Source: a virus. Taken from it: 61,373 bases of DNA. How positions within the stretch are numbered: the first letter of the stretch is position 1; each line of letters begins with the position of its first letter. A program made the position numbers and the translations under genes. The stretch lies in UHGV virus genome UHGV-1597594; one strand, written 5' to 3'. This document shows positions 1-61,373 of the stretch, piece after piece. Below the pieces are notes generated by a model. It searched no databases, was not told where the DNA came from, and was given only the letters and a program-made list of their open reading frames with translations.

Positions 1-132
1 TGATGCAAAGTACGATGTACACAACATGCATTGCATATTTGCAATGATGCAAAGTACGATGTACACAACATGCATTGCATATTTGCAATGATGCAAAGTA
101 CGATGTACACAACATGCATTGCATATTTGCAA
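1..132. repeat. 44-bp tandem direct repeat, 3 identical copies (array may continue upstream of the window)
   Basis: Unit tgatgcaaagtacgatgtacacaacatgcattgcatatttgcaa occurs at 1-44, 45-88 and 89-132; it contains the promoter-like tgtacacaaca box seen elsewhere in the window. Confidence 0.9.
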
Positions 133-166
133 TCATAAAAAGCTCAGCCAATTACGGCTGAGCTTT
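133..166 (-). terminator. intrinsic terminator hairpin downstream of CDS 214-1503
   Basis: Perfect 9-bp stem agctcagcc / ggctgagct (141-149, 156-164) with 6-nt loop; the A-run at 136-140 gives a T-run after the hairpin on the minus-strand transcript. Confidence 0.6.
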
Positions 167-213
167 CATTGAGATGCAACTTTTACGTTGACAGCAAACC
201 TAACTATGTTCGG

Positions 214-1503
214 TTATTCTTTTGGCAGAAGTTCAGCAATGCGTGACTGCAATTGCTCTTTCTGCTTCAAATAGCTGTCAAGAATTTGCTGATGAGCTGC
301 ATAGCCCTTTGATGTCGGGTCCATGCTCTGCATTGTTACTTGAACTGCAGCAATGTCTGATTCAACATTGTTGAGCACTGTCTGATATGCATCAACTTGT
401 GCAGATGCACGAATTGCTGCTTTCATTGCAGTGTCATAATGTTCGCGCCACATTGACTTGATGCATTCGATTTCTGGTGTGCTTACAGAAATTGACTGCA
501 ATGCTGCAATGAGTGCAACAATGCCGCCATATACTGTAATGATACCAGACTGAGTGTCAAGCATGTTGAAGTGATTGCCATCAACTGCGTATACAATGAT
601 AGGCGCAGATTGCAGCTTGACTGAATTGTCGAGAACTGCAAGCTTTGTGAACTGCTGCGTTACTGTAATGACTGCATTGCAAATTGCCTCTGCAGTCTCA
701 AATTCGCCTGCAACTTGCATGCTAACTTGATTGAGTTGCATATAAGTCTTGACTTTCTCAGCGAATTCAAGTGCAGTCATAACTTGCGAATCAAGCTCAA
801 CTGCATCTTGGCCAACAATGCGAACATGGCCGACAATTGTGTCAGCAAAGAATGCTTCAGTCTTTGGACAATACTGAACAAGAGACATCGCATCCATCAA
901 TGCAACAGATTCTGCAGATGGCTCAGATGCTGTAGCATACAGCAAATTGCCATCAGATACAGTGAACCACTTGCCAACTACAGGCAGACCCATGATGTCG
1001 CCTTCAATAATTGCAAGCACATGTGGACAATCACCTGTAGCAATGATGTGTTCAGGATTTGCTGCGTAATAGATGTCTTTTGCCTGCTTGATGAGCGACT
1101 TTACCTCAGGGTACATGTCATAATTGTCAAGCACGCCGTCAACTGCAATTGCTCGAATGATTGGCTCATCAGTTGATGCAACATCTACTGCATCTTCGAT
1201 TGCTGATGCAGCCTTTTGCATATTTGCAGAGCCATCACTCATCAAATCCTCCATGACAAGTGATGCTTTGAAGCCAAAGCCATCTGCGCCTATTGCAGCT
1301 TTTTGTGATTTTGCGAATGCACGTACAGCAGCATCTTTGCTATTTGCAGCGCTTTCCAAAATCATTGCAGCTTTTCGAAGAGTCAGACCAGACTTTTTGA
1401 TTTGTGCAAGTGACTCATTGACAAAGTTTGCACCGCCAAAAGTCAATGCTTTGATGCTTTTGATACCTTGAACAAATGCATCAATGTTTACAGTATGTTT
1501 CAT
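214..1503 (-). CDS. hypothetical protein
   Basis: Long minus-strand ORF; the ORF-track start at 1542 is a TTG, the first ATG (MKHTVNID...) is at 1503, which also removes the overlap with the upstream gene. No motif recognised. Confidence 0.6.
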   Translation of the reverse strand: MKHTVNIDAFVQGIKSIKALTFGGANFVNESLAQIKKSGLTLRKAAMILESAANSKDAAVRAFAKSQKAAIGADGFGFKASLVMEDLMSDGSANMQKAASAIEDAVDVASTDEPIIRAIAVDGVLDNYDMYPEVKSLIKQAKDIYYAANPEHIIATGDCPHVLAIIEGDIMGLPVVGKWFTVSDGNLLYATASEPSAESVALMDAMSLVQYCPKTEAFFADTIVGHVRIVGQDAVELDSQVMTALEFAEKVKTYMQLNQVSMQVAGEFETAEAICNAVITVTQQFTKLAVLDNSVKLQSAPIIVYAVDGNHFNMLDTQSGIITVYGGIVALIAALQSISVSTPEIECIKSMWREHYDTAMKAAIRASAQVDAYQTVLNNVESDIAAVQVTMQSMDPTSKGYAAHQQILDSYLKQKEQLQSRIAELLPKE

Positions 1504-1510
1504 AGTATAC

Positions 1511-3001
1511 TTATGCCTTTTTAGATTTGCGCTTTGCAGCAACTACGACTTCTGCTACGATAGCTTCTACAGTAGCTTCAGTTACAACAGACTTGTCTGC
1601 AACTTTTACAAGAGCTGCATGCAACTTGTAGTTGCCGACTTTGCTGAAAGTGCACATGAATTCTGTTGTTGCGTTGTATTCTGCAGGCACTGCAAAACCG
1701 CTGTCAGGACCCCATACACCAGTGTCTTCAAATGTCCAAGACTGTCCTTGTGAATCTGTTGCAGTAAATGTCGCATGACCATCTTCAGGCGCTTCTACGA
1801 TTTCATACTGCAGCTGAACGCCATCAACGCCAGCCTTGCCAACTACTTCAGTTGCAAGCGTTGCATTGATTGCTACTTCTGTTGCAGGCTGAATGCTTGC
1901 AGGGACATCTACAGAAATCTTGTATTCTGATACTTCAGGCTGAACTGGCTCAGCAACAACTACTGTAGACTCTGCTTCAACAACTACGCTGTCATCAGCA
2001 ACCTTGGCAAGAACTGCATGCAATTTGTACGTGCCAGCCTTGCTAAAGATTACAGTGAACTTTGTAGTTGCATTGTATTCTGCAGGAATGTCAAAGCCTG
2101 TTGCCGGCCCCCAAGTGCCATTGTCGACAAATGTATATTCCTTGCCAGCAGCGTCAGTAGCCTTGAATGTCACATGACCATCTTCAGGTGCTACGTCCAC
2201 GCCATAACGGAACTGAACCTTGTCAACGCCGACGTCGCCAACAGTCTTTGTTTTGAATGTCGCGTCAAGTTCAACTTCAGTGTTTTCGATGATTGTTTCA
2301 GGTGCAGACATTTCGAACTCATACTCAGACACTGTTTGTGCAGCTTGTTCAAGTTTGATGTTCTTTGTCTTGTTTGAAATCATAGTTTCACGACCAGCCT
2401 GGCTAACGTAGCCCTCTTTAGACACTTCCCAAACAATTTCTTCGCCTGACAAAACAGTCAACGAATTGCGAACTTCACCATTCATCTTGACAACTGCATC
2501 TGCAGGTTCTACATTGATTGTCAGTGTAGCTTTGCTGAGCTCAACAAGCTCCACTACTTGAATGACATCATGGTTTGTGAGCGTGATTGTGCCCTCCTGA
2601 GATTCATAACCCTCTTTCGACACTTCCCACTTAATTGGAATGCCTGCAGGCACGTTCTCAAGCATCTTTGTAGCCTCACCATTGATTTCTACGTAAGCAT
2701 CTTCAGGCACAGGCTGAATTGTGATGCTGAACTTATCTTTACCAGGTTCAGGGTCTGGTCCTGGTCCTGGGTCATCACCAGTAATTGCAGGGATAATTGT
2801 CTTTTCGATGACTTTCTGAGCTTCTGCAGTTGTGCCATAGAATTTGAGAGTTTTCTTGGCTTCTTCTACAGACATTTTCTCAAGATTGTCTGCAAGATAT
2901 GTCAGACCAGTGACTGCAGCAATTTTCTGCCGCATTTCTGGGCTAATGACTACACCAGTAGATTTGACCACTGGAGCAGCTTGTTTTTGCTTCTTTGCCA
3001 T
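1511..3001 (-). CDS. repeat-domain protein (Ig-like/PEGA-like repeats), possible virion surface or decoration protein
   Basis: ATG at 3001 (MAKKQKQ). Contains a Pro/Gly/Asp linker (GDDPGPGPDPEPG), two short repeats each containing WEVSKEGY, and two ~105-aa internally duplicated domains (..VAPEDGHVTFKATD..PAEYNATTKF.. / ..EAPEDGHATFTATD..PAEYNATTEF..). Function inferred from architecture only. Confidence 0.6.
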   Translation of the reverse strand: MAKKQKQAAPVVKSTGVVISPEMRQKIAAVTGLTYLADNLEKMSVEEAKKTLKFYGTTAEAQKVIEKTIIPAITGDDPGPGPDPEPGKDKFSITIQPVPEDAYVEINGEATKMLENVPAGIPIKWEVSKEGYESQEGTITLTNHDVIQVVELVELSKATLTINVEPADAVVKMNGEVRNSLTVLSGEEIVWEVSKEGYVSQAGRETMISNKTKNIKLEQAAQTVSEYEFEMSAPETIIENTEVELDATFKTKTVGDVGVDKVQFRYGVDVAPEDGHVTFKATDAAGKEYTFVDNGTWGPATGFDIPAEYNATTKFTVIFSKAGTYKLHAVLAKVADDSVVVEAESTVVVAEPVQPEVSEYKISVDVPASIQPATEVAINATLATEVVGKAGVDGVQLQYEIVEAPEDGHATFTATDSQGQSWTFEDTGVWGPDSGFAVPAEYNATTEFMCTFSKVGNYKLHAALVKVADKSVVTEATVEAIVAEVVVAAKRKSKKA

Positions 3002-3144
3002 AAGATATTGTGAATTTGGTTGTTATTCTTAACAAGATATGTACATACAGATGCAACAGATGATATGTCAGATGCACAAAACTGCATAAAATGACCAGAC
3101 TTGCAAATAAATTTAAGCAAGTCTGGTCATCAGTTTTGATTGCA

Positions 3145-4437
3145 CTACAACAATGACGGCACTCGTTGAGTTTCAAGTGGGTCACTGACATTGATGCCTG
3201 TGTATGCAACAAGTCGTTGTATTGGGCCAAGTACGAGTTTTTCGAACATGAGTCGTTTGTTCATTGGCGGCACATCTGGCATGTACTTCGGTGTCGGCAT
3301 TTCGCCTGGTGCAAAGCCAAATGCATCGCAATATTGACGAGAGCCAATTGGGATATTTGACAAATCTGACTTTGCTCTGTCAACAAAGTAGTAGAATACT
3401 CTACCGCCTTCAATCAATGGATATCGTGTTTCCAATCCATGAGCTTTTACAAGTGCATTATGGTATGCACAAGCCCTGTACTGAGGCAGTACACCTTTTG
3501 CTAACTGCCATTCACCGTCATAGCTTAGCACATAGTCATGATACTTGTTTGCATTGACATATGCGCAAAGTTTTTCCAAGTCTTGCTCAGCTTCAAAGCG
3601 TTTCCATAATTTCTGTATAAGCTTTGGATATGTCGCAGAAGTCAATTCGCCTCTGAACATTTTCTTAAATGCATAGTCAAGCATTTGTCTAACAAGCATT
3701 GATGAGCCTGTTTGAATAAGTTCGATGCCTTTGCCTTGAATGTGCTCAGTAGGGTCTTCGAATACTCGACCATCTACATATATTTGAGCCTTTAAGTACT
3801 TTTTCTTTTGGGCAAATAATGCAGTGTCAGAAATCGTTTCGAGGTCAAATAGCAAAATTGAATTGCCATGACGTTTTGCGAGGTATGCTGCATATGCCCC
3901 ATTGAATAATTCTTCCATACGATATTTGAATATCGCAAGAATCAAGTCATACCAATTTTTGCCTATGTAGCCAATTGATTTGACAGTTGGCTCAAAGTGA
4001 ATGTACAAAGAGTCTGTGTCAATATACAACACCTTGTCTTCATAGGGTTCGTGCTTTGGCGATACAGACAAATCAAAATTGTCCTTCAATTTGGGGTCAT
4101 TGCGCAGTTTTTCATGCAATTCATAATCACACCACCACTTGTTGTTAAGATAGTCATTTGCTACTCGTTCGCCAAAGTGAATGAAGTTACGCCCTTCAGC
4201 AGTAATTGATTCTGCAACTGCCATGTTAAAGAAGTGATAGAATCGATTACTTGTTGCACCATAGATTGAGTTTCGACAACATTTTGCTGAGACTTGCAGT
4301 CCTGCATGTTTTAGTGATTCTTGCATTGCAAAATCTCTCAATTCAAATAGACGTTCAGTAGACAACTGACTCAAATCACCAGTCAAATCTACCCCATCTA
4401 TTTCAATTTTTGACATATCTATCTGAGCTTCTGCCAT
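3145..4437 (-). CDS. family B DNA polymerase, C-terminal fragment (motifs B and C, KKKY motif)
   Basis: ATG at 4437. Translation contains KCCRNSIYG (motif B, KxxxNSxYG), YIDTDSLYI (motif C, YxDTDS) and QKKKYLK (KKRY-type motif). It lacks the exonuclease motifs and motif A, which are in CDS 7798-9303. Confidence 0.85.
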   Translation of the reverse strand: MAEAQIDMSKIEIDGVDLTGDLSQLSTERLFELRDFAMQESLKHAGLQVSAKCCRNSIYGATSNRFYHFFNMAVAESITAEGRNFIHFGERVANDYLNNKWWCDYELHEKLRNDPKLKDNFDLSVSPKHEPYEDKVLYIDTDSLYIHFEPTVKSIGYIGKNWYDLILAIFKYRMEELFNGAYAAYLAKRHGNSILLFDLETISDTALFAQKKKYLKAQIYVDGRVFEDPTEHIQGKGIELIQTGSSMLVRQMLDYAFKKMFRGELTSATYPKLIQKLWKRFEAEQDLEKLCAYVNANKYHDYVLSYDGEWQLAKGVLPQYRACAYHNALVKAHGLETRYPLIEGGRVFYYFVDRAKSDLSNIPIGSRQYCDAFGFAPGEMPTPKYMPDVPPMNKRLMFEKLVLGPIQRLVAYTGINVSDPLETQRVPSLL

Positions 4438-4459
4438 AAGTAGTTTATTTGTTTTGATT

Positions 4460-4617
4460 AAATTGTACTACATACATTGCAATTTTGCAATATGGGTTGT
4501 TAAAATGCACACATTGTACTACATGCAAAATGCTTTTGCATCATTTTGATACAACATGCAAAAACGAATTTGTACCGTTTTGATACAATGAATGCCAAGT
4601 TAAACTTTTGCATGACC
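4460..4617 (-). promoter_or_regulatory. cluster of 3-4 tandem promoter-like motifs upstream of the polymerase C-fragment gene
   Basis: aaattgtactacatacattgcaattttgcaa, acattgtactacatgcaaaatgcttttgcatc, ttttgatacaacatgca and ttttgatacaatgaatgcc...ttttgcat all resemble the recurrent tattgtacaaca-N12-ttgcac motif. Confidence 0.4.
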
Positions 4618-5562
4618 ACAGTCAAATACAGGATAAAATTGCCGTTGTATCATAGTATCTGCGTCAAAATTCTCATCAATGAGATGTTTATGCGTACGCC
4701 AATTATGCCAGTGTTTTTGAATTGTCTGCAAGTTATTTGATTTTTGCGGATTCAATGCAAAGTCTGTTGATAATACAGGTTCATTGTTCAAATGCGCTTG
4801 TATTGCTGCAATAACTGCTTCAACAGACATCCACTCAAATGCAGTCACACAAATAAAACCTGCACGCAATGCATCTTGAGTTTTGTAAAAGTGATATGTT
4901 GGATGAGTTGCTGCGCATTTTGATGCATTTTTGACAAGTGCATCAAAGCTTTTTGCGCTGTTATGCGACACTGTTGGATTGATTTCTACTACGACATTGT
5001 CATATCGCAAATCATACAACTTTAAGTCTATTCTGTAGTCATATTCAAAATTTATGCCAAGACGTTCAAATAGCAATGCATGCCAACGTTCATTAAGTTT
5101 TGACTGTATTTGACCAGATGCTGCTCTGCATTTTGCATGCATGCAAAAATACGGCACATCATATCGCTCTTCACATGTTTGACGCAACTTAGCAATGTTT
5201 GCAGGACCAAGCTTGCCAAAATGCTTAAGCTTAGTTGCATTTGCTTTGTCAGTATTGCTTGGACCTGCTTTGCCAAAATGTTCAAGCTTTGTCGCATTCG
5301 CTTTGTCAGTATTGCCTGGTCCAAGCTTGCCAAAATGTTTAAGCTTAGTCTGCTTGCATTGCTCTGTTACATGTGATAATTGCATATTGTGTTCTACACC
5401 ATATTTTCGTAACATTGCAATTCGCCTAATGTATTTTCTACGAATTTTGCTATGTGATGTCTTTCTTGACGCATATCTCACATATGGCGTACTTGCAATC
5501 AATGCATCTCGCTCGTTTTCAAGTTTAGCAATACGAGCATCAATCTCTTCTTTTGTCATCAT
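4600..5562 (-). CDS. homing-endonuclease-like protein (N-terminal coiled coil, 19-aa tandem repeats, PD-(D/E)xK/Vsr-like C-terminal region); paralog of 53489-54610
   Basis: ATG at 5562. Three repeats of TKL(K/E)HFGK(L/A)GPxNTDKANA; the C-terminal region YDLRYDNVVVEINPTVSHNS resembles the D..hhhE(I)xxxxxH core of Vsr/DUF559-type nucleases. Sits inside the split polymerase gene. Nuclease call is inference. Confidence 0.55.
   Translation of the reverse strand: MMTKEEIDARIAKLENERDALIASTPYVRYASRKTSHSKIRRKYIRRIAMLRKYGVEHNMQLSHVTEQCKQTKLKHFGKLGPGNTDKANATKLEHFGKAGPSNTDKANATKLKHFGKLGPANIAKLRQTCEERYDVPYFCMHAKCRAASGQIQSKLNERWHALLFERLGINFEYDYRIDLKLYDLRYDNVVVEINPTVSHNSAKSFDALVKNASKCAATHPTYHFYKTQDALRAGFICVTAFEWMSVEAVIAAIQAHLNNEPVLSTDFALNPQKSNNLQTIQKHWHNWRTHKHLIDENFDADTMIQRQFYPVFDCGHAKV
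5200..5360. repeat. ~57-bp tandem repeat (about 2.6 copies) inside CDS 4600-5562
   Basis: ccaagcttgccaaaatg(c/t)ttaagcttagt...tttgtcagtattgc(t/c)tgg recurs with a ~57-bp period; it encodes the 19-aa protein repeats. Confidence 0.8.
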
Positions 5563-5645
5563 AGCAATTCAAAAAATGCAGCAGCAGAACATCTGCTGCT
5601 GCATCGGCAGGTATCTTCACTTTTGTTTGAGTTGATTGCGATGTT

Positions 5646-6473
5646 TTAGAATGGCAGTTCACCATCGTCACCTGCGGCGTCAAATTCAGCTGCAATGTCA
5701 TATACCAGCGTCATTGCGATTCGCAAATCACGCTTCTTAGACTTCAGGCGCATGATATCATGACCAGAATTGTTTGTGATGACTGAACATTCAAACTCTT
5801 CATTGCCATCAATAAATGACAGCATTGATTTGTGAATTGTGATTGGCGACAAATCAGATGGGTAATTTGCGTCAATCACATATTCAAAGTTGTTGTTCTT
5901 GGCAATTAGTCCTCGTTCAGTCGTGCGAATCTCAATGCCAGGCAGCTCCTTGTCACCAGTGTTCAATGAGCCATACGATGACATGATGCCAAAGTGATTT
6001 GACGTCAAATCGAGCTTTCTCAGATTTGTTGTGCTATCAAACAACATTGACATATCATTATCAGACAGCTCAAAGTAGCCAAGTGATGGCATTGAACAAA
6101 CCTGATTGATTTTGAGCTGATTGTTTGAGATTACAATGAGCTCTGCAATTGTATCTGTGCCAATTTGTTTAACATAGATTTCAATCATTGCAGATGAGCC
6201 AAATGCAGCAAGTACTCGATTGTTGAATTGCGTGCCATTGTAAATAAACGCCTTGACTGTGACATCTTTGAGTGTAGACTCATAATGTTCACAAATGTCA
6301 AGCACATTAAGTGTCTGCGACTTTACAAAGCTACTATTGCCAGCATCAGTTCTGATTCGCTGGTCATTGAGTGAAAAGCTAAGCTTGCCATCGCATTTTA
6401 ATGATGATGCAAACAATGCTCGCAGCATATCAATGTTTGCATTGCGTAACGTAATTTTGTTCAGATTTTCCAT
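5646..6473 (-). CDS. hypothetical protein with acidic C-terminal tip DDGELPF (possible SSB-like or SSB-tip mimic)
   Basis: 275-aa ORF ending ..AAEFDAAGDDGELPF; the tip resembles the conserved bacterial SSB C-terminal D-D-D-I-P-F tip. No OB-fold could be verified by eye. Confidence 0.55.
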   Translation of the reverse strand: MENLNKITLRNANIDMLRALFASSLKCDGKLSFSLNDQRIRTDAGNSSFVKSQTLNVLDICEHYESTLKDVTVKAFIYNGTQFNNRVLAAFGSSAMIEIYVKQIGTDTIAELIVISNNQLKINQVCSMPSLGYFELSDNDMSMLFDSTTNLRKLDLTSNHFGIMSSYGSLNTGDKELPGIEIRTTERGLIAKNNNFEYVIDANYPSDLSPITIHKSMLSFIDGNEEFECSVITNNSGHDIMRLKSKKRDLRIAMTLVYDIAAEFDAAGDDGELPF

Positions 6474-6541
6474 CTTGTATCTATGTTGTTGATTTTCAAT
6501 TTAATATATTGAACAACATTTGTTGACATTTTGCAACATTG

Positions 6542-6916
6542 TCATCGATTGTCGCCTGACCCATGCAATACACCTCGCAATTTTCGAGACTGCAGTTTCT
6601 GAATGTTAAGCTGACAAATGTCAGTTAAGCTGTAGCCCAAATCATGTGCAAGAGTTGCAGCATACCACATGACATCGCTGAGCTCTTTTGCGATTTCATT
6701 GCGAATGTCTTCATTATCAAAATCACCATTCTTGTCTCGAATGACTTTTTTGACTTTGTCTGCAACTTCGCCTGCTTCACCCATTAAGCCAAGTGTTGGA
6801 TAGATAATTGCAGCTGATTTAGGATATACTGCGCTATCAAGCGCAGCAGTCTGATATTCATCAATAGTTGAAATCTGTGTGTGGTCGATTACGCCATGTG
6901 CATCTCGTTTAAGCAT
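6542..6916 (-). CDS. mazG: MazG-like nucleoside triphosphate pyrophosphohydrolase
   Basis: ATG at 6916. 124 aa with LMGEAGEVADKVKK and ELSDVMWY, the two glutamate-rich helices typical of the all-alpha MazG/NTP-PPase family. Confidence 0.75.
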   Translation of the reverse strand: MLKRDAHGVIDHTQISTIDEYQTAALDSAVYPKSAAIIYPTLGLMGEAGEVADKVKKVIRDKNGDFDNEDIRNEIAKELSDVMWYAATLAHDLGYSLTDICQLNIQKLQSRKLRGVLHGSGDNR

Positions 6917-6917
6917 A

Positions 6918-7409
6918 TCATTTACGTTTTTGTTTGACTCTCAATCGTTTTTGCATAAATGCTCTTGTAGCTTCACCAAAAGCCATCTCGTCTCGTTCGC
7001 CACCACAAAGCTTTGCAAGCTTATTGAATGTGTCTTGGTCAATCATTGTGTATGTTGAGTTGTTGACTACATGCAATGCGAACTGAATTAGCGGTGCGCC
7101 AGGCTGCAAGCAAAATGGCTCTTTGCCTGCATTGTACACTGCAAGATGAATCTCGCCATGATAGTCTGAATCTATAAACTCGCTTGTTTTGATAATGAGA
7201 TGATTTCGTGAAATGCCAGACTTATTGTAGGCAATCAATGCATGACCGGCAGGCACAAGTGCTTTAATGCCAGATGGAATTGCAATGCCCTCGCCAGGTT
7301 GCAGCATTGTTTGCACAAAATCATTGGGTATGCAAAAGTCCCATGCACCAGATTCTGCTGTTGACTTAAATGGACTTTCTACATTTCTGCATTTTGCAAA
7401 GAATAACAT
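6918..7409 (-). CDS. dut: dUTPase-family protein (dUTP/dCTP pyrophosphatase-like)
   Basis: ATG at 7409. EFIDSDYHGEI matches dUTPase motif III (IDxDYRGE); weaker matches to motif I (SGAWDF) and II (NKSGISR); motif V is degenerate. Confidence 0.7.
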   Translation of the reverse strand: MLFFAKCRNVESPFKSTAESGAWDFCIPNDFVQTMLQPGEGIAIPSGIKALVPAGHALIAYNKSGISRNHLIIKTSEFIDSDYHGEIHLAVYNAGKEPFCLQPGAPLIQFALHVVNNSTYTMIDQDTFNKLAKLCGGERDEMAFGEATRAFMQKRLRVKQKRK

Positions 7410-7432
7410 ATTAAGTATGTGTTTGTATGTTG

Positions 7433-7783
7433 TTAGTACATTTCTCGTTTAACAAGAGCTTTGCGTTTTGAGCGTAGCCCTGCCCTATTACGTAATTCTA
7501 CTGACCAATCACGAATCATTTGCCATGCAATCCCACCACGTTGAATACCACCGTGCTTGAACATTTCATTGCAAATACCTTGAATAAACACTGCATCAGA
7601 CTTTGTCAATGCATCAACAATTTGACCATGCGTATCTTCTGATTTGACATCATTGCAAAGCTTAAGCTCATCTACTGAAAGTTCGCCAAGCAGCTCATAG
7701 TAGTATATGAGAGCTTTGCGTGCGGCAATTGCTTTTCTTGAATTGCCAGAATAAGACAAAGTTACATGTTTGCTCATATTCAA
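7433..7783 (-). CDS. hypothetical protein
   Basis: 116-aa ORF tiling between dUTPase and polymerase N-fragment genes; no motif recognised. Confidence 0.5.
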   Translation of the reverse strand: MNMSKHVTLSYSGNSRKAIAARKALIYYYELLGELSVDELKLCNDVKSEDTHGQIVDALTKSDAVFIQGICNEMFKHGGIQRGGIAWQMIRDWSVELRNRAGLRSKRKALVKREMY

Positions 7784-7797
7784 TTATTGTTATGGTG

Positions 7798-9303
7798 TTA
7801 CAATTTGATTGCGCCTCTACGAGCAAGCTCTTCTTCAATCAATCGAACATGATTGTTAGCATACCAAAATTGCAATTTTTTGTGATAATTGCGAACGTTG
7901 CCAAGCTGTTCTTGAGTTTCTTTATACATTGAAGGCTCTCTGTTGTCATACAGACAATTGTTGACTGACACAAAGTAATTTGGGTCTGCTTTGTAATGCT
8001 CGATTTCATCAGGATTTGTTAAACGTCTAATAAAGTTGTCTGGTGAAATATTCGCCGAGCGCATACTTGACGGATACAACGAGTTTGCATCAACACAGAC
8101 AACCATACGAGCCCAATGGTTAAATGGTTGCTTAACAAAGCCGCCCTCAAATGAATGTACAACGTTCTCCGGCCCACCTTGAGCACATACAACTTTACCG
8201 CCATATTTGTTGTACAAATATGTCATCATGACGCCCTCAGATTGCTTAACTGGTCCTTGACAGTGATTCATGTCAATATTTGTCATATTTGACAATGACA
8301 TCACATTTGATATCAAGTCAGTTTTTGCAGCAATCATCGCATTGACCATCGTATCGACAGCATTATATGCAATGAATGTGCATGGATGATACAAATACAG
8401 CTCTTTAAGTGTGCAATCATAGGGTAGCTTACCTACACCAAACATGCGATGTGCAATATAGTCAAGTCGCAATGACTCTTTTTGCCACACTGAATAGTCG
8501 TATGTGTCCATGAGCTGCATGTAGTCATCAATGTACTTGTGGTATGGCATACCATTGCCCCAGACAGTTCTGCCAACTGGAGATGCCAATGCCAAATCAA
8601 TATTGTGCATTGCGCATCGATTTTTGACATAGATGTTATCGAAGCCATTGATGTTCCAGCCTGTCAATGCAGGAATGTTTTTGAAGAGCTTAGTCACCCA
8701 AAAATGCAACAATTCATGCTCATTTGCATGTTGAAAGATTTTGACAGTTGGATGTTCTTTCAAATACGCAGCAAAGCAATGTTGACCCATGTACTCTTGA
8801 ATGATGCCATTGACAAACTCAAATGCATCATCCAATGTTGGGTTTTGTTTGCCGCAGCTTTTGCGCAAATCATCATCATTCAACAAGTCAACAGTAGTCT
8901 GAATGACACAATTGCATTGTTCATCGCATGTACTTATTGCGTTGATAGGCATTTCAGCTTTGTCAGGCTTTGGAAAGCCATTGCCAATTTCAGTCTCAAT
9001 ATCGTAAAAGTACAACTTTGGTCTACGATAAGCAAACAATTCAGCTTTGTCAGCTTCAGGCAATTCAAATAAGAATTGCAGCAAGTCAAATTGATTGAAT
9101 CGTTTTGCTGTGACTCGAGTCACTGGCAATTTACGCCAATCTTGAATATCTGCATATTGAGGCTCTACGTGGTCTGATATTTGCCATACTGGAAATTGAT
9201 AAGGCTGTTCACAGACTGGGTATGTTTTGATGTCAATGCCACCTTGCTCATTAACATATGAGACTTCAATGCCATGTGACAAATATGCTACGTCAACAAT
9301 CAT
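7798..9303 (-). CDS. family B DNA polymerase, N-terminal fragment (3'-5' exonuclease domain + polymerase motif A)
   Basis: ATG at 9303. FYDIETE (Exo I), WNINGFD (Exo II), YNAVDTM (Exo III), VCVDANSLYPSS (motif A, DxxSLYPS). The ORF ends about 95 aa after motif A, without motifs B or C. Confidence 0.85.
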   Translation of the reverse strand: MIVDVAYLSHGIEVSYVNEQGGIDIKTYPVCEQPYQFPVWQISDHVEPQYADIQDWRKLPVTRVTAKRFNQFDLLQFLFELPEADKAELFAYRRPKLYFYDIETEIGNGFPKPDKAEMPINAISTCDEQCNCVIQTTVDLLNDDDLRKSCGKQNPTLDDAFEFVNGIIQEYMGQHCFAAYLKEHPTVKIFQHANEHELLHFWVTKLFKNIPALTGWNINGFDNIYVKNRCAMHNIDLALASPVGRTVWGNGMPYHKYIDDYMQLMDTYDYSVWQKESLRLDYIAHRMFGVGKLPYDCTLKELYLYHPCTFIAYNAVDTMVNAMIAAKTDLISNVMSLSNMTNIDMNHCQGPVKQSEGVMMTYLYNKYGGKVVCAQGGPENVVHSFEGGFVKQPFNHWARMVVCVDANSLYPSSMRSANISPDNFIRRLTNPDEIEHYKADPNYFVSVNNCLYDNREPSMYKETQEQLGNVRNYHKKLQFWYANNHVRLIEEELARRGAIKL

Positions 9304-9320
9304 ATATCATTATCTTTTTT

Positions 9321-9731
9321 TTAGAATAGAGATATTGTACAACAATTTGATTCAGGTTGCCATTCTACAATATGCGCATCAAAGTGTTTATTAAGCCAAT
9401 GTGCAAGTATGTGTCTATGACAAAATGCAGATGGCCTGCACCAGCATAACAATACAATATCTCTTTCGCCAGCAAGAATCTTTATGCGATGCAACATCAA
9501 ACTTATCTGTGACAATGCAGCGTCAAGTTTTGCAGTGTATTGTTCTGCATATTGTGCATTATCAAGCAAGCCTACTTTATGCAAACGAACAAGTGACATG
9601 TAATCAGGCATGACGTCAATCCATATAAAATCTGCTACGAAACCCTTGGGTTTTGTTGCAGACACTTGAACAAGAAATGCATTGTCAGGCAACTGTCTGC
9701 ATGCATAATATGAAGTCAAGATTCTTGTCAT
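9321..9731 (-). CDS. hypothetical protein
   Basis: ATG at 9731; 136 aa. Its last codons (NCCTIS) overlap the promoter-like box for the polymerase gene. Confidence 0.5.
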   Translation of the reverse strand: MTRILTSYYACRQLPDNAFLVQVSATKPKGFVADFIWIDVMPDYMSLVRLHKVGLLDNAQYAEQYTAKLDAALSQISLMLHRIKILAGERDIVLLCWCRPSAFCHRHILAHWLNKHFDAHIVEWQPESNCCTISLF

Positions 9732-10279
9732 TCTACAATAATTGTTGCAAGTTTGTTAATTGGCTGTATGAACACTTCAAAGCTTTTAACAGTCCCAAAC
9801 GCAGTTCGTTTTACTGCGTACAAAACTGTAGTATTCACATCATGCTTTGCATAACGAGTTTCAATGACTTGACTGATGTAGCCTTTGGAGTCTCGAATGT
9901 ATTCTACGCTTGTAGCAATTTTGTTTGCTTTGATAGAATTTACTGTTATCAATGCATCATTCTGACCATACGCATATTGCATTGTTGCTGTAGATGGCTT
10001 TGCAGCATTTACACTTAACTGCTGAATGACTTGCATTTTGCGACCATGCGAATCATAGTAATATGTGAATGTGCATGGAAACTTGCCAACCAAACTGTTC
10101 AAATGACGCAACTGCTCATAATGATAACTGAACTGCACTACACTACTATTAGATTCACAAATGCTGCTTGGTCTGTAGTAGCCATTGAAGTACTCATACT
10201 GAATTGTGTATGTTTCAAAATGACCTCTACGATACAAACTAAGCAAGCTAAGCATATTCGTGACTCCGTCGACATGCAA
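9728..10279 (-). CDS. hypothetical protein
   Basis: 183-aa ORF; the track start at 10279 is TTG, the first in-frame ATG is at 10255. Confidence 0.45.
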   Translation of the reverse strand: MHVDGVTNMLSLLSLYRRGHFETYTIQYEYFNGYYRPSSICESNSSVVQFSYHYEQLRHLNSLVGKFPCTFTYYYDSHGRKMQVIQQLSVNAAKPSTATMQYAYGQNDALITVNSIKANKIATSVEYIRDSKGYISQVIETRYAKHDVNTTVLYAVKRTAFGTVKSFEVFIQPINKLATIIVE

Positions 10280-10345
10280 GAACTTGATGTCTGCGCATGC
10301 ATTGCTCTTGGCATAATCAGCTGCATTCCACTTATCAACGACTTT

Positions 10346-10651
10346 TCAAGAGTAGCATTTGATGCTTTGATTGCGCTCATTGACAAAGTGTATGCCATTT
10401 GACTGCACCTTGACAATGTCATAGCAATTCAAATGCCCATTGCTGTCAATAAATTTCTGCAGCCAGTTTAAGGCCATGATATTTGTTGCAAATGTCTGTG
10501 CAAATGCAATTTGACCATCTGCAAATGCTGCTGTGTATGTCTTGTTCTTATCGTAGATTGGCAGTGTTGCATCTGCATATGATGATGCTACAAATGCATA
10601 CCCAATTACGTTATTCTCAGAACTTAAATTAGAGTGTCTCAACTGTTCCAT
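10346..10651 (-). CDS. hypothetical protein
   Basis: 101-aa ORF in the tiling path; no motif. Confidence 0.4.
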   Translation of the reverse strand: MEQLRHSNLSSENNVIGYAFVASSYADATLPIYDKNKTYTAAFADGQIAFAQTFATNIMALNWLQKFIDSNGHLNCYDIVKVQSNGIHFVNERNQSIKCYS

Positions 10652-10813
10652 GTGCCATTACGCTTACGACGTTCAATTTCTGCCTCAACATCATCAATGT
10701 CATGATTTATTTGAGCAAGACGAATGTCATTGTCATACTCTTTAAGTAGCTGTTCAAACAAATCTTCTTTGAACTGCTTCAAACGTTCATTTGAAAATGC
10801 TCTTACGTTCATA

Positions 10814-11383
10814 TCAAAGTCTACATTCTTTTTCAAGTTTCTTGTCATTGATGACAACATTCAACAAATAGTTGACATGTTTGCATGAATGACGATACAT
10901 AAAGCCTGGGCAATCACAATACGCTTGCATTGATTCAGGATATAACACAAGTACATGCGAGTTACCTCGTGAACCAAAGACTTTGTACTTGACTGGCATT
11001 GTTGGCAAGCCAAGCAAATTGTTAATGTCTTGTGAATGCCTGATGTTATGCAGTTGTTTAAGTGAAACCCAATGTTCTGCAGCTTCAGTAACAGACATCA
11101 AATCAATGCCAAATGCTTGCTTGTATTGCTGTTTGCAAAACAATTGCCATTTGTGCGCATATGAAGAGTTCTTTTGCAGCATCTCTTTATGCAACAAATA
11201 CTCTTCAATGTATCTTGGCTGCCAACGAGTAGACCATGACGCAAATTCAGGCACAAACTGAATGTCTTCAAGAGTTGTGCCTACTGGTACAGAATGCCAA
11301 GCATCACCTGTACATGCATAAGTGCCTGTTGTTGTTACAATTATTGCCGGGTTACATTTGCCAATGATTTGAATCTTGTCCAT
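10814..11383 (-). CDS. SWIM-type zinc-finger protein
   Basis: C-terminal YCDCPGFMYRHSCKHVNYL fits the SWIM CxCxnCxH zinc-finger pattern. Confidence 0.6.
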   Translation of the reverse strand: MDKIQIIGKCNPAIIVTTTGTYACTGDAWHSVPVGTTLEDIQFVPEFASWSTRWQPRYIEEYLLHKEMLQKNSSYAHKWQLFCKQQYKQAFGIDLMSVTEAAEHWVSLKQLHNIRHSQDINNLLGLPTMPVKYKVFGSRGNSHVLVLYPESMQAYCDCPGFMYRHSCKHVNYLLNVVINDKKLEKECRL

Positions 11384-11589
11384 CTTATTTATGATTTGAT
11401 GTCTTGTATTTATATTATATGTTGATATTGTACAACGCTAAGTGTCATTTTGCACTGTCGCCACCAATTTTTATTGATGGTGTTGCAAACAATGCAAGCA
11501 AACACCAGCCACTTTTAGTGACTGCACAAGCAACTGCTATTGCAGCAAAGAAGCTTGCATAAATGATTGCTGCAGCAAGCCAACTTGTT

Positions 11590-11886
11590 TTATCGCTGCA
11601 TTTGTTGTTCGATAAGTTCTCCATTGATAATGTCTTGTCTAATGTATACGCCCTTTAATGTTGGATGCTGCTTTATGAGTGTCATATGACCGATGACATG
11701 CACTTTGTGATTTTTAGACAACACAATGCCATGTTCAAATACAGCATGAGTATCTGTAAATCGCAGCAATTTTACTGCAGGCGCAATGCAATTGACAAAG
11801 TACAATTTACCAATTTGCGCATCTGCTGCTTTAATTTTGTCTTTCATTGTTATGCAATTTGAGTGCTGGCGTATTTTATGAGCCAA
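11590..11886 (-). CDS. hypothetical protein
   Basis: 98-aa ORF; no motif. Confidence 0.4.
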   Translation of the reverse strand: MAHKIRQHSNCITMKDKIKAADAQIGKLYFVNCIAPAVKLLRFTDTHAVFEHGIVLSKNHKVHVIGHMTLIKQHPTLKGVYIRQDIINGELIEQQMQR

Positions 11887-12134
11887 GCATACACGTCATA
11901 GTGAAAAATCTTCACATAATGCGGCATACTAAAGCATTCACCACAACTGCAATGAGCATCAATGTTGCCTGTAATGACATTATACGTTAGCCGAACAATT
12001 TCATATGACTCAGAGCCCATTTGACAATGCTGCTTAATGTCAATTGTTCTGCCAAATCGCTTACGAAACCATATCACAAGTTGTACATACAAATCATCAA
12101 TGTTTGATGTCATTGAGCAGTCTTTCATATGCAT
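11850..12134 (-). CDS. hypothetical protein (Cys-rich)
   Basis: 94-aa ORF with CSCGEC; no further assignment. Confidence 0.4.
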   Translation of the reverse strand: MHMKDCSMTSNIDDLYVQLVIWFRKRFGRTIDIKQHCQMGSESYEIVRLTYNVITGNIDAHCSCGECFSMPHYVKIFHYDVYAWLIKYASTQIA

Positions 12135-12600
12135 ACGGATAATCAGGATTTGTTAGCAAACGCTTAATAAACTGTTTGAGTGCAAATTTGCTATCAAATG
12201 ATTGAACTGCAGGCCTACCAACAAATTTGAGATATTTGATTGCTTCTTTAGCAAATTTGCCTGCAGCATTGTCATCGAGCATTATGTATGATGTCAAAGT
12301 GTCAATCATAAAAATGCTTCGCCAGCTTGGTGCGCCACAAACAACTTCTACTGCATTTCTGTTAGGAATGCGTCGTACACGCACATTAAGAATAGTCATC
12401 AAGTCATTCCAAGATGCATCTCTGCATGTACATGGCTGCAAATTCCACTGACGTGTCATATGACACCAATATAGAATCGTGTTTACAGGCAATTCTGCTC
12501 GTTCAGTCTTGCTAAGTCTATGACCATCTGCTGCATAGACAGCTTGTCTGCTAATTTGAACAGAGCTAAGCTTGCCTCGTTTGTGCGTAACTGCTACCAT
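12097..12600 (-). CDS. hypothetical protein
   Basis: 167-aa ORF; no motif. Confidence 0.5.
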   Translation of the reverse strand: MVAVTHKRGKLSSVQISRQAVYAADGHRLSKTERAELPVNTILYWCHMTRQWNLQPCTCRDASWNDLMTILNVRVRRIPNRNAVEVVCGAPSWRSIFMIDTLTSYIMLDDNAAGKFAKEAIKYLKFVGRPAVQSFDSKFALKQFIKRLLTNPDYPYAYERLLNDIKH

Positions 12601-12992
12601 GTCTTTGCGTAGTTAATGAGCTGCTTAATATCAAAGAATGCAGGATTGTCGTACGCAGACTTGTTGTAATCGAAGATGACACAAATGTTGTTGCCAAGCA
12701 ATCTGCAGTTGCCATAGATTTTTGCAATCTTTGTGTTACGTTTCTTGTCAACGCAAATATTGATTGCTCGTACTTTCATGACATCAAGCCACTGACCAGT
12801 GTATTCATTCTGAACTGCAGATGGTTCACAAGTTGGCAATGCAAGCACATATGTCTTACCACTGTCAAGTCGTTCAATAACTTCGCCATGATATCGAGGT
12901 TCAAGAATGTTGATGCCATTAACATCAGGATTTGCTGTTCGTAATGCAACTTTCAATTCTTCTGTAGTTGCGTTGTAGTTTATTCTTTGCAT
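12594..12992 (-). CDS. hypothetical protein
   Basis: 132-aa ORF; no motif. Confidence 0.5.
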   Translation of the reverse strand: MQRINYNATTEELKVALRTANPDVNGINILEPRYHGEVIERLDSGKTYVLALPTCEPSAVQNEYTGQWLDVMKVRAINICVDKKRNTKIAKIYGNCRLLGNNICVIFDYNKSAYDNPAFFDIKQLINYAKTW

Positions 12993-13007
12993 GTCGATTG
13001 ATATTTG

Positions 13008-13382
13008 CTATTCGAAATCTGCATCATCTACATTTTCATTAGGGTCATAGATAAGCCATACAAATGCTGCACAGCCAAGTATGAATAAGCCTCCGCCAAT
13101 GATTGTCGTAAAAACCGAACCAATCCAATGCTTCATAATATCACCGAGCGGATTCAATGTTTCATAGCCAATCATAAATGCGACAAATACAACTATTATT
13201 GCTGCTATTGCTTTGTTTGTGGTGTTTCGTTTTATTGTTGCCATTGTAGTAGAGGTTTGTTGTGTTCTGTATATTATGTTCGAATATATGAGGACATATA
13301 TTATATATAGATATATTATACAACAACAACACAATTTTTGCACACTTTTATAAACCAAAATTTCACAAAAATGCAAACACAA
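13008..13382 (-). CDS. small membrane protein (true start probably an internal Met near 13247)
   Basis: Hydrophobic stretches AIAAIIVVFVAFMIGY and IGGGLFILGCAAFVWLIY; the N-terminal 45 aa of the track ORF are low-complexity and overlap the plus-strand gene. Confidence 0.45.
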   Translation of the reverse strand: MCLHFCEILVYKSVQKLCCCCIIYLYIIYVLIYSNIIYRTQQTSTTMATIKRNTTNKAIAAIIVVFVAFMIGYETLNPLGDIMKHWIGSVFTTIIGGGLFILGCAAFVWLIYDPNENVDDADFE

Positions 13383-13679
13383 GAAGTTTTAACGGATGTC
13401 ATTGACATGTCACAATCAGCTCGCAATTATGCGCTTGGCACTGTATGTGACGCAGAAGAGCATGAAGATGCTGTTGAAGCAGTTATCGAAGATTACATGC
13501 AAGGCGCAAGAGAAATGTACGTCAAGCTGACTACATTTGTCAATGTCAATGATGCAGTGCCTGCAAATAACTACCCAGTCATTGCAAAGCTTGCAAATGA
13601 TTCATATGCAATTGCAACATTTGAAAATGACATGTGGTCAGTTGACCATATTGTTGCGTGGCGCAAGTTGCACATTTAA
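13338..13679 (+). CDS. hypothetical protein (plus-strand island)
   Basis: 113-aa plus-strand ORF ending 13 bp before a bidirectional terminator. Confidence 0.5.
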   Translation: MHTFINQNFTKMQTQEVLTDVIDMSQSARNYALGTVCDAEEHEDAVEAVIEDYMQGAREMYVKLTTFVNVNDAVPANNYPVIAKLANDSYAIATFENDMWSVDHIVAWRKLHI

Positions 13680-13691
13680 GATTACAGCACA

Positions 13692-13728
13692 ACAAAAAAA
13701 GTCCGAGCAATGCTCGGACTTTTTTTGT
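13692..13728. terminator. bidirectional intrinsic terminator between convergent genes
   Basis: aaaaaaagtccgagcaatgctcggacttttttt: 9-bp perfect stem agtccgagc/gctcggact, 3-nt loop, A-run on one side and T-run on the other. Confidence 0.75.
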
Positions 13729-13742
13729 TGTGCACTGATTGT

Positions 13743-16700
13743 CTATCGAACAATCGATGTAATTGATGCTACTGGTATCGTACCAATGATTGATGTAGTT
13801 GAGCGGAAGTCTGCATAGACTTTAATGTCAAATGTGAACTCCTTGCCACCAATGTAGCATATGAAATTCATTGTTTTTGTGTATGACAACTTGTTTTGCT
13901 GAGCATTGCTGTCAATATCAGATGAACCAACTGCATCAGTCATACGAGCCTGGAACAACAATGGTATCAACAATGCATTGTTTTCACCAGGCTTAACTAC
14001 ATAAGCTGCAGAATCAGTACTATTCGAAACTTGCATTTGATTGACTGCTGTCGGATTCAACAGTAAGAATGCGCCACGACTATTTGCGCCGACTGCATAG
14101 ACGTCGTTGTCTGTGAATGCACATTTAGGTGCGTTTTCTGCAGTAAGTTCGAGTGGCAGAATCTGCTGATACTTTGACTTGATAACAGAATTGAACTTAG
14201 CAAGCTCTGCAAATGCTGCAGTCAATGCTGATTTTGTTTGCTCATTCTTGTTTGCTGAGTATGCAATCCATGCTGGATGCTGAACAGATATCAGATTATA
14301 TGCGTCTGATGACACTGTAGACTTCAATGCAATTGCTTCATAATCATCGCCATTCTTATGAACGAACTTGCGATTTGCTGCTTGTGCAGAAGTGTCAATA
14401 TTTTGTGTTTCTACAGTAGACGATGATGGTGTTTCTGCAGCAACATACAGCTTTTCTGTGCCTGCTACGTTTTTCAAACCAGCATACAATGCTTGGCCCA
14501 TGTATTGACGAGTGCCATATGGTGCCAAGATGTCATTGCTGTCATATGCATCGCTGTTAAGCACTACAGGCACATCATAGACATCTGCAAAATCTTGTAG
14601 CTTGTCTGTAATATGCTGTGACAAGTCACCATGATATCGTGGGTACAATGAAATGTTTTCTGCACCAATGTTGTAGAACTTCAGCCAATATTGTCGAGTA
14701 AGCACTTTGCCATAGTTGTCTGCTGAAGTAATGTCAAACTTATCTGCATAAGTGCCAGCAAACAAAACATTGCTTGAGCCATTCAGAATTTCTGTTTGAT
14801 TGCCCTCATCATCTACAATTGCAACTCTAAGCATTGAGCCCTGATTCAGAATGATATCTTTGAGCTGTGCTACTTCATTGCTAAGTGAAAGCAGTTTTTC
14901 GTATGTCGTCACTTTTGCAAGCTCTGATGTAAAGAAGCCTGATGCAATGTTTTGAGCATTATGAGCATAGTAGATATTGTTTTCTGAGAATGCATCTGCA
15001 ATATGCTTGATAAGACCTTTGTTCTCAAGCATATTTTCAAGAGCTACATTTTGCTTGTCAATTGCAAGTTCATCTTTAAGTGTGACAAACATTGCAGAAG
15101 CTGCAAGACTTTCTGGGAATTGAATGCTAACAATATTCGACCACTCAGATTCATTGAGTACATTTGGATAGCCTGCTTCGCCAATCGCTTTAACACGGAA
15201 CTGAACAATCTCATTAGCAGAAATTGGAATTTCAAGCTGATTGCATGAGATTGCATCAATGGATTCTGAATTGATTGGTTCCCATTGAATGCTACCATCG
15301 ACAATGATTTTGCGACGAAGTGGCGTAAACACTTCATTCCATGTGCTAAATGCTGCTGTCGTAATTGTGCCTGCTGCGTTTTCGATGTCAAATGTGTCTG
15401 CCTTTGCTACTGTGCCATTCAATGATGCATATCTGTACTGCACCTTGAATTGCACAATGTTTTGTGCTGCAGTAAACCTACTGATTGCAGGGTCTTGTAC
15501 CGGTAAGAAGCCTCGAACTCTGAACTTTGGATTGTACAATGCGTCATATGCAGCACCATTGATATTCAGCATCTCATCAATGATATTTGTGAGTGTTTGC
15601 AGTCGTTCTGCTCTTTGCTGAGTCAATGTAACATATTGTGTAGATGCTTTTTGACGTTCAACGTCATTCTTGAAGTTATTTGTATTGAGCTTTGACATCA
15701 CAGATGCGATATCAGAGTCAAGCACAGACATTTCTTGCTGAACTGCTCGTTTTTGATTGTACAATGACAAAATTCGAGATTTGTCAGTGTTGTCAATTAA
15801 ATGCGTGTTAAGCTGAATGACTTTGAATGCTTCTGCAGACAATTGCAAACGATTTGGCTTAATTGCATATTGCGATGGCGCAAGCATATCAGTAGTCAAT
15901 GCGGCAATATAAGCGCCAATTGATACGTCGCCATGTGACAACATATACGAGTTTGCATTGACAAGCTCATTTGTTGCAGTACGAATTGTAAGTGTTGCAG
16001 TGTCAATCAAAACTGCTGGGCTGTACTGAGCTACTGTGTTGTACGCATCATGCACAGGTGACAAGAACAACACGAATTTTTCAGAATGTCGAAGTGGTAC
16101 TTCAACGACTTTTCGAACAATGGGCTCTACAAAGACGAGGTCAGTGACTTCTACATTCAATGCGTTCAAGCCTGCAGTACGTTGTAGTATGCATGTTTGC
16201 GACAGTTTGTCAATTGAGACAATTTGCAGTAATACTGAACCAGTCGGGTCTGATAACGTGTCACCGACTTTCAATGTCAGTGAACCAGCAACTTTTGCGT
16301 CAATTGCATCATATACAATGCTGTCAAGTTTGACAGCGATTGTGCCATTGTTCGCATTTTGCTTCTTGAGAATTTTGAAGCTGCCGCTTGATGTTGCTCG
16401 TCGTGGTCGCAAATTAACTGTGAAGTCTTCAAGAGTATAGTCATCATCAGTATGCCAGCCATGCGCATCAATTTCAGCAAGCAATGCAGCATGGCTCATT
16501 TCAATGCCTGTTTGTGCCACAATTTGCTGCAATGCAGCAAACATGGCATCTGAGCATATGTACTTTGTAACTTGACATTGTTTAAGATATGATGATGCTT
16601 GACCAGTCACATCAATTTGCACATGCATACCAAGCGCTGTTGTGCGTTCAAGCATATCATTGCCAAGTGCGACAACATTGTTATCTTCTGCTATCGTGCC

Positions 16701-17048
16701 CTGCAAAGTCTTCAATGTCTCAGGCTGATTCAGTAAGCTCATATGCACCATTGTACGCATATTGTTGTTTGCATCTACAAGTTGTGCATACAACTGCTCA
16801 CCATTATTTAAGCCTGTCAAGACTTTCATATTTTGCTCAATGACAGCCATGCGACGTTGAATTGACGCAAAGCTTGGCACAGTAATGCTTGTTGTGCTGC
16901 CATTGTCATTTGTCAATGTTATTGTGACTGTATCTTCTGATGATGATACTGCTGCTTGCAACACATCAAGATACTGCAGACTGTTATTGTACAGCTGCTT
17001 GATTTCTGTCAGCAATTGCTGCATTGCATTTGTTGAAACTTCTGACAT
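13743..17048 (-). CDS. large (about 1100 aa) hypothetical protein, probably virion structural
   Basis: Track start 17084 is TTG; the first ATG (MSEVSTN) is at 17048 and is preceded about 20 nt upstream by the promoter-like box (tgtttgtacatattc on the coding strand). Structural role is inferred from size and neighbourhood only. Confidence 0.7.
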   Translation of the reverse strand: MSEVSTNAMQQLLTEIKQLYNNSLQYLDVLQAAVSSSEDTVTITLTNDNGSTTSITVPSFASIQRRMAVIEQNMKVLTGLNNGEQLYAQLVDANNNMRTMVHMSLLNQPETLKTLQGTIAEDNNVVALGNDMLERTTALGMHVQIDVTGQASSYLKQCQVTKYICSDAMFAALQQIVAQTGIEMSHAALLAEIDAHGWHTDDDYTLEDFTVNLRPRRATSSGSFKILKKQNANNGTIAVKLDSIVYDAIDAKVAGSLTLKVGDTLSDPTGSVLLQIVSIDKLSQTCILQRTAGLNALNVEVTDLVFVEPIVRKVVEVPLRHSEKFVLFLSPVHDAYNTVAQYSPAVLIDTATLTIRTATNELVNANSYMLSHGDVSIGAYIAALTTDMLAPSQYAIKPNRLQLSAEAFKVIQLNTHLIDNTDKSRILSLYNQKRAVQQEMSVLDSDIASVMSKLNTNNFKNDVERQKASTQYVTLTQQRAERLQTLTNIIDEMLNINGAAYDALYNPKFRVRGFLPVQDPAISRFTAAQNIVQFKVQYRYASLNGTVAKADTFDIENAAGTITTAAFSTWNEVFTPLRRKIIVDGSIQWEPINSESIDAISCNQLEIPISANEIVQFRVKAIGEAGYPNVLNESEWSNIVSIQFPESLAASAMFVTLKDELAIDKQNVALENMLENKGLIKHIADAFSENNIYYAHNAQNIASGFFTSELAKVTTYEKLLSLSNEVAQLKDIILNQGSMLRVAIVDDEGNQTEILNGSSNVLFAGTYADKFDITSADNYGKVLTRQYWLKFYNIGAENISLYPRYHGDLSQHITDKLQDFADVYDVPVVLNSDAYDSNDILAPYGTRQYMGQALYAGLKNVAGTEKLYVAAETPSSSTVETQNIDTSAQAANRKFVHKNGDDYEAIALKSTVSSDAYNLISVQHPAWIAYSANKNEQTKSALTAAFAELAKFNSVIKSKYQQILPLELTAENAPKCAFTDNDVYAVGANSRGAFLLLNPTAVNQMQVSNSTDSAAYVVKPGENNALLIPLLFQARMTDAVGSSDIDSNAQQNKLSYTKTMNFICYIGGKEFTFDIKVYADFRSTTSIIGTIPVASITSIVR

Positions 17049-17081
17049 ATGCTTAAAATGTGATGTTTGAATATGTACAAA

Positions 17082-17116
17082 CAAAAAGACTGCTACAATA
17101 ATTTGCAGCAGTCTTT
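17082..17116 (-). terminator. intrinsic terminator downstream of CDS 17135-18028
   Basis: 8-bp stem agactgct/agcagtct with A-run 17082-17086, giving a T-run after the hairpin on the minus transcript. Confidence 0.5.
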
Positions 17117-17134
17117 GATAATTGTTTGTTTATG

Positions 17135-18028
17135 CTATGTCAATGCAATGAAGACGTCACCAGACTGTTCAGCTTCAAGCTCTTTTTCGACTTGTTGTTG
17201 CATTGTTTGACCTTTTGATGCAAGCCGGTCAAAGTTAATGCGAACATTGCCGGGCAACTTGAAGTCATATGTGCCAATGATATCTGCAAGCTCTTGCATG
17301 CATTGACCTGTGCAGTATCTCAAGAAACGTCTGTCTTCATACAATGATTGCAGCGGCACTCTTACCCAACACATCAACACCAAATCAGACCCTTCATTAT
17401 CACCAAGAACGTTCAGCTTATGACTAAATCTGTTGAAGTTATACGTGATTGTTCGTTGCAAAATGCTTTCATACGTGCCAATTTCATACATTGTCACCCA
17501 CAAGTCATCTGCAATTGATGCATTTTGAGAACCTGCAGGTCCAGCGTAGTTAAATGACACGCCATTCGCTTCACTATAAAAGTTAATTGAGTTGCTGAGC
17601 AGTCGTTCAAGATAAAAGTTTGCGCGCCGCATTGACAACTTATGTTGCGATTCAAGTAGTTGAACGTCTGATACAGCCCAAATTTGTGGCGGCAATTTGA
17701 CAATTTTGTTTGCGCCATCAGTCATGTCAATATTGCGAACAACAAACCAACGCTCTTCAAGAGCAGACTCAGAATGTTCAAAAAACCATTCTGCGCAAGT
17801 CTCAATGATTTGTGGCATACGAGTCTTCGGAATTGCAAATGGCAATGCGCAGCCTCGTGTGACTTCTTGTACAAGTCGCTCAATGAATCGCAAATCTACA
17901 CTGTAGTCATATCGAGAATTGATATTTTCGACTTCAGGCTTATTGCAATCATTTGTTGTTGCGCCTTCAACTTTCCAAGAAGTTGCGCCATCATTGAATT
18001 CTGCTTGTGGTTTGCGATTGACTTTCAT
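17135..18028 (-). CDS. hypothetical protein
   Basis: ATG at 18028; 297 aa; no motif. Confidence 0.6.
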   Translation of the reverse strand: MKVNRKPQAEFNDGATSWKVEGATTNDCNKPEVENINSRYDYSVDLRFIERLVQEVTRGCALPFAIPKTRMPQIIETCAEWFFEHSESALEERWFVVRNIDMTDGANKIVKLPPQIWAVSDVQLLESQHKLSMRRANFYLERLLSNSINFYSEANGVSFNYAGPAGSQNASIADDLWVTMYEIGTYESILQRTITYNFNRFSHKLNVLGDNEGSDLVLMCWVRVPLQSLYEDRRFLRYCTGQCMQELADIIGTYDFKLPGNVRINFDRLASKGQTMQQQVEKELEAEQSGDVFIALT

Positions 18029-18033
18029 AGAGT

Positions 18034-18513
18034 TTATCTTACAACAAGTTGAATGATCGGATTATTGTACACGTCCATTTTGAATAAGTCTTCGCCAGCT
18101 GTCATTAGCAATGCATCAAGAACCGCATTGCCAATGGGTGAATTCATAAACATTGACGTGCTATTAAGTGCCAATTCAGCCAAATACGTTGAAATGTCTA
18201 CATTGTCACCAGGTCGCATTTCCTGACGTATATAATAAGGATCGTTTGGATTATCCAAGTAATCATTCCAGCCAAAACCATCGGGCTGCTTAGTATAAGC
18301 AATATCAGTAAAACCAAGCTGTGCTCTATTATCATTGTCAAGTAACTTGTACCAAACTTGGCCATCAGCAGATACCATGTAGTTTGATGGCACAGTTAAG
18401 TTGTACTTTGATTTTGCTTGTGCAGCAGTTAATACGCCGCTTTCAAATGTGAAGCCAGCTGTTGCATGCATAGCATTTTGTGCTCTGTAATGTTCTTGAG
18501 TTACATGTGACAT
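18034..18513 (-). CDS. tail-fibre-like protein, paralog A (shared N-terminus MSxVTQ(E/D)HYRxQNA)
   Basis: ATG at 18513 gives MSHVTQEHYRAQNA..., matching the N-terminus of CDS 18582-19091; the C-terminal parts diverge. The tail-fibre role is inferred from the conserved-N/variable-C pattern and the neighbourhood. Confidence 0.6.
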   Translation of the reverse strand: MSHVTQEHYRAQNAMHATAGFTFESGVLTAAQAKSKYNLTVPSNYMVSADGQVWYKLLDNDNRAQLGFTDIAYTKQPDGFGWNDYLDNPNDPYYIRQEMRPGDNVDISTYLAELALNSTSMFMNSPIGNAVLDALLMTAGEDLFKMDVYNNPIIQLVVR

Positions 18514-18514
18514 A

Positions 18515-18570
18515 TATCTGAGTTTTTGAATGATTTGCAATAATTGACTTGCAAATCATTCAAAAACTCA
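18515..18570. promoter_or_regulatory. 56-bp perfect hairpin (24-bp arms, 8-nt loop) abutting the start codon of CDS 18034-18513
   Basis: tctgagtttttgaatgatttgcaa-taattgac-ttgcaaatcattcaaaaactcaga; the arms are exact reverse complements. Confidence 0.7.
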
Positions 18571-18581
18571 GATTTGCAAGC

Positions 18582-19091
18582 TTAATATGCGCATTGTATG
18601 CGATTAACTATTTCTGTATCGCCATCGCCAAAATACACATTGTGTTTAATGTTGTTTGTTATGTCTGTCAATACAGCTGTGCCATACCAGGTAATTTCTA
18701 CGTAGCGATTTAACGCTTCGTTAAGCAATGCATCGCTAAATTCCCAATTGTAAGCATTGCTAAATCTAAATGTGCAATCTTGAGAATAGCCTGGCACCAA
18801 TGTAATGGGCGCATTTGCAACGCATTTTAATGTGTTGCCTGCGGCAGATGTAAAAACAACTTCAAGTTGTACTTGAATGTTTTGCTTTGACTTATTTGTT
18901 AAACTTTGCACATCAATGTACAAAGATGATGCATTAACTGAAATGTTGTCATCAACTTTGTTATATGTGCAATTGCCAAAGTACATATCGCCATTTATCC
19001 AGCCTTCAGTCGTAATGGCATCTTCAGGCTTTATTACAGAACCCCCCCCCGCGTTTTGCGAACGATAGTGGTCTTGAGTTACACGTGACAT
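18582..19091 (-). CDS. tail-fibre-like protein, paralog B, with in-frame G9 tract near the N-terminus
   Basis: ATG at 19091 (MSRVTQDHYRSQNAGGGSV...); the GGG codons are a run of 9 G on the coding strand. Confidence 0.65.
   Translation of the reverse strand: MSRVTQDHYRSQNAGGGSVIKPEDAITTEGWINGDMYFGNCTYNKVDDNISVNASSLYIDVQSLTNKSKQNIQVQLEVVFTSAAGNTLKCVANAPITLVPGYSQDCTFRFSNAYNWEFSDALLNEALNRYVEITWYGTAVLTDITNNIKHNVYFGDGDTEIVNRIQCAY
19042..19050 (-). repeat. homopolymeric tract, C9 on plus strand = G9 on coding strand
   Basis: accccccccc at 19041-19050, inside codons 15-17 of CDS 18582-19091. Confidence 0.9.
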
Positions 19092-19117
19092 ATGAGTCTC
19101 ATTTTTATTGTATTTGT

Positions 19118-19162
19118 TTATCTATCAACTTGTGATTATCTCTATCTATCAACTTATGATTG
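19118..19162. repeat. two 19-bp direct repeats (tatctatcaactt(g/a)tgatt) in the upstream region of the tail-fibre-like gene
   Basis: Copies at 19118-19136 and 19144-19162, in non-coding sequence between 19091 and 19194. Confidence 0.7.
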
Positions 19163-19193
19163 TCTGTCTCTTATCAAAAGCTGCGCCATTGAC

Positions 19194-19805
19194 TTACGGT
19201 GCCACAATTGGTCCACCGCCAGGCAGACTTGAGCATGTTTGCATGTACAAGTACAACAAGTCGCCAATGTTCTGCATAATGTTTGCAAACATAAGTGCAA
19301 TGCCTCGCAAATCTGCTTCGCCTTCAAATGTGTTGATAAATGCTTGCTGAGCGCATGCAAACATTACTGGCACAGTCGATGCACTTGTCATTGCTATCAC
19401 AGGTCCGCCAGGCGACAAGGGCAACACCGGTGGCGATGCTGGCACAGTTAAGTTTGTCGGAATCCATGCTGCAACTGCTGCAGCATAAGGCTTAAAGCCG
19501 TTGCCAAACTTTATTGCAATGTTCTTTGGGTCTACTTCACCTTGAAATGTTTCTATAAGTGCTTGCCTGCCTGCTTCAAATAGAGAGCGCTCAAGTGTAG
19601 CAGTTGGACCTGCAATTATTGGACCACCGACAGGCAAACCTGCGCAAGTTGCAATGTAGCTTGCTACACCTGTAGCAAACAATTGACTGAATTTGTTGGC
19701 AAACTTTGTCGCAATTTGCGGTCTATCAAGCTCACCTTGAAAAGTTGCAGTGTATGCTTGATACGCAATGGGCTGCACAGCAGCTTGCAATGTAGCACCT
19801 GGCAT
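19194..19805 (-). CDS. hypothetical protein with three ~60-aa internal repeats
   Basis: Repeats containing TFQGE(L/V)D...IA(T/I)KF(A/G)N and LP(V/G)GGPI(I/V)A; start taken at an internal Met (MPGATLQ) to avoid overlap; start uncertain. Confidence 0.5.
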   Translation of the reverse strand: MPGATLQAAVQPIAYQAYTATFQGELDRPQIATKFANKFSQLFATGVASYIATCAGLPVGGPIIAGPTATLERSLFEAGRQALIETFQGEVDPKNIAIKFGNGFKPYAAAVAAWIPTNLTVPASPPVLPLSPGGPVIAMTSASTVPVMFACAQQAFINTFEGEADLRGIALMFANIMQNIGDLLYLYMQTCSSLPGGGPIVAP

Positions 19806-19806
19806 A

Positions 19807-20091
19807 TCAATCCAACAATTGAGCAGCAGCAATTGCGCCAAATGCTGCAGATATGAATGATTGTGCAATGTATGATAAACTCCAGCAGCGTTCTATTGCA
19901 TAGAGTTTTGACAAGCCACATGCAATAATGTCAAGTGTTACTGAAAGTAACGTAACTGCAAGCAAATGTGTTCGCAATGGCACTTCAATTGTGTCGTATG
20001 TCATTAGTGTTGTTGCAAATGCAATGAATGCGATTATTACGCAGTGCAGCAGTGCAAACATCAAGCGTTCAATGAAATGTTGATTGTTCAT
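19807..20091 (-). CDS. small membrane protein
   Basis: 94 aa, largely hydrophobic (IIAFIAFATTLMTY.., LLAVTLLSVTLDIIACGL). Confidence 0.45.
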   Translation of the reverse strand: MNNQHFIERLMFALLHCVIIAFIAFATTLMTYDTIEVPLRTHLLAVTLLSVTLDIIACGLSKLYAIERCWSLSYIAQSFISAAFGAIAAAQLLD

Positions 20092-20093
20092 AT

Positions 20094-20972
20094 TTAGTCT
20101 TGGCCTTTATCAATTGTGGCAATTTTTGACAGAGTCTCAGGCAAAAAGTCTGAGTCTTTTTTGTGTGTATTATTTGATGGTTGCTGCACTTTTGCAGGAT
20201 ACGTGCCAAATACAGGTGCAAGTGGGCTTGTGTATGGGTTGCCTTGTGCTGTTGTCTGGAGCTGCTTCATGACTTCTGCAAGATTATCTACAACTTCTTT
20301 CACATAGTCAAGAACATTTTGATGCGCAGTTTTGTTGTCATCTCCAACTACACAAGGCTGTTCTGATTTATCTGTGCTGCCAAAGCTCAAATGACCATCA
20401 GCAGTCATATGAATGACGCCATTTTTGTCAGCGTCAGTAGTCATATGAATTGACTTGTCCTTGCGCAAATTGATGTCTGTGCCATTGTAGTGAATATGCC
20501 AGCCTTGTTCAGGTGTCCACCATATGCCAAACTTGCCCTCAGTACCATATCGTTCAGCGTCATCGTAGACAACAATCTTTGCTTTGGCGTTTTCATCACC
20601 AATGATGTCTTTTGTGATATCTGAGCGAGAATCAAGATGCATCCAAGTCATATTGTAGACACCTCTACTCAAATCAAGCATGACCCAGTCGCCCACAATT
20701 GGCGCATCATACATGTTCATCATGCTGCTATCTGCATAGCACCATGGCAGCTTGTTTGTAGCAATTTCATTGTCAGCAAATCGAGTAAAGCCGTCAATTT
20801 GACAACGAATGCGACATTGCAACATGTCATCATCAACATCAACAACTTCACCAATGAGCTTAACTGGCATGCCCTCTGTCAAAGACCCAATTGATGACGC
20901 AGTTATTGATGCATTGTATGCTGATATCTTTTCAAACAGCTCTTCTTGAGTAACAAGCAACATATCAGACAT
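20094..20972 (-). CDS. hypothetical protein (structural block)
   Basis: ATG at 20972; 292 aa; no motif. Confidence 0.6.
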   Translation of the reverse strand: MSDMLLVTQEELFEKISAYNASITASSIGSLTEGMPVKLIGEVVDVDDDMLQCRIRCQIDGFTRFADNEIATNKLPWCYADSSMMNMYDAPIVGDWVMLDLSRGVYNMTWMHLDSRSDITKDIIGDENAKAKIVVYDDAERYGTEGKFGIWWTPEQGWHIHYNGTDINLRKDKSIHMTTDADKNGVIHMTADGHLSFGSTDKSEQPCVVGDDNKTAHQNVLDYVKEVVDNLAEVMKQLQTTAQGNPYTSPLAPVFGTYPAKVQQPSNNTHKKDSDFLPETLSKIATIDKGQD

Positions 20973-22402
20973 TACATTGAATCTTCATATACGTTGATAC
21001 GACCAAGCTTTGGCAGCTTGTTTTTGTCCGGTTCATACACAGGATTTGCAAACGCTTTCTGTGATAAGTTGTCATCATACTTTGCTACTGCAGACCCTTT
21101 GAGCAATTGCTTTGCTCTTGAATATGCGAATTGCGGATTTGTTAATGCAGCAATTTCAACAGCATTCAAGCCATAGACATTGCCAACAGTCTTGCCAACA
21201 AGTATTCGACTTGCTTGCATGTTAAGTTCAGTCAAAGCATTTGCTGCAGTAGACAATGCAAACTCTTTTGCGTACTCAAGTGCTTCTTTAGCAGCTTTGT
21301 TGACTGCATCTTTGAGCAGCTGTTTGACTGACTTGTCTTTCATAGTTGACACGACTTGTTGTGTAATCTTGCCGTACTTGCTGTCTTTTGCAAGCTTGAC
21401 AAATTGCTGACCATAAGTCTCTTTCTTTTTCTCAACTGTTTCTGATGTGTCAGTGTCGCTAAGTATTGTTTGAGACTGCACTACAAGCCCATTGTGACTG
21501 TCTTTCATTGCTGCAAATGCAGATGAAATTGACAATGTGCCATATGACACTTTGATGTTGTTTGTTGCCATTGTAGGCTCAGCAGTGTTGTCTATATCTT
21601 GCACAAAGTTTGCACCAGAATCAGGCATAAATGCGCATTGTCCAAAATTGAAGAGCACATACTGGCCGGCATTAATTACAACTGCAATGTCATCAGGTCT
21701 TGCCATTTGAGTTGATGATGACACACCTTCTATGCGTGCTTGCTGAATTGCTTTGATGTCTTCACCATAATTTGCAACTTCTGTTCTTGTGTCGCCAAAG
21801 CTGTGCTCTGACATGCCAAGCATTTGTTCGACTTCATTGTCAAGTTTTAACGACTTATCATCTGCAAGTTCTTCTTGGAATATGCGAACTTCTGTTACAT
21901 ACACAAACATGTTGAAGCGTTGCAAGTTCAGTGGTAGCACATAGACCATGCGGTCGTAGTCATATAACACTTGCTTGAGCAGCGTGTTAATTGTTGCAAA
22001 TCGCCAGTCAATGCTTTCTGTCACAGTAAGCCCAATGGTTTTGTCATTCAAAATGACTTCTTTCATTGTTCGCTTATATGCGTCAGCAAGTCCTTGAATG
22101 CCTGTAAAACAATGAAATGCAGAGTCCTGAATTGCTTGCAGCATCTTTATGACAATTTCAAGCTGTGCATATCGTGTTTCATCGCCAATTCGCTTCAAAT
22201 ACGCCAATGCGCTGTTCTTAAACTTAGCATCTGCAAGTAAACCCATTTCAGAGTCAAAGTTAAAGAACACTCTGAATGTCAAATACGTTGGGTCTTGATA
22301 TGCATTGCACAACACACCATTTATGACCTCTGGGTCAAGCGACATGAACTGGTATACACCATTGAACATGTCTATGCGTGAAGTTGCGTGATTTGATGGC
22401 AT
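20972..22402 (-). CDS. hypothetical protein (structural block)
   Basis: ATG at 22402; 476 aa; no motif. Confidence 0.65.
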   Translation of the reverse strand: MPSNHATSRIDMFNGVYQFMSLDPEVINGVLCNAYQDPTYLTFRVFFNFDSEMGLLADAKFKNSALAYLKRIGDETRYAQLEIVIKMLQAIQDSAFHCFTGIQGLADAYKRTMKEVILNDKTIGLTVTESIDWRFATINTLLKQVLYDYDRMVYVLPLNLQRFNMFVYVTEVRIFQEELADDKSLKLDNEVEQMLGMSEHSFGDTRTEVANYGEDIKAIQQARIEGVSSSTQMARPDDIAVVINAGQYVLFNFGQCAFMPDSGANFVQDIDNTAEPTMATNNIKVSYGTLSISSAFAAMKDSHNGLVVQSQTILSDTDTSETVEKKKETYGQQFVKLAKDSKYGKITQQVVSTMKDKSVKQLLKDAVNKAAKEALEYAKEFALSTAANALTELNMQASRILVGKTVGNVYGLNAVEIAALTNPQFAYSRAKQLLKGSAVAKYDDNLSQKAFANPVYEPDKNKLPKLGRINVYEDSM

Positions 22403-22508
22403 ATTGTGTGTAGTTTGCTTTCTTAATTTTTGGATATATACACATACTCAAACAGCACAAAAAACTTCGCATCAAGTTATTGATGCGAAGTGCACTCAAT
22501 GCAATATG

Positions 22509-24170
22509 CTAACGACCGTAGCTGTATGCATTCGCCTTATCAGCATTTGCTTTGCGTGCATTGTTTCGTTGAGTTTGACTACGAATTGCTTTCTTATTGC
22601 CAGACGCTTCAAGTGCAGCATTGTACTGCTTAACTGCTGCATTGAGCTCATTTACAAATTGCTGTGTATTGCATTGTTCAAGCAACAGCATGTCAGATGT
22701 CAATTGTGCTGACTCAGTATTATCATTGAGCTGCTCCAAATCACGACAATTGTAATATGTGGTGACGTCATCATCTGTAATGCTGACACAAGTTGATGCA
22801 AATGCCACTGTAGGCTTAGCAATGTTGCATTCATATTCATAGTATTTGACGTCTTGATAGTCATATCCACCACTCAAGCGCTTAACTTTGACATTATTGC
22901 GAACTTTTTCTACTTTCTGAATGTTTGCTATCTGTGCAAGCTGTGCATACTTAGACGCATCAATGGTTGCAACTCCAAGCGATTCAGATGTTTTAATGTC
23001 TTCAAGCAGTTCATAAATTGTTGCTGCAATATTTGACTTGATGCCTACATAATTTGCTGTTAGCTGCTGAGGCGTACGAGCTTGTTCAACAATCTTTACA
23101 TTTTGACGAAGCTTAGCAAAGTTGTCAGTGCTTGTTAGCAATGCATTGTAGAGCAAAGTGTCATTTGCAGGCTCACCACCGTATTTGGCGCATAATGCAT
23201 CATTGGGCTTGCCAAACACGTCTTCAATACGCTTTGCATAGATACCAGTTGGAATTCGTGCAGCACTTCTGTTTGTCACATAGATTTCATCACCAGATTC
23301 ATCGCAAATTGCCAAGTAACTGTTGTCTTCTGTGTACACTCTGCGAGTTTTGCCTTTGATGTTTTTGAGCTTATATTTGCGATTGTTGCTATCAAACCAC
23401 ACACTATCGCTTTTGATGACATTGCCATCGGTGTCATAGTTTGCAAACCACTGAAAAGACTTAGAATTAAAGCACTTAGACTGTACTGCATCATTCGGCA
23501 CCCATGTCGCGTTAGGCAGCTGCTGAGCATGTGTAGTCAGTTCATAGCGCCCATTGTCAGCATTCCATGCTTTGGTAATAATATGCGCTTTTGTTTTGTC
23601 AGTCCATACAGTACAAGTGCCATCAGATGTTCGCTCAGAATACATTTCACCAATAGGACTGATTTCCCAAAAGATGCTACCTGTTTTACCAGCAGTCTGC
23701 ATAAACTTGCGATTGTCTTCACCAGTAATTCTATCGATGCGGCCAACAAGTTCATATTTGCTTACAGTGTATTCATAGCCATTGTTGTCATATGCAATAG
23801 TATGTTTAAGTCTGCACTGATATTTGCCATTGTCGGTGTACAACTCCTGATAAACTTCACGACCTTTACTGTCATATGACCGCTTACATAATAGCTGGCC
23901 AAGTGAATTGTATTCAAGCCATGTGCCAGACTGCTTGCCATCATTGTCCCAAGTTCGAATCATCGCAAGTTGAGCGTTATCGAACCACTGTTCGTCTTTA
24001 ATGACGACACCTGCAGCATTCGTAGTAGTTCTACTACGCAAGCATTTGTCTACAAGACTTCCGTCTTTAAGTGTTTGCCAATGCGTCGTCGTGACTTTTT
24101 GTGCGTCTGCGTTTACATGCATAAGCACACTTACCGCTAATACAAGCAGCAACATTTTTAGTGTTTTCAT
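22509..24170 (-). CDS. secreted protein with cleavable signal peptide
   Basis: ATG at 24170; N-terminus MKTLKMLLLVLAVSVLMHVNADA is a typical signal peptide; the body has WxxxGxxxG/YD-like repeats. Confidence 0.7.
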   Translation of the reverse strand: MKTLKMLLLVLAVSVLMHVNADAQKVTTTHWQTLKDGSLVDKCLRSRTTTNAAGVVIKDEQWFDNAQLAMIRTWDNDGKQSGTWLEYNSLGQLLCKRSYDSKGREVYQELYTDNGKYQCRLKHTIAYDNNGYEYTVSKYELVGRIDRITGEDNRKFMQTAGKTGSIFWEISPIGEMYSERTSDGTCTVWTDKTKAHIITKAWNADNGRYELTTHAQQLPNATWVPNDAVQSKCFNSKSFQWFANYDTDGNVIKSDSVWFDSNNRKYKLKNIKGKTRRVYTEDNSYLAICDESGDEIYVTNRSAARIPTGIYAKRIEDVFGKPNDALCAKYGGEPANDTLLYNALLTSTDNFAKLRQNVKIVEQARTPQQLTANYVGIKSNIAATIYELLEDIKTSESLGVATIDASKYAQLAQIANIQKVEKVRNNVKVKRLSGGYDYQDVKYYEYECNIAKPTVAFASTCVSITDDDVTTYYNCRDLEQLNDNTESAQLTSDMLLLEQCNTQQFVNELNAAVKQYNAALEASGNKKAIRSQTQRNNARKANADKANAYSYGR

Positions 24171-24481
24171 TGTTTGTTGTTATTTGAGATGGTTTTGGAC
24201 AATTAGCAAAGAATGGATTGCATTTGTAGTTGTTCAGTCGCAAATCATCATACTGTGACTTGTCAATGTATTGCACTGTGACTTTGTTAAACGCTAGTTT
24301 AACGCCAAATCGAGCAGCGCATTGCGCATACAGCATATAACGACAATTAACATTCTTACGAGATATGCTGTTGTCCTTATTAAAGGATATTTTTCGTGTG
24401 CTTATGTATGCAAATGTAACATCGCCATCAAGACATGTAAACTTGCGTGCATACACATATACTCAAACAGTTTTCATAGCA

Positions 24482-25747
24482 TTACCGATATTTGATGTGC
24501 CATGGCCGCATAAATACGCATACATTGATGTAGTTTGCATACACATATCGAAGCATTGCAACTGCATTGCTGACATCACTTACTGCAGCAGGCTCATAAT
24601 TTGCATGGCCGCCAATCTTAGCATTCAAAGCATCACGAGTAATTGGTGCAAGACTCCCATTTCTGAGTTCAGGCCATAACTGCGCTGCAAGTGATGCATT
24701 GTTTACAATGGCTTGCTTATGAAAGATTGCATTTTCTCGTGCGTTCTTTTTGCAATTTGACTGCCACATGCCATACACAAAGTATGGCTGATGCATAACC
24801 ACACAATTGCCTGACAGCTGCAAAATTGCATGCACAAAGTCAATTGCGGTGTCTGCGTCAAGACCCTTTGTTTTGCAATCATTGTAATCGATATTGTACA
24901 GCTTCAGCCACTCTGCATCGAACAACTCATATGGGTCATTGATGTAAATGTGCTTGAACCATAGCAATTCTGCATCAGAAGACATCACTGCAATATCTAC
25001 TTGTGCAATACGCTGCCAATCATTGTCAAATATGCTGCTTGGGATGTTGTCATGCTTTGCGCCACTGTAGCATGTCATTGCTGCTGTGCAATGCAACATT
25101 GGCCAAACTTGAAGCCGCTTGCAACATTCAGCAAATACATCTGCGCATGCATTGACATCAGCAAGAGCATCATGAGCGGATTCAAAGTCATGACCGAACA
25201 AACCTCGATAAGCATCGACAAGTCTTGCAGACCCATTGCTCAAATGCTTTGCAAAGCCTTTGTACAGAAACTTTGTGTCAATGACAGAGTATTGAGTCAT
25301 GAAGTTTGCAGTTTTGCAACGCTGACATTCATAATCGAGAATCGTCAAGTCATATGGTGCATTGTGTGCAATAAGATGCGTTACACCAAAACGTTCCAAG
25401 TCAAGTCTGAACTGGTCAAGCACTTTTTGCATAGGCTCTCCATGTTCATACAACTGCTCCATAGTATGGCCATGCACTGCAAGAGCTTCTGCTGGCATAT
25501 CATCAAAACTGTTGTTGAATCTGCCAAGCGGCATTACAAGCATATTGTTTCGATGCAGTTCTATAATGTTGCCCGCATAATCAAGTCTGAAGATTTTGTA
25601 TGCAAGCTGAACTACAAATGACATCTCTCGCAAATCAATGACATCTTGCTTATGATAGTAGTCAACTGCTAAGCCTGTCGATTCAACGTCTATACATGCG
25701 CATACCAGCTCTGTGATATGCTCTTTGCTTTTATTGATATGCTCCAT
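24482..25747 (-). CDS. DnaQ-like DEDDh 3'-5' exonuclease domain protein
   Basis: ATG at 25747. CACIDVESTGL (Exo I), HNAPYDLTILD (Exo II), SAHDALADV (Exo III, HxxxxD). Confidence 0.7.
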   Translation of the reverse strand: MEHINKSKEHITELVCACIDVESTGLAVDYYHKQDVIDLREMSFVVQLAYKIFRLDYAGNIIELHRNNMLVMPLGRFNNSFDDMPAEALAVHGHTMEQLYEHGEPMQKVLDQFRLDLERFGVTHLIAHNAPYDLTILDYECQRCKTANFMTQYSVIDTKFLYKGFAKHLSNGSARLVDAYRGLFGHDFESAHDALADVNACADVFAECCKRLQVWPMLHCTAAMTCYSGAKHDNIPSSIFDNDWQRIAQVDIAVMSSDAELLWFKHIYINDPYELFDAEWLKLYNIDYNDCKTKGLDADTAIDFVHAILQLSGNCVVMHQPYFVYGMWQSNCKKNARENAIFHKQAIVNNASLAAQLWPELRNGSLAPITRDALNAKIGGHANYEPAAVSDVSNAVAMLRYVYANYINVCVFMRPWHIKYR

Positions 25748-25749
25748 GC

Positions 25750-26475
25750 TTATGAGAATTTTTCTGCAATAAAACCAGGTGTAAAGTCCGGATGGAACTG
25801 CAGAGGCCCATTATCAATGACATTGATTTCGAGGTGATTGCCATCGATGTCTATGACAGATGCTTTGTCAAAGCCTACAGGGCTATTGTAGATGTATGCA
25901 GTGCCTGATTTGTCAATGACAATGTCACCATGAACAAAGTACTCACGTTCAGTTACTGCAAAGCCTCCGCAAGTTGCAGCATTGTTTGAATCTTGTTTGA
26001 CATCGTAGTCAGCTTTCAATGCTTGTGCAAGCGTAATGACATCTTTGCTGTACTTTCTGCGGCCAATAGGTGTGTCAATCATATTGATGAGCGACACAAT
26101 CTTATCTTGCGGCGACATGTTCATAGCATCGTATTGCAATGCAGACACATAATACAACAATGTTTCAGTGCCATCATTGTCAATGCGAATTTGACAAATA
26201 TCGCCAATTGCGATGTCATCAATATTGATGCAGACAACATGTTTAACATTGAATGTTTCATTACGATGCATTGACTTGACTACAATTTTCGTAATTACAT
26301 TGTCATAATCTCTTTCGATATGTGCTACTGTACAAATGTGCATATCGTCATGCTCTGTAAAGTGATATTGTTTACTCATATGTGTAAGTGTGAAGTTGTT
26401 CAAAAAGGTCTTCAATCGAGTTTGTTTCAAATGCAAACTCATCTTTTGATATGCAAGTGACCATATAAATGTCAT
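25750..26475 (-). CDS. hypothetical protein
   Basis: 241-aa ORF; start uncertain; no motif. Confidence 0.5.
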   Translation of the reverse strand: MTFIWSLAYQKMSLHLKQTRLKTFLNNFTLTHMSKQYHFTEHDDMHICTVAHIERDYDNVITKIVVKSMHRNETFNVKHVVCINIDDIAIGDICQIRIDNDGTETLLYYVSALQYDAMNMSPQDKIVSLINMIDTPIGRRKYSKDVITLAQALKADYDVKQDSNNAATCGGFAVTEREYFVHGDIVIDKSGTAYIYNSPVGFDKASVIDIDGNHLEINVIDNGPLQFHPDFTPGFIAEKFS

Positions 26476-26597
26476 TAATGTTTACAATGCGGCAATCATG
26501 GCCATCTGGGCTGAACTTCTTGTCTTTGCACAAAATTTCAGCCATGATGAGTCGTTGGTTAAGCGTAAGTGGATTGCTATAGAATCGTTTCATATCA

Positions 26598-26819
26598 TTA
26601 AGCTTCTTTGAAATTCAAGCAATTGTCTGACCAGCATTCTTCTGCAATCGTAAGCTCCAGTTCAGAGCAGTTATTCTTGATGAAGTCAGTCGGGTCATAA
26701 TTGAAATACACATATTCACCTGAATAGTGAAAAGGCTGTTCCATAGCAATCAATGCGAACATTAAACGGTCGATGTCCTTTTTATTGCCGTATGCTACGT
26801 AAACTTTAATCTGTTTCAT
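26598..26819 (-). CDS. small hypothetical protein
   Basis: 73-aa ORF; promoter-like box and a 15-bp inverted repeat (caacagttgtgcaaa/tttgcacaactgttg) lie just upstream at 26848-26888. Confidence 0.4.
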   Translation of the reverse strand: MKQIKVYVAYGNKKDIDRLMFALIAMEQPFHYSGEYVYFNYDPTDFIKNNCSELELTIAEECWSDNCLNFKEA

Positions 26820-26909
26820 TGTTGTAGAGGTTTTATATTATATATGATTATATAATACAACAGTTGTGCAAATTTTGCACAACTGTTGTCAATAAAATGC
26901 AATTTTTGT

Positions 26910-27968
26910 TTATTGCTTCAAGCCTGTGAACAGTTCATACTTGAATGCCGGCGCTGCTGCGTAATCCTCAAAGTAGAAGTCACCAATGTTGATGCTAGCA
27001 ATAGCGTCATCGACTGCTTTCTTGTAGCCTACGCGTTCAATTGTCTGCTTATCGCATTTACGCCAATATGTGCTGTGCATCATAAGTGTGGGTGATGCAG
27101 CATAGTCTACTGCAAGCTGTTGTTTTGCAGTGTCAATGTGATGTTCATAGATGTGCACATCATTGCCAGTCCAAATGAACTCTCTTGCCACACAGTTAGT
27201 CAATGTTGCAACAATATGTGTAAGCAATGCATATGATGCGATATTGATGGGCACACCAAGACACATGTCACAGCTACGTTGAGTAAGCGCACAGTCAAGC
27301 CACATGCTTGGTACTTGAGCAGAATCAAGGCATTCTGCAGAGCCATCATGCACAAGCATGCTATCATTAGCAATCTGAATTCGTTCTTCAAGAGTCATTG
27401 GCTGACAATTGAACTGAAACAGCATATGACATGGCGGCAATGCCATCTGAGACATTTGCGCAGGATTCCATGCAGACACGACTTTGTAGCGGCCAGTTGG
27501 ATTGATGACAATGTCTTTAATGCAAGTTGCAAGTTGGTCAAATCCACTGTCATTGAAGTTGCGCCACTGATACCCATAGATAGGTCCGCAATCACCATAC
27601 TCAGGCTTGCTGAATTTTGTGTTATGCAGTTCTGTGCACCAAGTTTCAAAGTCGACATCTTCACCTGGATGCAGTTTACGCCAATGACGATATGCATCCT
27701 GATGCCAGAACTTTGTAATGCCAAGCGTGTCAAGCGTTTTTACATTTGTATCACCTGACATAAACCACAGAAGTTCTCCAATGACACCCTTGACAAACAT
27801 TCTCTTAGATGTTAACAGTGGAAAGCCTTTACGCAAATCAAATCGCATTGATTCTACGAACAGTGACTTTGTGCGAGGCATGTTTTCACGAGCAGGCTCC
27901 TTAAATCTGCCATGCTCAATAACATTGTTAAGTACTCTCAAGTACTCAGTGTCGTGTTTGATATTCAT
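26910..27968 (-). CDS. thyA: thymidylate synthase (ThyA family, uracil-type active site)
   Basis: ATG at 27968. ALPPCHMLFQF (catalytic Cys motif) and QRSCDMCLGVPINIASYALLTHIVA, retaining the Asn of PxNIAS that specifies dUMP in ThyA. 352 aa, with a ~40-aa insertion relative to bacterial ThyA. Confidence 0.8.
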   Translation of the reverse strand: MNIKHDTEYLRVLNNVIEHGRFKEPARENMPRTKSLFVESMRFDLRKGFPLLTSKRMFVKGVIGELLWFMSGDTNVKTLDTLGITKFWHQDAYRHWRKLHPGEDVDFETWCTELHNTKFSKPEYGDCGPIYGYQWRNFNDSGFDQLATCIKDIVINPTGRYKVVSAWNPAQMSQMALPPCHMLFQFNCQPMTLEERIQIANDSMLVHDGSAECLDSAQVPSMWLDCALTQRSCDMCLGVPINIASYALLTHIVATLTNCVAREFIWTGNDVHIYEHHIDTAKQQLAVDYAASPTLMMHSTYWRKCDKQTIERVGYKKAVDDAIASINIGDFYFEDYAAAPAFKYELFTGLKQ

Positions 27969-28629
27969 GAATGGGATGTTTATGAGTGTCTAATGATATG
28001 TCTGAGAATTCATATGCATACTTTGATATTGCAACACCATTTGCATCTTCAAATGCTTCTGTAAAGTTGCTATCAATCCATCGTTTGACAGACTTAACTC
28101 CGCCTAAATGACATGCTGCAAGCAATGATGCTTCGGTTATTATAAATGCGCTATCATTGTATGTCGCTTTACGCCCAATTGCGTCATAGCAATCGTAGTG
28201 CTGCAGCAATTCTTGTTGACGTTCAAGCAGCATATGCTGCACCGCAATCTGTTTTGTAGAATCTTTGGCAATTTCTTGCAGTGACCAAGTCAAGCCTTTG
28301 TATCGTACCAAGTCATCATGAGCAATCTTTGTTAGCTGCCATCGACCTGTTGCGCCAAATCGATTTGTGATATGCCAACGATTGCGAGATTCAAGATAGC
28401 CCAGCTTGTCTAAGTATTCTGCAAAGCTGCAAGTTTCTGGTTCAGTGACGTCTAACAAGACGTGTACATTTGACAAATTTGCTACTGGCGCATATGTGAC
28501 ATGTTTTGTTGCAGTGCAATCACATAATGTCGGCCATGCAATGATAAAAGCAACACCAATTTTGATGAGCGATTCACATAATCTTATCATTTGTTTGAAA
28601 TTAGTGAAGAGCACTTGCAGGCAGCTCAA
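27946..28629 (-). CDS. hypothetical protein
   Basis: 227-aa ORF; no motif. Confidence 0.5.
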   Translation of the reverse strand: MSCLQVLFTNFKQMIRLCESLIKIGVAFIIAWPTLCDCTATKHVTYAPVANLSNVHVLLDVTEPETCSFAEYLDKLGYLESRNRWHITNRFGATGRWQLTKIAHDDLVRYKGLTWSLQEIAKDSTKQIAVQHMLLERQQELLQHYDCYDAIGRKATYNDSAFIITEASLLAACHLGGVKSVKRWIDSNFTEAFEDANGVAISKYAYEFSDISLDTHKHPIHEYQTRH

Positions 28630-28655
28630 TCTCCTGACAGCACACTGTCATGCAA

Positions 28656-30533
28656 TCAAAAGCCTGCAAAGAAATCTGCATCAGCAGCATCTTGCTGCGG
28701 TGTTGACTCTTGTTCAATCACAAATCGACTGTGCAACTTTTGATTATGTTTTATGTATGGCATAATGCGCCGGATTGATTCGTCAATGACAAAAGTTTCA
28801 CACCAGTCATTTGCATGTCGAATGCCTCGACCAACTGACTGCACAAAGCTTTGATAACACTTATTGCGATACCAGCTTTCGTGATTTGCAGCCTTTGTTT
28901 TGACTACGATATCACCAAGTGACTGCCAAGGTAATTTTGCAACAATTTGACATCTACAACGATTGTCTGGTAAGTCAACGCCTTCAGTAATGCTAAAGCC
29001 TACAAGTACGTAGTTAGTGCCATCAGTAAGCATTGCAAGCTTATTTTGTTTGTCTTCAGCATTGACATATGTCAGCATTCTGCGTTTGTGCTTGCTGTTA
29101 TTGATGATATAGTTTGCAATGTCTCGTGTTGATGTATGTATGATGCAATTGCAGTCATGCGTGTCAAGAATGCTGTCAATTTTCTCGACAAGTCGAGGCA
29201 TATTTGCTGCTTTGTTTTTGTAACTCAATGACAATGCAGGTCTGCATAGTACAATGGGTGATTTGCTAAAATCCCAATCAGGCTCCATATAGAATGCCAC
29301 GTAGTTTTTGATGCCATTGAGTGTAGCAAATGTGTCAATATCACCAATTGTCGCTGACATCCACAATTGCGCATGCGTAGCATCACTATGATGCACCAGT
29401 GTATTTGCAAGAAGTTCGTCATTGACACATTTGAATTGCAAGCTGTTTGTTGCAGCATCAAGTACTACAAGCATGTCACCAGGTGATTGTTCAGTTGCAT
29501 CAAGCATTGTAATGATTGAATATGACAACGTATCACAGCTGGCAACAAAGCGAATGAACGCTTTCTCAAATTGACCAAGTTGTTTACCAGAATCCTGAAG
29601 TTCACTTAGCTTTTCATATGCAGTATGCAAAAAGTCTACAAGTTCTGACAACTGCTGTGCAAGCACTCTTGCTTCTGCTCGCATTGTTGCAATGTCATAT
29701 TGTGTTGTTGCAAGCTTAATGACTGCTTTGACTTGTGCAAACACATTGTTGCGAAGTTCTACATATTTGTTCTGATTTTCAAGAGTCATGATACCTGCAA
29801 TCAGTGACTCGGCCTTTGTGCAATTCTGAATGAATCGAGGACCAATTGACGTGTCAAGAAAGCCTGACAAAATGTCATCAATTTTATGACACTCATCGAA
29901 TATCGTCAATTCACGAGGCCCAAATAAGTTTTTGACGCAATTAACTTGTATCAGCCAGTATGCATAGTTAAGCACAGTGCAATTTGCTGCAGCAGCCTTT
30001 TGACGAGTCTGCAAATATGCGCATTTAGGTCCGCATGGCAATGCAAGAGCTTTCTTTGATGACAGACCATCTTGCTGACATTTACCCATGCTGAATGGCA
30101 GCCCATTGACATGACAAATGTAATTGTCTCGACCTTTGAGCATTACACAACTTCTGAATGCTGAAGTAGTTGTGTCTGCTTTAGCATTGTTGTCGTACAA
30201 ATATTGCTGAATGAACTTGTCATACTGGTCTTGCAGCAGTTTATCAGAAGTCAGCACGTATGACTTAAAGAACGTCGCGCAAAACATCGCAACCACAGAT
30301 TTTCCCGTTCCAGTCGCTCCCTGCAATATGACATTTTGCCCATTTGCAATTGCTCGAATAATGTCGATGATTAGATGACGCTGAGTTGCATCAAAACGCG
30401 CTTGGTCCCACTTGCATGTCTTTGATTGCGCAAGATATGCTGAGAATTTATCAATATGTGCTACAATAAGCTCATCAAGTTCTTGCTGAGATTGCTCTTC
30501 TGTCTTGTGTTCTACTGACGTTAGTCTACCCAT
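28656..30533 (-). CDS. DinG/Rad3-like superfamily-2 DNA helicase
   Basis: ATG at 30533. Walker A GATGTGKS, DECH box (LTIFDECHKID), four-Cys cluster between them (C..C..C..C) as in the Fe-S domain of DinG/XPD helicases. Confidence 0.8.
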   Translation of the reverse strand: MGRLTSVEHKTEEQSQQELDELIVAHIDKFSAYLAQSKTCKWDQARFDATQRHLIIDIIRAIANGQNVILQGATGTGKSVVAMFCATFFKSYVLTSDKLLQDQYDKFIQQYLYDNNAKADTTTSAFRSCVMLKGRDNYICHVNGLPFSMGKCQQDGLSSKKALALPCGPKCAYLQTRQKAAAANCTVLNYAYWLIQVNCVKNLFGPRELTIFDECHKIDDILSGFLDTSIGPRFIQNCTKAESLIAGIMTLENQNKYVELRNNVFAQVKAVIKLATTQYDIATMRAEARVLAQQLSELVDFLHTAYEKLSELQDSGKQLGQFEKAFIRFVASCDTLSYSIITMLDATEQSPGDMLVVLDAATNSLQFKCVNDELLANTLVHHSDATHAQLWMSATIGDIDTFATLNGIKNYVAFYMEPDWDFSKSPIVLCRPALSLSYKNKAANMPRLVEKIDSILDTHDCNCIIHTSTRDIANYIINNSKHKRRMLTYVNAEDKQNKLAMLTDGTNYVLVGFSITEGVDLPDNRCRCQIVAKLPWQSLGDIVVKTKAANHESWYRNKCYQSFVQSVGRGIRHANDWCETFVIDESIRRIMPYIKHNQKLHSRFVIEQESTPQQDAADADFFAGF

Positions 30534-30553
30534 TCTAAATGAGATTTAGATTA
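30534..30553 (-). promoter_or_regulatory. palindromic leader element abutting the helicase start codon (second copy at 37459-37477)
   Basis: tctaaatgagatttaga (7-bp arms, 3-nt loop) begins 1-3 nt from the ATG; the same 20-22 nt occur before the SbcCD-like gene. Confidence 0.5.
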
Positions 30554-30648
30554 TTTGTAAAGATATAATACTACAAACAGCACACATTTGCACTTTGACA
30601 TAACTGATTGAGTATCAATCAATTATGAGTTTATAAAAGTTTTTCAAA

Positions 30649-30735
30649 AGTAGGGTGTTGTTGTTTGAGTAGAGTGTTGTTGATGCTGTCAGCTGTCTTG
30701 TTTGCATTATCGATTGCTTGCAAACTGTCAGCTGT
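30649..30735. repeat. iteron-like direct repeats in the intergenic region upstream of the helicase gene
   Basis: agtagggtgttgttg / agtagagtgttgttg in tandem (30649-30685), and ctgtcagctgtc twice (30685-30696, 30724-30735). Confidence 0.5.
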
Positions 30736-30750
30736 CATAGAACATCACAA

Positions 30751-30784
30751 AAGCAAGCAGACTGCAATTGCAATCTGCTTGCTT
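30751..30784 (-). terminator. terminator hairpin downstream of CDS 30807-31163; near-identical copy at 47033-47060
   Basis: aagcaagcagactgca-at-tgcaatctgcttgctt (16-bp arms, one mismatch); T-rich run follows on the minus transcript. Confidence 0.5.
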
Positions 30785-30806
30785 TGACACATTTGTAGCA
30801 TACAGT

Positions 30807-31163
30807 CTATTTGCGCATAAATAATGCAGCAAGCCAATTAACTGGCTTGTCAATAAGCTGCTTCCATACATTCCAATTGTACATGCCATGCGCAAACATT
30901 GTAAGAGCAAACAGCAGCATACACATTGATACAAGCCAATCAGCAAATGGCATATTGCCCCATCGAATGTACTCGAAAATGCCAACTTTAACAAGCTGAG
31001 CAAACAAAATGAGCACTACAGCCATTGCAAGTCGCATCCAGACTACATAGTGCTGAGTCTTATCTACAAACTTTGCAATCAATGCTGGCACAATGTACAT
31101 AATGTATGCAAACAGCAACAAGCAAAAGCCTGCATACAGCAGATTAGAAATAAAAGCTCCCAT
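30807..31163 (-). CDS. small membrane protein
   Basis: ATG at 31163; 118 aa with three hydrophobic segments. Confidence 0.5.
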   Translation of the reverse strand: MGAFISNLLYAGFCLLLFAYIMYIVPALIAKFVDKTQHYVVWMRLAMAVVLILFAQLVKVGIFEYIRWGNMPFADWLVSMCMLLFALTMFAHGMYNWNVWKQLIDKPVNWLAALFMRK

Positions 31164-31166
31164 ATT

Positions 31167-32048
31167 CTATCGTTTGAATTTGATGAAGTGTTCAGCATCA
31201 AGGCCCTCGAATACATACGGGTCAAGAGTTTCCCAGAAGTTTGAGTATGTCGTTGTCTTTGCAATGCTTGTTTGCTTTGACAAGTTCATATTTGGGTAGC
31301 CAAGCATTGCATAGTGTCGCTCATATATGTGCATTGACGTCGCATTATGCACATATGCGCCAAGCTTAAGACCAAGTTCATTTGCGACAAGTTCTTGCAA
31401 CAAAGTGAATGCAAACTGGTCGTTACAGAAGCCCCAAATGACATCATTGCTTCGCATGTATGTTGTCAAGTACAGCTTATCACCACGAACATTAAAGACA
31501 AGATTCAATGTGCATGGCATGTCTTTGCCAGTGTAGTTTGCATATTGTGGCTCATAAATGCTAATAACTGCTCGTCTTGTGCATTCATGATTTCGCAAAC
31601 GTTCAATGACATCTGCAATCTGCTTATGCCAAATTGCACCATACTGCGAATTGACATTGACATCATCATCACTGAACTGCTTCCAGCGAGGCAAATAACG
31701 TTCAATGCATTCAACTGCAGGATTGGCTGTCATGTACCATGCAAATTCTGCTGCAGCATTGAGCTTTTTCCATGGTCGTACATCAATCTTGATTTGTCGC
31801 TGTGAAGGGTCCTGAATAACTACAGACACATTCAGCAATTCTTTTGTTCGAGTCACTGTTTGTGCATTGTTGCCCTTTGATTCTACAAACTCACCTCTAC
31901 AATGAAGTTCATACAAAATTGAGCGAAATGCTTCTGTTGCAGTGTTTTCAATGATTGTCGTCTGTTGATAACATAAATTTGACGACAATGATTCAGCATC
32001 ATTGTACTTTATGCTGTCATTGTTATAAGGTGAATTTTTTGTGTGCAT
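31167..32048 (-). CDS. ThyA-family pyrimidine hydroxymethylase-like enzyme (candidate dCMP hydroxymethylase)
   Basis: ATG at 32048. MPCTLNLVF (catalytic Cys region) and YMRSNDVIWGFCNDQFAFTLL align gap-free with ThyA RSCDVFLGLPFNIASYALL; Asp replaces the specificity Asn. Confidence 0.7.
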   Translation of the reverse strand: MHTKNSPYNNDSIKYNDAESLSSNLCYQQTTIIENTATEAFRSILYELHCRGEFVESKGNNAQTVTRTKELLNVSVVIQDPSQRQIKIDVRPWKKLNAAAEFAWYMTANPAVECIERYLPRWKQFSDDDVNVNSQYGAIWHKQIADVIERLRNHECTRRAVISIYEPQYANYTGKDMPCTLNLVFNVRGDKLYLTTYMRSNDVIWGFCNDQFAFTLLQELVANELGLKLGAYVHNATSMHIYERHYAMLGYPNMNLSKQTSIAKTTTYSNFWETLDPYVFEGLDAEHFIKFKR

Positions 32049-32069
32049 ATTTTGGGATGTTTGTTTTTG

Positions 32070-33167
32070 TTATCGTACAACGACAGTATCTCGTTTGCAA
32101 TCTGTTCTGTCAAATATCGAGCAACAATATGATGCAGATTGCTCTTTGATTGCAAGAGCTTCGTCATTGTCAAGTGATGAAATGCCATCTATGTATGCTT
32201 TTGCATTACCAGCAATATCATCATTTGTTAACAACGCTGCACGACGTTCAGCACCAAAGAAGCCAAAGCACAATTGACGCTGCAATGCTTCACGAGAAGT
32301 CTTGTCATCAAACTCGGATTTCATGTGTTGCATAAATTCGACAATGTCATCAATGTCACATTGAGTAAAGTCAATGTACAATTTATGCATATACTTGAAT
32401 CGTTTGTAGTCTGTTGCAAGAATTTCTGGATGTGCAATGAACAGCGTCTTTTTGCTATCTATTGGATTTGCAATGACTGACGCTTGAACATAATCAACAA
32501 GCATGCCAGATTTATGAAGCTGTTCAACTGTTTTGCCAAATACATGACCAAGTGTGTCATCAAACCACTTCAAGTACATTTCGCTGTCTTCATCTTTTGA
32601 TGCGCCAACAATGTAAATCTCATTGACTCCAAGTGCTTTGAGACGAATATCAGACAACATAGTGTTCAACTGATGCTGCACATATAGCATTGGGCTACTA
32701 TGCAAAACTGTCTTGACAATCTCACAAGCAATGTCCATATATGCATAGTCAAGCTTTGCAGATTTTGATACATATGCTGCACGTTGTTGCAATGGCTCAA
32801 TTGCAGAACATGTGGTCACAAAGTTGCCCACACATTCTGCTACTGCAATGTCATGCAAGTCATCTGCAATGTACACAATACTTGACAAATCATCAAATGT
32901 CTGTACAAGCTGCTGAAGCTTCGTTTTGTAATTGCAGAGCATCAATGACTTGATGTTGCAATTGCCAAGCATTGTCTTGATGAGTCGTTGACCTGCTTCA
33001 GTGCTATCACCAGAAATGACATGTACGTCGCAGTCAAACCAGTTCAGCATGTCAATTGCATGTCGAACACCATATTGCATTTGCTTTGCAAACTTACCAG
33101 ATTCATTGAACAGCATTTCACCTGACATAATGCCGTCAAAGTCACATACGATTTGAAGTCTGTCCAT
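32070..33167 (-). CDS. HAD-superfamily phosphatase (KdsC-like N-terminal domain) with an uncharacterised C-terminal domain
   Basis: ATG at 33167. VCDFDGI (HAD motif I), ISGDS, YIADDLHD (motif IV-like) in the first ~170 aa; about 190 further aa without a recognised motif. Confidence 0.6.
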   Translation of the reverse strand: MDRLQIVCDFDGIMSGEMLFNESGKFAKQMQYGVRHAIDMLNWFDCDVHVISGDSTEAGQRLIKTMLGNCNIKSLMLCNYKTKLQQLVQTFDDLSSIVYIADDLHDIAVAECVGNFVTTCSAIEPLQQRAAYVSKSAKLDYAYMDIACEIVKTVLHSSPMLYVQHQLNTMLSDIRLKALGVNEIYIVGASKDEDSEMYLKWFDDTLGHVFGKTVEQLHKSGMLVDYVQASVIANPIDSKKTLFIAHPEILATDYKRFKYMHKLYIDFTQCDIDDIVEFMQHMKSEFDDKTSREALQRQLCFGFFGAERRAALLTNDDIAGNAKAYIDGISSLDNDEALAIKEQSASYCCSIFDRTDCKRDTVVVR

Positions 33168-33171
33168 GCTG

Positions 33172-33504
33172 CTACAATTTTGAAGTTAAGTCAATTCGAA
33201 TTTTGTCTGCGTTACTTTGGTCAACAAATCTGTCATCAAAGAAGCATTCAACTACGACAAGCTTCTTTGAATTCACAAATTCGATTAGCGATTTTTGCAT
33301 TGCATCAAGTTGCTTCATGCATTTACAAAAGCTGCTGTATGACATGATTTGCTTTGGTGACATATCAAATGCGTCTGCGATTCGCTGATGCGCAATCTTT
33401 TTTGATGTTGCAATAATGACATCTGCTTTGTTGTCATTTGCATGATTGCCAAATATCGCAATATGGTAAACTTTCATTGTATGAGTGATTTTGCTGTTAT
33501 ACAT
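33172..33504 (-). CDS. hypothetical protein
   Basis: 110-aa ORF; no motif. Confidence 0.45.
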   Translation of the reverse strand: MYNSKITHTMKVYHIAIFGNHANDNKADVIIATSKKIAHQRIADAFDMSPKQIMSYSSFCKCMKQLDAMQKSLIEFVNSKKLVVVECFFDDRFVDQSNADKIRIDLTSKL

Positions 33505-33531
33505 TTATGTTATATATGCACATTGTGCCAG

Positions 33532-36500
33532 TTAACAAATTGATGACGTGCCATCAGTATTTGCTACAACTGTCAATGCACTATCAAACTCATCTTGTTG
33601 CAATACATGGTCAACTATGAGTGTTTTGCGAATTGCAGAAAGTTTGGTAAGCAATTGCATCAGCACTTGCTGATAATTGATATTGTTGACATCATGCTCA
33701 GCGCCAACAATCTGCCCATTGCTAAGCTTGCCACTGATTTCATCAATGAGCAAGATGTTGCCAACTTTGTTTAAGCGTTGAGTCAAAATGAGATGCACGA
33801 TTGCAAGACCTGCGAAAGTCCCTTCCATGCCAGACATTTGACTTACGCTTCTAATTGACTTCGAACCCATCAAGTCAATCATCTTCAGCACATTGTTGTC
33901 ATTGATGTCAAAGAACACTCGGTAGTTCAATGAATCCAGCAAATCATTGAGCTGTACATTCAATGATGTTGCAATTGCTGCAAAGACATATGAAACTAAG
34001 CCTCGTTTGCTTGTGCACTGCTTATATGCATTGTACACCAAGTTTGCAATGTTCCACTTTTTAGAAGCTTGCAAATCTTTCTTGAGAGCTTCAATTCGCA
34101 CATTGTTTGCTGACAAGTCTGCTTGCATTGTTGCAATTTCTGCATTGATGCTTAGCAGTTTTGAGTTTGCTTCAGTTTCATGCTGCTTAGCATCATCAAT
34201 GTCGACTTGCAATGCAGCATTTGCTGCAATATGCTGCTGAGTTTGCTGCGCATGTTCAAGTGCAAATGCTGCAGCAGTCTTATCAATCTCAAGTTGTTTA
34301 AGCGCAGACTCATATGTCGCTTTCTTGTCATACTCTATTTGAGCAATTTCAAGTTCAGCATTTATTGCAGCCAGTTCTGATTCTACTGCAGATTTTGATT
34401 GCAATACATCTTGCTTTGCTTGTTCAGCTTTACGTTTGATGTCTGCAAGTTGATTTGTGATATCTGCAATTTGTGTTTTGACTGCTTCGACTTCAAGCAA
34501 TGTTGCTGCAGTAGCTATTGGTTGTGCAATGAATGCGTCTAAGTCTCTTTGCGCATTGACTACAGTTCTCTGCAAATCATTGAGCTTTTCTGCATGCATA
34601 TCATATGCAGCTTTATGTGCTGGATTCAGCGCAGCAATAATTGCATTTGAATCTGTGACATCAATGACTGTTGCTTGCAATTGCTCAATTTCATACTTCA
34701 AATTGCCAATTTTGACAACATTCTCATTGAATTGCTCTGTTTTTTGTGCACATTCTTGACGCAACTTAGCAAGCTCAGTTGACAGCCACAGCTTGTATGC
34801 TTGTCCTGTGCCAGATGTCAAGTCATTTGTACATACAGGGCATTTGTCGTTTTCAAGTTGCTTTTGCTTGTCTATAACATTGTCGATGTTTGTTTTTGCA
34901 GCAGATACTTCTGTTCTAAGCGCATTTTGAACAGTGTTGATGTCTTCAATTTGCTTTTGCAAAGCATCTATTTTTGCCCGAGTGTTTGCATTGTACGACT
35001 TGCCAAGATTTATCAGCACAGAATCAATGTGCTGCTTTGCTGCATCATATGCAAGCTTTGATTCATCAAGCTTTGTTCTGTACAATAACTCTGCATGCGC
35101 AACTTCTTTCTGCACTTTTGCAGATAGCTCATTCTGTTTTGTAAGCAGCTCAGCATATGTATTGTGCAGCTGTGAGCCAGATGCTATGACATTTGTGTAT
35201 GCTGCATTAGCTTCATTGTCAATATTAGTGAGTTGTTGCTCAATCTGCGCTTTTACTGTTTGCAATTTAGACATGTCTTGCAATGCAAGTGCAGCAATGT
35301 CAAGCTCAACTTTGCGAATCTTTGCAACGATGCTATCGATATTTGCTGTTGCATCTTCTACAGTTAAAATATCTGCAGAAATTTGATGCAGTCTTTTTGA
35401 GAGCTCTTCTACTTTTGCACGTGCTTTTGTAAGTTTTGCAGACCACTCTTTTTGATTATCTTGTCGTAACTGCAAAGAGTCATTGAGTTCATTGCAAGTT
35501 GTATTGAGAGACTCAAGTTCTGCTTTTATTGCGACATCAGTCAACGCAGGTTTGCTAAGACCATCAAACAATGCAGCTTTTGCAGCATCATTAGAATTGC
35601 CGAGCTGCACAAATGTATTGATGCCAAGAGTATCAAGCAACCAGTCATTCAATGAATTTGAGTCCATTGCAATGATTTGGTCAAGCAATGTCTGATTGAT
35701 GCATACATATCGCGACAATTCCCATATAGAGCCAAAGATTGCATATAGTGTGTCTTTGATTTCATGCTGCGGCACTGCATAGTCATCTGACAATCGCACA
35801 AGTTGCACAGTCTCATTAACTGTTGACACATTGTCTCGCCATGAGCCATCTGCATTTATTCGAGAACCTCGTTTGAATTTGCGCTCAAGTGTTCGAGTCA
35901 ATTTGTAATGCACATTTTGACCCGCAACTACATGCACAAACACACAAGAAGCTTCAAGCTTGTCATATGACTCATTGTCAATCAACTTGTCATTGAAGTA
36001 CGTCAAAGCATTCTGCTTTGTTGCTGCAGAAGACTGTCCAGCGTCAATGAAGCCAGTCAATAGCCATTTAATAAGCCTAAAGATTGTTGTCTTGCCATTG
36101 CCATTGTTGCCTCTAACTTGTGTAAGTTGCGCAAGATTGTCAAAGCTAACATCAACATCTTTCAATGCCATGAACTGATTTGCTTTAACATTTTGAATGA
36201 CATATTTTGCAACTTCAGTGTCAAAAGACAATTTATCAATTTGTTCATCAATCAATGACTTGAACATGTCAACAAACTGCTGAGCGTCTTCAGTAGCAAC
36301 TATAGCATTGCGTTCAATGTACGCATTGACCCAGTCAAGTGCAGCATCTTTAAGCCATTCAGCAGTTTGAACTTTTTGCAGCAAATTGTCGCCATTTGCA
36401 TCTACAGCATTGATTGAATCAATGACAGCAGAATCATACAGAATGTCAATTGCGGCAACAACGTATGAACTTACAAGATTCTGTGCAATGCGCTCAACAA

Positions 36501-37458
36501 TACCAGACAGTTCGGGCTTTGTGACCTTTGACTTGATTTTGATTTTGTTGATGCGACCAGGATTGATGAGTGCAATCTTATCTGTTTTGATGTCATTGTC
36601 AATTGTGATTGTATGATAATGCACAAGCTGCTCAAGTGGATGCCACTCTGCACCAATTCGCTTGTTGTCAATATCGATGTCAAGCAAGTTGTAGCCATGT
36701 TCTGCAGTGCCCTGTTGCATTGCAGTGTCATTCAACAAATAGTCGCCTTCACCAAAATCTCTGACAATTGGCGAGCCGCAGTATGTTAATGTCTTGGTGC
36801 CAGAAGTCCATATTGCATGTTTGTGAATATCACCCATTGCAACAAAGTTGCTGTGAAACTGTGTTGCATCTATACGACTGTCATTGTCACCACGAACAAT
36901 ACAATCATCAAAGTTGACACAATTCTTTACTGGGTCATGGAACAGCTCAATGACACACATTGATGACAATGCTGCAATCTGCGATTCATCAAGTGATGCC
37001 CAAGGCGAATATGTGCCACCAGACCACTTCTCATTTTGAGCCCACACAGCAGCAGCAAAACCAGGTGCAAGCAATTCAACTCTTGAGCTATTGATGTATT
37101 TGATTCGCTTATCATCAATTGCAGTCACAAGCTTATCAATACTGTCTGTCCACTGCATTTGTGAGCCATCACCAGCATCAAATGTGTTATCACGTTGCTT
37201 CAAATCATGATTGCCTGCAGTGATAACGATTTGAAGCTTGTCATTGACTTCAAGCATGCCTTTGAGCAACTTAACAAACAGCGACTCTTCAAGTGAATTG
37301 CTGTTCCAATGCTCAAACACATCACCAACAATAAACACTAGCTCAACTGACTTTGCTTTGTCAATCAGTTGTTTGTTGATATACTCGTATTCTACAAAAC
37401 GTCGTAAATGCCCTTGTCGAACATTATATTGAATGTCTGCTATGTGAAGTGCTTTCAT
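33532..37458 (-). CDS. fused SbcD/Mre11-like phosphoesterase and SbcC/Rad50-like ATPase (single 1308-aa polypeptide)
   Basis: ATG at 37458. N-terminal HIADIQYN, VGDVFEHW, ITAGNHD (calcineurin-like phosphoesterase motifs); then Walker A GNNGNGKTT, a long coiled-coil region and C-terminal ILLIDEISGKL (Walker B/D-loop). Confidence 0.8.
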   Translation of the reverse strand: MKALHIADIQYNVRQGHLRRFVEYEYINKQLIDKAKSVELVFIVGDVFEHWNSNSLEESLFVKLLKGMLEVNDKLQIVITAGNHDLKQRDNTFDAGDGSQMQWTDSIDKLVTAIDDKRIKYINSSRVELLAPGFAAAVWAQNEKWSGGTYSPWASLDESQIAALSSMCVIELFHDPVKNCVNFDDCIVRGDNDSRIDATQFHSNFVAMGDIHKHAIWTSGTKTLTYCGSPIVRDFGEGDYLLNDTAMQQGTAEHGYNLLDIDIDNKRIGAEWHPLEQLVHYHTITIDNDIKTDKIALINPGRINKIKIKSKVTKPELSGIVERIAQNLVSSYVVAAIDILYDSAVIDSINAVDANGDNLLQKVQTAEWLKDAALDWVNAYIERNAIVATEDAQQFVDMFKSLIDEQIDKLSFDTEVAKYVIQNVKANQFMALKDVDVSFDNLAQLTQVRGNNGNGKTTIFRLIKWLLTGFIDAGQSSAATKQNALTYFNDKLIDNESYDKLEASCVFVHVVAGQNVHYKLTRTLERKFKRGSRINADGSWRDNVSTVNETVQLVRLSDDYAVPQHEIKDTLYAIFGSIWELSRYVCINQTLLDQIIAMDSNSLNDWLLDTLGINTFVQLGNSNDAAKAALFDGLSKPALTDVAIKAELESLNTTCNELNDSLQLRQDNQKEWSAKLTKARAKVEELSKRLHQISADILTVEDATANIDSIVAKIRKVELDIAALALQDMSKLQTVKAQIEQQLTNIDNEANAAYTNVIASGSQLHNTYAELLTKQNELSAKVQKEVAHAELLYRTKLDESKLAYDAAKQHIDSVLINLGKSYNANTRAKIDALQKQIEDINTVQNALRTEVSAAKTNIDNVIDKQKQLENDKCPVCTNDLTSGTGQAYKLWLSTELAKLRQECAQKTEQFNENVVKIGNLKYEIEQLQATVIDVTDSNAIIAALNPAHKAAYDMHAEKLNDLQRTVVNAQRDLDAFIAQPIATAATLLEVEAVKTQIADITNQLADIKRKAEQAKQDVLQSKSAVESELAAINAELEIAQIEYDKKATYESALKQLEIDKTAAAFALEHAQQTQQHIAANAALQVDIDDAKQHETEANSKLLSINAEIATMQADLSANNVRIEALKKDLQASKKWNIANLVYNAYKQCTSKRGLVSYVFAAIATSLNVQLNDLLDSLNYRVFFDINDNNVLKMIDLMGSKSIRSVSQMSGMEGTFAGLAIVHLILTQRLNKVGNILLIDEISGKLSNGQIVGAEHDVNNINYQQVLMQLLTKLSAIRKTLIVDHVLQQDEFDSALTVVANTDGTSSIC

Positions 37459-37480
37459 ATTCTAAATGAGATTTAGATTA

Positions 37481-37550
37481 TATGTTGATATTGTACAACA
37501 TGCAAAATGCACTTGCATTTTGATGCAAAGTACAGTGTACACAACATGCA
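37481..37550 (-). promoter_or_regulatory. two tandem promoter-like motifs upstream of the SbcCD-like gene; the second is a diverged copy of the 44-bp repeat unit at 1-132
   Basis: tatatgttgatattgtacaacatgcaaaatgcac and tgatgcaaagtacagtgtacacaacatgca (28/30 identical to positions 1-30 of the repeat unit). Confidence 0.45.
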
Positions 37551-37555
37551 AAATG

Positions 37556-37903
37556 TCATTTTGCAAGCATTTTGCTGATTGCATCTATCACAGTTTCACT
37601 GAGCAAGTAGTAGACAACGCTTATCAGCAATGATATCAGTACTGCAGCTGTGATAAATTGCAACGCATTCATAATTGCACGCACAAATGTTATTTGCGTG
37701 TTGTATGCAAGCACTATGCAGCATAACATAATGATGATACACCACACTACAATTGCATATGCAGGCAGCAATGAATTTGTCCATATGCAGTACAATGCAG
37801 TAGTTAGCATCAAAAATGCTATTGCTCTGATGACTGACACAATGATGTCTATGTAGGGCTTCATTGCACGTAAATGAACTCTTGGCTTATGCGGTTTCAT
37901 CAT
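37556..37903 (-). CDS. small membrane protein
   Basis: 115-aa ORF, mostly hydrophobic. Confidence 0.5.
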   Translation of the reverse strand: MMKPHKPRVHLRAMKPYIDIIVSVIRAIAFLMLTTALYCIWTNSLLPAYAIVVWCIIIMLCCIVLAYNTQITFVRAIMNALQFITAAVLISLLISVVYYLLSETVIDAISKMLAK

Positions 37904-39132
37904 GACTTTATGTACAATTCTGCAAGTTGTCTGGTGTACAGTCGTGGATTATGATATGCTTTCCAATATGCAGTAGACTTTATTGCAGCAAGAATCTCAT
38001 CATAATGTTTGACTGCTTCTGCTACAACTTCATCAAGCACGCTCAAATCTTCTACACTGACAAGCAACCATTTTTCTACAATATCAATGAACTCCTGATT
38101 GCAATTGAAGCCATACTTGTAGTTGCAAGTGTCAAGTACAAGTGGAATGCAATCATTTGTCAATGCTTCAAAAAATCTACGAAGACTGAAACAATTCTCA
38201 TCATATGATGGAATGCTTAATGTAAACTTGGCAGTCTTGATGAGTTGCAAATACTCTTCATATGGAATCAGAGGACCATTGTGCTTCCACTGATTGTTAT
38301 GTCGTCTTGTTGTGTACTTGAACAAAAACTTTGAACTGTCAAGCTCACAAAGATGGTCCATGCGTAAAATGTAGTTATAGCGGTCTCTTCTATCAGGCCA
38401 ACTGTCAGTCATTGCAAACACAAAGTCTCTTTGCTTGTCACATTTTGCTGACATGCCTCTATGCTGACACATGCAATACCAATATTGCTGTGATGGACTG
38501 AACTCGAATTTTGAGTGATGTTCGCTTCCATCTTTGCATTGTTGAACGTAAATATTGTCAGGCACAAAGTGAAAATAGAAGTGTCGAATTTGCAAGCCGT
38601 CAATGTAGTCAAGCTTATGCTGCAATGGGTCTTCACAGAAATTGTAACATTGAATGTGCTTTACTGCTGCATACTCAGCAACTATGAATGTGCACATCCA
38701 TTGCAATGCAATATCTTCACTTTTCAAAAAGTCTACAAGCGGTTCGTTTGGATGCGCTTTGCATTCATTGAACATTTTGTACCACTTGCACTGCTCCATA
38801 TCGTACTTTGAGACTGTATTGCCATTAAAGAATGACACAGTGTCAATTTTGAATGCATCAAGCTGTTTATGCACAATGTCAAGTGCTTGTGCATATGTGA
38901 TTGTCTCATCAGACATTATCTGCGCAAACTTGATTGGATATGCATGCAAATTTGCGATAGTGTCTGCTGACATTTTACGCTGTGTATGATAATCGACATA
39001 CAAAAACTGACATTTATCTGTAAGCAATTCAAGCATTGCTACAGATTTCCATCGAATTGCTTGAAAGAAATTGAAGTGCGCAGTTTGAAAAATGAGATGC
39101 GTAGGCTTGTCAGAATGAGTCAAAGTTTGCAT
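37900..39132 (-). CDS. GT-B-fold glycosyltransferase-like protein (paralog X1)
   Basis: ATG at 39132 (track start 39138 is TTG). C-terminal PSYDENCFSLRRFFEALTNDCIPLV fits the GT-B/GT4 signature PSxxExxxxxxxxEAxxxGxPxV; EDPLQHKLDYIDG and SPSQQYWY are shared with CDS 42133-43689. Confidence 0.6.
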   Translation of the reverse strand: MQTLTHSDKPTHLIFQTAHFNFFQAIRWKSVAMLELLTDKCQFLYVDYHTQRKMSADTIANLHAYPIKFAQIMSDETITYAQALDIVHKQLDAFKIDTVSFFNGNTVSKYDMEQCKWYKMFNECKAHPNEPLVDFLKSEDIALQWMCTFIVAEYAAVKHIQCYNFCEDPLQHKLDYIDGLQIRHFYFHFVPDNIYVQQCKDGSEHHSKFEFSPSQQYWYCMCQHRGMSAKCDKQRDFVFAMTDSWPDRRDRYNYILRMDHLCELDSSKFLFKYTTRRHNNQWKHNGPLIPYEEYLQLIKTAKFTLSIPSYDENCFSLRRFFEALTNDCIPLVLDTCNYKYGFNCNQEFIDIVEKWLLVSVEDLSVLDEVVAEAVKHYDEILAAIKSTAYWKAYHNPRLYTRQLAELYIKS

Positions 39133-40295
39133 GGACAAATGTCGCAGTTATGTTGATGTTTGTGTTTATTTATGAAGTCATATGTCACTGCAAAAAAGTG
39201 CTTTGCAATGTCATATCGAGTTTTCAAATATGACGCTTGGCGTTCACAAAACGCTGCATAAATGTCTGGGTGTTGTTTGAATGCAGCAATGCGTTGCTGT
39301 ACTTGTTCTGCAGAATGTACATATGACACTTTGCTCAAATATGCATCATCTGCAAATAATCGTCTGTCTTTGTCAACTGCGCAATCAACAAAAGTTGCAA
39401 TTCGTGCAACAATGGCTTCACCAACACGATTTGGCATCAACCCATATTGCTCATATTGTTGGTCACCAATAGCAATGTGTGCTGCTGCATATGACATTGC
39501 ATATGGCACACTATAAAATGGCACGCTAAAATCAAATGAGCAATTTGACTGTAGTAGTTGCGCTTGTGCATCAGACAATCTACTTGTCAAGTTGCCTGTA
39601 TGTTTGTGCTCACCAAGAAAACTTGAGCGACAACCTGAATCTACATAGTATCGAATGACTTTGTTTATGCGACTGTCAGATAGCATATGCCAATCTCTTG
39701 TAGCATATATCAAGTCTACTGTTTTTGCACCAATATGACGAGGCTCTATCGCAACATTGCTGTACGTTGGTAGCATGAACAATGGCAGCCATTTGACATT
39801 GTTGAACACTGAATGCTCATTTGACAAATTCATGCACTGGCTAAGTTCAAGTACTGGCTCATCATACACGCCATGTAGCTCAACTCTGCCTGCATGCACA
39901 AAGTTGACACGCTTAAATGGGAATCGCATGTCAGTACAAATTGTCATTCTTGCTGCAGTAGACATTCGCCACATAGCATGCAGCTTAACAACTGCTTCTG
40001 CTTGAGGTCGAGGCAACATATTTAGCAAATCAATCCAGCCACCCCACAAAATCCAAACATCATTTGAACAGATGTTGAATTGCAAACTCAATATGTCTTC
40101 TACTGTTGCAGCAATGATGTCATGCCCATTGATGCTTGCAAGGTGCTTTCGTTGATTTGCAATAAGAATGACTTGGCTGAATGGAGACTCTGGAAATGAC
40201 ACAAGCGCTTTTGCAAACAACACGGGTTCTTGCGACACCAAGTTGTTTGAGTATGGGTCGATTATGCAATCAAGCTTGTGTATGAAGAGTCTCAT
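39120..40295 (-). CDS. hypothetical protein (paralog Y1 of 43686-44855)
   Basis: 391 aa; shares AHIAIGDQQYEQYGLMPNRVGEAIV with LVVGDSLYVQAGLLPNRWVEGVL of CDS 43686-44855. Confidence 0.55.
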   Translation of the reverse strand: MRLFIHKLDCIIDPYSNNLVSQEPVLFAKALVSFPESPFSQVILIANQRKHLASINGHDIIAATVEDILSLQFNICSNDVWILWGGWIDLLNMLPRPQAEAVVKLHAMWRMSTAARMTICTDMRFPFKRVNFVHAGRVELHGVYDEPVLELSQCMNLSNEHSVFNNVKWLPLFMLPTYSNVAIEPRHIGAKTVDLIYATRDWHMLSDSRINKVIRYYVDSGCRSSFLGEHKHTGNLTSRLSDAQAQLLQSNCSFDFSVPFYSVPYAMSYAAAHIAIGDQQYEQYGLMPNRVGEAIVARIATFVDCAVDKDRRLFADDAYLSKVSYVHSAEQVQQRIAAFKQHPDIYAAFCERQASYLKTRYDIAKHFFAVTYDFINKHKHQHNCDICPCKL

Positions 40296-41026
40296 TTTGC
40301 AGATGATTCAAAAAATTTGTAGACATCGCAGTTAGCAATGTGGTCATTCCAAGCATCTTCAGAGTCTGCAACAAAGCCACAATGACAGCGTTTTGGTTGC
40401 CAAACTGGTTCAACTACTGCAGGCATTGCTTCTTCAATAGTGTTTGCAGGTTCATTATCTGCTGGCAATACTTCAACGTCTTCAACTTGTGCTGCATCTT
40501 GTTGTGTACGCTGCTCAATGACATTGCCCTCAAAGTCAAACTGAATGCCAGCTTGTTCTGCTTTTGTACGATTGTTACGAGCTACGAACAAATACGCAAA
40601 GATGAATTCGACAAGCGCTATAGCAAGTGACTTCAATGCATTGACAAGAAGCATGATGCCAGTTGATAAGTGACCATCAAAGCTCAAAAATACGAACACA
40701 CATGTAAAGCATGACATAAACACTGCAATCAGTGGAATGTTCTTGTATTTTGGCAACAAATCAGAGTTGACTGACGTAAGCAACACAACGAATTGATAGC
40801 CTATCGCAAGCCAATGGTCGCCAAACACTGCATAGATATGCGTAGTGATGCCAATAAGAAATGTGATAGTCACAATCATAATGAGCAACACACTTGTCAG
40901 AAAGTCTGCAATAGAATTGCTGAGCTTGTCATACCAGTGTTTGTTGACAATTGATGTGTTGGCTACGCGCACTTTACTAAGTGCATCTATGCCGCTTTTG
41001 ATATTTGATTGTGCTTTCATACACAT
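40292..41026 (-). CDS. polytopic membrane protein
   Basis: 244 aa with at least four hydrophobic segments and a Cys/His-containing C-terminal tail. Confidence 0.55.
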   Translation of the reverse strand: MCMKAQSNIKSGIDALSKVRVANTSIVNKHWYDKLSNSIADFLTSVLLIMIVTITFLIGITTHIYAVFGDHWLAIGYQFVVLLTSVNSDLLPKYKNIPLIAVFMSCFTCVFVFLSFDGHLSTGIMLLVNALKSLAIALVEFIFAYLFVARNNRTKAEQAGIQFDFEGNVIEQRTQQDAAQVEDVEVLPADNEPANTIEEAMPAVVEPVWQPKRCHCGFVADSEDAWNDHIANCDVYKFFESSAK

Positions 41027-41514
41027 ATAACGTTATATCATATCTACACACAAAGCAAATGCTACTGCAAGTGCAGCCATAATTGCATATATGACTATTG
41101 ATGCAGTATAATCTGATTCAGGATTCCACTTATCAGGTGTGTTAAGCTTGTGATACTTGTCTCGTCTCATCTTGAGTCAAAAAATGATGGCTGCTGCTAC
41201 ATTTTGTGAAATCATGTGCAGCAGCCATCTGGCAGGTTTCTTGCTTTGTAAAGCTTGGATAGAGGATGGATTTTATATGTTGATATTGTACAACATATAT
41301 TGTCATTTTGCACAGTCTGATGCAATCAAATCTTTGTCAAAACATTCATCTATAATGTCTTCAATAAGATACGCTTCGACATTGTTAAGCTTCAAGATAT
41401 CTACGAGTTTTGCTTTGATATCGCAAGCTAATGCAGATTCAACTGTATGCAATATGACTGATGATGCGACATGCTTGTCTGTCATCATTTGTAATTGCTG
41501 TGGTGTTACTCTAC

Positions 41515-42087
41515 TCATGCACCAAGTTCAGCTAAGCATTTCAACACATTGTCTTGCAGACTTACATTATTGTCGATTTCGACAATATGCAATGGTGAGT
41601 TCTTTCGCCACTCATCATATGCAGCAATCATTTCATTGCGTTTGCTGACATCAATGTTGACATTACCACAAAAGTTATCGACAAAATCTGGTGCGACATC
41701 ACGCTTGCATAAGAACACTACATGCGGCAATGTTGCAAGCTTCTTTTCATATGCTTCAAAGAATGCTTGATGCTTATCAGTGTGCAACTCTTTGTAAAGC
41801 GTTGTGTTGAAGATTTGATGTGTGATGAACGAACGGTCACACAAAAATGTTGCTTTGTCAAAGCCTTGAGAGTCATTTCCAATGAACTCTAAGAAGAAGC
41901 GCCAATCATAAAAGAACGCTTCATTGAGGTCCCAAGGTTCGGGCATTGGGTCATCACCTGACTCATGCTGTTGCCACCAAGAACGAGATGTTCGTTTGCA
42001 ATTGATAAACCATGGGCGCCACTTCATCAATTCATTGATGAGTGTTGTTTTGCCTGAAGCTTCTACACCTTCAAATATTGCTATCAT
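41515..42087 (-). CDS. thymidylate-kinase-like P-loop dNMP kinase
   Basis: ATG at 42087. N-terminus MIAIFEGVEASGKTT matches the Tmk P-loop (IxxEGxxGxGKTT). Confidence 0.7.
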   Translation of the reverse strand: MIAIFEGVEASGKTTLINELMKWRPWFINCKRTSRSWWQQHESGDDPMPEPWDLNEAFFYDWRFFLEFIGNDSQGFDKATFLCDRSFITHQIFNTTLYKELHTDKHQAFFEAYEKKLATLPHVVFLCKRDVAPDFVDNFCGNVNIDVSKRNEMIAAYDEWRKNSPLHIVEIDNNVSLQDNVLKCLAELGA

Positions 42088-42132
42088 TGTGTATTATGTT
42101 TGATTTTTGATTACAGTACAACGTAGTTATGC

Positions 42133-43689
42133 TCATTGCACTTCTACGAATGGCTCTTTCAACACAAAGCTGTCACCATTGCAACATGCGGCTGAGCAAT
42201 CGTCTGCATCAAGTGCACATGACATATCAGACTTACAGAACTTGCAATATGAACATGACCATGCATGACTCATAAAGTCGTTTGCTTCACAAATTACACA
42301 GCGCTCATGTGAAAGTGTATTGTCGCAATTGTCACAAGACTTTTTGATTGGCACATCTTTATTGATATATGCAAGATGCAATGCAATATCATACACAAAG
42401 TCGCCCGTATATTGCTGAATGAAATCAGTGTGCCACAGTTCTTTCAATAATTGCGCATGTCTGTATGGCTGAACAATGTCTTCAAGATGCTGCAAGTCAT
42501 CATCGCTAACCATGAGCTTCTTAATGACAAACTGTTTGAACTGTGGCCATCTGTCAAACATATAGAGTTTGCATGAGTTGTGCACAAGTGGAACACAGCC
42601 AAGCACAATGCTTTCACAGAATCTACGCAAACTAAAACAGTTTGCATCATATGACGGCACAATCAATGTGAATCTGCTATGCTTGATGAGTTCAAGGTAT
42701 GTGTCATATGGCAGTAGCTTATCTGACAATTGCTGTTGTTGTTTGTCTCTGCTGAAAAATCTGAACACAATGCCTTTGTCAATTGCATCTTGATTGTGTA
42801 GATGCATGAGTTTGCTGATGAGTTCTGTGCGTTCAGTTTTGTCTCGCCAAGTATTCGTCAATGCAAATGCAAAATTTAGTCGCTTGTCATCAAATGTCGC
42901 TTCAATGTCATTCCAAGTTTTGCCATGCAAATACCAGTATTGCTGTGATGGACACCATCCATAGTATGCGACAGCATCTTGTTCTGCTGTAACGTCGTAC
43001 ACATATGCAGAATTGTATTCAAGACCAAGCTTTTTGACATTGTTGCAGTCATGAAAATACCAATGCTGCACTTTGAATATCTTTGATGCACTGAATGCGC
43101 TTTCATATGGCCCTGAATAGCGATAGTCAATGTAATTGAGCTTGTGCTGCAATGGGTCTTCGACAAAGTTGTTTATGACTGTGCCTTGTTGTTTGTCCTT
43201 AGTCTTGCGAGCATTCAATGCAACATTGTATTGCATGATGACTGACAGCATCTCATACACTACATACATGAGTGCTTTGTAGACTGAGCCTGCTGCGTCA
43301 ATTAGTGGCAAATCACGTTTGACTGATGTAGCACCAAATGTCTTGCAATATGCAGAAAATGTGTCAAGTTCTGCTTGCTGAAATGAATTGCATGCACCAT
43401 TGAATATGTTGAATGTTGCAATGTAGCTCATATTGCAAGACGTCATTGACATATCAAGACGCTTCATAATGTCGACAATGCGACATTGAGCAAAATCTGA
43501 CACATCAACATATTTGACATGATGGCATGATGTAGTCAAGCCATCTGCGACATCTTTCATCTGTGGCACAAAGCCTATAACAATGAACAAGTCATCTTTG
43601 TTTGCTCGTTCAAACATTGCTGCACTTTTCCAAGTCAATGAATTGAAAAAGTCTATGTAGCCAGTTTGAGTGATGATATGTGTTCTCAT
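42133..43689 (-). CDS. GT-B-fold glycosyltransferase-like protein (paralog X2) with Cys-rich C-terminal extension
   Basis: ATG at 43689. PSYDANCFSLRRFCESIVLGCVPLV signature; about 80 extra C-terminal residues with 14 Cys. Confidence 0.6.
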   Translation of the reverse strand: MRTHIITQTGYIDFFNSLTWKSAAMFERANKDDLFIVIGFVPQMKDVADGLTTSCHHVKYVDVSDFAQCRIVDIMKRLDMSMTSCNMSYIATFNIFNGACNSFQQAELDTFSAYCKTFGATSVKRDLPLIDAAGSVYKALMYVVYEMLSVIMQYNVALNARKTKDKQQGTVINNFVEDPLQHKLNYIDYRYSGPYESAFSASKIFKVQHWYFHDCNNVKKLGLEYNSAYVYDVTAEQDAVAYYGWCPSQQYWYLHGKTWNDIEATFDDKRLNFAFALTNTWRDKTERTELISKLMHLHNQDAIDKGIVFRFFSRDKQQQQLSDKLLPYDTYLELIKHSRFTLIVPSYDANCFSLRRFCESIVLGCVPLVHNSCKLYMFDRWPQFKQFVIKKLMVSDDDLQHLEDIVQPYRHAQLLKELWHTDFIQQYTGDFVYDIALHLAYINKDVPIKKSCDNCDNTLSHERCVICEANDFMSHAWSCSYCKFCKSDMSCALDADDCSAACCNGDSFVLKEPFVEVQ

Positions 43690-44855
43690 GATTTGAATGT
43701 TTGTTCAAGAATAGTGTAACACTGCACAATCATTGCTGCAAGAGCTTTTTGCTGTGCTTGTTTGCAATCATCAAAATTTGTGGGCGCGGTGCGTACGCGT
43801 GTTTTGCTATTAAGTGTTGCAAATGTCGCGTAGTCATTGAAGTCTACGATATCAGCAAATATGGCGCTTGGCTCATAATCTACAAGTATATTGCAGCAAT
43901 TTGCAAGTACGCCTTCAACCCATCGATTTGGCAGCAAGCCTGCTTGCACATACAATGAATCACCAACTACAAGATTGTACGCGGACCTCGACATTACATG
44001 AGGCATTGCATCATATGCGACTTTGTATTTAAGTGTAAAGTTTGGCGCTGCTGATTTAACCGCAGACAAAATTGTGTCATCAAGATATGATGTTATGAGA
44101 CATGTGTCGCACATATGTATGACAAATTGTTCAATCACACTTCTACGATACTCGTCAAGATATGTGAAACCTGCACAACTTGCACAGCATGCATATTGCT
44201 GCTTTATGTCAGCAAAGCTAAGCACATGAGCTTCAATTGCATTTTGCATCGTTGCTTGTCGTTTGAGCAATCTTGGCTCTTTAATGCATTGAAGCTTCAA
44301 TGCATTGACTGCTGCAATGATTTGCAATGGCACAAACACGCATTGAGACTCATCAAGCCAAGCATACTTGAGATTTTTATGTTGACACAGATGCGTAATG
44401 TAGTCTTTTTGCGATTCTAAGTACTCTTTGTAATTGTGCAATCGCTTTGTCAATGTGCACTCTTTACCAAAATCAAATCGCAAATCAGTTGTTAGCGTAA
44501 ATTTGCGAACATTTGACAAACACCATGCTTTGAACGCATTCCACAGAACATCTTGCTGAAATTCTGAGCAATGCTCAAGAGCAGCCTTTGAGCCCTGCCA
44601 GAATATTGCGCAATCATCTGATTTTGCACACTTCAGCATATCTTGCCATGCATGTATGTTATTGATAATATGCACGTTATCATAATACACAAGCTCTTCA
44701 AGTATTGCATGCTTGTTCTCAGGGTCGCCAAACACGTACACTGCATCAAACATTGTTTGAACAAACCCTGCAAATGCAATGGGTTCTGTATGTTTAAGAT
44801 GCTGTATGTCTGAACGCACACATGTGTCAAATTTCAAAATGAAGAGTTTGCTCAT
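43686..44855 (-). CDS. hypothetical protein (paralog Y2)
   Basis: ATG at 44855, preceded by the promoter-like box at 44875-44895; homologous to CDS 39120-40295. Confidence 0.55.
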   Translation of the reverse strand: MSKLFILKFDTCVRSDIQHLKHTEPIAFAGFVQTMFDAVYVFGDPENKHAILEELVYYDNVHIINNIHAWQDMLKCAKSDDCAIFWQGSKAALEHCSEFQQDVLWNAFKAWCLSNVRKFTLTTDLRFDFGKECTLTKRLHNYKEYLESQKDYITHLCQHKNLKYAWLDESQCVFVPLQIIAAVNALKLQCIKEPRLLKRQATMQNAIEAHVLSFADIKQQYACCASCAGFTYLDEYRRSVIEQFVIHMCDTCLITSYLDDTILSAVKSAAPNFTLKYKVAYDAMPHVMSRSAYNLVVGDSLYVQAGLLPNRWVEGVLANCCNILVDYEPSAIFADIVDFNDYATFATLNSKTRVRTAPTNFDDCKQAQQKALAAMIVQCYTILEQTFKS

Positions 44856-45552
44856 ATGCTTTGCAATTATCTATTACATGTTGATATTGTACTTCATCTA
44901 TGATGTGATTTGCAATGACACCATATGAAGTGTCATACATTGGCATCTTCTCATATGACAATGCTGCATCAAGATTGCATATCACATAATTGCAATGCAC
45001 AATGTCATCTACATTGTCACTAACTGCTACGATATTGACACACTTTGCAAGAAATGCATCATCAAAGTCTACTTGATTGCATGCAACCTCATAATCTGCA
45101 GCGCTTCTTGGGTACCAATATAACTCAATGCCTGCACTGCTAAGTAGTCGCAAGCCATCTATGTGATGATACAAGTCAATAAAATGCACTTGCTTAACAC
45201 CTGCTTGCAAAATAAGCTTTGCGCAATCAATGCATGGACTATATGTTACATACAACACAGCATCGTTTGCAGTCGCATTGCCATATTTGCACAGCTTCAT
45301 CAATGCATTTGATTCTGCATGCAAAACTTCTTTGTTGGTTTTGATGCCAGCTGAAGTATCATGTTCGCAACAATTTGACATACCAGTTGGCATGCCATTG
45401 TAGCCATCTGAAATTATGCGGCTGTCTTTTACAAGCAATGCGCCAACTTTTGCTCTCTGAGCATGTGAATTCAATGACCAAAGCTCAGCCATTTTAAGAT
45501 ATATGAGATTTCGTTGAAACCACTTCGTTTCAGACCAAGTCAGCCATTTCAT
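44827..45552 (-). CDS. dCMP deaminase (cytidine/deoxycytidylate deaminase zinc-binding family)
   Basis: ATG at 45552. HAESNAL (H-A-E) and YSPCIDCAKLI (PCxxC) zinc-ligand motifs. Confidence 0.8.
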   Translation of the reverse strand: MKWLTWSETKWFQRNLIYLKMAELWSLNSHAQRAKVGALLVKDSRIISDGYNGMPTGMSNCCEHDTSAGIKTNKEVLHAESNALMKLCKYGNATANDAVLYVTYSPCIDCAKLILQAGVKQVHFIDLYHHIDGLRLLSSAGIELYWYPRSAADYEVACNQVDFDDAFLAKCVNIVAVSDNVDDIVHCNYVICNLDAALSYEKMPMYDTSYGVIANHIIDEVQYQHVIDNCKAYEQTLHFEI

Positions 45553-45556
45553 GTGT

Positions 45557-46945
45557 TTACAGTGAATTTATGATTTTAATGAAGTCAGCTATAATGTTTG
45601 AATGCAGCTCAATGAGATAGTTGTCTTGTAATGTCATAAGCTCATCAAGTTCATCTACACTTAATGACTTGAAGACTTCTGCACAATGCTTGGCATTTTT
45701 GATGTGTGCGACTTTATGATACTTGATAAAGTCAGGACACACACAATTATTCACGTACATACAAGGCAAGCCTGCAAGCATTGATTCAGTTGCTCTGAAT
45801 GTAATTGCGTTGCATTGTTTCATATTCTCTTCACACACAATGTATGCAAAGTCGAACTGCGACAAGTATGTTAACATGTCAAAATACTTGATTGTGCCAT
45901 CATAGACATGTGGCATATCAATGTCGATATTGCCGACAACATGAGTTTCGATGTCTGCGCAGCCAAGCAAATCAATGACTTCTTGTTTGCGTTCAGCACA
46001 CATGTCATTCCAAGCAACCATCGGCATTGCAGTAGTCAACTTGCCTGATTGCAATTTTGCTAAACGTTTTTCGTTATGTGATGCATACAATGGAATGCCT
46101 TCAAGTCTTGCATGCTGAATTGTGTTGACATTGATTTCTGTCAGCATTGACAACGCATTATGCATGTTCTGTGCTTGTGTGACAACTGTCATCTTTTTGC
46201 AGCGCAATCTAAAGTTTGCAATGTGTGGCACGAGTCGTAAATCATACCATAGCCATACAATGTCGCCCTTCCATGATTCAATGAGTTGCTTGTGCTGTTT
46301 GTAGATGACTGACTGACTCATCGAGTCATTCATTGCTGAGCATACAATGTACAACACACCATATTTGTCAATTGAGTGCTGCACATAGTCAACTGAGCAG
46401 CATAGCACATCTTTGTCGAAAAGTTTTGGGTCATGCACTTCTGCATCATCTACAATAAGATGCGCCTTGTATTGATGCTGCTTTGTTGCGTCAATGATGC
46501 GAGCAATTGCAAAGCATTCTCTACTTTGAATGTCTGTCTTATCTTGTCGCAGCTGGTCTTGTGTTCGTACAGGATATGCAGGCTTAAGTATTACAGGCAC
46601 AAAATGCGTTTTTGCAGAATATGGCACATCTACTGCAGCAAACTCCGCGTTGCATCGTTGTGAATGCAGATGTCGTGCATATGATTGCAACAATGCATGA
46701 ATCATTGTAATGTACTCTTCCAATTCAAACACCTCGTGTTCAGTTGTGTTTGTTATGTCGACCACGGCATTTTGTCGCACAATTGGATATACACAAATAG
46801 CGTAGTCATTATATGGCAGCGGAATGCCTATAAATGTTGAGTATCTGTTTCGAAGCCATGCAATGCAATCAACATCAAACACAATGTCATATTGCTGCTG
46901 CAAAGCATTTAATTGCGCTATAATCAAATCATTGTGCATATTCAT
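45557..46945 (-). CDS. glycosyltransferase-like protein (GT-B C-terminal signature)
   Basis: ATG at 46945. YIVCEENMKQCNAITFRATESMLAGLPCMYV resembles the GT-B Ex7E...E(A/S)MxxGxPxx signature. Weaker than the X1/X2 match. Confidence 0.5.
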   Translation of the reverse strand: MNMHNDLIIAQLNALQQQYDIVFDVDCIAWLRNRYSTFIGIPLPYNDYAICVYPIVRQNAVVDITNTTEHEVFELEEYITMIHALLQSYARHLHSQRCNAEFAAVDVPYSAKTHFVPVILKPAYPVRTQDQLRQDKTDIQSRECFAIARIIDATKQHQYKAHLIVDDAEVHDPKLFDKDVLCCSVDYVQHSIDKYGVLYIVCSAMNDSMSQSVIYKQHKQLIESWKGDIVWLWYDLRLVPHIANFRLRCKKMTVVTQAQNMHNALSMLTEINVNTIQHARLEGIPLYASHNEKRLAKLQSGKLTTAMPMVAWNDMCAERKQEVIDLLGCADIETHVVGNIDIDMPHVYDGTIKYFDMLTYLSQFDFAYIVCEENMKQCNAITFRATESMLAGLPCMYVNNCVCPDFIKYHKVAHIKNAKHCAEVFKSLSVDELDELMTLQDNYLIELHSNIIADFIKIINSL

Positions 46946-47032
46946 ATTGTTTTATCATATATGAATATATTGTACAACATAAAGCGCATACTTGCACTTT
47001 GTGTTGCTAAAAATATCGTCATTGTACACAAA

Positions 47033-47060
47033 ACAAGCAGGCTGCAATTGCAGTCTGCTT
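47033..47060 (-). terminator. terminator hairpin downstream of CDS 47107-47652 (copy of the 30751-30784 element)
   Basis: caagcaggctgca-at-tgcagtctgcttg; followed on the minus strand by the promoter-like box and the start of the gene at 46945. Confidence 0.5.
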
Positions 47061-47106
47061 GCACTTTACTAACCCTTAAAATCAATGACACTATGTCAAT
47101 GTCATT

Positions 47107-47652
47107 TTACTTTGCCGCTGTTTCCTGTGATTCAACTTCAGCAGTGTTTTCTGCAAGTTCGGCTTGCTTACGCTTGTCAATTTCCTGCAAACATGCGTCA
47201 AGTGCAGTAGCATTTTCACGATACTGCTCATCGAACTTCTGTACTTCTGCTGCAGGTGCCTCAAGCAGATTGTTAAGTGAATCAAGTGCTGCAGCAACCT
47301 GAGCTCCCTTGAACTTCGTTGTAGATACTGCACGAACAATGTACTTGAACTCGAAGATGCCCATGGTGCTTCGTCCTTTTGCAGCGTCCGTAGCCCATGC
47401 AGCAAATGCGACAACATCACGCATAAGTCGCATATCAAACTCAAGCTGCGGCAAAACAAGTTCGCACACATTACGTGCAACAGACTTGAGCAATTCGCCA
47501 TCAGTCGTGACAATCATCTGCATTGACTGCGATTTGTCTTCGAGTTCTTTTCGAGCTTCACTGAGCGACTTTTTGAGTGCTTCCAGCTGCTCCATTGTCA
47601 TGTCTTTGAGTTCAGTTGCAGGCTTTGCTGCAACAGCATTTTTCTTTGCCAT
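47107..47652 (-). CDS. hypothetical protein (helical, Ala/Glu/Lys-rich)
   Basis: 181-aa ORF; no motif. Confidence 0.55.
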   Translation of the reverse strand: MAKKNAVAAKPATELKDMTMEQLEALKKSLSEARKELEDKSQSMQMIVTTDGELLKSVARNVCELVLPQLEFDMRLMRDVVAFAAWATDAAKGRSTMGIFEFKYIVRAVSTTKFKGAQVAAALDSLNNLLEAPAAEVQKFDEQYRENATALDACLQEIDKRKQAELAENTAEVESQETAAK

Positions 47653-47665
47653 ATGAATAAATGTG

Positions 47666-48226
47666 TTATGAGATGATTTTGATGATTGTTAATGCTAATG
47701 CTGCTAAGCACAATGCACTTAACAGAATCTTCCATATTGTAGCAGAACATCTTAACAATCGTAAGGGCTGCTCTTCTGCATATGCAAGATATTCGAGTTC
47801 AGCAACATTTGACATCACTGTTCTAATGATGCCATTGCCAGTGTAGTTATGTCGAAGCGTTACGATATCAAGCAGATTGTTTTGCACAAGTTGATTGAAG
47901 ACAGGTTCCATGCGTTCATGCATGATGTGCTCAACAATTGCAACTGAGTCAAGTGCTTCAAATTCTGTACCTTGTATTGTTGCAATGACTTCAGCAGGGA
48001 GCTGCGTATGCACAATGAGACATCGTTGTTCATTGAACAATGCAAATCCACTGTTCTTCAAAAATGTCAAAAAGTACTCATGCTCAGGGTCATTAAGATA
48101 GTCAAGCAAATATTGATGCCACTTATTAGCTTCTGCATCAAGCTTGTTTAGACATCGAATGACGCCAAATGGCCATAAAGCCAATTTGATATTGTGGAGG
48201 ATGGTTTTATATTTCATACACATCAA
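47666..48226 (-). CDS. hypothetical protein
   Basis: 186-aa ORF; no motif. Confidence 0.5.
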   Translation of the reverse strand: MMCMKYKTILHNIKLALWPFGVIRCLNKLDAEANKWHQYLLDYLNDPEHEYFLTFLKNSGFALFNEQRCLIVHTQLPAEVIATIQGTEFEALDSVAIVEHIMHERMEPVFNQLVQNNLLDIVTLRHNYTGNGIIRTVMSNVAELEYLAYAEEQPLRLLRCSATIWKILLSALCLAALALTIIKIIS

Positions 48227-49221
48227 TGTTCAAGATGACATGCGCCATTTTGACAGTCAACATTGCTATCTGACATGCTTGCAAGATTTGCATTGCTGCC
48301 ACTACCAGCAGCTTTGCCAGCATTACCAGATGAACCGACAATGCTTATGAGTCTACTGTCAGACATTGCAGAGCCCGCATTAGCCGAACCTGATTTGCTT
48401 GGCAATGATATTCTGGCTTCATCATAGTTGCCACCAAAGGTGATGTTCAAGTCAAGTGTAGAATCATCACCATCAATATCAATGTTGTGCTCGTAGTCTG
48501 TGATGATGTCATCGCCAGCCCATATGTTATCACCAGAATTGATTGCAGGATATTGCAAGTGCAGTGTCAATGGAAGCTTGATGACTGCATCAATATCTTC
48601 TTTGCCATGCACAATTGCATGCTGAGCATCCATAGAAGACACATCGAATTCATATGATGCGCCATGCATAGTGCCTGCCCAGACAAAACCATACATATTC
48701 AACTGATACAGCTTGCTAAGCAAATACTCGTAAGTCTCAAGCGCAGTTAGCCAATCTGTTGAAAACACTTGAACATTGATTGCAAAATCTACTGGTATTC
48801 GTCTCATTGTGCTATACAATGCAACAGGCACGCTGTCAATTGTGGCAATCAAACGAATCTGCGTATCTTGCATGCCAAGTGCTTGCTTATTGATTCGAGG
48901 CGACTCTACTTCAACAACACATCGTGGCACAGTTTGAACAAAGTTCTTCGCGTCAACAAATGTATTTTCAAGTGAATTTGTTGGTGTATTGCCAACTGGA
49001 CTTGAGCCTTTGCCAACAAGTTCGCCCGACCAATATCGTTGGTCGCCAGTGCTCAGCATGTATGTCGGCATATTCAGACGAGCATACAAATCAGACAGCA
49101 GACCAATAAATGCATTACGAAAGAAGTGCTGAAATGTCACGTCTTTTGCATTGACTTGCTGTTTGATTGTAGCTTGAGCTGATTTCAGCTCAGCTGAGCC
49201 TCTGTTCAGTGAATCTTTCAT
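48223..49221 (-). CDS. hypothetical protein
   Basis: 332-aa ORF with a Gly/Ser/Ala-rich C-terminal region. Confidence 0.55.
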   Translation of the reverse strand: MKDSLNRGSAELKSAQATIKQQVNAKDVTFQHFFRNAFIGLLSDLYARLNMPTYMLSTGDQRYWSGELVGKGSSPVGNTPTNSLENTFVDAKNFVQTVPRCVVEVESPRINKQALGMQDTQIRLIATIDSVPVALYSTMRRIPVDFAINVQVFSTDWLTALETYEYLLSKLYQLNMYGFVWAGTMHGASYEFDVSSMDAQHAIVHGKEDIDAVIKLPLTLHLQYPAINSGDNIWAGDDIITDYEHNIDIDGDDSTLDLNITFGGNYDEARISLPSKSGSANAGSAMSDSRLISIVGSSGNAGKAAGSGSNANLASMSDSNVDCQNGACHLEH

Positions 49222-49652
49222 TGGTCAAGCATATCATTAGCAGCTTTTTGCTGCATAACGAGTTTTAGCAAAGCGTCATTGCCCTGTGATTCAAGCATGT
49301 CTTTAGCTATGATGAGCTTGTTTGTGTATGACAACTGGTCCCAACAAAGCTTTGTGTCAAGCTCATAATATGTGTTGATTGCATCAAACACATCAATAAG
49401 CTGCAAAGCACTTTTTGTTAACGCAGCGCATTTTGCGATGCACTCATTGTACTTTGTTGGCTCAATGAACTTGTATTTGCGAAGTCTTATTCTAATGTAC
49501 CTGTGATACGAAGACTTTTGCAAAAACTGTTCTATTGTAGATGTTGCTGATGCTACTACAGTGTCGTCATTGATTGAAAGCTTGTCGTATTTGATTTCAA
49601 ACCGCTCAAGTTCCATAGATAGCCATTCATTGTCAAATATCGACTTGCCCAT
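49218..49652 (-). CDS. hypothetical protein
   Basis: 144-aa ORF; no motif. Confidence 0.5.
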   Translation of the reverse strand: MGKSIFDNEWLSMELERFEIKYDKLSINDDTVVASATSTIEQFLQKSSYHRYIRIRLRKYKFIEPTKYNECIAKCAALTKSALQLIDVFDAINTYYELDTKLCWDQLSYTNKLIIAKDMLESQGNDALLKLVMQQKAANDMLDQ

Positions 49653-49676
49653 AGCATATGAACTGCTTGTAGTGTG

Positions 49677-49994
49677 TTATTGCATATTGTCGACAATCAG
49701 CTGTTCAAGTGCAATAGCTGACAATGCACCAGTAGCACGACCAACTTCAATGCAATCATGAAAGACAATTGTCGTTGGTACTGAACGAACATTATGAGTG
49801 CTATCAAGCTCATCGCACTCTTCAACATTCACTTCAGCAAATGTCACCTTGCCATTAAATTTCTTTTCAGTTGACTCGAAAATTGGCGCATAGCCTTGAC
49901 AAGGCACGCACCATGGCGCACTGAACTTCACTACAACGAGCGGATTGTTTGCAAGTGCTCGAGCCATTTCAGCTTTATGTTTGAGTTGCAACAT
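49677..49994 (-). CDS. trx: thioredoxin
   Basis: ATG at 49994. 105 aa with active-site WCVPC (canonical WCGPC) at the expected position. Confidence 0.75.
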   Translation of the reverse strand: MLQLKHKAEMARALANNPLVVVKFSAPWCVPCQGYAPIFESTEKKFNGKVTFAEVNVEECDELDSTHNVRSVPTTIVFHDCIEVGRATGALSAIALEQLIVDNMQ

Positions 49995-50036
49995 ATCTTT
50001 TTATGTTTGTTTGTTGACAATATATGTATATTTGCA

Positions 50037-50477
50037 TTACGCATCGTCTTCTACAGCAAGAACAGCTTCAAGCAATCTTGCGGTGTCTTTGCTGATGTTC
50101 TTGTCTTTGACGTTGGTGAGCTTTTTAAGGTCATACTGCATGATGCGCTCAAGCTTCTTTGCAGACTTGACTATGTCAGCATCTTTAGCACGCATTGCTT
50201 TTGCAATTTGTGCAGCAAAGATGCGCTTGTAGATATCAAGTTCTACGAAATCTACTGCTTTGATACCCTGTTCTTTGTACAGCTCAGTCAATGCTAAGCC
50301 AAACTGATTTGACGCTCTGTCAAAATCAACTTTTGTTGCAGGCTGTTGTGTTGCATTTGCTACAGCTTGAATTCGCTTTGTGACAAGCAAATAAGTGTCA
50401 AACACGCCTTTGAGGTCTTGCTGCTCAACTATAGGCTGCAGCATTGCTTTGATTTCAGTAGAAGTGTATGGTTGCAT
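50037..50477 (-). CDS. hypothetical protein
   Basis: 146-aa ORF; no motif. Confidence 0.5.
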   Translation of the reverse strand: MQPYTSTEIKAMLQPIVEQQDLKGVFDTYLLVTKRIQAVANATQQPATKVDFDRASNQFGLALTELYKEQGIKAVDFVELDIYKRIFAAQIAKAMRAKDADIVKSAKKLERIMQYDLKKLTNVKDKNISKDTARLLEAVLAVEDDA

Positions 50478-50529
50478 ATTGTTTTGTTATATGATTAATG
50501 TACTACGTAGCATCAACTTTTGCACAATG

Positions 50530-52125
50530 TCAAAGCTTGAATTTTTGCACATTTGTATCTACTGGCATCTTTTCAGCGTCATATATTCGTTTTCGAGCAG
50601 CAAAATGCTGCATGTCATAATTGCAGTAGCAGTAGCCTTTGCGAAGCTTGACAAGCATATCACTGTGAATTGTAAGCTTATGCGCAATATCAATAATGAT
50701 TGCTTTCTGCTTAAGTGGATGCTTACGCAACAGTCGCCCAATTGACTGCAATGTTACGTTGTCAGATTTGCCAATCATCAAGAATGCAGCGTAAAACCAA
50801 GCATGCACAGATACACCTGTAGACAAGGTGCCAGTAGTTGCAATCATGATGTGTCTGTCAGGCTCTGCTTCCATCATTGCTAGCATATCTTTGCGTTCAT
50901 GCAAGGGTACATCACCTCTAATGATGTGAACAACCTTGTCAACACCAGACTGCTGTATGAATGTTTGGCAAGCGTCATAGATGTTCTGCACATGGTCTCG
51001 TCGTTTGCAAAGCACAAGAGCATTTTTGTCAAGCGAACAAATGATTTTTGCAATGAGCTTGTTAGCATCGACGTAGTTCATGCAATGATGTTGTTCTGCT
51101 GGAAGCAGTCTTGCAGTGTTATCAAACACTTCAGGATGCTCTTCAAGATACTGCACAAATGGCGCATCATATTCTGCTGAATGCTCAATGACTACTCGTT
51201 TGATTTCAAAGTCAGACACGATGTTCTTTTCGAGTGCTTGAGCTACACCAAATGTACCCAATATTGGTCCAATGTATGATTCAATTGTCAAACGAGCTGC
51301 AGTATGCTCAAGTGGCAATGAACCAGATACGCCAAGACGATAATGTGCTTTTGTACAATGACTGAAGATTTCACGAATTGACGCTGCAGGCGCACCATGA
51401 GCTTCATCAGTTACAATGAAGTCGAACTGTTCGAAAAAGTCTGCTGGCATGTTGACAAGACTTTGATATGTGCCAACAACCATATCTGCATCTTGCATTT
51501 TGTATTCATTGCGAACACCTGAATGGATTTTGTAGAGTTTGTAATTCTTGTTTGCTAAATCTGACTCATTTTGTTGATAGCTGACAACAATATCGTCAAA
51601 CGCTTGTGACACGAGATGCACCGAGGGCACAATCATAAGTGTCTTGCCATTGATTCTCTTGCTGTCTTTTAAGAAGCGACTAATTACATAAACAAGAGCT
51701 GTTTTGCCATAAGAAGTCGCAAGGCGCAAACAACATTTCTTGAATTTGCAAGCAGTCAAAATAAACTTGAGCTGGTCGTCACGCATATCAAATGGCATAT
51801 CAAGGCATTCTGACCATTGCTCAAGCTCTTCAAGCGACACAATGCGATCAAAGTTGTCAATGAGGCCTTCAATCTTGACTTCGTATGGAATTGGCTTACG
51901 CAATTGCAAGTCCCAGATACGCTTCCATAAGCCAAATGGCAAATACACACCATTGAACACATAGCAAATTTGCCCATTCCAATCTGTTTTGCGCCCTTTG
52001 CGCTTATTGACTGCTGCTGCAACAAAGTTCGGTACTTCTGCAGTAGCTTCAGCGTATAATTGCTTGACTTCCAAATCATTTGCTTCGACAATTTGAAGCA
52101 AATCACCTATGACTTTGAGTCTCAT
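50530..52125 (-). CDS. superfamily-2 DEAH-box helicase
   Basis: Track start 52161 is TTG inside the terminator hairpin; the first ATG (MRLKVIGD) is at 52125. Walker A LATSYGKTA, DEAH box FIVTDEAHGAP, motif VI-like ATTGTLSTGVSV. Confidence 0.75.
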   Translation of the reverse strand: MRLKVIGDLLQIVEANDLEVKQLYAEATAEVPNFVAAAVNKRKGRKTDWNGQICYVFNGVYLPFGLWKRIWDLQLRKPIPYEVKIEGLIDNFDRIVSLEELEQWSECLDMPFDMRDDQLKFILTACKFKKCCLRLATSYGKTALVYVISRFLKDSKRINGKTLMIVPSVHLVSQAFDDIVVSYQQNESDLANKNYKLYKIHSGVRNEYKMQDADMVVGTYQSLVNMPADFFEQFDFIVTDEAHGAPAASIREIFSHCTKAHYRLGVSGSLPLEHTAARLTIESYIGPILGTFGVAQALEKNIVSDFEIKRVVIEHSAEYDAPFVQYLEEHPEVFDNTARLLPAEQHHCMNYVDANKLIAKIICSLDKNALVLCKRRDHVQNIYDACQTFIQQSGVDKVVHIIRGDVPLHERKDMLAMMEAEPDRHIMIATTGTLSTGVSVHAWFYAAFLMIGKSDNVTLQSIGRLLRKHPLKQKAIIIDIAHKLTIHSDMLVKLRKGYCYCNYDMQHFAARKRIYDAEKMPVDTNVQKFKL

Positions 52126-52142
52126 GACATGACTTGTTAAAT

Positions 52143-52181
52143 GAAAAAGAGGCTCAGACAAACAATGTCTGTCTGAGCCTC
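52143..52181 (-). terminator. intrinsic terminator downstream of CDS 52207-53337
   Basis: Perfect 12-bp stem gaggctcagaca/tgtctgagcctc with 9-nt loop; A-run 52143-52148 gives a T-run on the minus transcript. Confidence 0.65.
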
Positions 52182-52206
52182 GAGCATCTTTGATGTGCTT
52201 GTACTA

Positions 52207-53337
52207 CTACTTGAGCCCGTTGATGAATGCTTCAGTTTCAGCATCCATCGTTGCTGCTGCAGGTGCTGCTGCCGGAGCTGCTGCAGGTGCAGGCTCTGCT
52301 GCAGGCGCTGAAGCTGCTGCAAACGGGTCAATGGCTGTCTGAGCTGCTGGTGCAGTAGCAGGCGCAGCTGCCTGAGCTGTTGCAGGTGCAGGCTGAGTAG
52401 TCTGTGCCTGCTGAGCTGCTGACGGATTGATGACAATGTCAGGCCAGATATCCGACGCATCCTTGTAGTTAGCAAGGCGCATCTTAACCTGACGCTTAAT
52501 GTCATCAGAAGCTTCATGGTAACCCCACTCCTTTTCGACATTCGGGTACTCCTTGAGCATGTCGACAATCTGCTGCATGATTTGCTGCTTGTATGCAGGG
52601 TCAGTGTCATACTTCGCCTGATCAACAAGGGTGCCATCTGCAAGCAGCATCGACGATACGTTGGGCGAAATCGTCGAAGTCTCGTAGTCACGCATTTCAA
52701 CGCCATTGACGTCTTTCAGCGTAATCTTCAAGAGAATGTCGTGGCCCTTAACGGGATGGAACATGTCCATAGGCTGAGCGCCCATCTGGATGTCTTCGTC
52801 GGTTGGCTTCATTGCAGACATGCAACGCTTGTAGATGGCTGCAGGGAGTCGATATGGAAGTACTTTCCCAACGTTCTCAGTGTGCACTGAATCAGCTTTG
52901 ATTTGAACGAGGCAAGTGTACTGACTCTGCATACTGAACTCTCGCTTTGCAAGCGCTTCCTGCTGAGCATCCTTGGTATTGATGAGTTCCCAGTAGAATG
53001 CTGAAATGGGACACCATCCATAGGGTTTCATCAAATTTTCCGGATTTTCAGGATGCGGATTCGGTGAGCTCGGCGAATTGTAGCGGAAGCCCTGATTAGC
53101 GCCAGTCCCAAACCAGTAGTAACGGACGATTGAAATCGGCACCGCGGGGTCATTCAAGTTCGGCAGAATTCGAATGACTGCTCGATAGATTCGGTCCTTA
53201 CTTTCGGAAGGCTTAGGATTAAAAAACTCAGGTCCTGCAGAACGTTCCGGCTTAGCAAAGCTTGCTACATTGTCCGGCTGGACATCAAAGATTGACAGCG
53301 GCTGATTACCGGTCTGTCCATTTTCAATTTGTGACAT
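52207..53337 (-). CDS. hypothetical protein with Ala/Pro-rich low-complexity C-terminal region
   Basis: ATG at 53337. C-terminal ~70 aa are (A/P/T/Q)-rich (..PAPATAQAAAPATAPAAQ..APAAAPAAAPAAA..). Confidence 0.6.
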   Translation of the reverse strand: MSQIENGQTGNQPLSIFDVQPDNVASFAKPERSAGPEFFNPKPSESKDRIYRAVIRILPNLNDPAVPISIVRYYWFGTGANQGFRYNSPSSPNPHPENPENLMKPYGWCPISAFYWELINTKDAQQEALAKREFSMQSQYTCLVQIKADSVHTENVGKVLPYRLPAAIYKRCMSAMKPTDEDIQMGAQPMDMFHPVKGHDILLKITLKDVNGVEMRDYETSTISPNVSSMLLADGTLVDQAKYDTDPAYKQQIMQQIVDMLKEYPNVEKEWGYHEASDDIKRQVKMRLANYKDASDIWPDIVINPSAAQQAQTTQPAPATAQAAAPATAPAAQTAIDPFAAASAPAAEPAPAAAPAAAPAAATMDAETEAFINGLK

Positions 53338-53488
53338 CGCAATAAAATTTTAGAAAGTTTAACAAAAAGTTTGAAATGAACTCTTCAGAAAATCTTCAGA
53401 AGTTTATTTGTTATTTGTATATGTATTGTGCAACATGCATATTCATATTGTATATGAATATGATACAACATGCTAATATCATTTGCAC

Positions 53489-54610
53489 TTATCTTGCATG
53501 ACCGCAATCGTACACTGCAACATAACCAGCATCAATCATCTCTTGCTCATCTTGTCCGCAGTCTTCAATATGCTCTTTTGTCTTCAAATGACACCAGTGT
53601 TTGCGAATTGTTGACATGTCATCTGACAACTGTGGATTGAGTGCGAAGTCTGTTGAGTTTATTGATAGCTTTGCTAAATGCATGCCAACAATTGACACAA
53701 CGTCGTTTAAGTTATACCAGTCAAAAATTGTTATGCATATGTAGCCATGTTTGAGAGCAAGTTGAGTCTTATCAAAATGATAATGCATATGCATTGGCAC
53801 ATTATTATGTGTTCTATTATTTAGATATGCAAAACTGTACGTGCTATTGTGCGATATTGTTGGGCTAATTTCTATAACTATGTCATTATATCGCAAATCA
53901 TACAATCTGCCACCTATTAAATGCGAATATTCAAAGTTAATGCCAAGAGCATGTAATATCTTATCATGCACAAATAACTCAAGCTTTGAACATGGCTTTG
54001 ACTTTGAGCGCACGCTAAAATGGCATACAGCGCCATACAAGTCTGCTAAACGTTCACGAATCAAAGTCAAATTGCCAAACGCGTTGCCCCATCGTGCACG
54101 TTTAGTTTTACACATTTTAGCAACATTGCCATTTGCATAACCATAACGTTCTAAATTTGTTGCACAGATTTTTGAGCGGTCACCCCATGCATTGCCATAT
54201 TTACGTTTTTTGGTATCAATTGCCTTTGCTTTGTTGCCATAGCCATTGCCAAATCGCTGTACTTTAGTTGCAGTAATTTTTTCTACATTGCCATTTGCGT
54301 GGCCATAACGTTTTAAGTTTGTTGCTTGCATTTTTGCAATCATTGCATCAACGTCATTATTTGCACGTCTGGTATTGATTGCTTGATTTTTTAGCGCAGT
54401 GCATTTCATCGCATTTTCAAACCCATACTTTCTTAAGCACCCAATTTTGTAGTTGTACTTTCGTGCAATTTCACTATGAGCTGTCTTATGTTTGCCTAAT
54501 CTAACATTCTCTGTTGCCCTTAACAATTCATCTCTTTCAGCTTCAAGTTCTGCAATTCTTTTCTCAATAGCTGCGCCAGTTAATGGCGTATCTTGCTTGT
54601 AGCGACTCAT
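53489..54610 (-). CDS. homing-endonuclease-like protein, paralog of 4600-5562
   Basis: ATG at 54610. N-terminal coiled coil (IEKRIAELEAERDELL), five ~18-aa repeats (ATNLKRYGHANGNVEKI and variants), C-terminal YDLRYNDIVIEISPTISHNS...FALNPQ...KHW...YDCGHA shared with CDS 4600-5562. Confidence 0.6.
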   Translation of the reverse strand: MSRYKQDTPLTGAAIEKRIAELEAERDELLRATENVRLGKHKTAHSEIARKYNYKIGCLRKYGFENAMKCTALKNQAINTRRANNDVDAMIAKMQATNLKRYGHANGNVEKITATKVQRFGNGYGNKAKAIDTKKRKYGNAWGDRSKICATNLERYGYANGNVAKMCKTKRARWGNAFGNLTLIRERLADLYGAVCHFSVRSKSKPCSKLELFVHDKILHALGINFEYSHLIGGRLYDLRYNDIVIEISPTISHNSTYSFAYLNNRTHNNVPMHMHYHFDKTQLALKHGYICITIFDWYNLNDVVSIVGMHLAKLSINSTDFALNPQLSDDMSTIRKHWCHLKTKEHIEDCGQDEQEMIDAGYVAVYDCGHAR

Positions 54611-54629
54611 GCATATAAACTTACAACTG

Positions 54630-55385
54630 TCATTTCACTTCAGGTTTTGCTTGCTTGGCCAACTCAGCTTCGGCATTGAACTCTTTGCCCTCAGCTTTCA
54701 TTGTTTCAGCATAAGTCTTTTCGTCAGTGTAACGTTCTACGTCATTACCAAGCAGTTTTGCGACTTCGTCATCTGCTTCAAACAATGGCTGTGGATTGTC
54801 ATCATTATCATCTTTGAGTTGCTCAAATGCGCCGTTGTGTTTTTCTGCAATTTTGATAAGGTCTACGATTGAACGAGTTACGAGTTCACCATTGATGCCT
54901 GACTGCTGTTCAGATTGACCAGAGCCTTGTTGCAATTCTGCTTGAGTTGCTCGAACATTATTATTGAGTGACGCAACTATATTGGGAAGAGTTCGACAAT
55001 ACGCTATATATTGCTGAACCAACGACATTGCGTCATTCTGCAGTTTGATGAGAAATGCAAACTCACCCATGCCACCGCCTTGTGCATCAATGCGCTCGAA
55101 CACTGAATCAAGTGCATGCATTGCATAAAACACTTGTTTGCAAAGCAAATTGATGTTTGTCTTCTCCATCTCAATTGATGCATCGATAAATGGCGACTTA
55201 ACATCTGCTGCTATGCACAATTTGCGAACTTCATCAACGTATTTTGAACACTTGTCAAGTGTCTTGTCAAGTTTGCTTCGGTCAAACTGCTTGTAAACTT
55301 CTAACGCATCGCTTACTTCTGCAGCATCCAATATTGCATTTGCTGCAGCCAATTCTGATTCTCTGCTCATCTCAAAATGGTCCAA
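54630..55385 (-). CDS. hypothetical acidic protein
   Basis: 251-aa ORF; no motif. Confidence 0.55.
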   Translation of the reverse strand: MDHFEMSRESELAAANAILDAAEVSDALEVYKQFDRSKLDKTLDKCSKYVDEVRKLCIAADVKSPFIDASIEMEKTNINLLCKQVFYAMHALDSVFERIDAQGGGMGEFAFLIKLQNDAMSLVQQYIAYCRTLPNIVASLNNNVRATQAELQQGSGQSEQQSGINGELVTRSIVDLIKIAEKHNGAFEQLKDDNDDNPQPLFEADDEVAKLLGNDVERYTDEKTYAETMKAEGKEFNAEAELAKQAKPEVK

Positions 55386-55981
55386 GCTTCAATGATTGCT
55401 GAAAAATCTTCAAAGGGCATTGTAGTGTAGCCGGAATCACCCCAAGATATGCCCCAGCTATTCTTGATGATGAATGAGTCTTTTGTATAGCCGACAATTG
55501 ACACTGCATGGCCACCAAAATTGCCATCGCCTTTCCAAAAATGCTCAGCTTCAATGTCTTTTACGAGCATGCCAACAAATACAGGCCCATTTGCCACAAC
55601 AGCAGATTTGACTTCATCAATTGTGTAACAACGTCTGTATGCAGTTATTGGCAATTGTTCTGTGCCCTTTGACATCTTAATTGGCTGTGCTTTGAGCAGC
55701 TTAAAGACGTCACGTGGAATCATGCCCTCTTGAGGCGCATTTGAACGACGCTCATACAATGCTTTGATGTCAAGTTTGCCTTGCATAGACAACACAGAAG
55801 ACCACCAGTCAATCATTGTTGCAGCTGTGTAAGCTGCACACATTGATGTGCTGCCTTGGTCTTCTACTTGAAGTTGAGCCAACTTGTACACAAGTGGCAA
55901 ATCAGTTTTTGCATCAAAACGCAAGTCTCTGTCATCTTTAGGTGACTGGATGTAGCCCAGTCCATATGTTGTATGTTTCAT
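55367..55981 (-). CDS. papain-like (C1-family-like) cysteine peptidase, candidate endolysin/peptidase
   Basis: ATG at 55981. QGSTSMCAAYTAA (Cys nucleophile region), GGHAVSIVGY (His region) and KNSWGISWGDSGY (Asn/Trp region) are in the order typical of papain-family peptidases. Confidence 0.65.
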   Translation of the reverse strand: MKHTTYGLGYIQSPKDDRDLRFDAKTDLPLVYKLAQLQVEDQGSTSMCAAYTAATMIDWWSSVLSMQGKLDIKALYERRSNAPQEGMIPRDVFKLLKAQPIKMSKGTEQLPITAYRRCYTIDEVKSAVVANGPVFVGMLVKDIEAEHFWKGDGNFGGHAVSIVGYTKDSFIIKNSWGISWGDSGYTTMPFEDFSAIIEAWTILR

Positions 55982-55996
55982 ATCAGATAATGTATC

Positions 55997-56269
55997 TCAT
56001 TGCTCATGCCAGTGCCTTGTCAAGTCAAACATTGCTTCACGTTGCACCTTTGTGCATTTCGTAGTGCCTGCCACAGCTGTAATATTGAATGTAGCATAAT
56101 TGCTCAAGTTTTGCAACTGGGTCATACGCAAGACTAATTGGCATATTGTATGCGTCAACAACTCTGGTTTGAGCTTTTGCAACAATATGTCAGCAGTTTT
56201 GCTATGTTCAGCAAAGTCACAGTAGGTGACTTGGCCTGATGGACTTAACCAGCAAGATTGCATTGTCAT
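55997..56269 (-). CDS. small hypothetical protein
   Basis: 90-aa ORF; no motif. Confidence 0.4.
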   Translation of the reverse strand: MTMQSCWLSPSGQVTYCDFAEHSKTADILLQKLKPELLTHTICQLVLRMTQLQNLSNYATFNITAVAGTTKCTKVQREAMFDLTRHWHEQ

Positions 56270-56628
56270 TCATTTGGTTGAGGCTCAATTCGCATAACTA
56301 CACGCACAGAATCTCTGTAAGGATACACTGATGCGACAATCAAATACCAACGTTTGTTGTCAACTTTGCCATTTGACTTAATGTATGGCGCTGAAGTAGT
56401 AATGTATCGAGCATGTTTGAATGTCGTATCTACTCTTGCAACAAGACAAGTAGAATCAGTCGCTTGAGCATGCCACACATCAATTTCAGGCAAATGCGTA
56501 TTATGTGCATTGCATACACTATCAACAAATTCTCGTGGTTGCAAAGTGACAGTTGACACATATGTTGGCTTAACTGCGGCACATGCAATGCATGCAATTG
56601 CAATGAACAACAATGTAAATCGTTTCAT
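56266..56628 (-). CDS. putative lipoprotein (signal peptide with Cys lipobox-like site)
   Basis: N-terminus MKRFTLLFIAIACIACAAV; 120 aa. Confidence 0.55.
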   Translation of the reverse strand: MKRFTLLFIAIACIACAAVKPTYVSTVTLQPREFVDSVCNAHNTHLPEIDVWHAQATDSTCLVARVDTTFKHARYITTSAPYIKSNGKVDNKRWYLIVASVYPYRDSVRVVMRIEPQPNE

Positions 56629-56632
56629 ATTC

Positions 56633-56902
56633 TTAGACGTTTTGTAGTTCTACAATATCATATCGCTTATGCAATTCAGACCAGTCACGAACATAGCCAG
56701 TCATAAAGACATGCAACATGTATGGCTTGCTGTCAGCATACTTGACTGCACATGTAGCATCTTTGATTTGCTTGGCAGTTAGCCAAACTTCTGCGTTGTT
56801 ACTTGTGTATACGCAATGATACACAGGCTCTGACAATTCAGTCACTGTGATTTTATTGCCATTGCGCAATATGCATCGTACTTGTTTGTCCATTGCTTGC
56901 AA
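56633..56902 (-). CDS. small hypothetical protein (paralog of 57217-57513)
   Basis: Shares ITEL..PV..C...........L(T)..........Y(M/A)LHV...GYVR.W(S/T)EL with CDS 57217-57513. Confidence 0.45.
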   Translation of the reverse strand: MQAMDKQVRCILRNGNKITVTELSEPVYHCVYTSNNAEVWLTAKQIKDATCAVKYADSKPYMLHVFMTGYVRDWSELHKRYDIVELQNV

Positions 56903-56923
56903 TTTATGATATTGTTAAGATAT

Positions 56924-57226
56924 CTACAAAAAGCAATGCACCATAAAACCCAAGAACATAATTATTGCAGGCTGCATGATGCAATACATAAAGAACTGCG
57001 CAGCAATCGGCAATTCACTGAACTTGTTGACTGTGTCATAATTCTTGAACAATGCCAGTACAAATGATATCCCAATTGCATGCTTAAGCGATAACGCAGT
57101 CAACGCGGGCCACACAGGCATCACAAACCACTCCCAGAAGTTCATAATAATGTAGCCATTCAGAATGTAGCCTAACAGCATGAACATAATGCATGCAACA
57201 GTTGTCAGAAAGTTTTTCATATACAC
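56924..57226 (-). CDS. small membrane protein (holin-like by size and hydrophobicity)
   Basis: 100 aa with three hydrophobic segments. Confidence 0.45.
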   Translation of the reverse strand: MYMKNFLTTVACIMFMLLGYILNGYIIMNFWEWFVMPVWPALTALSLKHAIGISFVLALFKNYDTVNKFSELPIAAQFFMYCIMQPAIIMFLGFMVHCFL

Positions 57227-57513
57227 TCAAGTTTTATGATGTCAGTTCTTAATGATTTGTATGCGGCAAATAATTCAGTCCAGCCTCGTACATAACCAAC
57301 ACCACTGACATGTAATGCATGTGCATCTGGTATTGCATGACAATGTCTTGCATGAGGCTGCTGTTCAAGTTCTGCTTGTGTAAGATAGGCCTTTGATGTG
57401 TCATCATACACAAAGCATGGAAATACTGGCTGTGCAAGTTCTGTTATATCAATGTCTTGACCATTAGATAGCTTTGCAAGATATACTGTATTGGATTGCA
57501 TATTAGCTTGCAT
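57217..57513 (-). CDS. small hypothetical protein (paralog of 56633-56902)
   Basis: See 56633-56902. Confidence 0.45.
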   Translation of the reverse strand: MQANMQSNTVYLAKLSNGQDIDITELAQPVFPCFVYDDTSKAYLTQAELEQQPHARHCHAIPDAHALHVSGVGYVRGWTELFAAYKSLRTDIIKLECI

Positions 57514-57514
57514 A

Positions 57515-58471
57515 TTACATTGAGATGTTAAGAATTCGCTTGACTACAGAATCGATATCATTGTTTGCTGCATTGCCCAATTCCATACGAACATTAGAAT
57601 CAATGAACAAGTCATGAAACGTTGACGCAGCTTGAACAAGATGACACCAGATTGCTCGTCTACACATTGCAAGTTCTCTGTCAGCTTTGCTGCATTGCAT
57701 GAGATACGAGTTTGCTCTATCACTGTAATATGACTGAGCATACTTGCATCGACGTTCAGCGTCATTTACAATGTATGTGTATGGAGTCTTGACGTCAAAG
57801 TAAATTTTGCAATACAATGACTCGTCATCAATTGCAAAGTCATCAATATTGACAGTCAAATCTGTCATTGCATACGTCAAACCTCTGTCATGCAAATATG
57901 CAAACATTGCAGTATAGCATTGATGCAATGTAGCAATCAATGCACATTTGTCAGTTGACTGAACAACTTTGTATGCTGCTTTGATTGCCTTTGCATATAT
58001 GAGCTGCAAACATAGTTCTTTACGACGTAATGCTTTGCGTTCAAATTGTCGCTCATATTTAATGTGCTTACATCTGCGTTTGCGTTCTGTAAGCAACTTC
58101 AACAAGTCAATACGAATGTATTTTGATACATTTGTAACAGCGGTGCCAATACTGCGCCACTGTTCAATGTTGTCAATGTCAAGTTCATGCGCAAGTGAAT
58201 GTGACAATCTGCCGTACATGTATAAGACTTTGCAGTTGTCATCGCATAATGCATACATACAGCATGATGACAGTTCAATGTCATGCTCAAATGTAGCAAC
58301 ATCAACTTCTACTGCAATGTCTGCATTTGCGCGCATACACATTTGAATATCGATATCACTCAAGTACCACTTGAAAAATGAATCAACTTCTGCAGAATGT
58401 TGACTTATGATGCGCTTGAACAGTTTGTTCGATTTCATGCTCGTACGAGTTTGATGACACAATGCCGACAA
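57515..58471 (-). CDS. hypothetical protein
   Basis: 318-aa ORF; no motif. Confidence 0.55.
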   Translation of the reverse strand: MSALCHQTRTSMKSNKLFKRIISQHSAEVDSFFKWYLSDIDIQMCMRANADIAVEVDVATFEHDIELSSCCMYALCDDNCKVLYMYGRLSHSLAHELDIDNIEQWRSIGTAVTNVSKYIRIDLLKLLTERKRRCKHIKYERQFERKALRRKELCLQLIYAKAIKAAYKVVQSTDKCALIATLHQCYTAMFAYLHDRGLTYAMTDLTVNIDDFAIDDESLYCKIYFDVKTPYTYIVNDAERRCKYAQSYYSDRANSYLMQCSKADRELAMCRRAIWCHLVQAASTFHDLFIDSNVRMELGNAANNDIDSVVKRILNISM

Positions 58472-58737
58472 GCTGCAAAAGTACTCAATATTGTTTCTAC
58501 TTTGACACTGTACTGCACGTCAATAATGCGATATGCACCGCATAATGCCGACATTTCTTGACGACGTTCTGCAGGAACATTAACGCTATCTGTCAAATTG
58601 ATGATTGCGCCAATCTGCATAGATGACATGACTGCAAATTGTTCTGGACCTACTTCTGCTTTGCGATATGCGACTTGTTTGTTGTTTTCGCAAATACTGA
58701 ATGCTACTGTATAATCTGGTGTCATGATAGTCGCGTT

Positions 58738-59217
58738 TTATTCATTATCGTCATCATATCCCATGCAATCTTCAAGACTTGCAAAGTCATCATCAAAGTC
58801 ATCGAATTCAGGCTCTTTATTGCACCATTTGTAAGGTGGATTGTTGAGCAATTCAAGCTCTATTGCATTTGACTGTGCAGAAATCGGAACATATTCGAAT
58901 GCTTCGACTGACATGTCAAATTTGATGCAATGCAGCCACGGAAACATATCAGTGTCTTCATGCACAATTGGCTGACGAACATAGTCTTTCATTGCAATGA
59001 ACTTGCTGCCGTTGTCCCAGTCTTTTACAGGAATTTCAAATTGCGATATGACAGTATGACAGCTTTCAAAGAAATTGCAGGATACACCTACAATAACATG
59101 AGAGTCTGTACGTTGGCGTTCTATTGCAAGAAAGTCATGTTTCTTGGAAAGACGAACTTCTCCATGTTTCTCTAAGAAGATTTTAAGAAGTTCTTTGTTA
59201 ATGTCGTTGATGTTCAT
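58738..59217 (-). CDS. hypothetical protein
   Basis: 159-aa ORF, preceded upstream by the promoter-like box at 59250-59288. Confidence 0.5.
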   Translation of the reverse strand: MNINDINKELLKIFLEKHGEVRLSKKHDFLAIERQRTDSHVIVGVSCNFFESCHTVISQFEIPVKDWDNGSKFIAMKDYVRQPIVHEDTDMFPWLHCIKFDMSVEAFEYVPISAQSNAIELELLNNPPYKWCNKEPEFDDFDDDFASLEDCMGYDDDNE

Positions 59218-59382
59218 TGTTGTAGAGATTTTTGTGTACTATATTGATATATGATAATTGTACTACAAAAATCACAAATTTGCACTGATTTGATATATAA
59301 TATGTCAATAAATTTCACATACAAAAGTCTTTTCGCTTATGAAAACTACTCAACTCTGGTTTGAACGCCAGCAGTCAATCGC

Positions 59383-59389
59383 GGGGGGG
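59383..59389 (+). repeat. G7 homopolymeric tract between an upstream ATG (59339) and the downstream ORF
   Basis: gcgggggggc at 59381-59390. Confidence 0.9.
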
Positions 59390-59463
59390 CTCTTCGTGAC
59401 ACTATTATTAGCGGTACTATCAACAAAGCAGATGGTTCACTACTTGAAGCTGCATATGCAACT

Positions 59464-60117
59464 ATGCAAGAAGTCGAATGCTATGATGCTGACACTGGTG
59501 AATTCTTAGCAGGCTCACCTATCACAGTGCAGCCAAATGGCATGCCAACATATAAGTTGACAATTCCTGCAAACAGGCTTGGTGCAGGTGCATTGTCAAT
59601 TTGTTCAGTGTATCTTGATAATGTCAGTGTAAATGACTGTCTACGTTATGGCACTGGCTCCACTTTATATTGCTATGCAGGTCAAGGTGAGACGCTTGAT
59701 AATGTCAATTTGACATGTGGTGATACACTTGCATGCTTACCCTGGATTCACGAAATTCATAGAGGCGATTCAGAGACAAATGAACAACGCATAGCAATTG
59801 TGCTTGATGGCATTGAACATTTTTGCACTGATGAAGACATTCAGCTACTTGCATCGACATTGTCACACCCATTAGAATCATTTGGAGATGACAAAGTGTT
59901 TGCAGGCAAGCCTACGTACTATGACAATTGCTTTGCTGAATGGCTAATGCTCAATGATTTTCAAGCAGGCAACATGGTCGATACGTCTGTCACTGACTGC
60001 ATTTTGCTTATTGCAAATGACCCAGTAGTTGGCAATGACATCTTGATTACTCTTGAGCACATCACATCAGCGTTCAACTTCAATATGTATGACATGACAA
60101 ACTGGAATATGCTGTAA
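59464..60117 (+). CDS. hypothetical protein; full-length form probably starts at ATG 59339 in the +1 frame across the G7 tract
   Basis: ORF-track ORF starts at an internal Met; reading from ATG 59339 with one extra G in the tract gives a stop-free, in-frame extension (MKTTQLWFERQQSIAGGALRDTIISGTINKADGSLLEAAYAT-MQEVE...). Confidence 0.6.
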   Translation: MQEVECYDADTGEFLAGSPITVQPNGMPTYKLTIPANRLGAGALSICSVYLDNVSVNDCLRYGTGSTLYCYAGQGETLDNVNLTCGDTLACLPWIHEIHRGDSETNEQRIAIVLDGIEHFCTDEDIQLLASTLSHPLESFGDDKVFAGKPTYYDNCFAEWLMLNDFQAGNMVDTSVTDCILLIANDPVVGNDILITLEHITSAFNFNMYDMTNWNML

Positions 60118-60130
60118 TGAACTGCAAATG

Positions 60131-60166
60131 CACAAAAAGACTCAGCAATATTGCTGAGTCTTTTTG
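60131..60166. terminator. bidirectional intrinsic terminator
   Basis: aaaaagactcagcaatattgctgagtcttttt: 11-bp perfect stem, 2-nt loop, flanking A5 and T5. Confidence 0.75.
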
Positions 60167-60237
60167 TGTGCACTGTGACGCGCTTAATTGATACAGTCTA
60201 AGTGTAACATAGTCTGAAATGTTTACAAATTTACTTA

Positions 60238-60702
60238 TCAAATACCAATGTATATTGCGTATTCTGATGTTTTGATATCATCAGCGTCAAATTCAATTTC
60301 ACCATAGTTTTCATCACCTTGTGTTGCTATGATATGTGTAGCAAGCTTAACTTCATCATAGTACAAATCATAGAACACTTGCGTGCCTTTGTAAATTGTG
60401 ATAGCTGTGTTATTATCATACAACACTGGCGTCACTGTTTTAACAGGACCAACTTCTTGTGGCAAGGCCCTATCAAGAAATGTCAGTCTAATTGGTGTAG
60501 TGTACCGAGTATAAATATGCACGGTGAACTGCTTTAACAGCTTTCTTTGTTGGAGGGCTTGTTGTGCCCCCCCCCCAGTTACGAGGGATTTGCATATGAA
60601 TTGAGTTTTTGAAGTGAGTTGAGTTTTGATGCAAGATGCAAAACAACTAAGATGTTGTTTTGATATGTACATATGGGCAGTCAAAATATATAAAACAAAC
60701 AA
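60238..60702 (-). CDS. hypothetical protein with G10 tract near the 5' end; N-terminal boundary unreliable
   Basis: GGG codons (VTGGGAQQ) are the 10-nt homopolymer at 60567-60576; the 42 aa upstream look non-protein-like; an ATG (atgcaaatccctcgtaactgg) just upstream of the tract is out of frame by one. Confidence 0.4.
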   Translation of the reverse strand: MFVLYILTAHMYISKQHLSCFASCIKTQLTSKTQFICKSLVTGGGAQQALQQRKLLKQFTVHIYTRYTTPIRLTFLDRALPQEVGPVKTVTPVLYDNNTAITIYKGTQVFYDLYYDEVKLATHIIATQGDENYGEIEFDADDIKTSEYAIYIGI

Positions 60703-60760
60703 TTTAATAATTTGAAAAACTCATAAGCTTTATGACATTCAAATTGAACTGGGGGGGGGG
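60567..60760. repeat. 14-bp inverted repeat with homopolymers (C10-agtt ... aact-G10) flanking a ~170-bp AT-rich segment
   Basis: ccccccccccagtt at 60567-60580 and aactgggggggggg at 60747-60760 are exact reverse complements. Confidence 0.85.
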
Positions 60761-60869
60761 TCACATATCTGGCTCAATCTCTTGTTGTAACGTAGGTGAC
60801 ATTGCATTCGATGAAAAGTTTGCAGTGTTGCTTTCATGTCACATTGCATAACTTAAAACATCGAAACAT

Positions 60870-61277
60870 ATGGCAGTTCAAACACGTTCGGTACTCAAGA
60901 CATATTTTGAAACCGGAGATAAACCCACCTCAGCACAATTTGGCGACCTCATTGATAGTGCGTTGATGGCGAAAGCAACGCTTGAATCTGCGTCATTTAA
61001 TGCAGTCGCAAACACAGTGCATAATATAACGACATCGTCAGCAATAACATGCACATTGTCAAACTTAACATATGGCGAATCATGTGTTATTAATCGAGTA
61101 GGCAATGCGACAGTTTGCAATGCGACAACAACATTTGCATTCAATAATGGGCCATTGTACTATGCAGCGGGCTACTCAGATGTATCAGCAGATGCTACGG
61201 GTGCAATGTCATATGCAATTCTTATTGCAGGTAACACAACTCGTTGGGTGTTAATCAATCGCGCTTTCTACAAATAG
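60870..61277 (+). CDS. hypothetical protein (N-terminus MAVQTR shared with the next gene)
   Basis: ATG at 60870; 135 aa. Confidence 0.55.
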   Translation: MAVQTRSVLKTYFETGDKPTSAQFGDLIDSALMAKATLESASFNAVANTVHNITTSSAITCTLSNLTYGESCVINRVGNATVCNATTTFAFNNGPLYYAAGYSDVSADATGAMSYAILIAGNTTRWVLINRAFYK

Positions 61278-61354
61278 CAGACATACTTGAATGAAATTGT
61301 TCGAGCTTGTCTGCAATACAAATAACAGACAAACTTCAAACAATTTCTCATACT

Positions 61355-61373
61355 ATGGCTGTACAAACAAGAA
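61355..61373 (+). CDS. partial CDS, 5' end only; begins MAVQTR like CDS 60870-61277
   Basis: atggctgtacaaacaaga at 61355 encodes MAVQTR; truncated by the window end. Confidence 0.35.

Follow-up and report, generated by a model that had tools for sequence, protein, structure and literature searches.

The window analysed here is a stretch of 61,373 nucleotides from a virus genome (UHGV-1597594), and it carries nearly all of its genes on the minus strand. Among these are a gene for a DinG/Rad3-like helicase of 625 amino acids (positions 28656-30533, minus strand), with the Pfam domains Helicase_C_2, DEAD_2 and ResIII, and a gene for a fused SbcD-SbcC (Mre11-Rad50-like) nuclease of 1308 amino acids (33532-37458, minus strand), with the domains Metallophos and AAA_23. 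These domains bear out the identities of a DinG-like helicase and an SbcCD-like nuclease that had been assigned in an earlier, sequence-only reading of the same DNA. Both start codons are backed by conserved N-termini in the orthologues (MG... and MK..H) and are therefore taken to be correct.

The window also holds a T4-like replication and nucleotide-metabolism module, which contains genes for a gp32-like single-stranded DNA-binding protein (SSB), a family B polymerase, dUTPase, MazG, dCMP deaminase, thymidylate-synthase-like proteins and thioredoxin, and a T4 gp13-like gene is present in syntenic relatives. No match among the GenBank phages was obtained by megablast with 9.4 kb of the sequence, and the nearest cultured relatives of the helicase, identified by tblastn at about 30% identity, were jumbo phages of Chryseobacterium and Tenacibaculum. 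We regard the phage as a distant T4-like virus from gut metagenomes, the host of which probably belongs to the phylum Bacteroidota. The window matches a metagenome scaffold with the ENA label ZEEV15-1 that, judged from the naming of the samples, is probably of human-gut origin. Scans with Rfam and for tRNAs gave no match.

The shared leader block and its promoters

The two genes are preceded by an identical block of 23 nt, which reads ATAATCTAAATCTCATTTAGAAT as transcribed (the minus strand being the coding strand). The helicase copy is located at 30532-30554 and the SbcCD copy at 37459-37481, both on the minus strand, and the last two bases of the former are the A and the T of the helicase ATG. 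Within the block lies a perfect inverted repeat of 7+3+7 nt, TCTAAAT-CTC-ATTTAGA as transcribed and TCTAAAT-GAG-ATTTAGA on the plus strand, hereafter palindrome A or element A. Its first copy (30534-30550, minus strand) abuts the helicase ATG at 30533-30531, and its second copy (37461-37477, minus strand) is separated by 2 nt (AT) from the SbcCD ATG at 37458-37456. An element of 20-22 nt abutting the ATG of both genes had been described in the sequence-only reading; for the palindrome this holds at the helicase, whereas its SbcCD copy is 2 nt away, the block measures 23 nt and the genes are on the minus strand. At the SbcCD gene the inverted repeat grows to arms of 11 nt with one mismatch (37457-37467 and 37471-37481), which takes in the A and the U of the AUG.

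A search with the 19-mer CTAAATGAGATTTAGATTA identified exactly two copies in the window, at 30535-30553 and 37462-37480 on the plus strand, and no further copy was found there at up to 3 mismatches. The expected number by chance was 0.03, and none of 100 shuffled sequences contained two or more copies. When the 24 nt upstream of 70 start codons were compared in all pairs, the helicase and SbcCD leaders formed the highest scoring pair, with a score of 21 as compared to 17 for the next best pair. The earlier statement that the element is not seen before other genes thus stands, and the many copies at unrelated sites that had been put forward as an argument against a specific leader element did not appear in the 19-mer search of the window. 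A looser motif, AAAYCTC-N7-ATG, is common to the two leaders with palindrome A and three other leaders.

The identity between the two copies is sharply bounded: it begins at ATAAT, ends at the ATG and gives way on either side to unrelated sequence, and the genes that follow are not paralogous. The palindromy exceeds what is expected by chance at this base composition, since an equally good fold was obtained in only 5 of 200 shuffles at the RNA level and in 2 of 200 at the DNA level. The block is non-coding and lies inside the predicted 5' UTR of both mRNAs. A coding role was rejected because there is an in-frame stop codon 15 nt upstream of the helicase ATG; likewise, the frames opened by the ATG within the block on the plus strand are unrelated at the two sites, with only 9 codons at the one and 55 at the other.

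A sigma70-like promoter, (G/T)TGCAA-N17-TAyAAT, mostly in the form ..TGTTGTACAATAT, recurs upstream of genes throughout the phage, as aligned by eye. A loose version of this pattern (TGCAA-N16-18-TAyAAT-like) matched 20 times on the coding strand versus 5 times on the other strand and 1.9 times in shuffled sequences. The promoter assigned to the helicase (TGCAAA-N17-TATTAT; 30565-30592, minus strand) has a -10 hexamer that ends 14 nt before the palindrome, and in that assigned to SbcCD (TGCAAG-N17-TACAAT; 37490-37517, minus strand) the distance is 12 nt. With a transcription start site 6-8 nt past the -10 hexamer, both 5' UTRs would be about 25 nt long and consist almost wholly of element A. 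An intrinsic terminator, a hairpin followed by a T-run at 30754-30782 on the minus strand, marks the end of the upstream operon and has a near-identical copy at 47034-47062. Since this terminator precedes the helicase promoter, the helicase should be the first gene of its transcript. The terminator scan returned nothing at either of the palindrome A sites.

Other palindromes are associated with the promoters. Some overlap the -35 element, as at 37503-37522, 37547-37565 and other promoters, and a dyad of 13+3+13 nt is located upstream of the helicase -35. Two further ways of reading the sites as promoters were rejected. A generic sigma70 scan took the TAGAAT at the end of palindrome A for a -10 hexamer, which would place the transcription start inside the genes and scored no better than shuffled sequences. 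A T4 late promoter (TATAAATA) was found once only on the coding strand, at a position other than these sites.

Start-site structure and initiation without Shine-Dalgarno signals

None of the 55 ATG genes in the window has a Shine-Dalgarno (SD) core, and in the same set of genes the frequency of A is 65% at positions -13 and -12. Enrichment for A at these positions is a signature of the Bacteroidota (PMC3155529, PMC6847099). In F. johnsoniae, translation is stronger with A residues at -12, -13, -3 and -6 and weaker when the initiation region is structured (PMC6847099). Hairpins placed just 5' of the AUG in Prevotella bryantii yielded relative protein levels of 1.08 at -2.1 kcal/mol, 0.12 at -5.2 kcal/mol and 0.007 at -11.1 kcal/mol, such that about -5 kcal/mol at this position corresponds to about 8-fold less protein, while a hairpin of -9 kcal/mol at position -21 had no effect (PMC3155529).

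Palindrome A folds into a stem of 7 bp with a loop of 3 nt, at -3.1 kcal/mol on its own and about -6 kcal/mol with flanking pairs; it contains a single G-C pair and is not followed by a T-run. The core value falls between the points of no effect and strong effect in the Prevotella experiments (PMC3155529). The 7-bp hairpin is predicted in both leaders, in agreement with the stem-loop proposed in the sequence-only reading, and the minimum free energy of the SbcCD leader is -5.7 kcal/mol. Longer contexts of the helicase leader fold no better than shuffled sequences (z = -0.12 and -0.64). In the helicase leader the left arm contains A-14 to A-12 and the right arm spans -7 to -1, while in the SbcCD leader the arms are located 2 nt further upstream, with the A-run at -16 to -14 and the right arm at -9 to -3.

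The predicted accessibility of the region from -18 to +3 was 0.20 for SbcCD and 0.30 for the helicase, as compared to a median of 0.58. These are the second and fourth lowest values among 70 starts, and the lowest belongs to a mis-called TTG start inside a terminator. According to this model, the initiation regions of SbcCD and the helicase are the least accessible among the well-called ATG genes. The placement of the stem-loop in a ribosome-binding region, as previously suggested, is thus supported in that the hairpin sits at an initiation region of low predicted accessibility, although there is no SD site for it to occupy. Given SD-less initiation on unstructured, A-rich leaders together with the Prevotella hairpin data, an effect on translation is mechanistically credible.

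Strain polymorphism and distribution among relatives

A second palindromic module, element B, is present in the window as ATAATATATGTCCTCATATATTCGAAC (13278-13304, minus strand) in the leader of a gene for a membrane protein of 78 amino acids, where it contains the hairpin AATATATG-TCCT-CATATATT (-4.9 kcal/mol). Across strains the module reads ATAATATATGTTCTCATATATT(T)CGAAC and is 27-28 nt long, with the hairpin AATATATG-TYCT-CATATATT and direct repeats of ATAAT on both flanks. Its palindromy is significant, as is that of element A, and it occurs in at most 3 copies per genome of about 175 kb.

Among near-identical strains, module B is either present or absent directly 5' of element A. Both leaders contain A alone in the window and in L148. 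In L146 the helicase leader has A and the SbcCD leader has B+A, and the reverse arrangement, with B+A before the helicase and A before SbcCD, was observed in IMG/VR genome 149023 and in ERR1999775. Both leaders have B+A in IMG/VR genome 152288, and L157 has B+A in the helicase leader, its SbcCD leader not being sampled. Elsewhere in the same intergenic region, L156 and L157 match the window exactly. An indel of a promoter copy before SbcCD also separates strains. The simplest mechanism for the presence and absence of B would be hairpin-stimulated slippage between the 5-bp repeats; alternatively, it may have arisen by recombination between leaders with element A as the homologous segment.

The distance from A to the ATG is constant, 0 or 2 nt, in all 11 leader copies sampled from 6 strains, whereas the distance from the -10 hexamer to A increases from 12-14 nt in the absence of B to about 39-41 nt in its presence. 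A constant distance to the start codon combined with a changing distance to the promoter fits better with an RNA function anchored at the start codon than with a DNA function anchored at the promoter. In strains that lack B, element A is also at a constant distance from the promoter, and for those alleles promoter anchoring is possible. Module B itself starts 10-12 nt past the -10 hexamer in all three contexts, and its distance from the ATG always exceeds 20 nt, so that a hairpin at this position is predicted to be neutral for translation on the basis of the Prevotella data (PMC3155529).

Exact matches to the 20-mer were found only in two IMG/VR genomes of about 175 kb, IMGVR_UViG_3300045988_149023 and IMGVR_UViG_3300045988_152288, that belong to the same species, with two copies in each, and the helicase and N-terminal SbcCD proteins of these genomes are 97-99% identical to those of the window. 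IMG/VR yielded no more than these two near-identical genomes, and a profile of distant helicase homologues added none. A scan of metagenome contigs with the 19-mer gave 12 matches, every one of them in an unrelated context, and a scan of IMG/VR with a degenerate palindrome was uninformative, with at least 120 chance matches among those listed.

Element A is missing from the syntenic relatives L009 (63% identity), L010 and L012 (both about 45%). In L009, for which the identity value refers to the helicase, both leaders contain other short palindromes that are not shared between them and are no better than those in shuffled sequences, and the leaders of L010 and L012 contain no palindromes. The SbcCD leader of L151 has a different hairpin, ATCCTA-CTCAAA-TAGGAT (-5.4 kcal/mol), located 36 nt from the ATG and directly after the -10 box, written ATAAT-CCTACTCAAATAGG. 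In L150-L152 the helicase gene is inside an operon and has no leader of its own. Judged from these comparisons, element A is a recent, species-specific feature confined to one phage species. Among the strains that keep A, about 10% of the aligned columns vary across the surrounding 22 kb or so and the two proteins are 97-99% identical, and the absence of substitutions in a block of only 23 nt may lack significance.

Possible functions and comparison with known systems

The explanation that we favour, with slightly less than even confidence, is that element A is an RNA hairpin anchored at the start codon that attenuates the translation of both genes and is one module of a repeated promoter-leader cassette. 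Each gene would be driven by its own sigma70-like promoter, from which a 5' UTR of about 25 nt made up nearly entirely of the hairpin UCUAAAU-CUC-AUUUAGA would be transcribed. In the helicase mRNA the left arm would pair the A-tract at -14 to -12, which would stand in for the Shine-Dalgarno signal, and in the SbcCD mRNA the A-run would be 2 nt further upstream, at -16 to -14. The right arm would cover positions -7 to -1 (helicase) or -9 to -3 (SbcCD), and flanking pairs would extend to the A and the U of the AUG. Since SD-less initiation requires an open leader, the modelled hairpin would be expected to lower, and also to equalise, translation from the two mRNAs, whose products, an SbcCD-type nuclease and a DinG-like helicase, could both harm the DNA if present in excess. 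A protein that binds the hairpin would make the attenuator a true operator. The identity of the two copies is most likely due to recombination between promoter-leader cassettes.

A function at the DNA level seems unlikely to us, although we take it as a serious competitor of the favoured explanation. Here, a dimeric protein of the phage or the host would bind a 17-bp dyad at about +6 to +24, block promoter clearance or elongation and thereby co-repress the transcription of both genes. The perfect dyad TCTAAAT-N3-ATTTAGA has an odd central spacer, which is the geometry of many helix-turn-helix (HTH) operators, and in both promoters of the window it begins 12-14 nt past the -10 hexamer. Because B starts 10-12 nt past the -10, some palindrome is always promoter-proximal, and further dyads are located near promoters, as in the palindromic -35 regions and the 13+3+13 dyad upstream of the helicase -35. 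However, A is shifted to about +33 to +50 in the alleles that contain B, yet remains unchanged and at the ATG. There is one site per promoter, with no tandem sites, and no HTH or other DNA-binding domain was recognised among the 78 window proteins (Pfam) and 10 small neighbours (PHROGs), which cover about one third of the genome. The identity also runs into the non-symmetric loop and the flanks, which an operator does not need, although a recent duplication would have the same result.

We consider it improbable that the hairpin serves as an RNA operator for a trans-acting repressor, that is, that a phage protein, by binding it, stops the translation of both mRNAs at a given time. Models for such control are RegA, gp43 and gp32 of T4 and the coat protein that binds the replicase hairpin of RNA phages, and among the T4-like replication proteins of the window are a gp32-like SSB and a family B polymerase. 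The hairpin is at both AUGs, in an SD-less context and with low predicted accessibility, two unrelated genes of a single functional class share its loop and flanks base for base, and its marginal stability would suit a switch stabilised by a protein (PMC3155529). On the other hand, neither RegA (Translat_reg) nor any other RNA-binding domain was recognised with Pfam among the 78 window proteins, which represent about 61 of about 175 kb, the sites of T4 RegA are unstructured (PMC3014915), there are two targets only, and A is not conserved in relatives that have both genes. A candidate small RNA in the window also has no special complementarity to the leaders. Of the translational operator proposed in the sequence-only reading, the position, the fold and the low predicted accessibility are retained, whereas the repressor has no candidate domain among the 78 proteins and the hairpin is weak.

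Several neighbours were set aside as regulators. The proteins of 118 and 115 amino acids are hydrophobic and unrelated to each other. The ORF of 110 amino acids at 33172-33504 has an HTH-looking stretch, but no homologue in the databases outside its own species cluster, and its counterpart in L009 (39% identity) belongs to a relative without element A; a single-sequence AlphaFold model of this ORF (pLDDT 53) was too poor to use. The candidate small RNA at about 41170-41280 was rejected as a trans-acting partner, since, when ordered by duplex energy, its pairings with the two leaders come 17th and 46th of 54.

It is similarly improbable that the block has no regulatory role, having been left by ectopic recombination or gene conversion between repeated promoter-leader cassettes and maintained only because a leader of some kind is required, its palindromy being incidental or serving recombination. 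Promoter and terminator sequences recur in almost the same form around the window, and other leader families are common to unrelated genes, such as AAAyCTCTACaACA-ATG before three genes. Differences between strains cluster in the intergenic cassettes, as seen for the promoter-copy indel before SbcCD and the ATAAT-flanked module B, element A is species-specific, and the PeSL cassettes of T4-type phages behave likewise (PMC2839356, PMC4122927). Against a mere footprint are the sharp boundaries of the identity, from ATAAT to the ATG at two non-paralogous genes, the significant palindromy of both A and B, and the finding that A is predicted to give the least accessible initiation regions in the window, contrary to what would be expected in this phage if a generic leader were selected for. 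Still another explanation, that a hairpin near the 5' end guards the transcripts from 5'-end-dependent decay and does not act on initiation, is in our view highly improbable. Either A or B always begins 10-14 nt past the -10, a few nucleotides from the predicted 5' end, and L151 has a different hairpin right after the -10 box, 36 nt from the ATG. However, the stem of A is weak and AU-rich, most promoters of the same class lack a hairpin, and in the alleles that contain B element A is kept at the ATG even though it is not 5'-proximal.

If the hairpin tunes translation, as in the explanation that we favour, the two leaders would represent a compact natural case of initiation control in phages of SD-less hosts such as the gut Bacteroidota, in which an upstream A-tract and the start codon, instead of a Shine-Dalgarno site, are masked. 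A single module copied between promoter-leader cassettes could then couple two DNA-processing enzymes. The natural helicase/SbcCD combinations A/A, A/BA, BA/A and BA/BA provide a test set for action at the RNA versus the DNA level. A more far-reaching possibility, which we hold to be improbable as well, is a post-transcriptional regulon specific to this species, with A as its operator and a phage protein that would lock the A-tract on both mRNAs and co-time synthesis of the nuclease and the helicase. To our knowledge, this would make it the first translational regulon of the RegA kind to be described in a phage-host pair without SD signals, and the natural alleles with and without B would be ready-made spacing mutants. 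Should the block be a mere recombination footprint, it would show that PeSL-like shuffling of cassettes also occurs in a very distant lineage of T4-like phages. The reach of any of these readings is limited by the confinement of the element to one uncultured phage species.

The operators of phage HTH repressors of the lambda, 434 and P22 type are dyad-symmetric and located near a promoter. Element A is likewise a perfect 17-bp dyad near a promoter, but unlike those operators it is downstream of the -10 and of the predicted +1, is a single site and is displaced by 27-28 bp in some strains. Hairpin promoters of the N4 type have a stem of 5-7 bp and a loop of 3 nt and are read by a single-subunit virion RNA polymerase of the phage. 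The geometry of A, with a 7-bp stem and a 3-nt loop, matches these; a conventional promoter is located directly upstream of A, and no RNA-polymerase domain was recognised among the window proteins. Mobile palindromes of the REP or MITE type have many dispersed copies, in contrast to 2 copies of A and at most 3 of B per genome of about 175 kb.

Translational repression by RegA, gp43 and gp32 of T4 (PMC3014915) also concerns replication and recombination genes of a T4-like phage and acts through an element in cis that overlaps or adjoins the AUG. As for A, the element of the RegA regulon is found on more than one mRNA, and the gp43 operator contains a hairpin. The likeness to these systems that had been noted from the sequence is nevertheless a functional analogy and not membership. 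The RegA sites are unstructured and loosely conserved, as opposed to the perfect 7-bp stem and 3-nt loop of A, and gp43 and gp32 act autogenously at operators on their own mRNAs (PMC3014915), whereas A precedes only the helicase and SbcCD genes and not those for the family B polymerase and the gp32-like protein. The SbcCD-like and DinG-like targets and the sequence are also unrelated to those of T4, and no cognate repressor was found in the window. Similar to the proposed attenuator are the hairpins of mobE in phage Aeh1 (PMC3014915), where a stem-loop over the initiation signals lowers translation in cis without a protein. The leaders described here differ from these and from the Bacteroidota hairpins in that the masked signal would be an A-tract (-14 to -12 in the helicase leader) and not an SD site, and in that one hairpin serves two unrelated genes.

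The organisation of the leaders is similar to that of the promoter-early stem-loop (PeSL) cassettes of T4-type phages (Arbiol et al. 2010, PMC2839356; Comeau et al. 2014, PMC4122927). Both have repeated intergenic sigma70-like promoters with an N17 spacer, stem-loops at a position that varies among promoters (over the -35 or downstream of the -10, the latter for A and B) and cassettes that extend up to the start codon. Both are also hot spots for indels between close strains, here represented by module B and the promoter-copy indel. The PeSL stem-loops are mostly G/C-rich and terminate or attenuate upstream transcription, whereas A is AU-rich, lacks a U-run and does not resemble a terminator. 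Unlike the PeSL elements, A is located in the transcript directly at the AUG, in two copies per genome and in an SD-less host system. The two leaders would represent a modest, species-specific variation on leader hairpins that mask initiation regions and on PeSL cassettes.

Promoters and initial transcribed sequences across the phage

A sigma70-like promoter class of the form (G/T)TGCAA-N17-TAyAAT, frequently TGTTGTACAATAT, recurs throughout the phage. In the window, 20 matches were found on the coding strand, compared with 5 on the other strand and 1.9 in shuffled sequences. Examples, all on the minus strand, are located at 4462-4489, 6508-6535, 11427-11454, 13315-13342, 26852-26879, 32072-32099, 41285-41312, 44886-44914, 46969-46996 and 59257-59284. 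Since promoters of Bacteroidota usually look different, the class is odd for a phage in which all genes are devoid of Shine-Dalgarno sequences, and it suggests either a sigma factor or activator specified by the phage or a host outside Bacteroidota.

A conserved initial transcribed sequence, CAACATATAAT, follows several of these promoters (37480-37489, 11416-11426, 41275-41284 and 44876-44885; minus strand). This sequence includes a consensus -10-like TATAAT at about +2 to +8, which could serve as a sigma-dependent promoter-proximal pause signal. Downstream of the consensus promoter at 41285-41312, about 100 nt in which no plausible start codon is present lead to a strong terminator (GATGGCTGCTGCA...TAGCAGCAGCCATC plus T6), making the region at about 41170-41280 (minus strand) a candidate small RNA or micro-ORF; a 54-aa ORF at 41142-41306 is probably spurious. 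No special complementarity was found between the candidate small RNA and the leaders carrying element A, the palindromic block preceding the helicase and SbcCD genes.

Upstream palindromes and leader modules

A 13+3+13 palindrome, CATAAyTGATTGA-NNN-TCAATCAGTTATG, occurs once in the window (30599-30627), 5 nt upstream of the -35 box of the helicase promoter. In 152288, an IMG/VR genome of the same species, the two arms match each other perfectly and the central 3 nt are inverted (GTA vs TAC), and the palindrome is a candidate for an activator or repressor site or for the product of palindrome-mediated inversion. Upstream of SbcCD are two tandem promoter-like copies (37503-37565, minus strand; compared with strain loci L007 and L008), whose -35 regions are palindromic (TGCAAAATG-N-CATTTTGCA). 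A deletion has removed one of these copies in 152288 and L146.

Module B, a second palindromic leader module of 27-28 nt, is located at 13278-13304 (minus strand) and recurs in the helicase leaders of L005, L006 and L156 and in the SbcCD leaders of L007 and L146. It is flanked on both sides by ATAAT direct repeats and is precisely gained or lost between strains in which the region is otherwise identical, a polymorphism that appears to result from slippage stimulated by the hairpin or from recombination between leaders. Three unrelated genes have leaders of another family, AAAyCTCTAC(a/t)ACA-ATG (13245-13261, 26820-26836 and 59218-59234; minus strand), which shares the sub-motif AAAYCTC-N7-ATG with element A; AAAYCTC is placed 7-9 nt before a start codon in 5 of its 8 coding-strand occurrences.

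Gene content and a hypervariable stretch

Two thymidylate-synthase-like genes, dCMP deaminase, dUTPase, MazG and GT47-like glycosyltransferases are clustered with the replication genes (26910-27968, 31167-32048, 37900-39138, 39120-40295 and neighbours), a combination that points to a hypermodified base in the phage DNA. The family B DNA polymerase may be split, its domain being matched by two separate ORFs (window 1-18540, members of alignment A2).

The stretch at 18650-19200 is hypervariable among otherwise close strains and may therefore encode a receptor-binding or fibre protein. Homopolymers were observed at 19042-19050 (C9), 60567-60576 (C10) and 60751-60760 (G10); the length of the run inside the hypervariable stretch differs from strain to strain, which could reflect phase variation or assembly noise.

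A reused terminator

Two intergenic regions contain near-identical copies of a terminator hairpin, GCAAGCAGAyTGCAATTGCAGyCTGCTTG plus a T-run (30754-30782 and 47034-47062, minus strand), each immediately upstream of a promoter. This terminator-promoter arrangement resembles the promoter-early stem-loop (PeSL) cassettes of T4-type phages.

Follow-up and report, generated by a model that had tools for sequence, protein, structure and literature searches.

A probable single-chain Mre11-Rad50 (SbcD-SbcC) enzyme encoded by a large phage

The window analysed here, a stretch of 61,373 nucleotides from a virus genome (UHGV-1597594), contains a 1308-aa ORF in which a SbcD/Mre11-like nuclease appears to be followed by a SbcC/Rad50-like ATPase. 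The two activities belong to separate subunits in phage T4 (gp47/gp46), in Escherichia coli (SbcD/SbcC) and in the archaeal and eukaryotic Mre11/Rad50 complexes. The locus raises the questions of whether both proteins are genuinely joined in one polypeptide and what such a polypeptide would do for the phage. The ORF is uninterrupted and lies on the minus strand, the initial annotation having given no strand. Its stop-to-stop frame opens just one codon 5' of the ATG, and the amino terminus of the fusion protein is therefore well defined. The product is, with good probability, a Mre11-Rad50 (SbcD-SbcC) enzyme in one chain, made by a large phage, that would carry out ATP-gated end processing for replication or repair. 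The features of the gene and of its upstream region are listed in Table 1.

Table 1. Coordinates of the fusion gene, its domains and motifs, and its upstream elements in the window
Feature	Coordinates	Strand	Evidence or remark
Complete ORF, Mre11/SbcD-Rad50/SbcC fusion	33532..37458	-	1308 aa + stop, ATG start; PHROG 35725 match
Mre11/SbcD-type phosphoesterase (nuclease) domain, aa 1-250	36709..37458	-	Pfam Metallophos, profile vs PDB, model, Foldseek
Beta-rich capping-type region, aa 251-342	36433..36708	-	model secondary structure; alignments to 7dog, 1ii7
Helical linker, aa 343-410, candidate Rad50-binding domain	36229..36432	-	model; analogy to T. maritima HLH
Rad50/SbcC ATPase N-lobe, aa 421-632	35563..36198	-	Pfam AAA_23; invariant N452/G455/K456; model
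Walker A GNNGNGKTT, aa 450-458	36085-36111	-	motif
Q-loop candidate CINQTLL, aa 586-592	35683-35703	-	motif
Ascending coiled-coil arm, aa 633-872	34843..35562	-	long helices in model; coiled-coil and SMC/Rad50 profile matches
Putative zinc-hook motif CPVC, aa 873-876	34831..34842	-	invariant Cys; Rad50 hook profile matches
Descending coiled-coil arm, aa 877-1137	34048..34830	-	model
Rad50/SbcC ATPase C-lobe, aa 1138-1308	33535..34047	-	invariant residues; model; Foldseek
Signature SGMEG, aa 1209-1213	33820-33834	-	motif
Walker B ILLIDE, aa 1235-1240	33739-33756	-	motif
H-loop IVDH, aa 1281-1284	33607-33618	-	motif
21-nt stretch ATAATCTAAATCTCATTTAGA just 5' of ATG	37461..37481	-	identical in front of XPD/DinG-like helicase gene 28656..30533
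Promoter-like element ATGCAA-N17-TACAAT	37490..37518	-	family consensus GTGCAA-N17-TACAAT, 10 copies
Inverted repeat TTGCAT-caaa-ATGCAA	37513..37528		overlaps -35 position
Distal leader element	37521..37550		93% identical to 44-nt unit found three times at window 1-142 (families D6, D12)

The fusion architecture proposed in the initial annotation is supported by domain and fold searches, by profile-to-PDB alignments and by two AlphaFold models. The domain search that it had called for places Pfam Metallophos at aa 1-103 (27 bits, cut-off 21.5) and AAA_23 at aa 427-690 (43.8 bits, cut-off 27), while SMC_N reaches 16.8 bits against a cut-off of 40. The PHROG 35725 profile aligns collinearly over its full length (aa 2-1304 against positions 8-1366 of 1376, E 1.2e-113). 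The NCBIfam equivalog models for SbcD and Rad50 score far under their curated cut-offs, showing that the fusion is a distant relative of these proteins and not an orthologue; TIGR00619 (sbcd) gives 36.6 bits against 77.65, though Metallophos passes. No second Mre11- or Rad50-like ORF is found within the 61-kb window, itself a section of a contig at least 108 kb long.

The nuclease half carries the motifs HIADIQ (aa 5-10), GDVFEH (45-50), GNHD (82-85), ELFHD (171-175) and GDIHKH (209-214), which supply the putative metal-binding and catalytic residues D8, Q10, D46, N83, H84, H174, D210 and H212. The three motifs on which the nuclease had originally been recognised are thus all present; they are confined to the first 85 residues, whereas the nuclease and capping regions together span ~340 amino acids. 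Sequence-profile matches to SbcD/Mre11 structures in the PDB (E 5e-14 to 1e-10) can be aligned motif by motif, HlADiQ with HTSDWH and GDIH with GHIH of SbcD. Profiles are needed to detect this relationship, as single-sequence phmmer against the PDB yields marginal matches only (E >=0.04). The AlphaFold model of the amino-terminal part has an overall pLDDT of 86.9, exceeding 90 over most of aa 1-250, and its Foldseek matches are SbcD 7dog, E. coli SbcD 6s6v and Pyrococcus furiosus Mre11 1ii7 (E ~1e-12, target-normalised TM 0.57-0.69). The nuclease and capping regions align with 7dog and 1ii7 over 367-390 columns. In the model the capping region is composed of strands within aa 255-286 and a beta-alpha-beta unit at 303-341. 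It is followed by a predicted helix-loop-helix (helices 366-383 and 389-408, pLDDT 78-89); the first Rad50 strand comes ~8-9 residues after its end, at ~aa 417.

Walker A, the long coiled coil and Walker B lie carboxyl-terminal to the nuclease, as initially described, according to both motif positions and model. Among 20 aligned sequences N452, G455 and K456 of the N-lobe and S1209, G1210, D1239, E1240 and H1284 of the C-lobe are invariant; the ABC signature reads SGM(E/Q) instead of SGGE/Q. The two lobes are separated by coiled-coil arms of about 230 and 265 residues, with predicted helices at ~641-870 and ~884-1148 flanking CPVC and an irregular stretch predicted at ~aa 689-732 of the ascending arm. 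CPVC is a putative zinc hook amid this long antiparallel coiled coil. Its cysteines C873 and C876 are invariant in the 20 sequences, a mid-protein CxxC, mostly the sole one, is found in nearly all of 147 full-length family members, and profile searches reach two structures of the Rad50 hook, 6zff (E 5e-9) and 1l8d (E 7e-8). The Pfam Rad50_zn_hook match is sub-threshold (13 bits, cut-off 24.3). The model of the Rad50 part (pLDDT 82.1) has Rad50 7zr1 as top PDB match in Foldseek (E 4.5e-18), SMC proteins scoring similarly.

The fold of each half, the ATPase motifs, the zinc hook and most phosphoesterase motifs are thus shared with T4 gp47/gp46, SbcD/SbcC and Mre11/Rad50, and the same ATP-gated end-processing mechanism would be expected. 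These systems differ in having two separate subunits and canonical DxH and GHxH motifs. The nuclease and ATPase genes are adjacent in one operon in T4 and bacteria (PMC3175470). The T4 gp46 coiled coil is ~100 Å long (PMC7752040), against arms of about 230-265 residues in the fusion.

The novelty implied for the fusion does not hold. Natural fusions in the same order, such as Mimivirus R555, were described by Yoshida, Claverie and Ogata in 2011 (PMC3175470), and the family studied here already exists as PHROG 35725. In these fusions a linker of 9-12 residues was predicted between the helix-loop-helix and the Rad50 amino terminus, a structural argument that supports the domain order (PMC3175470). 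R555-type proteins and the phage fusion have in common a length of ~1300-1350 aa, an amino-terminal Mre11-like and a carboxyl-terminal Rad50-like part, a long coiled coil, and a capping and helix-loop-helix region with a short linker compatible with the Thermotoga maritima complex; homologues of both are abundant in viral metagenomes. The phage protein is distinguished by its tailed-phage lineage, its location in a phage replication module and its PHROG membership. Among its closest known relatives are the PHROG 35725 proteins of jumbo phages, namely Sphingomonas phage PAU gp288, Tenacibaculum phages pT24 gp019, PTm1 gp075 and PTm5, and Chryseobacterium phages MA9V-1 (ORF70) and MA9V-2; in structural similarity the Mimiviridae fusions come next after the PAU group. 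This rank, together with an active-site Asp shared with R555, lends indirect support to a possible common origin with R555, as opposed to separate fusion events. The jumbo-phage proteins (1301-1326 aa) are collinear over their full length, carry the same motif set and are present in single copy per genome. They share only 24-27% identity with the fusion and come from cultured isolates, whereas the latter comes from metagenome contigs (a 108 kb scaffold). Their database names, 'metallo-phosphoesterase' and 'DNA repair exonuclease', omit the Rad50 half. No biochemical data on any natural Mre11-Rad50 fusion were found in the literature searched.

The di-metal site departs from the canonical one at two positions that had been overlooked in HIADIQ and at the SbcD GHIH site. 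Motif I is D8-I-Q10 and not DxH, Q10 aligning with the metal-ligand histidine of SbcD DWH, and motif V/VI is G209-D210-I211-H212 and not GHxH, D210 being aligned with the first histidine of GHIH. In the 147 full-length members position 10 is Gln in 138 and His in 8, while position 210 is Asp in 137 and His in 10; not one of the 147 has His at both. Conservation of the remaining catalytic residues is established across the family: motifs II, III and IV are invariant (G45-D46, G82-N83-H84-D85 and H174), and D8, D46, N83, H84, H174 and H212 are each retained by 146-147 of the 147. Where P. furiosus Mre11 has His206, R555 likewise carries an Asp (D242), but its motif I retains a canonical DxH. At the level of sequence, DxQ is a trait particular to the phage clade. 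As the canonical His ligands are swapped, nuclease activity and metal preference cannot be taken for granted. The DxQ/GDxH site of this tailed-phage branch might conceivably signal that metal preference or nuclease chemistry has changed, with activity on Mg2+ in place of Mn2+ for instance, or that hypermodified DNA is tolerated, although this seems unlikely. Such hypermodified DNA would stem from the neighbouring thymidylate-synthase-like and glycosyltransferase genes.

The fusion gene comes first after a promoter-like element and lies inside a replication and nucleotide-modification module. Its neighbours code for an XPD-like helicase, two thymidylate-synthase-like proteins, glycosyltransferases, parts of a DNA polymerase and an exonuclease, and synteny is kept with a relative at 34% identity. 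The gene had been described as carrying a shared palindromic leader. A shared upstream element does exist, the GTGCAA-N17-TACAAT family having 10 copies on the sense strand and none on the antisense strand (shuffles: mean 0.42, maximum 2), but its best reading is that of a promoter with the 8-bp palindrome TTGTACAA in the -10 region. The 13-mer TTTTGCATGTTGT is not enriched when 2 mismatches are allowed (21 matches, 15 expected); the correctly spaced gapped pattern is highly specific. The inverted repeat at the -35 position is a possible operator. No Shine-Dalgarno sequence is visible in the 21 nt preceding the ATG.

The M2R2 complexes of T. maritima, E. coli and T4 gp46/47 suggest, by analogy, that two fusion chains would most likely associate at three places: at their nuclease domains, at the ATPase heads, which ATP would bring into engagement, and at the hooks, which would share Zn2+. 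ATP binding and hydrolysis would then control whether DNA ends, hairpins or blocked ends can reach the nuclease site, yielding resected ends for recombination-dependent replication and for repair of breaks in the phage genome. Fusion would lock the 1:1 stoichiometry and let the pair be transferred as one gene. We infer dimerisation of the fusion, docking in cis of its helix-loop-helix on the coiled coil, the nuclease and ATPase activities and the biological role. This role is likely to lie in recombination-dependent replication, to which the enzyme would contribute ATP-gated end resection.

Other explanations of the locus find less support. A single indel could in principle have joined adjacent sbcD-like and sbcC-like genes, as the two share an operon in T4 and bacteria, through a sequencing or assembly error that created a frameshift or removed a stop. 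The probability of such an artefact is close to nil: the identical 1308-aa protein occurs on three contigs (50-200 kb), 19 full-length homologues with 97-18% identity are all 1284-1401 aa long, and ~147 representatives of 50%-identity clusters (1104-1484 aa) have the fused architecture. Moreover, the six cultured jumbo phages, sequenced independently, annotate one ~3.9-kb gene, the related complete phage genomes have one locus each, and the alignment shows no frame break across the junction region (aa 343-430), for which ordered helices are predicted. The long ORF is real and the fusion is conserved. At the nucleotide level Megablast finds no match to the gene among 50,697 phage records, the informative search being that at the protein level. 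Shorter family matches (200-640 aa), checked as possible unfused relatives, are mostly, to all appearance, fragments at contig ends; two of them, P0135 (417 aa, with a basic tail) and P0152 (409 aa), could be true stand-alone nucleases.

The nuclease domain could instead be a degenerate pseudo-enzyme, the protein acting only as a Rad50-like DNA tether or sensor on a structural Mre11 scaffold. Q10 and D210 at histidine positions, and the lack of any family member with His at both, speak for this reading. Metals can, however, be bound by Gln and Asp side chains, Q/H and D/H alternate naturally inside the family, the near-invariance of all other catalytic and metal residues is the pattern expected under active-site selection, and the same Asp is found in R555 (PMC3175470), all of which renders a pseudo-enzyme very improbable. 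A slightly better, still poor, chance is given to a primary role as conflict weapon, a Lamassu/SMC-like nuclease that would destroy unmodified host or competitor DNA while sparing the phage's own hypermodified DNA. In PADLOC, LmuB models align with aa 435-1295 (E 1.7e-16), the Lamassu LmuB structure 9hqx is among the fold matches, and the thymidylate-synthase-like and glycosyltransferase neighbours suggest DNA hypermodification. The LmuB likeness is nevertheless that of a generic Rad50/SMC ATPase head with coiled coil, Rad50 itself being the best fold match, and an identity as Lamassu or another defence system was set aside on this ground. LmuB and other SMC-like defence ATPases lack an Mre11 domain, are host-encoded and work with a separate effector, and the nuclease of the fusion is of Mre11 type, not the Lamassu effector LmuA. 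The gene is also a conserved core gene of the phage lineage within a replication module, and nearly all jumbo phages have SbcCD homologues (PMC7824862).

A single-chain Mre11-Rad50 enzyme for end processing remains the preferred reading. It is a modest discovery, as fusions of this class have been on record since 2011 and the role follows from homology. A family labelled only 'metallo-phosphoesterase' in the databases now receives a correct functional name. The natural covalent Mre11-Rad50 protein could serve as a handy single-gene model of the MR mechanism, convenient because its stoichiometry is fixed and cultured hosts are available for MA9V-1 and PTm1. The conserved DxQ/GDxH motifs represent a specific, testable change in a very well-studied active site. 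If this altered di-metal site does change metal preference or chemistry, the family would embody a functionally distinct variant of Mre11, which is more than a mere fusion.

The gene at 33532..37458 (-) is a single unbroken ORF of 1308 codons starting with ATG, and joins a nuclease and an ATPase in one polypeptide as the initial annotation had read it. The amino terminus of the fusion protein is well defined because the stop-to-stop frame opens one codon 5' of this ATG; it also coincides with the amino termini of its homologues in alignments. The motifs first recognized by eye (HIADIQ, GDVFEH, GNHD, Walker A and Walker B) were all located, together with ELFHD, GDIHKH, the CPVC hook, the signature and the H-loop, which had not been listed. 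Two Pfam models agree on the proposed order of nuclease then ATPase, Metallophos (aa 1-103) and AAA_23 (aa 427-690), each scoring above its gathering score. SMC_N, also named in the initial annotation as a domain to look for, falls below its gathering score, as does Rad50_zn_hook.

A profile of the family over aa 1-440 matches SbcD of E. coli and S. aureus and Mre11 of P. furiosus (E 5e-14 to 1e-10). The AlphaFold model of aa 1-440 (mean pLDDT 86.9) features a phosphoesterase core up to ~aa 250, then a capping-type region rich in beta strands (255-286 and 303-341) and helices at 343-351, 356-363, 366-383 and 389-407; its top Foldseek matches in the PDB are exclusively SbcD/Mre11 structures (7dog, 6s6v, 1ii7, 4hd0; E ~1e-12). 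In the model of aa 340-1308 (pLDDT 82.1) the last two linker helices (366-383, 389-408) are followed by ~8-9 linker residues, the Rad50 N-lobe beginning at ~aa 417, long helices (~641-870), the CPVC loop, further helices (~884-1148) and the C-lobe. Its best PDB fold match is Chaetomium Rad50 (7zr1, E 4.5e-18), followed by SMC, MukB, JetC and LmuB, the SMC proteins with comparable scores. The full-length family profile finds, in addition, the structures of isolated Rad50 zinc hooks (6zff and 1l8d). Across 20 aligned sequences there is no variation at K456 (Walker A), S1209/G1210 (signature), D1239/E1240 (Walker B), H1284 or the two hook cysteines. The first reading of the two halves was correct in substance. 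The protein does not reach the curated NCBIfam cut-offs (SbcD, 36.6 bits versus 77.65; Rad50, 48.5 bits versus 1000) and is therefore placed in the SbcD/Mre11 and Rad50/SbcC superfamilies, but not among the orthologues of their cellular members. In one homologue of 445 aa (P0159), Walker A is directly followed by Cys-initiated unrelated sequence (GENQMGK, then CVHPDTEITIEF...) that looks like an intein in the P-loop; this protein ends at its contig end.

All substantial ORFs near the fusion gene are on the (-) strand. Downstream lie a 110-aa ORF, a 365-aa ORF, a thymidylate-synthase-like gene, a 118-aa ORF and an XPD/DinG-like helicase gene, and upstream glycosyltransferase-like genes, an order repeated around a 34%-identity homologue on a 153-kb contig. 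The thymidylate-synthase-like and glycosyltransferase-like genes, the latter GT47/Exostosin-like and a beta-glucosyltransferase PHROG, flank the fusion gene, and this layout is kept in the distant relative; together these genes suggest a pathway for hypermodification of DNA bases. The first and third glycosyltransferase-like genes of the table have a common 99-nt stretch of 71% identity. The window also codes for DNA polymerase parts, a polymerase-exonuclease-like protein and another helicase. Neither half of the fusion protein has a match among the window's other ORFs, even at E 10. Two separate genes appear to share the DNA polymerase between them: a 501-aa ORF (7798-9303, -) corresponds to positions 111-489 of PHROG 262 (DNA polymerase, 856 positions) and a 430-aa ORF (3145-4437, -) to positions 504-842, with five other ORFs between them. 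The same module thus has its polymerase split and its Mre11-Rad50 fused.

Elsewhere in the window, two stretches of 70-76 nt (4701-5019 versus 53587-53905) that are 73-74% identical and lie a constant 48,886 nt apart indicate that ORFs 4600-5562 and 53489-54610 are paralogues. Degenerate GCTGCTGCAGGTGC-type repeats run through 52240-52394, where local GC reaches 0.44, and imply a low-complexity segment in the putative product of ORF 52207-53337 (-). A ten-C homopolymer run (gtgaCCCCCCCCCCagtt) at ~60730-60745, upstream of ORF 60238-60702, may be sequencing-prone or phase-variable.

The element upstream of the fusion gene reads ATGCAA-N17-TACAAT and is also picked out by a generic sigma-70 scan. 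The pattern [AG]TGCAA-N16-18-TA[CT][AT]AT has 10 copies on the gene-sense strand of the window, always with a 17-nt spacer, and none on the opposite strand (mean 0.42 and maximum 2 in shuffled sequence); 9 of the 10 lie just upstream of ORFs. The shared palindromic leader of the initial annotation is indeed a shared element, but it reads as a promoter, its palindrome TTGTACAA lying inside the -10 region. From these sequence features we infer a phage promoter that several genes share, perhaps combined with operator elements. The leader also has an inverted repeat, TTGCAT-N4-ATGCAA, and two exact copies of TTTTGCATGTTGT close together; the leader of the polymerase carboxyl-terminal part (4438-4599) has one exact and one single-mismatch copy, likewise close together. 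The last 21 nt before the fusion-gene start region are those found before the helicase gene, and no Shine-Dalgarno sequence is evident upstream of genes in the window. The distal 30 nt of the leader (37521-37550) are 93% identical to the first 30 nt of a 44-nt unit, TGATGCAAAGTACGATGTACACAACATGCATTGCATATTTGCAA, present in three tandem copies at positions 1-142, with the window start falling inside the repeat. This repeat may be regulatory or origin-like.

Motifs of the fusion protein (residue numbers), promoter-like elements of the GTGCAA-N17-TACAAT family and putative modification genes (window positions)
Feature	Position	Strand or remark
HIADIQ	aa 5-10	
GDVFEH	aa 45-50	
GNHD	aa 82-85	
ELFHD	aa 171-175	
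GDIHKH	aa 209-214	
Walker A GNNGNGKTT	aa 450-458	
CPVC hook	aa 873-876	
Signature SGMEG	aa 1209-1213	
Walker B ILLIDE	aa 1235-1240	
H-loop IVDH	aa 1281-1284	
Promoter-like element	4513-4541	gene-sense
Promoter-like element	11427-11455	gene-sense
Promoter-like element	13315-13343	gene-sense
Promoter-like element	26852-26880	gene-sense
Promoter-like element	30565-30593	gene-sense
Promoter-like element	37490-37518	gene-sense; fusion-gene leader
Promoter-like element	41285-41313	gene-sense
Promoter-like element	44682-44710	gene-sense; within an ORF
Promoter-like element	46969-46997	gene-sense
Promoter-like element	59257-59285	gene-sense
Thymidylate-synthase-like gene	31167-32048	(-)
Thymidylate-synthase-like gene	26910-27968	(-)
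Glycosyltransferase-like gene	37900-39138	(-)
Glycosyltransferase-like gene	39120-40295	(-)
Glycosyltransferase-like gene	42133-43689	(-)

A long ORF could result from the artefactual joining of two genes, but there is virtually no chance of this here, as four lines of evidence concur that the fusion ORF is not an artefact. Three contigs, 50-200 kb in size, carry the identical 1308-aa protein, among them a 108,260-bp scaffold of ENA ERZ28658723. A search of 5.8 billion proteins yielded 19 homologues, from 97% down to 18% identity, all of 1284-1401 aa and aligning without breaks across the domain junction. An exhaustive search with the amino-terminal 440-aa profile gave 187 cluster representatives at E ≤ 1e-30, and among the matches listed (150 of these representatives) almost all have 1100-1480 aa; the family counts at least 147 full-length members (median 1326 aa), nearly all with a mid-protein CxxC that in most is the sole one. 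PHROG 35725 covers the protein over its whole length (aa 2-1304 aligned to profile positions 8-1366 of 1376, E 1e-113). Six cultured jumbo phages also annotate one fusion gene of ~3.9 kb each: Sphingomonas PAU (gp288, 1301 aa), Tenacibaculum pT24 (gp019, 1310 aa), PTm1 (gp075), PTm5, and Chryseobacterium MA9V-1 (ORF70) and MA9V-2. Their products are labelled 'metallo-phosphoesterase' or 'DNA repair exonuclease', and the MA9V-1 paper names ORF70 only in this way (PMC10537231).

In the alignment of the family profile with SbcD, Q10 falls at the site of the second motif I metal ligand (the His of D-x-H) and D210 takes the place of the first His in G-H-x-H. Among the 147 full-length members, 138 have Q and 8 have H at position 10, and 137 have D and 10 have H at position 210; the pairings are Q/D (128), Q/H (10) and H/D (8), with H/H in none of the 147. 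It is very unlikely that such substitutions mark a catalytically dead nuclease domain, as the other active-site residues, D8, D46, N83, H84, H174 and H212, remain invariant (146-147 of 147), a pattern that argues for selection rather than decay. To the observed architecture, folds, motif conservation and genomic context can be added a mechanism drawn from Mre11-Rad50/SbcCD and T4 gp46/47 biology (summarized in PMC3175470 and PMC7752040). Two fusion chains would form an M2R2-like assembly with a nuclease dimer, ATP-engaged heads and zinc-bridged hooks, in which ATP turnover would admit DNA ends, hairpins or blocked ends to the nuclease site. Resection would serve both recombination-dependent replication of the phage genome and its repair, and the fusion would hold both halves at equal amounts. 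A role in host DNA destruction or in conflict, for which speak only a generic similarity to LmuB and the adjoining DNA-modification genes, is unlikely.

The novelty implied by the initial annotation does not stand, Mre11/Rad50 fusions having already been published. Mimivirus R555 (1351 aa) has Mre11 amino-terminal and Rad50 carboxyl-terminal; most natural fusions keep the capping and HLH regions, and in the T. maritima complex a linker of 9-12 residues is enough to span the ~28 Å from the Mre11 carboxyl terminus to the Rad50 amino terminus. Fusion homologues are plentiful in viral metagenome fractions and probably phage-derived (PMC3175470). R555 has Asp in place of P. furiosus His206 (PMC3175470), the position of D210, whereas its motif I is DxH and that of the phage clade DxQ. 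A fold search of predicted viral structures with the amino-terminal model retrieved first the fused proteins of pT24, PTm1 and PAU (E 1e-32 to 1e-29), then fused proteins of 1193-1389 aa from Mimiviridae and related giant viruses (Pyramimonas orientalis virus, Tupanvirus, Harvfovirus, Yasminevirus and Tetraselmis virus; E ~1e-17), and then unfused phage SbcD/gp47 proteins. No experimental study of any natural Mre11/Rad50 fusion was found in the literature searched. Only the DxQ/GDxH variant of the active site and this lack of biochemical work on natural fusions are of moderate interest. The fusion class is real, conserved and previously described, and the present ORF is a new, divergent member of it.

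Follow-up and report, generated by a model that had tools for sequence, protein, structure and literature searches.

A putative phage-specific sigma-70-type promoter class ahead of replication genes in a large phage with a probable Bacteroidota host

Why does a short two-part sequence recur upstream of minus-strand genes in a phage genome, and which polymerase would read it? The question was raised by a sequence-only reading of the UHGV virus genome UHGV-1597594, in which a promoter-like motif was noticed around position 37,481 of the 61,373-nt stretch that we analyzed here in full (hereafter, the window). To our knowledge, almost nothing is known about how transcription is organized in phages of gut Bacteroidota, and the clade in question has no isolates.

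Architecture and distribution of the motif

A search of the 61-kb window for GTGCAA-N12-TGTTGTACAATA with up to 3 mismatches returned 17 matches, against 0.31 expected from dinucleotide-preserving shuffles, none of which (0/100) reached 17. All 17 copies lie on the minus strand, which is also the coding strand (the long ORFs of the window are all on it), and a 48-column position weight matrix recovered exactly these 17 and had no plus-strand hit. In the alignment of the copies, TGCAA occupies positions 1-5 and is invariant, the base before it being G in 10, T in 4, and A in 3. The second box, TACAAT, occupies positions 23-28 and has the form TAnnnT (first T in 16/17, A at -11 in 16/17, and final T at -7 in 17/17). 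The spacer between the boxes is 17 nt of free sequence in every copy, in agreement with the spacing first reported for the motif. Within it, the 12-13 positions after TGCAA carry little information, and a G-T-(T/A)-G element ahead of TACAAT has both G's and the first T invariant.

In addition, an A is found 7 nt downstream of the final T of TACAAT in all 17 copies, and a pyrimidine (C/T) stands just before it in 14; since both lie outside the search pattern, they constitute independent evidence. We infer from this arrangement that transcripts start at the motif, with the invariant A as the putative +1, and the distance from this A to the next start codon is mostly 13-37 nt. Thus, the copies combine a free spacer of 17 ± 1 nt, a TAnnnT box, a purine ~7 nt after the -10 box, and a gene on the same strand, i.e., the features of a sigma-70-type bipartite promoter. 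The sequence-only reading had rejected the upstream hexamer as a sigma-70 -35 element, which is too strong, since (G/T)TGCAA matches 3-4 of the 6 positions of TTGACA at the canonical 17-nt distance. To judge by this layout, the architecture of the motif is sigma-70-like, though its sequence is clade-specific.

The position of the copies relative to genes points the same way. The -10 box falls in non-coding DNA in 15 of the 17 copies (binomial P ~3e-14), according to a simple gene model in which 90.8% of the window is coding and 9.2% non-coding. Several copies are preceded by strong terminator hairpins with a T-tract, and a generic scan of the window for sigma-70 promoters and terminators gave no enrichment over shuffles and was of no help in classification. 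The motif is absent from the 13.4-26.8 kb block and from the head-fibre-domain gene at 1511-3001, where other motifs occur, and so it is not a general promoter of all minus-strand genes.

All individual copies are given in Table 1. Most of the sites proposed by the sequence-only reading (4460-4617, 9331, 11419, 13311, 26848, 30562, 37481, 41273, 42108, 46962, 50493, 53419-53490, and 59250) are real, two were missed (6507-6536 and 32071-32100), and three items turned out to be non-canonical. More specifically, the item at 17060-17075, immediately behind a terminator, is another motif, TGTACATAT; that at 44875-44895 corresponds to a weak copy at 44885-44915; and the 44-bp repeats at 1-132, like the element at 37530-37547, represent a related variant, GCATGTTGTGTACnnnGTACTTTGCAT, whose -10 region contains two additional nucleotides. 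In related contigs, this variant is always found directly ahead of a canonical copy, as are the homologous repeats of relative L160, and therefore the repeats at 1-132 probably precede a canonical copy just off the window. It had also been noted that some copies lie inside the 3' end of the preceding gene, and this is so wholly for 9362-9333 and 32100-32071 and partly for the copies starting at 41313 and 42141. The tandem copies ahead of replication genes were likewise correctly described, and they precede the C-terminal part of the DNA polymerase, gp32, and the SbcCD-like gene.

Table 1. Motif copies, variants, and other promoter-like elements (coordinates of canonical copies run from the -35 box to the putative +1; positions are those of the window unless a locus of a relative is named)
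Feature	Position	Strand	Remarks
Three 44-bp tandem repeats of variant element TTGCAAATATGCAATGCATGTTGTGTACATCGTACTTTGCATCA	1..132	-	Downstream of terminator 141-164
Promoter copy nearest PolB C-terminal gene 3145-4437	4455..4490	-	-35 = TTGCAA; predicted 5'UTR 18 nt
Second tandem copy before gene 3145-4437	4506..4541	-	
Third, degenerate copy before gene 3145-4437	~4545-4580	-	
Copy before gene 5646-6473 (275 aa, function not assigned)	6501..6536	-	Not in the earlier list
Copy before PolB N-terminal (exonuclease) gene 7798-9303	9327..9362	-	Within 3' end of ORF 9321-9731
Copy before gene 10814-11383 (189 aa)	11420..11455	-	
Copy before small ORF starting ~13243, after shared leader AAACCTCTACTACAA	13308..13343	-	
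Copy before gene 26598-26819 (73 aa)	26845..26880	-	-35 region = palindrome GTGCAAAATTTGCAC
Copy before helicase gene 28656-30533	30558..30593	-	
Copy before divergent thymidylate-synthase-like gene 31167-32048	32065..32100	-	Within 3' end of ThyA gene 32070-33167; not in the earlier list
Copy before 1308-aa Mre11/Rad50 (SbcCD-like) fusion gene 33532-37458	37483..37518	-	Site to which the sequence-only reading pointed
Variant upstream element CATTTTGCATGTTGTGTACACTGTACTTTGCATC	37520..37555	-	Adjoins -35 box of copy at 37518
Perfect-consensus copy before small ORFs and gene 40292-41026	41278..41313	-	
Copy before dNMP-kinase-like gene 41515-42087	42106..42141	-	
Weak copy before gene 43686-44855	44885..44915	-	TTGCAA, 18-nt spacer, TACAAT, no GTTG
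Perfect-consensus copy before gene 45557-46945	46962..46997	-	Terminator hairpin 47034-47062 ahead
Copy before gene 50037-50477 (146 aa)	50490..50525	-	
Proximal of two tandem copies before gp32-like SSB gene 52207-53337	53418..53453	-	
Distal tandem copy before gp32	53453..53488	-	Kept in relatives L035, L036, L038
Copy before gene 58738-59217 (159 aa)	59250..59285	-	
Host-type box before sigma gene	L024 2340-2395	-	
Host-type box before sigma gene	L162 9940-9975; L163 9915-9950; L164 9900-9935; L165 5395-5430		
GTACATAT before head-fibre-domain gene	3037-3045	-	
GTACATAT before 1113-aa gene	17071-17079	-	
GTACATAT	60663-60671	-	
GTACATAT in relatives	L162 2700, 8290; L164 2026, 2049, 8284; L165 6500, 9406; L024 5082, 1338		

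Two other kinds of element were tried for the motif and rejected. One was a hairpin in RNA or DNA: no common secondary structure or covariation was found among the 17 copies, and the inverted repeat TGTTG..CAACA is present in only 3-4 of them. The other was an operator palindrome, TGCAAAn5TTTGCA, which occurs 4 times in the window against 3.0 expected.

Genes behind the motif and conservation in relatives

The genes preceded by the motif include both parts of a split family B DNA polymerase (an exonuclease/N-terminal gene at 7798-9303 and a polymerase/C-terminal gene at 3145-4437), a gp32-like SSB, two helicases (one at 28656-30533), an SbcCD-like fusion, a ThyA-like protein, and a kinase-like protein, together with several further genes to which no function was assigned. 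Most likely, then, the motif serves a 'middle' class of replication, recombination, and nucleotide-metabolism genes. Other genes of the window encode a dCMP deaminase, a thioredoxin, a canonical ThyA, a dUTPase, MazG, and GT47-like glycosyltransferases, and a Pfam search of ~70 window proteins found no sigma, RNA polymerase, MotA, or AsiA domains.

Two further observations concern this gene content. The halves of the polymerase lie ~3.4 kb apart on the minus strand, with five ORFs between them, and each half has its own motif copy or copies. There is also a dense nucleotide-modification toolkit (31167-33167, 42133-44855, 44827-45552, and ~9.3-13 kb), with a canonical ThyA and a divergent ThyA-like protein, dCMP deaminase, two GT47-like glycosyltransferases, a dUTPase/dCTP-deaminase-like protein, MazG, DUF488, and DUF4326. 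This toolkit suggests a hypermodified, possibly glycosylated, pyrimidine in the phage DNA, of the kind reported for the relative PAU (PMC7824862).

Relatives of the phage occur in metagenome assemblies of ENA and Logan, where two sample labels look, on our reading, like names of pig- and human-gut studies. Contigs were identified for gp32 homologues with 94, 74, 61, and 56% identity. In the relatives at 74, 61, and 56%, both boxes and their spacing are kept before orthologous genes. Examples of copies upstream of gp32 and neighboring genes in the gp32 contigs, all on the coding strand, are TGTGCAAATGATGACTTTGTGTTGTAATATAT, TGTGCAAACAATTCACAAATGTCGTACAATGT, TGTGCAACATGTTATCAGATGTTGTATTTTAT, and AATGCAAATTTGATATGCAAGTCGTATAATCA. 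Alignment of the regions upstream of gp32 shows that TGCAAA and a GT..TA core are conserved and the spacer is variable. The clade consensus is TGCAA(A)-N12-13-GTnGTAnnAT, and the -10 hexamers of relatives are TAATAT, TATAAT, TACAAT, and TATTTT. The motif is also kept before an orthologous ~200-aa gene (L162 7101, L165 2463, and L024 6237); the sequences that follow the helicase gene were also aligned but were uninformative, the gene content there differing among relatives.

Collectively, strand, position, bipartite geometry, the A found at +1 in every copy, and the persistence of the motif in diverged relatives uphold the promoter-like nature that it was first credited with, and on these grounds we consider it very probable that the motif acts as a promoter, of whatever type.

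Host, phage sigma factor and competing readings

Megablast of 20 kb of the window gave no nucleotide match to GenBank phages, and relatives among phages are only distant and at the protein level (23-31% identity). A conserved 1113-aa protein matches Chryseobacterium phages MA9V-1 and MA9V-2 (31% identity), as well as Sphingomonas phage PAU, Tenacibaculum phages PTm1, PTm5, and pT24, a Flavobacterium phage, and the Prevotella Lak megaphages. In IMG/VR, two contigs (175,564 and 174,628 bp) share 97-98% amino acid identity with the window proteins, and by this similarity the window is part of a phage of at least 175 kb that is distantly related to jumbo phages of Bacteroidota. Among 2.9 million contigs, only these two contain multiple exact matches to the motif, all of them on one strand and spread over at least ~95 kb. 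A metagenome scan with a degenerate motif returned at least 120 single chance matches, and among the matches listed none had multiple copies and none was related to the window by blastn. The comparison thus has the depth of a handful of short metagenomic contigs, with the exact motif in multiple copies in the contigs of this phage only.

None of the 51 genes that start with ATG has a Shine-Dalgarno (SD)-like tetramer in the 20 nt upstream, and their leaders are A-rich and G-poor; absence of SD sites together with A-rich leaders is the pattern of Bacteroidota (PMC6847099). A comparison of ThyA with bacterial genomes, made for a clue to the host, gave no confirmed match. The host is most likely a Bacteroidota, as far as sequence features can tell. 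The primary sigma factor of that phylum recognizes TTTG at -33 and TAnnTTTG (TAHHTTTG) at -7 and makes no use of E. coli-type promoters (PMC6847099). TAnnTTTG occurs 63 times in the window against 61 expected and TTTG-N17-21-TAnnTTTG occurs 5 times against 3.1, i.e., with no enrichment, and the motif, when placed in the TAnnTTTG register, reads TACAATAT and misses three of the four TTTG positions. The observation that the motif does not match the Bacteroidota consensus was therefore correct.

A candidate for the factor that would read it came from MA9V-1, whose ORF23 is annotated as a sigma factor (PMC10537231). Searched by tblastn against fetched fragments of the two IMG/VR contigs, ORF23 identified a 298-aa ORF (L024:1428-2324, minus strand; E 1.5e-17) in contig IMGVR_UViG_3300045988_152288, which is 97-98% identical to the window at the amino acid level. 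The gene lies outside the window itself, ~19 kb past its high-coordinate end in contig coordinates. The product scores above the cut-off for PF04542 (Sigma70_r2; 33.2 bits, cut-off 24), PF04545 (Sigma70_r4; 26.2 bits, cut-off 24.1), and TIGR02937 (67.3 bits, cut-off 42.9), matches PHROG 351 'RNA polymerase sigma factor' (E 5e-25), and resembles SigA and RpoS most among proteins of solved structure. Thus, the near-identical contig, rather than the window, encodes a sigma-70-family protein that has region 2 as well as region 4. Orthologues exist at 43-99% identity, and the motif is kept in loci whose sigma is 55-61% identical. Region 2.3/2.4 (AKFSTYAYPWIKKYVLDELN; FSTYA..W core) is nearly invariant and close even in MA9V-1, and conservation of region 4.2 (STSG..KRAxHK) stops at the limits of the clade. 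This combination of a conserved region 2 with a private region 4.2 fits the parallel pairing in the motif, whose -10 box is the generic TAnnnT and whose -35 box is private.

The sigma gene appears to have a promoter of another type. The motif is absent upstream of it in all five lineages (L024 and L162-L165), and in the same five lineages the gene is preceded by GATTAA(A/T)TTTA, i.e., TAnnTTTA, which is the host -7 element with A for the final G. This box resembles a Bacteroidota primary-sigma promoter, unlike the motif, from which the -7 element TAnnTTTG is absent. In L024, the element GTTTCACATGTGAC..TAAATTTATATAACAAATTAAAAC closely resembles repeated upstream elements of MA9V-1, including one before the MA9V-1 sigma gene. 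A variable-spacing regular expression found this early-type element in MA9V-1 and, within ~130 kb of this phage, only at the sigma gene, and a fixed-spacing pattern for such a promoter gave no match. With its sigma gene behind a host-like box and other genes behind the motif, one phage would thus contain two distinct promoter grammars.

We therefore favor, with a rough probability of 0.6, the reading that the motif is a phage-specific sigma-70-type promoter class, which would be read by the host core polymerase together with the 298-aa phage sigma factor. We infer the link from sigma to motif from their co-occurrence, from the promoter architecture, from the other promoter type of the sigma gene, and from the clade-specific region 4.2. 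In such a promoter, (G/T)TGCAA(A) would fill the -35 slot and GT(T/A)G-TACAAT the -10 slot, with the 17-nt free spacer between the boxes and the start at the invariant A. The host sigma holoenzyme would transcribe the phage sigma gene from the TAnnTTTA box, and the phage sigma would then direct the host core polymerase to the motif promoters of the replication genes, where the tandem copies before PolB, gp32, and SbcCD may raise output. The host sigma would presumably be unable to read these promoters, because their grammar is foreign to Bacteroidota. The initial suggestion of a phage-encoded or phage-modified polymerase accordingly finds a candidate for its second form, i.e., the sigma-70-family gene of the near-identical contig, and the first form finds no RNA polymerase domain in the window.

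A phage sigma cascade is in itself a classical mechanism; here, it would operate in a group where it has not been described before. The middle promoters of Bacillus phage SPO1 are read by the phage sigma gp28 and have the consensus AGGAGA / TTTnTTT. As proposed for the present phage, an early phage sigma transcribed from host-type promoters redirects the host core polymerase in SPO1, and the promoters have a bipartite -35/-10 form, a private sequence, and a location before replication-class genes. The two systems differ in consensus, host phylum, and phage lineage, and the link between sigma and promoter is a proposed one in the present phage. In phiEco32, gp36-dependent promoters consist of a single -10-like box, TAATGTATA. 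The similarity lies in a sigma-70-family phage factor and a private -10 box with a TGTA core, whereas the present motif has, at a fixed distance, a -35 box no less conserved than its -10 box.

It is unlikely that the motif copies are early promoters read directly by the host primary sigma, in the way that T4 early promoters are read by E. coli sigma-70. TACAAT matches TATAAT at 5 of 6 positions and TTGCAA matches TTGACA at 4 of 6, so that with the -35/17 nt/-10/+1 geometry they make a decent sigma-70 promoter that an ordinary sigma-70 could read, and one relative within the group, Sphingomonas phage PAU, infects a proteobacterium. TTGCAA-17-TACAAT agrees with the E. coli consensus at 9 of 12 positions, and if the host is not a Bacteroidota, an ordinary sigma-70 might read it directly. 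The genes without SD sites (51 of 51) argue against this reading, as do the closest isolates, which infect Bacteroidota, whose primary sigma uses TTTG/TAnnTTTG rather than E. coli-type promoters (PMC6847099). The three missed TTTG positions of the motif and the different, host-like box before the sigma gene itself in five lineages also speak against it.

Distinctly unlikely, in our view, is that these are middle promoters read by a host sigma remodeled by phage proteins of the MotA/AsiA kind, with an activator on the TGCAA(A) box replacing -35 recognition. The gene class is the same as behind T4 middle promoters (equivalents of gp32, gp43, and gp46/47, and nucleotide metabolism), which likewise combine a TAnnnT -10 box with a non-host upstream box and coexist with a separate short late motif. 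In addition, the upstream box is clade-specific, and in a few copies (4524-4540 and 37501-37517) it forms a 6-5-6 palindrome, TGCAAAnnnnnTTTGCA, of the sort a dimeric DNA-binding protein would prefer. On the other hand, this palindrome is confined to a minority of copies and is not enriched, and (G/T)TGCAA(A) is placed at -35 here, whereas the MotA box is (a/t)(a/t)TGCTT(t/c)a at -30. MotA and AsiA domains were not found in the window, the phage having a full sigma with region 4 instead, and the -10 box is unfit as the Bacteroidota -7 element that a remodeled host sigma would still read.

A phage-encoded RNA polymerase, whether single-subunit or phiKZ-like multisubunit, would explain why the motif is private to the phage, yet we give it very little weight, because no such domain was found in the window, because two boxes with a free 12-nt spacer, TAnnnT, and a +1 A form a sigma-type geometry rather than a contiguous T7-type block, and because the group 2 jumbo phages of Iyer et al., which include PTm1 and a Lak megaphage, are reported to encode no RNA polymerase but sigma factors and a gp33-like factor (PMC7824862). 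Equally improbable is that the motif is not a promoter but a repressor operator, a replication/recombination site, or a transcribed RNA element, since the tandem 44-bp variant repeats and the shared leader cassettes, which show that the region duplicates as a unit, have to be set against the strict orientation with genes, the fixed distance to start codons, the presence of TAnnnT and a +1 A, and the conservation of the boxes but not of the spacer.

Other promoter-like motifs, leaders and repeats

A second, shorter motif, (T)GTACATAT, consists of one box that lacks a -35 counterpart; structural-type genes have it 20-45 nt ahead of their start codons (Table 1). It often directly follows the T-tract of a terminator, and in relatives it stands before many genes in the neighborhood of the sigma gene. 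Both its one-box structure and the kind of gene it precedes suggest a late class of the T4 gp55 type, and by this analogy it may be the late class of the phage. The T4-type late (gp55) promoter is a single -10 element, TATAAATA, with no -35, a form that the two-box motif does not share. Since the sigma gene lies among structural-type genes in relatives, its product could equally be a late factor. The phage may also encode further sigma-like factors, either gp55-like or gp33-like.

We tentatively propose, at somewhat less than even odds, a three-tier programme of mutually unreadable grammars in the gut Bacteroidota jumbo phages of this clade, in which host-type TAnnTTTA would serve the sigma gene, the 'E. 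coli-like' -35/-10 grammar TGCAA-N13-GTnGTAnnAT the replication genes (being read only by the phage sigma), and the single-box GTACATAT the virion genes. If this is true, the phage introduces into its Bacteroidota host a promoter language illegible to the sigma of that host, and Bacteroides and Prevotella would have a sigma/promoter pair that is orthogonal by nature. The consensus with its at least 17 instances, the candidate sigma, and the two further motif classes make up a map of temporal gene classes that can be used for annotation. The pair is testable and might be of use for switching expression orthogonally in Bacteroides, a host in which parts from E. coli fail.

A third element, TGTTTGAGTAT(R)TGT(R)TAT, occurs twice in the window (0.13 expected), at 22436-22454 and 24451-24469 on the minus strand, each time before a large gene without assigned function (476 and 553 aa) and in one case just after a strong terminator. 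Neither this pattern nor TGTTTGAGTATRTGTRTAT had a match in any other fetched locus.

The leaders between motif and start codon contain repeats of their own. That of gp32 has two copies of a direct repeat, TTCTGAAGA (53382-53401, minus strand), which is kept, at variable spacing, in relatives down to 56% protein identity and which may be a translational operator, by analogy with the action of T4 gp32 on its own mRNA. A leader cassette, AAACCTCTAC(A/T)ACAA-ATG, is identical at 26819-26833 and 13244-13258 (minus strand) before unrelated genes, and another, TCTAAATCTCATTTAGAAT, is identical at 37459-37477 and 30532-30550 (minus strand), where it abuts or overlaps the ATG. Identical leaders before unrelated genes indicate that promoter and leader were apparently duplicated as units. 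The first cassette, AAACCTCTAC, contains CCTC, i.e., the anti-SD sequence itself, in a genome without SD sites. Furthermore, a near-identical terminator hairpin, GCAAGCAGAYTGCAATTGCAGYCTGCTTG followed by TTTTGT, lies upstream of two motif copies (47034-47062 and 30754-30782, minus strand).

Among the few candidate plus-strand ORFs of the window is 59339-60117, which starts ATGAAAACTAC... and is divergently oriented to the promoter at 59285. It matches no family, and a paralogous start of this ORF adjoins another motif copy in locus L027 (~4215-4390). Finally, the genome, at 40% GC, contains four G/C homopolymer runs of 7-10 nt (19042-19050, 59383-59389, 60567-60576, and 60751-60760). Two runs fall between 59.3 and 60.9 kb, a stretch in which ORFs of the plus strand seem to be interrupted, and such runs could be phase-variable tracts or assembly errors.

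Follow-up and report, generated by a model that had tools for sequence, protein, structure and literature searches.

We asked what a densely packed group of glycosyltransferase and nucleotide-metabolism genes does for the phage that carries it. The 61-kb stretch of DNA analysed here (the window) covers about one third of a ~175-kb genome, UHGV virus genome UHGV-1597594, and its source is an uncultured PAU-like phage. The region is best explained as the portion of a T4-like phage DNA hypermodification pathway that handles sugar transfer. Because the phage packs genes for five soluble glycosyltransferases, of which three resemble T4 beta-glucosyltransferase (BGT), together with nucleotide-metabolism genes, it most likely decorates its own 5-hydroxymethylcytosine (5hmC) with sugars. 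If so, its DNA is expected to resist host restriction and CRISPR nucleases. What we observe is sequence homology, retained catalytic residues, protein folds, the layout of the genes and its conservation in relatives; from these we infer the chemistry of each step, the base that accepts the sugar, the sequence in which the enzymes act and which sugars they add.

Organization of the locus

All nine ORFs described in a first-pass annotation of this DNA are present, and all are on the minus strand. That annotation had counted three GT-B glycosyltransferases and two partners of unknown function; there are instead five GT-B-type genes, here called X1, X2, Y1, Y2 and Z. The polytopic membrane protein, Tmk-like kinase and dCMP deaminase that it had placed in the module were all recovered. 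The relevant genes, including some beyond the coordinates annotated earlier, are:

26910-27968, minus strand: thymidylate synthase, 352 aa, with an insertion (Pfam, NCBIfam)
31167-32048, minus strand: ThyA homolog, predicted dCMP hydroxymethylase (Pfam and residue signature; outside the earlier coordinates)
32070-33167, minus strand: protein with a KdsC-like HAD phosphatase domain (PDB matches; outside the earlier coordinates)
37556-37903, minus strand: small (115-aa) hydrophobic membrane protein lying between X1 and Mre11-Rad50 (hydropathy)
37900-39132, minus strand: X1, GT-B glycosyltransferase of the X family
39120-40295, minus strand: Y1, GT-B glycosyltransferase, BGT-like, with a tail that is short and reads HxHxxCxxCxC
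40292-41026, minus strand: polytopic membrane protein, MEM (hydropathy and sequence)
41142-41518, minus strand: two small putative ORFs, 71 aa and 54 aa (ORF list)
41515-42087, minus strand: P-loop nucleotide kinase of Tmk/dNK fold (P-loop, DRS motif, profiles)
42133-43689, minus strand: X2, X-family GT-B glycosyltransferase with a Cys-rich C-terminal tail
43686-44855, minus strand: Y2, BGT-like GT-B glycosyltransferase, paralog of Y1
44827-45552, minus strand: dCMP deaminase, dcd (Pfam, PHROG, zinc motifs)
45557-46945, minus strand: Z, BGT-like glycosyltransferase (profile against T4 BGT)

The genes are tightly packed, with overlaps of 4-29 nt at MEM/Y1, Y1/X1, Y2/X2, dcd/Y2 and between the kinase and the 71-aa ORF. 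MEM overlaps the start of Y1 by 4 nt, Y1 overlaps the start of X1 by 13 nt, the stop of Y2 overlaps the start of X2 by 4 nt, and the kinase stop shares 4 nt with the 71-aa ORF. The mechanical ORF of X1 extends to a TTG at 39138; we place its start at the ATG at 39132 because the homolog P0001 begins with MQTLTH. Family searches gave no match for the 71-aa and 54-aa ORFs, and none of the five glycosyltransferases has a transmembrane segment.

Y1, Y2 and Z are homologs of T4 beta-glucosyltransferase

Y1 and Y2 had been described as paralogous partners of two of the glycosyltransferases. Their paralogy holds (BLASTP E = 1e-14, 24% identity), but neither is an accessory protein: both are T4 BGT homologs by sequence profile and, on that evidence, Y1 and Y2 are the module's nearest approach to a DNA glycosyltransferase. 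The sole PDB matches of the Y-family profile (A3, of which Y2 is a member) are T4 BGT (E = 1.5e-5), which is also the single significant PDB match of the Z-family profile (E = 1.7e-10); an exhaustive profile search recovered 12 representatives of the Z family. Pairwise profile alignment (hhalign) relates T4 BGT to Y (probability 94.6%, E = 7e-8) and to Z (94%), and Z to the Y family (97%, E = 3.8e-11). Y1 also matches the PHROG 'beta-glucosyltransferase' (3e-8), and its AF2 model, of moderate quality (pLDDT 68; TM ~0.4 to BGT), returned T4 BGT as all six of its top Foldseek matches (E = 1.3e-6).

The T4 active-site residues E22, D100, R102, R195, R269 and E272 are invariant in an alignment of Y1, Y2, Z and 20 homologs. 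They correspond to E23, D122, R124, R209, R290 and E293 in Y1 and to E143, D235, R237, R319, R384 and E387 in Z, while in Y2 the segments TDLRF, DEYRR and PNRWVEG align with D100/R102, R195 and R269/E272, respectively; T4 R191 is not kept in the Y/Z alignment. The comparison with T4 glucosyltransferase, suggested as a check in the first-pass annotation, thus returns all three proteins as BGT-like with their catalytic and UDP-binding residues intact. The relationship is distant: identity to T4 BGT (CAZy GT63; PDB 1BGT, 1J39, 1NZD) is ~13-16% on structure-based alignments, Z differs by a 115-aa N-terminal extension, and no curated Pfam or NCBIfam model reaches threshold for Y, Z or X. This lack of a curated match, the moderate quality of the Y1 model and the change at R191 count against the DNA-glycosylation reading. 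The window encodes three BGT-like paralogs, whereas T4 has one BGT, which adds a single glucose.

X1 and X2 form a distinct glycosyltransferase family

The reported paralogy of X1 and X2 is borne out (BLASTP E = 5e-48, 30% identity over ~440 columns). At the DNA level, the similarity between the two X-Y pairs is confined to three motif stretches of 30-87 nt, and the duplication of the pair is therefore old. The sequence PSYD.NCFSLRRF.E, previously taken as a GT-B signature, is invariant in 14 of 14 X-family sequences; it is a motif of this family and not a general GT-B signature. The Cys-rich tail of X2 (~75 aa; CxxC, CxxC, CxxCxxC) is absent from the X2-type ortholog in the related phage L002.

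The C-terminal Rossmann domain matches Pfam Exostosin_GT47 (PF03016) over ~100 residues in X1 (E = 1.6e-4, 21.5 bits) and X2 (E = 4.5e-6, 26.6 bits), scores that lie under the gathering cut-off of 33.4 bits, and a precomputed PF03016 match is present in 7 of 12 X homologs. Structural matches of the family include EXTL3 and EXT1, and the structures nearest to X1 include three base-directed phage DNA glycosyltransferases. GT47/exostosin enzymes are membrane-anchored builders of polysaccharides, in contrast to the soluble, phage-encoded X proteins.

Glycosyltransferase number and the proposed order of sugar transfer

Clusters for poly-arabinosyl-5-hydroxycytosine are described in RB69 and Acinetobacter phage DLP3, and a tri-hexosyl cluster in Rhizobium phage RL38J1 (Lee et al., NAR 2026, PMC13326640). 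The number of glycosyltransferases in these phages equals the number of sugars (PMC13326640), and phages with three DNA glycosyltransferases yield tri-saccharide bases (PMC13326640; bioRxiv 2023.12.21.572611). Like the window, they combine clustered GT-B DNA glycosyltransferases with a ThyA homolog, a HAD sugar phosphatase and a Tmk-like 'nucleotide kinase', which lies inside the DNA-glycosyltransferase cluster; a Tmk-like kinase also lies among glycosyltransferase genes in the window and in phage PAU. They differ from the window in the number of glycosyltransferases (two or three, not five), in the likeness of these enzymes to GT4-type proteins (BshA, MshA, PimA) and not to BGT, and in their ThyA homologs, which carry D169N and make 5-hydroxycytosine (5hoC), while the window enzyme keeps D169. 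Neither an arabinose-5-P isomerase nor an NTP-transferase/kinase was found in the window. In another set of clusters, phage glycosyltransferases add mono-, di- or tri-saccharides to 5hmC (Pyle et al., bioRxiv 2023.12.21.572611). T4 BGT is likewise among the structural matches for the GT-B members of these clusters (Foldseek E = 1e-5 to 1e-7), but there a methyltransferase and a TET-like dioxygenase generate the 5hmC on DNA, whereas the window has a predicted nucleotide-level ThyA route; no methyltransferase or TET-like gene was found among the window ORFs scanned.

We consider it likely that 5hmC is made before replication and glycosylated on the DNA after replication, and more than one sugar is probably involved. 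The simplest reading of the first-pass annotation, glycosylation of hydroxymethyl-pyrimidine DNA after replication, is favoured by the BGT homology of Y1, Y2 and Z, by a dCMP-hydroxymethylase signature and by the glycosyltransferase-ThyA neighbourhood in PAU. After replication, the soluble Y1, Y2 and Z would flip out 5hmC and glycosylate its hydroxyl with an NDP-sugar as donor; the Asp equivalent to T4 D100 would act as general base, and the nucleotide would be held by the Arg/Glu pair (T4 R269/E272). X1 and X2 would most likely extend the first sugar, or add an alternative one, leading to cytosines that bear di- or oligosaccharides. Each X gene overlaps a Y gene, which we read as translational coupling. 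The number of glycosyltransferases, and the analogy with DLP3, RB69 and RL38J1, suggest more than one sugar.

It is rather unlikely that the five enzymes instead work on DNA in parallel, each placing one sugar onto the base and differing in anomer, sugar or context, which would produce a mono-glycosylated mixture. Consistent with such a division of labour, Y1, Y2 and Z all retain the full, base-directed type of BGT active site, X1 has base-directed enzymes among its nearest structures, and the alpha- and beta-glucosyltransferases of T4 divide 5hmC sites between them for mono-glucosylation. However, mono-glycosylation by five enzymes has no precedent, and glycosyltransferase count tracks chain length in DLP3, RB69 and RL38J1. 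Moreover, the X family is distinct, and its genes show translational coupling to Y in the window and in two close metagenomic relatives; successive steps fit this arrangement better than redundant ones.

Genomic context and related phages

PAU and the Chryseobacterium phages MA9V-1/2 belong to the same broad phage group as the window phage and have a similar gene set. All have Mre11-Rad50 fusion, gp32 and UvsW-type genes, as the window does, although the fusion match is full length in MA9V and limited to the C-terminal ~180 aa in PAU. MA9V-2 shares with the window the Y/Z-family gp112 and gp115, the X-like gp132, a Tmk-like kinase, a ThyA homolog and a KdsC-like HAD protein; PAU shares Y/Z-family glycosyltransferases and the same last three. 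Extensive modification of the DNA of Sphingomonas phage PAU has been reported. Its BGT-like gp179 and gp180, of the Y/Z family, are located two genes upstream of the ThyA homolog gp182, and its Tmk-like kinase lies beside the glycosyltransferase gp171; a search of 49 kb of PAU detected no X-like gene. PAU additionally carries dTDP-rhamnose-type and arabinose-type sugar genes, and MA9V a GutQ-like isomerase and a GlmU-like protein with an RB69 gp52 kinase domain.

Overlapping Y-X pairs, and their duplication, occur only in the window phage and close metagenomic relatives. An Mre11-Rad50 gene adjoins conserved MEM-Y-X genes in L002 and Y-X genes in L001. L002 retains the block of Z, dcd, X2 and Tmk, with the deaminase ortholog adjoining an X2-like gene, and has no Y2 ortholog. 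The order of glycosyltransferase, small membrane protein and Mre11/Rad50 mirrors T4 a-gt, 47.1, 47 and 46, the 115-aa protein being placed like the T4 gene 47.1 product, itself a small membrane protein whose gene separates a-gt from gene 47.

This arrangement argues against a different role, which we judge improbable, in which the glycosyltransferases act off the DNA, either on host envelope glycans or teichoic acids (for superinfection exclusion or seroconversion) or on virion proteins, and their nucleotide-gene neighbourhood is coincidental. The genes sit within a replication and nucleotide-metabolism block at the position of T4 a-gt, and their PAU counterparts lie against a ThyA homolog. 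In addition, the sole sequence-level PDB relative of Y and Z is a DNA glycosyltransferase, all five enzymes are soluble and free of signal or transmembrane segments, and Pfam and PHROG searches found none of the GT-A GtrB, GT-C GtrC or flippase of seroconverting systems.

Nucleotide enzymes and the predicted acceptor base

The ThyA homolog (Pfam Thymidylat_synt, 1.3e-24) lies 6 kb from the glycosyltransferase module. Residue criteria for ThyA-type enzymes were taken from PMC13326640. With the catalytic Cys located in DMPC, position L143 is an Asp; D169 is kept (RSND), and N177 is an Asp (GFCND). The combination L143D, D169, N177D is the pattern of T4 gp42. RB69 gp48 and PAU gp182 instead have RS(Q/N)N at the same motif, making the PAU enzyme D169N (5hoC) type by motif. 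From these residues, we predict that the ThyA homolog is a T4-type dCMP hydroxymethylase (5hm-dCMP synthase), and the 'hydroxymethyl-pyrimidine' acceptor proposed earlier is narrowed to a predicted cytosine of the 5hmC type. A 5hoC acceptor (the base in RB69 and DLP3 and, judged by motif, in PAU) or a 5-hydroxymethyluracil acceptor, with the remaining scheme the same, is very improbable. In its favour, the rule that links D169N to 5hoC synthases is new and built on few tested enzymes (PMC13326640), PAU pairs its D169N homolog with Y/Z-family glycosyltransferases, and the window enzyme shares just 27% identity with T4 gp42 and has nearest annotated relatives of mixed dCMP-HMase, dUMP-HMase and TS labels. 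Against it, the window enzyme has the D169 and N177 Asp of gp42, SPO1- and ViI-type dUMP hydroxymethylases lack that Asp and have an Asn one position later, and a separate true thymidylate synthase and dCMP deaminase argue for normal thymine synthesis.

That thymidylate synthase (Pfam 1.1e-76; NCBIfam thym_sym 239 bits, cut-off 108) retains L143, D169 and N177. The dCMP deaminase (Pfam dCMP_cyt_deam_1, 3e-21; PHROG dCMP deaminase, 3e-45) has HAE and PCIDC (PCxxC) zinc motifs and a C-terminal extension of ~90 aa. Together, the two enzymes would supply dTMP and so maintain dTTP as T4 cd and td do. The kinase has a P-loop (GVEASGKT) and a DRS motif, with weak matches to Tmk/dNK profiles (PHROG thymidylate kinase, 1.7e-5; Pfam likewise weak). 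It is 36% identical to the 'thymidylate kinase' gp145 of MA9V-2, whose gene immediately precedes the ThyA homolog of that phage. We propose that it phosphorylates the modified dNMP: the ThyA homolog would convert dCMP to 5-hydroxymethyl-dCMP, the kinase would contribute to its conversion to the triphosphate, and this would be incorporated by the phage polymerase. Neither a dCTPase nor a T4 gp1-type dNMP kinase was found in the 61-kb window; this absence, within about a third of the genome, weighs against the proposed pathway.

Membrane and HAD phosphatase-domain proteins

MEM has ~4 transmembrane segments, an acidic linker and a C-terminal zinc-finger-like motif, CxC-x(12-13)-H-x4-C, and gave no significant family match in a Pfam scan. 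Its L002 ortholog is 47% identical, occupies the same position and keeps the Cys/His motif. A conserved membrane protein within the module has no obvious task in DNA modification, which counts against the DNA-glycosylation reading.

A search for NDP-sugar synthesis genes in the 61-kb window found none beyond a weak HAD match, a further point against that reading. This HAD protein, encoded directly upstream of the ThyA homolog, has a KdsC-like sugar-phosphate phosphatase domain at residues 6-151, followed by a ~215-aa C-terminal region; the domain matches PDB 2p9j as well as KDO-8-P phosphatases (E = 6e-4 to 1e-2), and the protein has no Pfam match. It probably feeds a phage-specified sugar donor. 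It is 32% identical to MA9V-2 gp142 (3e-22), is also related to PAU gp216, and has an ortholog in L002 that adjoins the ThyA homolog there as well.

A compact array holds two duplicated gene pairs

Nearly all ORFs in the window lie on the minus strand, and from 46945 down to 37556 they form a tight, co-directional array.

Genes of the array, from its upstream to its downstream end
45557-46945, minus strand: Z, the third BGT-like gene (462 aa)
44827-45552, minus strand: dCMP deaminase
43686-44855, minus strand: Y2, BGT-like gene
42133-43689, minus strand: X2, GT-B gene
41515-42087, minus strand: Tmk-like (thymidylate-kinase-like) kinase, followed by two small ORFs
40292-41026, minus strand: polytopic membrane protein
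39120-40295, minus strand: Y1, BGT-like gene
37900-39132, minus strand: X1, GT-B gene
37556-37903, minus strand: small membrane protein (115 aa)

At most junctions in the array, neighboring genes overlap by 4-29 nt. The start codon of X1 (ATG) falls within the final codons of Y1, and the X2 ATG and the Y2 stop codon overlap as ATGA. Mechanical ORF calling extends X1 to a TTG at 39138; its homologs begin at the ATG at 39132. In BLASTP comparisons, X1 and X2 are 30% identical (5e-48) and Y1 and Y2 are 24% identical (1e-14), and the similarity between the two gene pairs at the DNA level is confined to three short motif stretches. The pairs are clearly paralogous, but old. The ORF array and these alignments therefore confirm the gene module and the paralogy that the first-pass annotation had described.

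By megablast, the complete module matched none of 50,697 phage records. Promoter and terminator scans of the window performed no better than on shuffled sequence, and the Rfam and tRNA scans were empty. The dCMP deaminase carries a C-terminal extension of about 90 aa past its deaminase domain (residues 17-150), without a family match, and its final 29 nt overlap the start of Y2.

Y1, Y2 and Z belong to the lineage of T4 beta-glucosyltransferase

Searched singly against the PDB, Y1, X2, Z and the kinase gave nothing significant; only family profiles were productive. A Y profile built from 7 sequences had T4 DNA beta-glucosyltransferase (BGT) as its sole match among PDB sequences (E 1.5e-5). For Z, a word index recovered two homologs and an exhaustive search yielded 12 representatives; the initial three-sequence profile matched no PDB sequence, and the deepened profile had one significant match, again T4 BGT (E 1.7e-10, chain residues 40-336). 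In profile-profile comparisons, Z aligned with Y (probability 97%, E 3.8e-11), and Y and Z each aligned with the T4 BGT sequence from NC_000866 (94.6% and 94.0%). By these comparisons, all three proteins are significantly similar in sequence to T4 BGT, the GT63 enzyme. A tblastn search of phages with Z gave no match. Neither Pfam nor NCBIfam models matched Y1, Y2 or Z, and none of 13 Z-family members matched Pfam; the sole family-model match was PHROG 7922, 'beta-glucosyltransferase' (Y1, 3e-8; one Z-family member, 8.7e-7). Y1, Y2 and Z are therefore distant relatives of GT63, not ordinary members. The reaction that characterizes GT63 is an inverting transfer of glucose from UDP-glucose to 5hmC in duplex DNA.

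We modeled the structures of Y1 and X1 with AF2. The Y1 model is of moderate confidence (pLDDT 67.8), and T4 BGT entries take the first six places among its Foldseek matches (E 1.3e-6 to 2.9e-4), ahead of generic GT-B enzymes. Y1 is thus predicted to adopt the GT-B fold, with two Rossmann-like domains, and by homology Y2 and Z would share it.

Active sites were compared in a joint alignment of T4 BGT and 22 Y- and Z-family sequences. In T4 BGT, Asp100 is the catalytic base and Glu22 its neighbor. Equivalents of E22 and D100 are invariant in 23 of the 23 sequences, at E23 and D122 in Y1, within HTEP and TDLRF in Y2, and at E143 and D235 in Z; the D100A mutant of T4 BGT is available as PDB 1NZD. 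The R102 equivalent is also invariant. Arg191, Arg195, Arg269 and Glu272 are the UDP-binding residues of T4 BGT. Of these, R269 and E272 do not vary in the alignment, R195 is replaced in a single homolog (by Lys), and R191 is not conserved.

Profiles, Foldseek matches and residues all lead to T4 BGT, so Y1, Y2 and Z are three distant paralogs within this lineage of DNA-base glycosyltransferases. The comparison with T4 BGT had been proposed in the first-pass annotation, which rightly saw Z as glycosyltransferase-like but treated Y1 and Y2 as partners of the X genes; they are BGT-like glycosyltransferases themselves. Separately, Y1 ends in HKHQHNCDICPCKL (39120-39165), a tail kept in five Y1 orthologs (P0013-P0017) and absent from the ortholog in L002, a locus from a metagenomic relative.

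X1 and X2 form a separate GT-B family

A search of 5.8 billion proteins yielded 12 homologs of X. The Pfam matches of X1 and X2 are sub-threshold, to Glyco_trans_1_2 and to the C-terminal half of GT47/exostosin: against PF03016, X1 and X2 score 21.5 and 26.6 bits where the gathering cut-off is 33.4, and the match spans only profile positions ~160-260 of 293. An X-family profile matched no PDB sequence. In sequence, X is related neither to BGT nor to Y or Z, with no detectable similarity to GT63, and the only tblastn match of X1 among phages was a 67-aa motif stretch in a Pseudoalteromonas phage. The X1 model is confident (pLDDT 89.2, pTM 0.86). Foldseek returned 171 PDB matches at E<=1e-3, and the best 50 of the 171 all belong to the GT-B superfamily.

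By inspection of sequence and predicted secondary structure, the invariant X motif SLRRFFEA-x4-C-IPLVLD seems to parallel TLRVWETM-x4-VMLID of the T4 enzyme, and the invariant ED of X (169-170), following the strand at 163-168, seems to parallel T4 D100, which follows its own strand. X can be assigned neither to GT47 nor to GT63. It is best regarded as a new family within GT-B, with phage DNA glycosyltransferases as its nearest structural neighbors.

The C-terminus of X2 (42133-42360) is a Cys-rich tail of about 75 aa, containing CxxC, CxxC, CxxCxxC and further cysteines. This tail is kept in two homologs (P0011 and P0012) and absent from the L002 ortholog. We considered one Cys-rich tail per Y-X pair as a conserved design and rejected it because the L002 orthologs lack tails.

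Nucleotide genes predict a hydroxymethylated cytosine acceptor

A ThyA homolog lies 6 kb downstream of the array, in the same direction, past a long Mre11-Rad50 fusion gene.

Genes downstream of the array
33532-37458, minus strand: Mre11-Rad50 fusion (1308 aa; metallophosphatase plus AAA_23/SMC)
32070-33167, minus strand: HAD protein (365 aa), directly upstream of the ThyA homolog
31167-32048, minus strand: ThyA-family gene (Pfam 1.3e-24)
26910-27968, minus strand: genuine thymidylate synthase (352 aa)

Published criteria for dCMP hydroxymethylases are the catalytic Cys146, an acidic residue at the L143 position, a retained Asp169 and an Asp at N177, which confers dCMP specificity (PMC13326640); Asn at position 169 marks 5-hydroxycytosine (5hoC) synthases (Lee et al., NAR 2026, PMC13326640). 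The window protein combines the catalytic Cys with an Asp at the L143 position, a retained Asp169 and Asp at N177, as in T4-type hydroxymethylases, and its DMPC, RSND and GFCND segments follow the pattern of T4 gp42 (DFMC, RSND, GFRND). Its RSND distinguishes it from the D169N, 5-hydroxy-dCMP synthase type of RB69 and DLP3, represented by RB69 gp48 (RSQN) and PAU gp182 (RSNN). From the gp42-like residue pattern, we predict that its product is 5hm-dCMP. The dUMP hydroxymethylases of SPO1 and ViI lack the Asp at N177. A thymidine-hypermodification route (5hmdU plus a DNA kinase) was rejected because this Asp and a real thymidylate synthase are both present. By analogy with td and cd in T4, the genuine synthase and the deaminase would keep dTMP supplied.

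Compared with the 266-position Pfam model, the genuine synthase has insertions, among them about 30 residues right after the catalytic-Cys segment. ThyA homologs vary in length, from 293 aa in the window to 364 aa in L002 and 447 aa in the Chryseobacterium phage MA9V-2. At 30807-31163 (minus strand), four bases past the ThyA TAG and in frame, a 118-aa hydrophobic protein begins at its own ATG. A tblastn alignment had crossed this stop codon, and we rejected readthrough because the downstream ORF has its own start and encodes a hydrophobic membrane protein.

The Tmk-like kinase shares 36% identity with MA9V-2 gp145, whose gene comes directly before the ThyA homolog of that phage. Tmk-like 'nucleotide kinases' also occur inside the DNA glycosyltransferase clusters of RB69, DLP3 and RL38J1, and beside the glycosyltransferase gp171 in the Sphingomonas phage PAU.

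The first 150 residues of the HAD protein resemble KdsC-type HAD sugar-phosphate phosphatases, with a weak PDB match (6e-4) and clear homologs in MA9V-2 (gp142, 3e-22) and PAU (gp216). Its C-terminal region of about 215 aa has no detectable relatives, and the gene adjoins the ThyA homolog both in the window and in L002. The protein may be a bifunctional sugar-donor enzyme. RB69 gp50-55 had no tblastn match in the window, where Pfam also found no SIS or NTP-transferase domain. Ten neighboring unknown ORFs gave nothing against PHROGs and ten more gave only thioredoxin against Pfam; these searches of the window thus revealed neither a dCTPase nor an NDP-sugar enzyme. Of the UDP-arabinose set, the window (with ~113 kb of the genome outside it) holds only the KdsC-like HAD domain; the relatives MA9V and PAU hold all three of arabinose-5-P isomerase, HAD phosphatase and NTP-transferase/kinase. 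The HAD phosphatase and the arabinose-type genes of the relatives hint at a phage-specified sugar, although the window lacks an isomerase and a nucleotidyltransferase.

Related phages carry parts of the module

Two IMG/VR contigs of ~175 kb represent the same phage (98% protein identity), and the window thus covers roughly one third of its genome. Mre11 and Rad50, which are the separate genes 47 and 46 in T4, are fused here, and the full-length fusion is shared with MA9V-1/2 and the Tenacibaculum phages PTm1/5 (24-27% identity). The fusion places the phage with MA9V-1/2, Tenacibaculum PTm1/5, pT24 and PAU, in a PAU-like group.

In L002, the order is Z', the deaminase gene, X2', Tmk, ..., the membrane protein, Y1', X1', Mre11-Rad50, ..., the HAD protein and the ThyA homolog, with Y2 absent. 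A second metagenomic locus, L001, has a Z-like gene, and a Y-like gene with an overlapping X beside Mre11-Rad50. Around Mre11-Rad50, MA9V-2 encodes Z-like gp112 (HMM 1.4e-47), Y/Z-like gp115 and X-like gp132 (1.1e-8). MA9V-1 encodes a GutQ-type isomerase and a GlmU-like protein whose C-terminal domain matches the RB69 gp52 sugar kinase (1e-23).

PAU (L017 11658-20303 and 34026-38187) has two BGT-like genes, two unknown genes of 397-410 aa and the D169N ThyA homolog. The BGT-like genes, gp179 and gp180, are located two genes upstream of gp182, among unknown 390-410-aa proteins and dTDP-sugar genes; further on are an arabinose-5-P isomerase, the 576-aa gp215 and the HAD protein. A PAU homolog of the RB69 ORF53_52c nucleotidyltransferase/kinase has been reported. 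This gene set predicts that PAU DNA would contain glycosylated 5-hydroxycytosine with more than one kind of sugar. PAU DNA is reported to carry so much modification that it was sized wrongly (PMC7824862), and our literature search found no paper identifying the chemistry or enzymes involved.

The order X1, small membrane protein, Mre11-Rad50 corresponds to a-gt, 47.1, 47, 46 in the T4 locus (L016). X1 and the T4 alpha-glucosyltransferase lack sequence similarity, so the position of a glycosyltransferase may have been conserved while the enzyme was replaced.

The polytopic membrane protein is better conserved than the glycosyltransferases that follow it. Its cytoplasmic C-terminus carries a zinc-finger-like CxC-x(12-13)-H-x4-C motif, which is kept in the 47%-identical L002 ortholog (8084-8845).

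A proposed pathway and its alternatives

The module probably glycosylates DNA. In the pathway we infer, the ThyA homolog would hydroxymethylate dCMP, the product would be phosphorylated, with the Tmk-like kinase as the candidate for the first phosphorylation, and the phage polymerase would build the modified nucleotide into DNA. After replication, Y1, Y2 and Z would attach a sugar to the 5-hydroxymethyl group through the mechanism of BGT, in which the base is flipped, an Asp acts as general base and an Arg/Glu pair holds the nucleotide diphosphate. X1 and X2, which would be translated together with Y1 and Y2, would act next, lengthening the glycan or attaching another kind of sugar.

If DNA is the acceptor, we lean toward a chain of at least two sugars rather than parallel mono-glycosylation. 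DLP3 and RL38J1, each with three glycosyltransferases, make tri-arabinosyl-5hoC and tri-hexosyl-5hoC (PMC13326640), and MT/TET-dependent clusters place mono- to tri-saccharides on 5hmC (bioRxiv 2023.12.21.572611). These precedents support a probable tie between gene number and chain length. An extended version, which we consider rather unlikely, is a five-enzyme line in which each Y-X pair is a two-component unit, Y flipping the base and adding the first sugar and X extending it; with Z included, cytosine would carry a branched or 4-5-sugar glycan. The membrane protein, with its zinc-finger-like tail, might tether such a process to the membrane. If true, this glycan would exceed every base-linked glycan so far known in DNA, X would constitute a new family of transferases that extend DNA glycans, and the heavy modification of PAU would be the work of the same BGT-like kit.

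The chance that the acceptor is instead an envelope glycan or virion protein is small. Such an acceptor would fit the membrane protein conserved within the module and the weak GT47 signal of X, but all five glycosyltransferases are soluble, the sole sequence relative of Y and Z is a DNA glycosyltransferase, and the genes lie in a nucleotide-metabolism setting. Gtr-type serotype conversion, with a GtrA flippase, GT-A GtrB and GT-C GtrC, fits no better: there were no GT-A or GT-C family matches, and the five enzymes are soluble GT-B proteins. Because the residue rules are young, the acceptor base could conceivably be 5hoC or 5hmU instead; we consider this very improbable. Catalytically dead proteins are unlikely because the active-site residues are invariant.

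DNA glycosylation by the module would work like the T4, RB69, DLP3 and RL38J1 pathways and is not a new principle, but family membership is more limited. Y and Z resemble T4 GT63 in homology, fold and catalytic residues but fall outside every curated family model; X is separated from GT63 by sequence and from GT47 by threshold. What is new is the presence of three BGT-like paralogs within a single phage, their translational coupling to an unclassified GT-B family, the duplication of the Y-X pair, and the extension of BGT-like enzymes to the PAU/MA9V/PTm group.

Sugars on cytosine give phages some of their strongest protection against restriction enzymes and CRISPR nucleases, and glycosylated cytosines are themselves targeted by type IV restriction systems and newly found glycosylase defenses. 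To our knowledge, few such systems have been characterized beyond the T-even phages. The module extends the T4 BGT lineage to distant, mostly Bacteroidota-infecting phages (PAU, MA9V, PTm1), whose BGT-like genes are still annotated as hypothetical. Its five transferases, including an unclassified GT-B family, are an unusually large set, and offer a concrete explanation for the reported modification of PAU. The prediction is directly testable in cultured relatives (MA9V-1/2 and PAU), and the enzymes could serve for 5hmC labeling with new sugars.

Other genes in the window

Most other ORFs in the window lack a Pfam or PHROG match. Those with recognizable domains include three genes outside the module.

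Other recognizable genes
55367-55981, minus strand: papain-like cysteine protease
49677-49994, minus strand: thioredoxin
1511-3001, minus strand: protein with head-fibre dimeric domains and a PEGA domain

The family-B DNA polymerase is split between ORFs 3145-4437 and 7798-9303 (minus strand), one encoding the exonuclease and the start of the polymerase domain and the other the remaining polymerase domain. The two halves are ~3.3 kb apart, with five ORFs between them, one of which is a DUF7487 gene.
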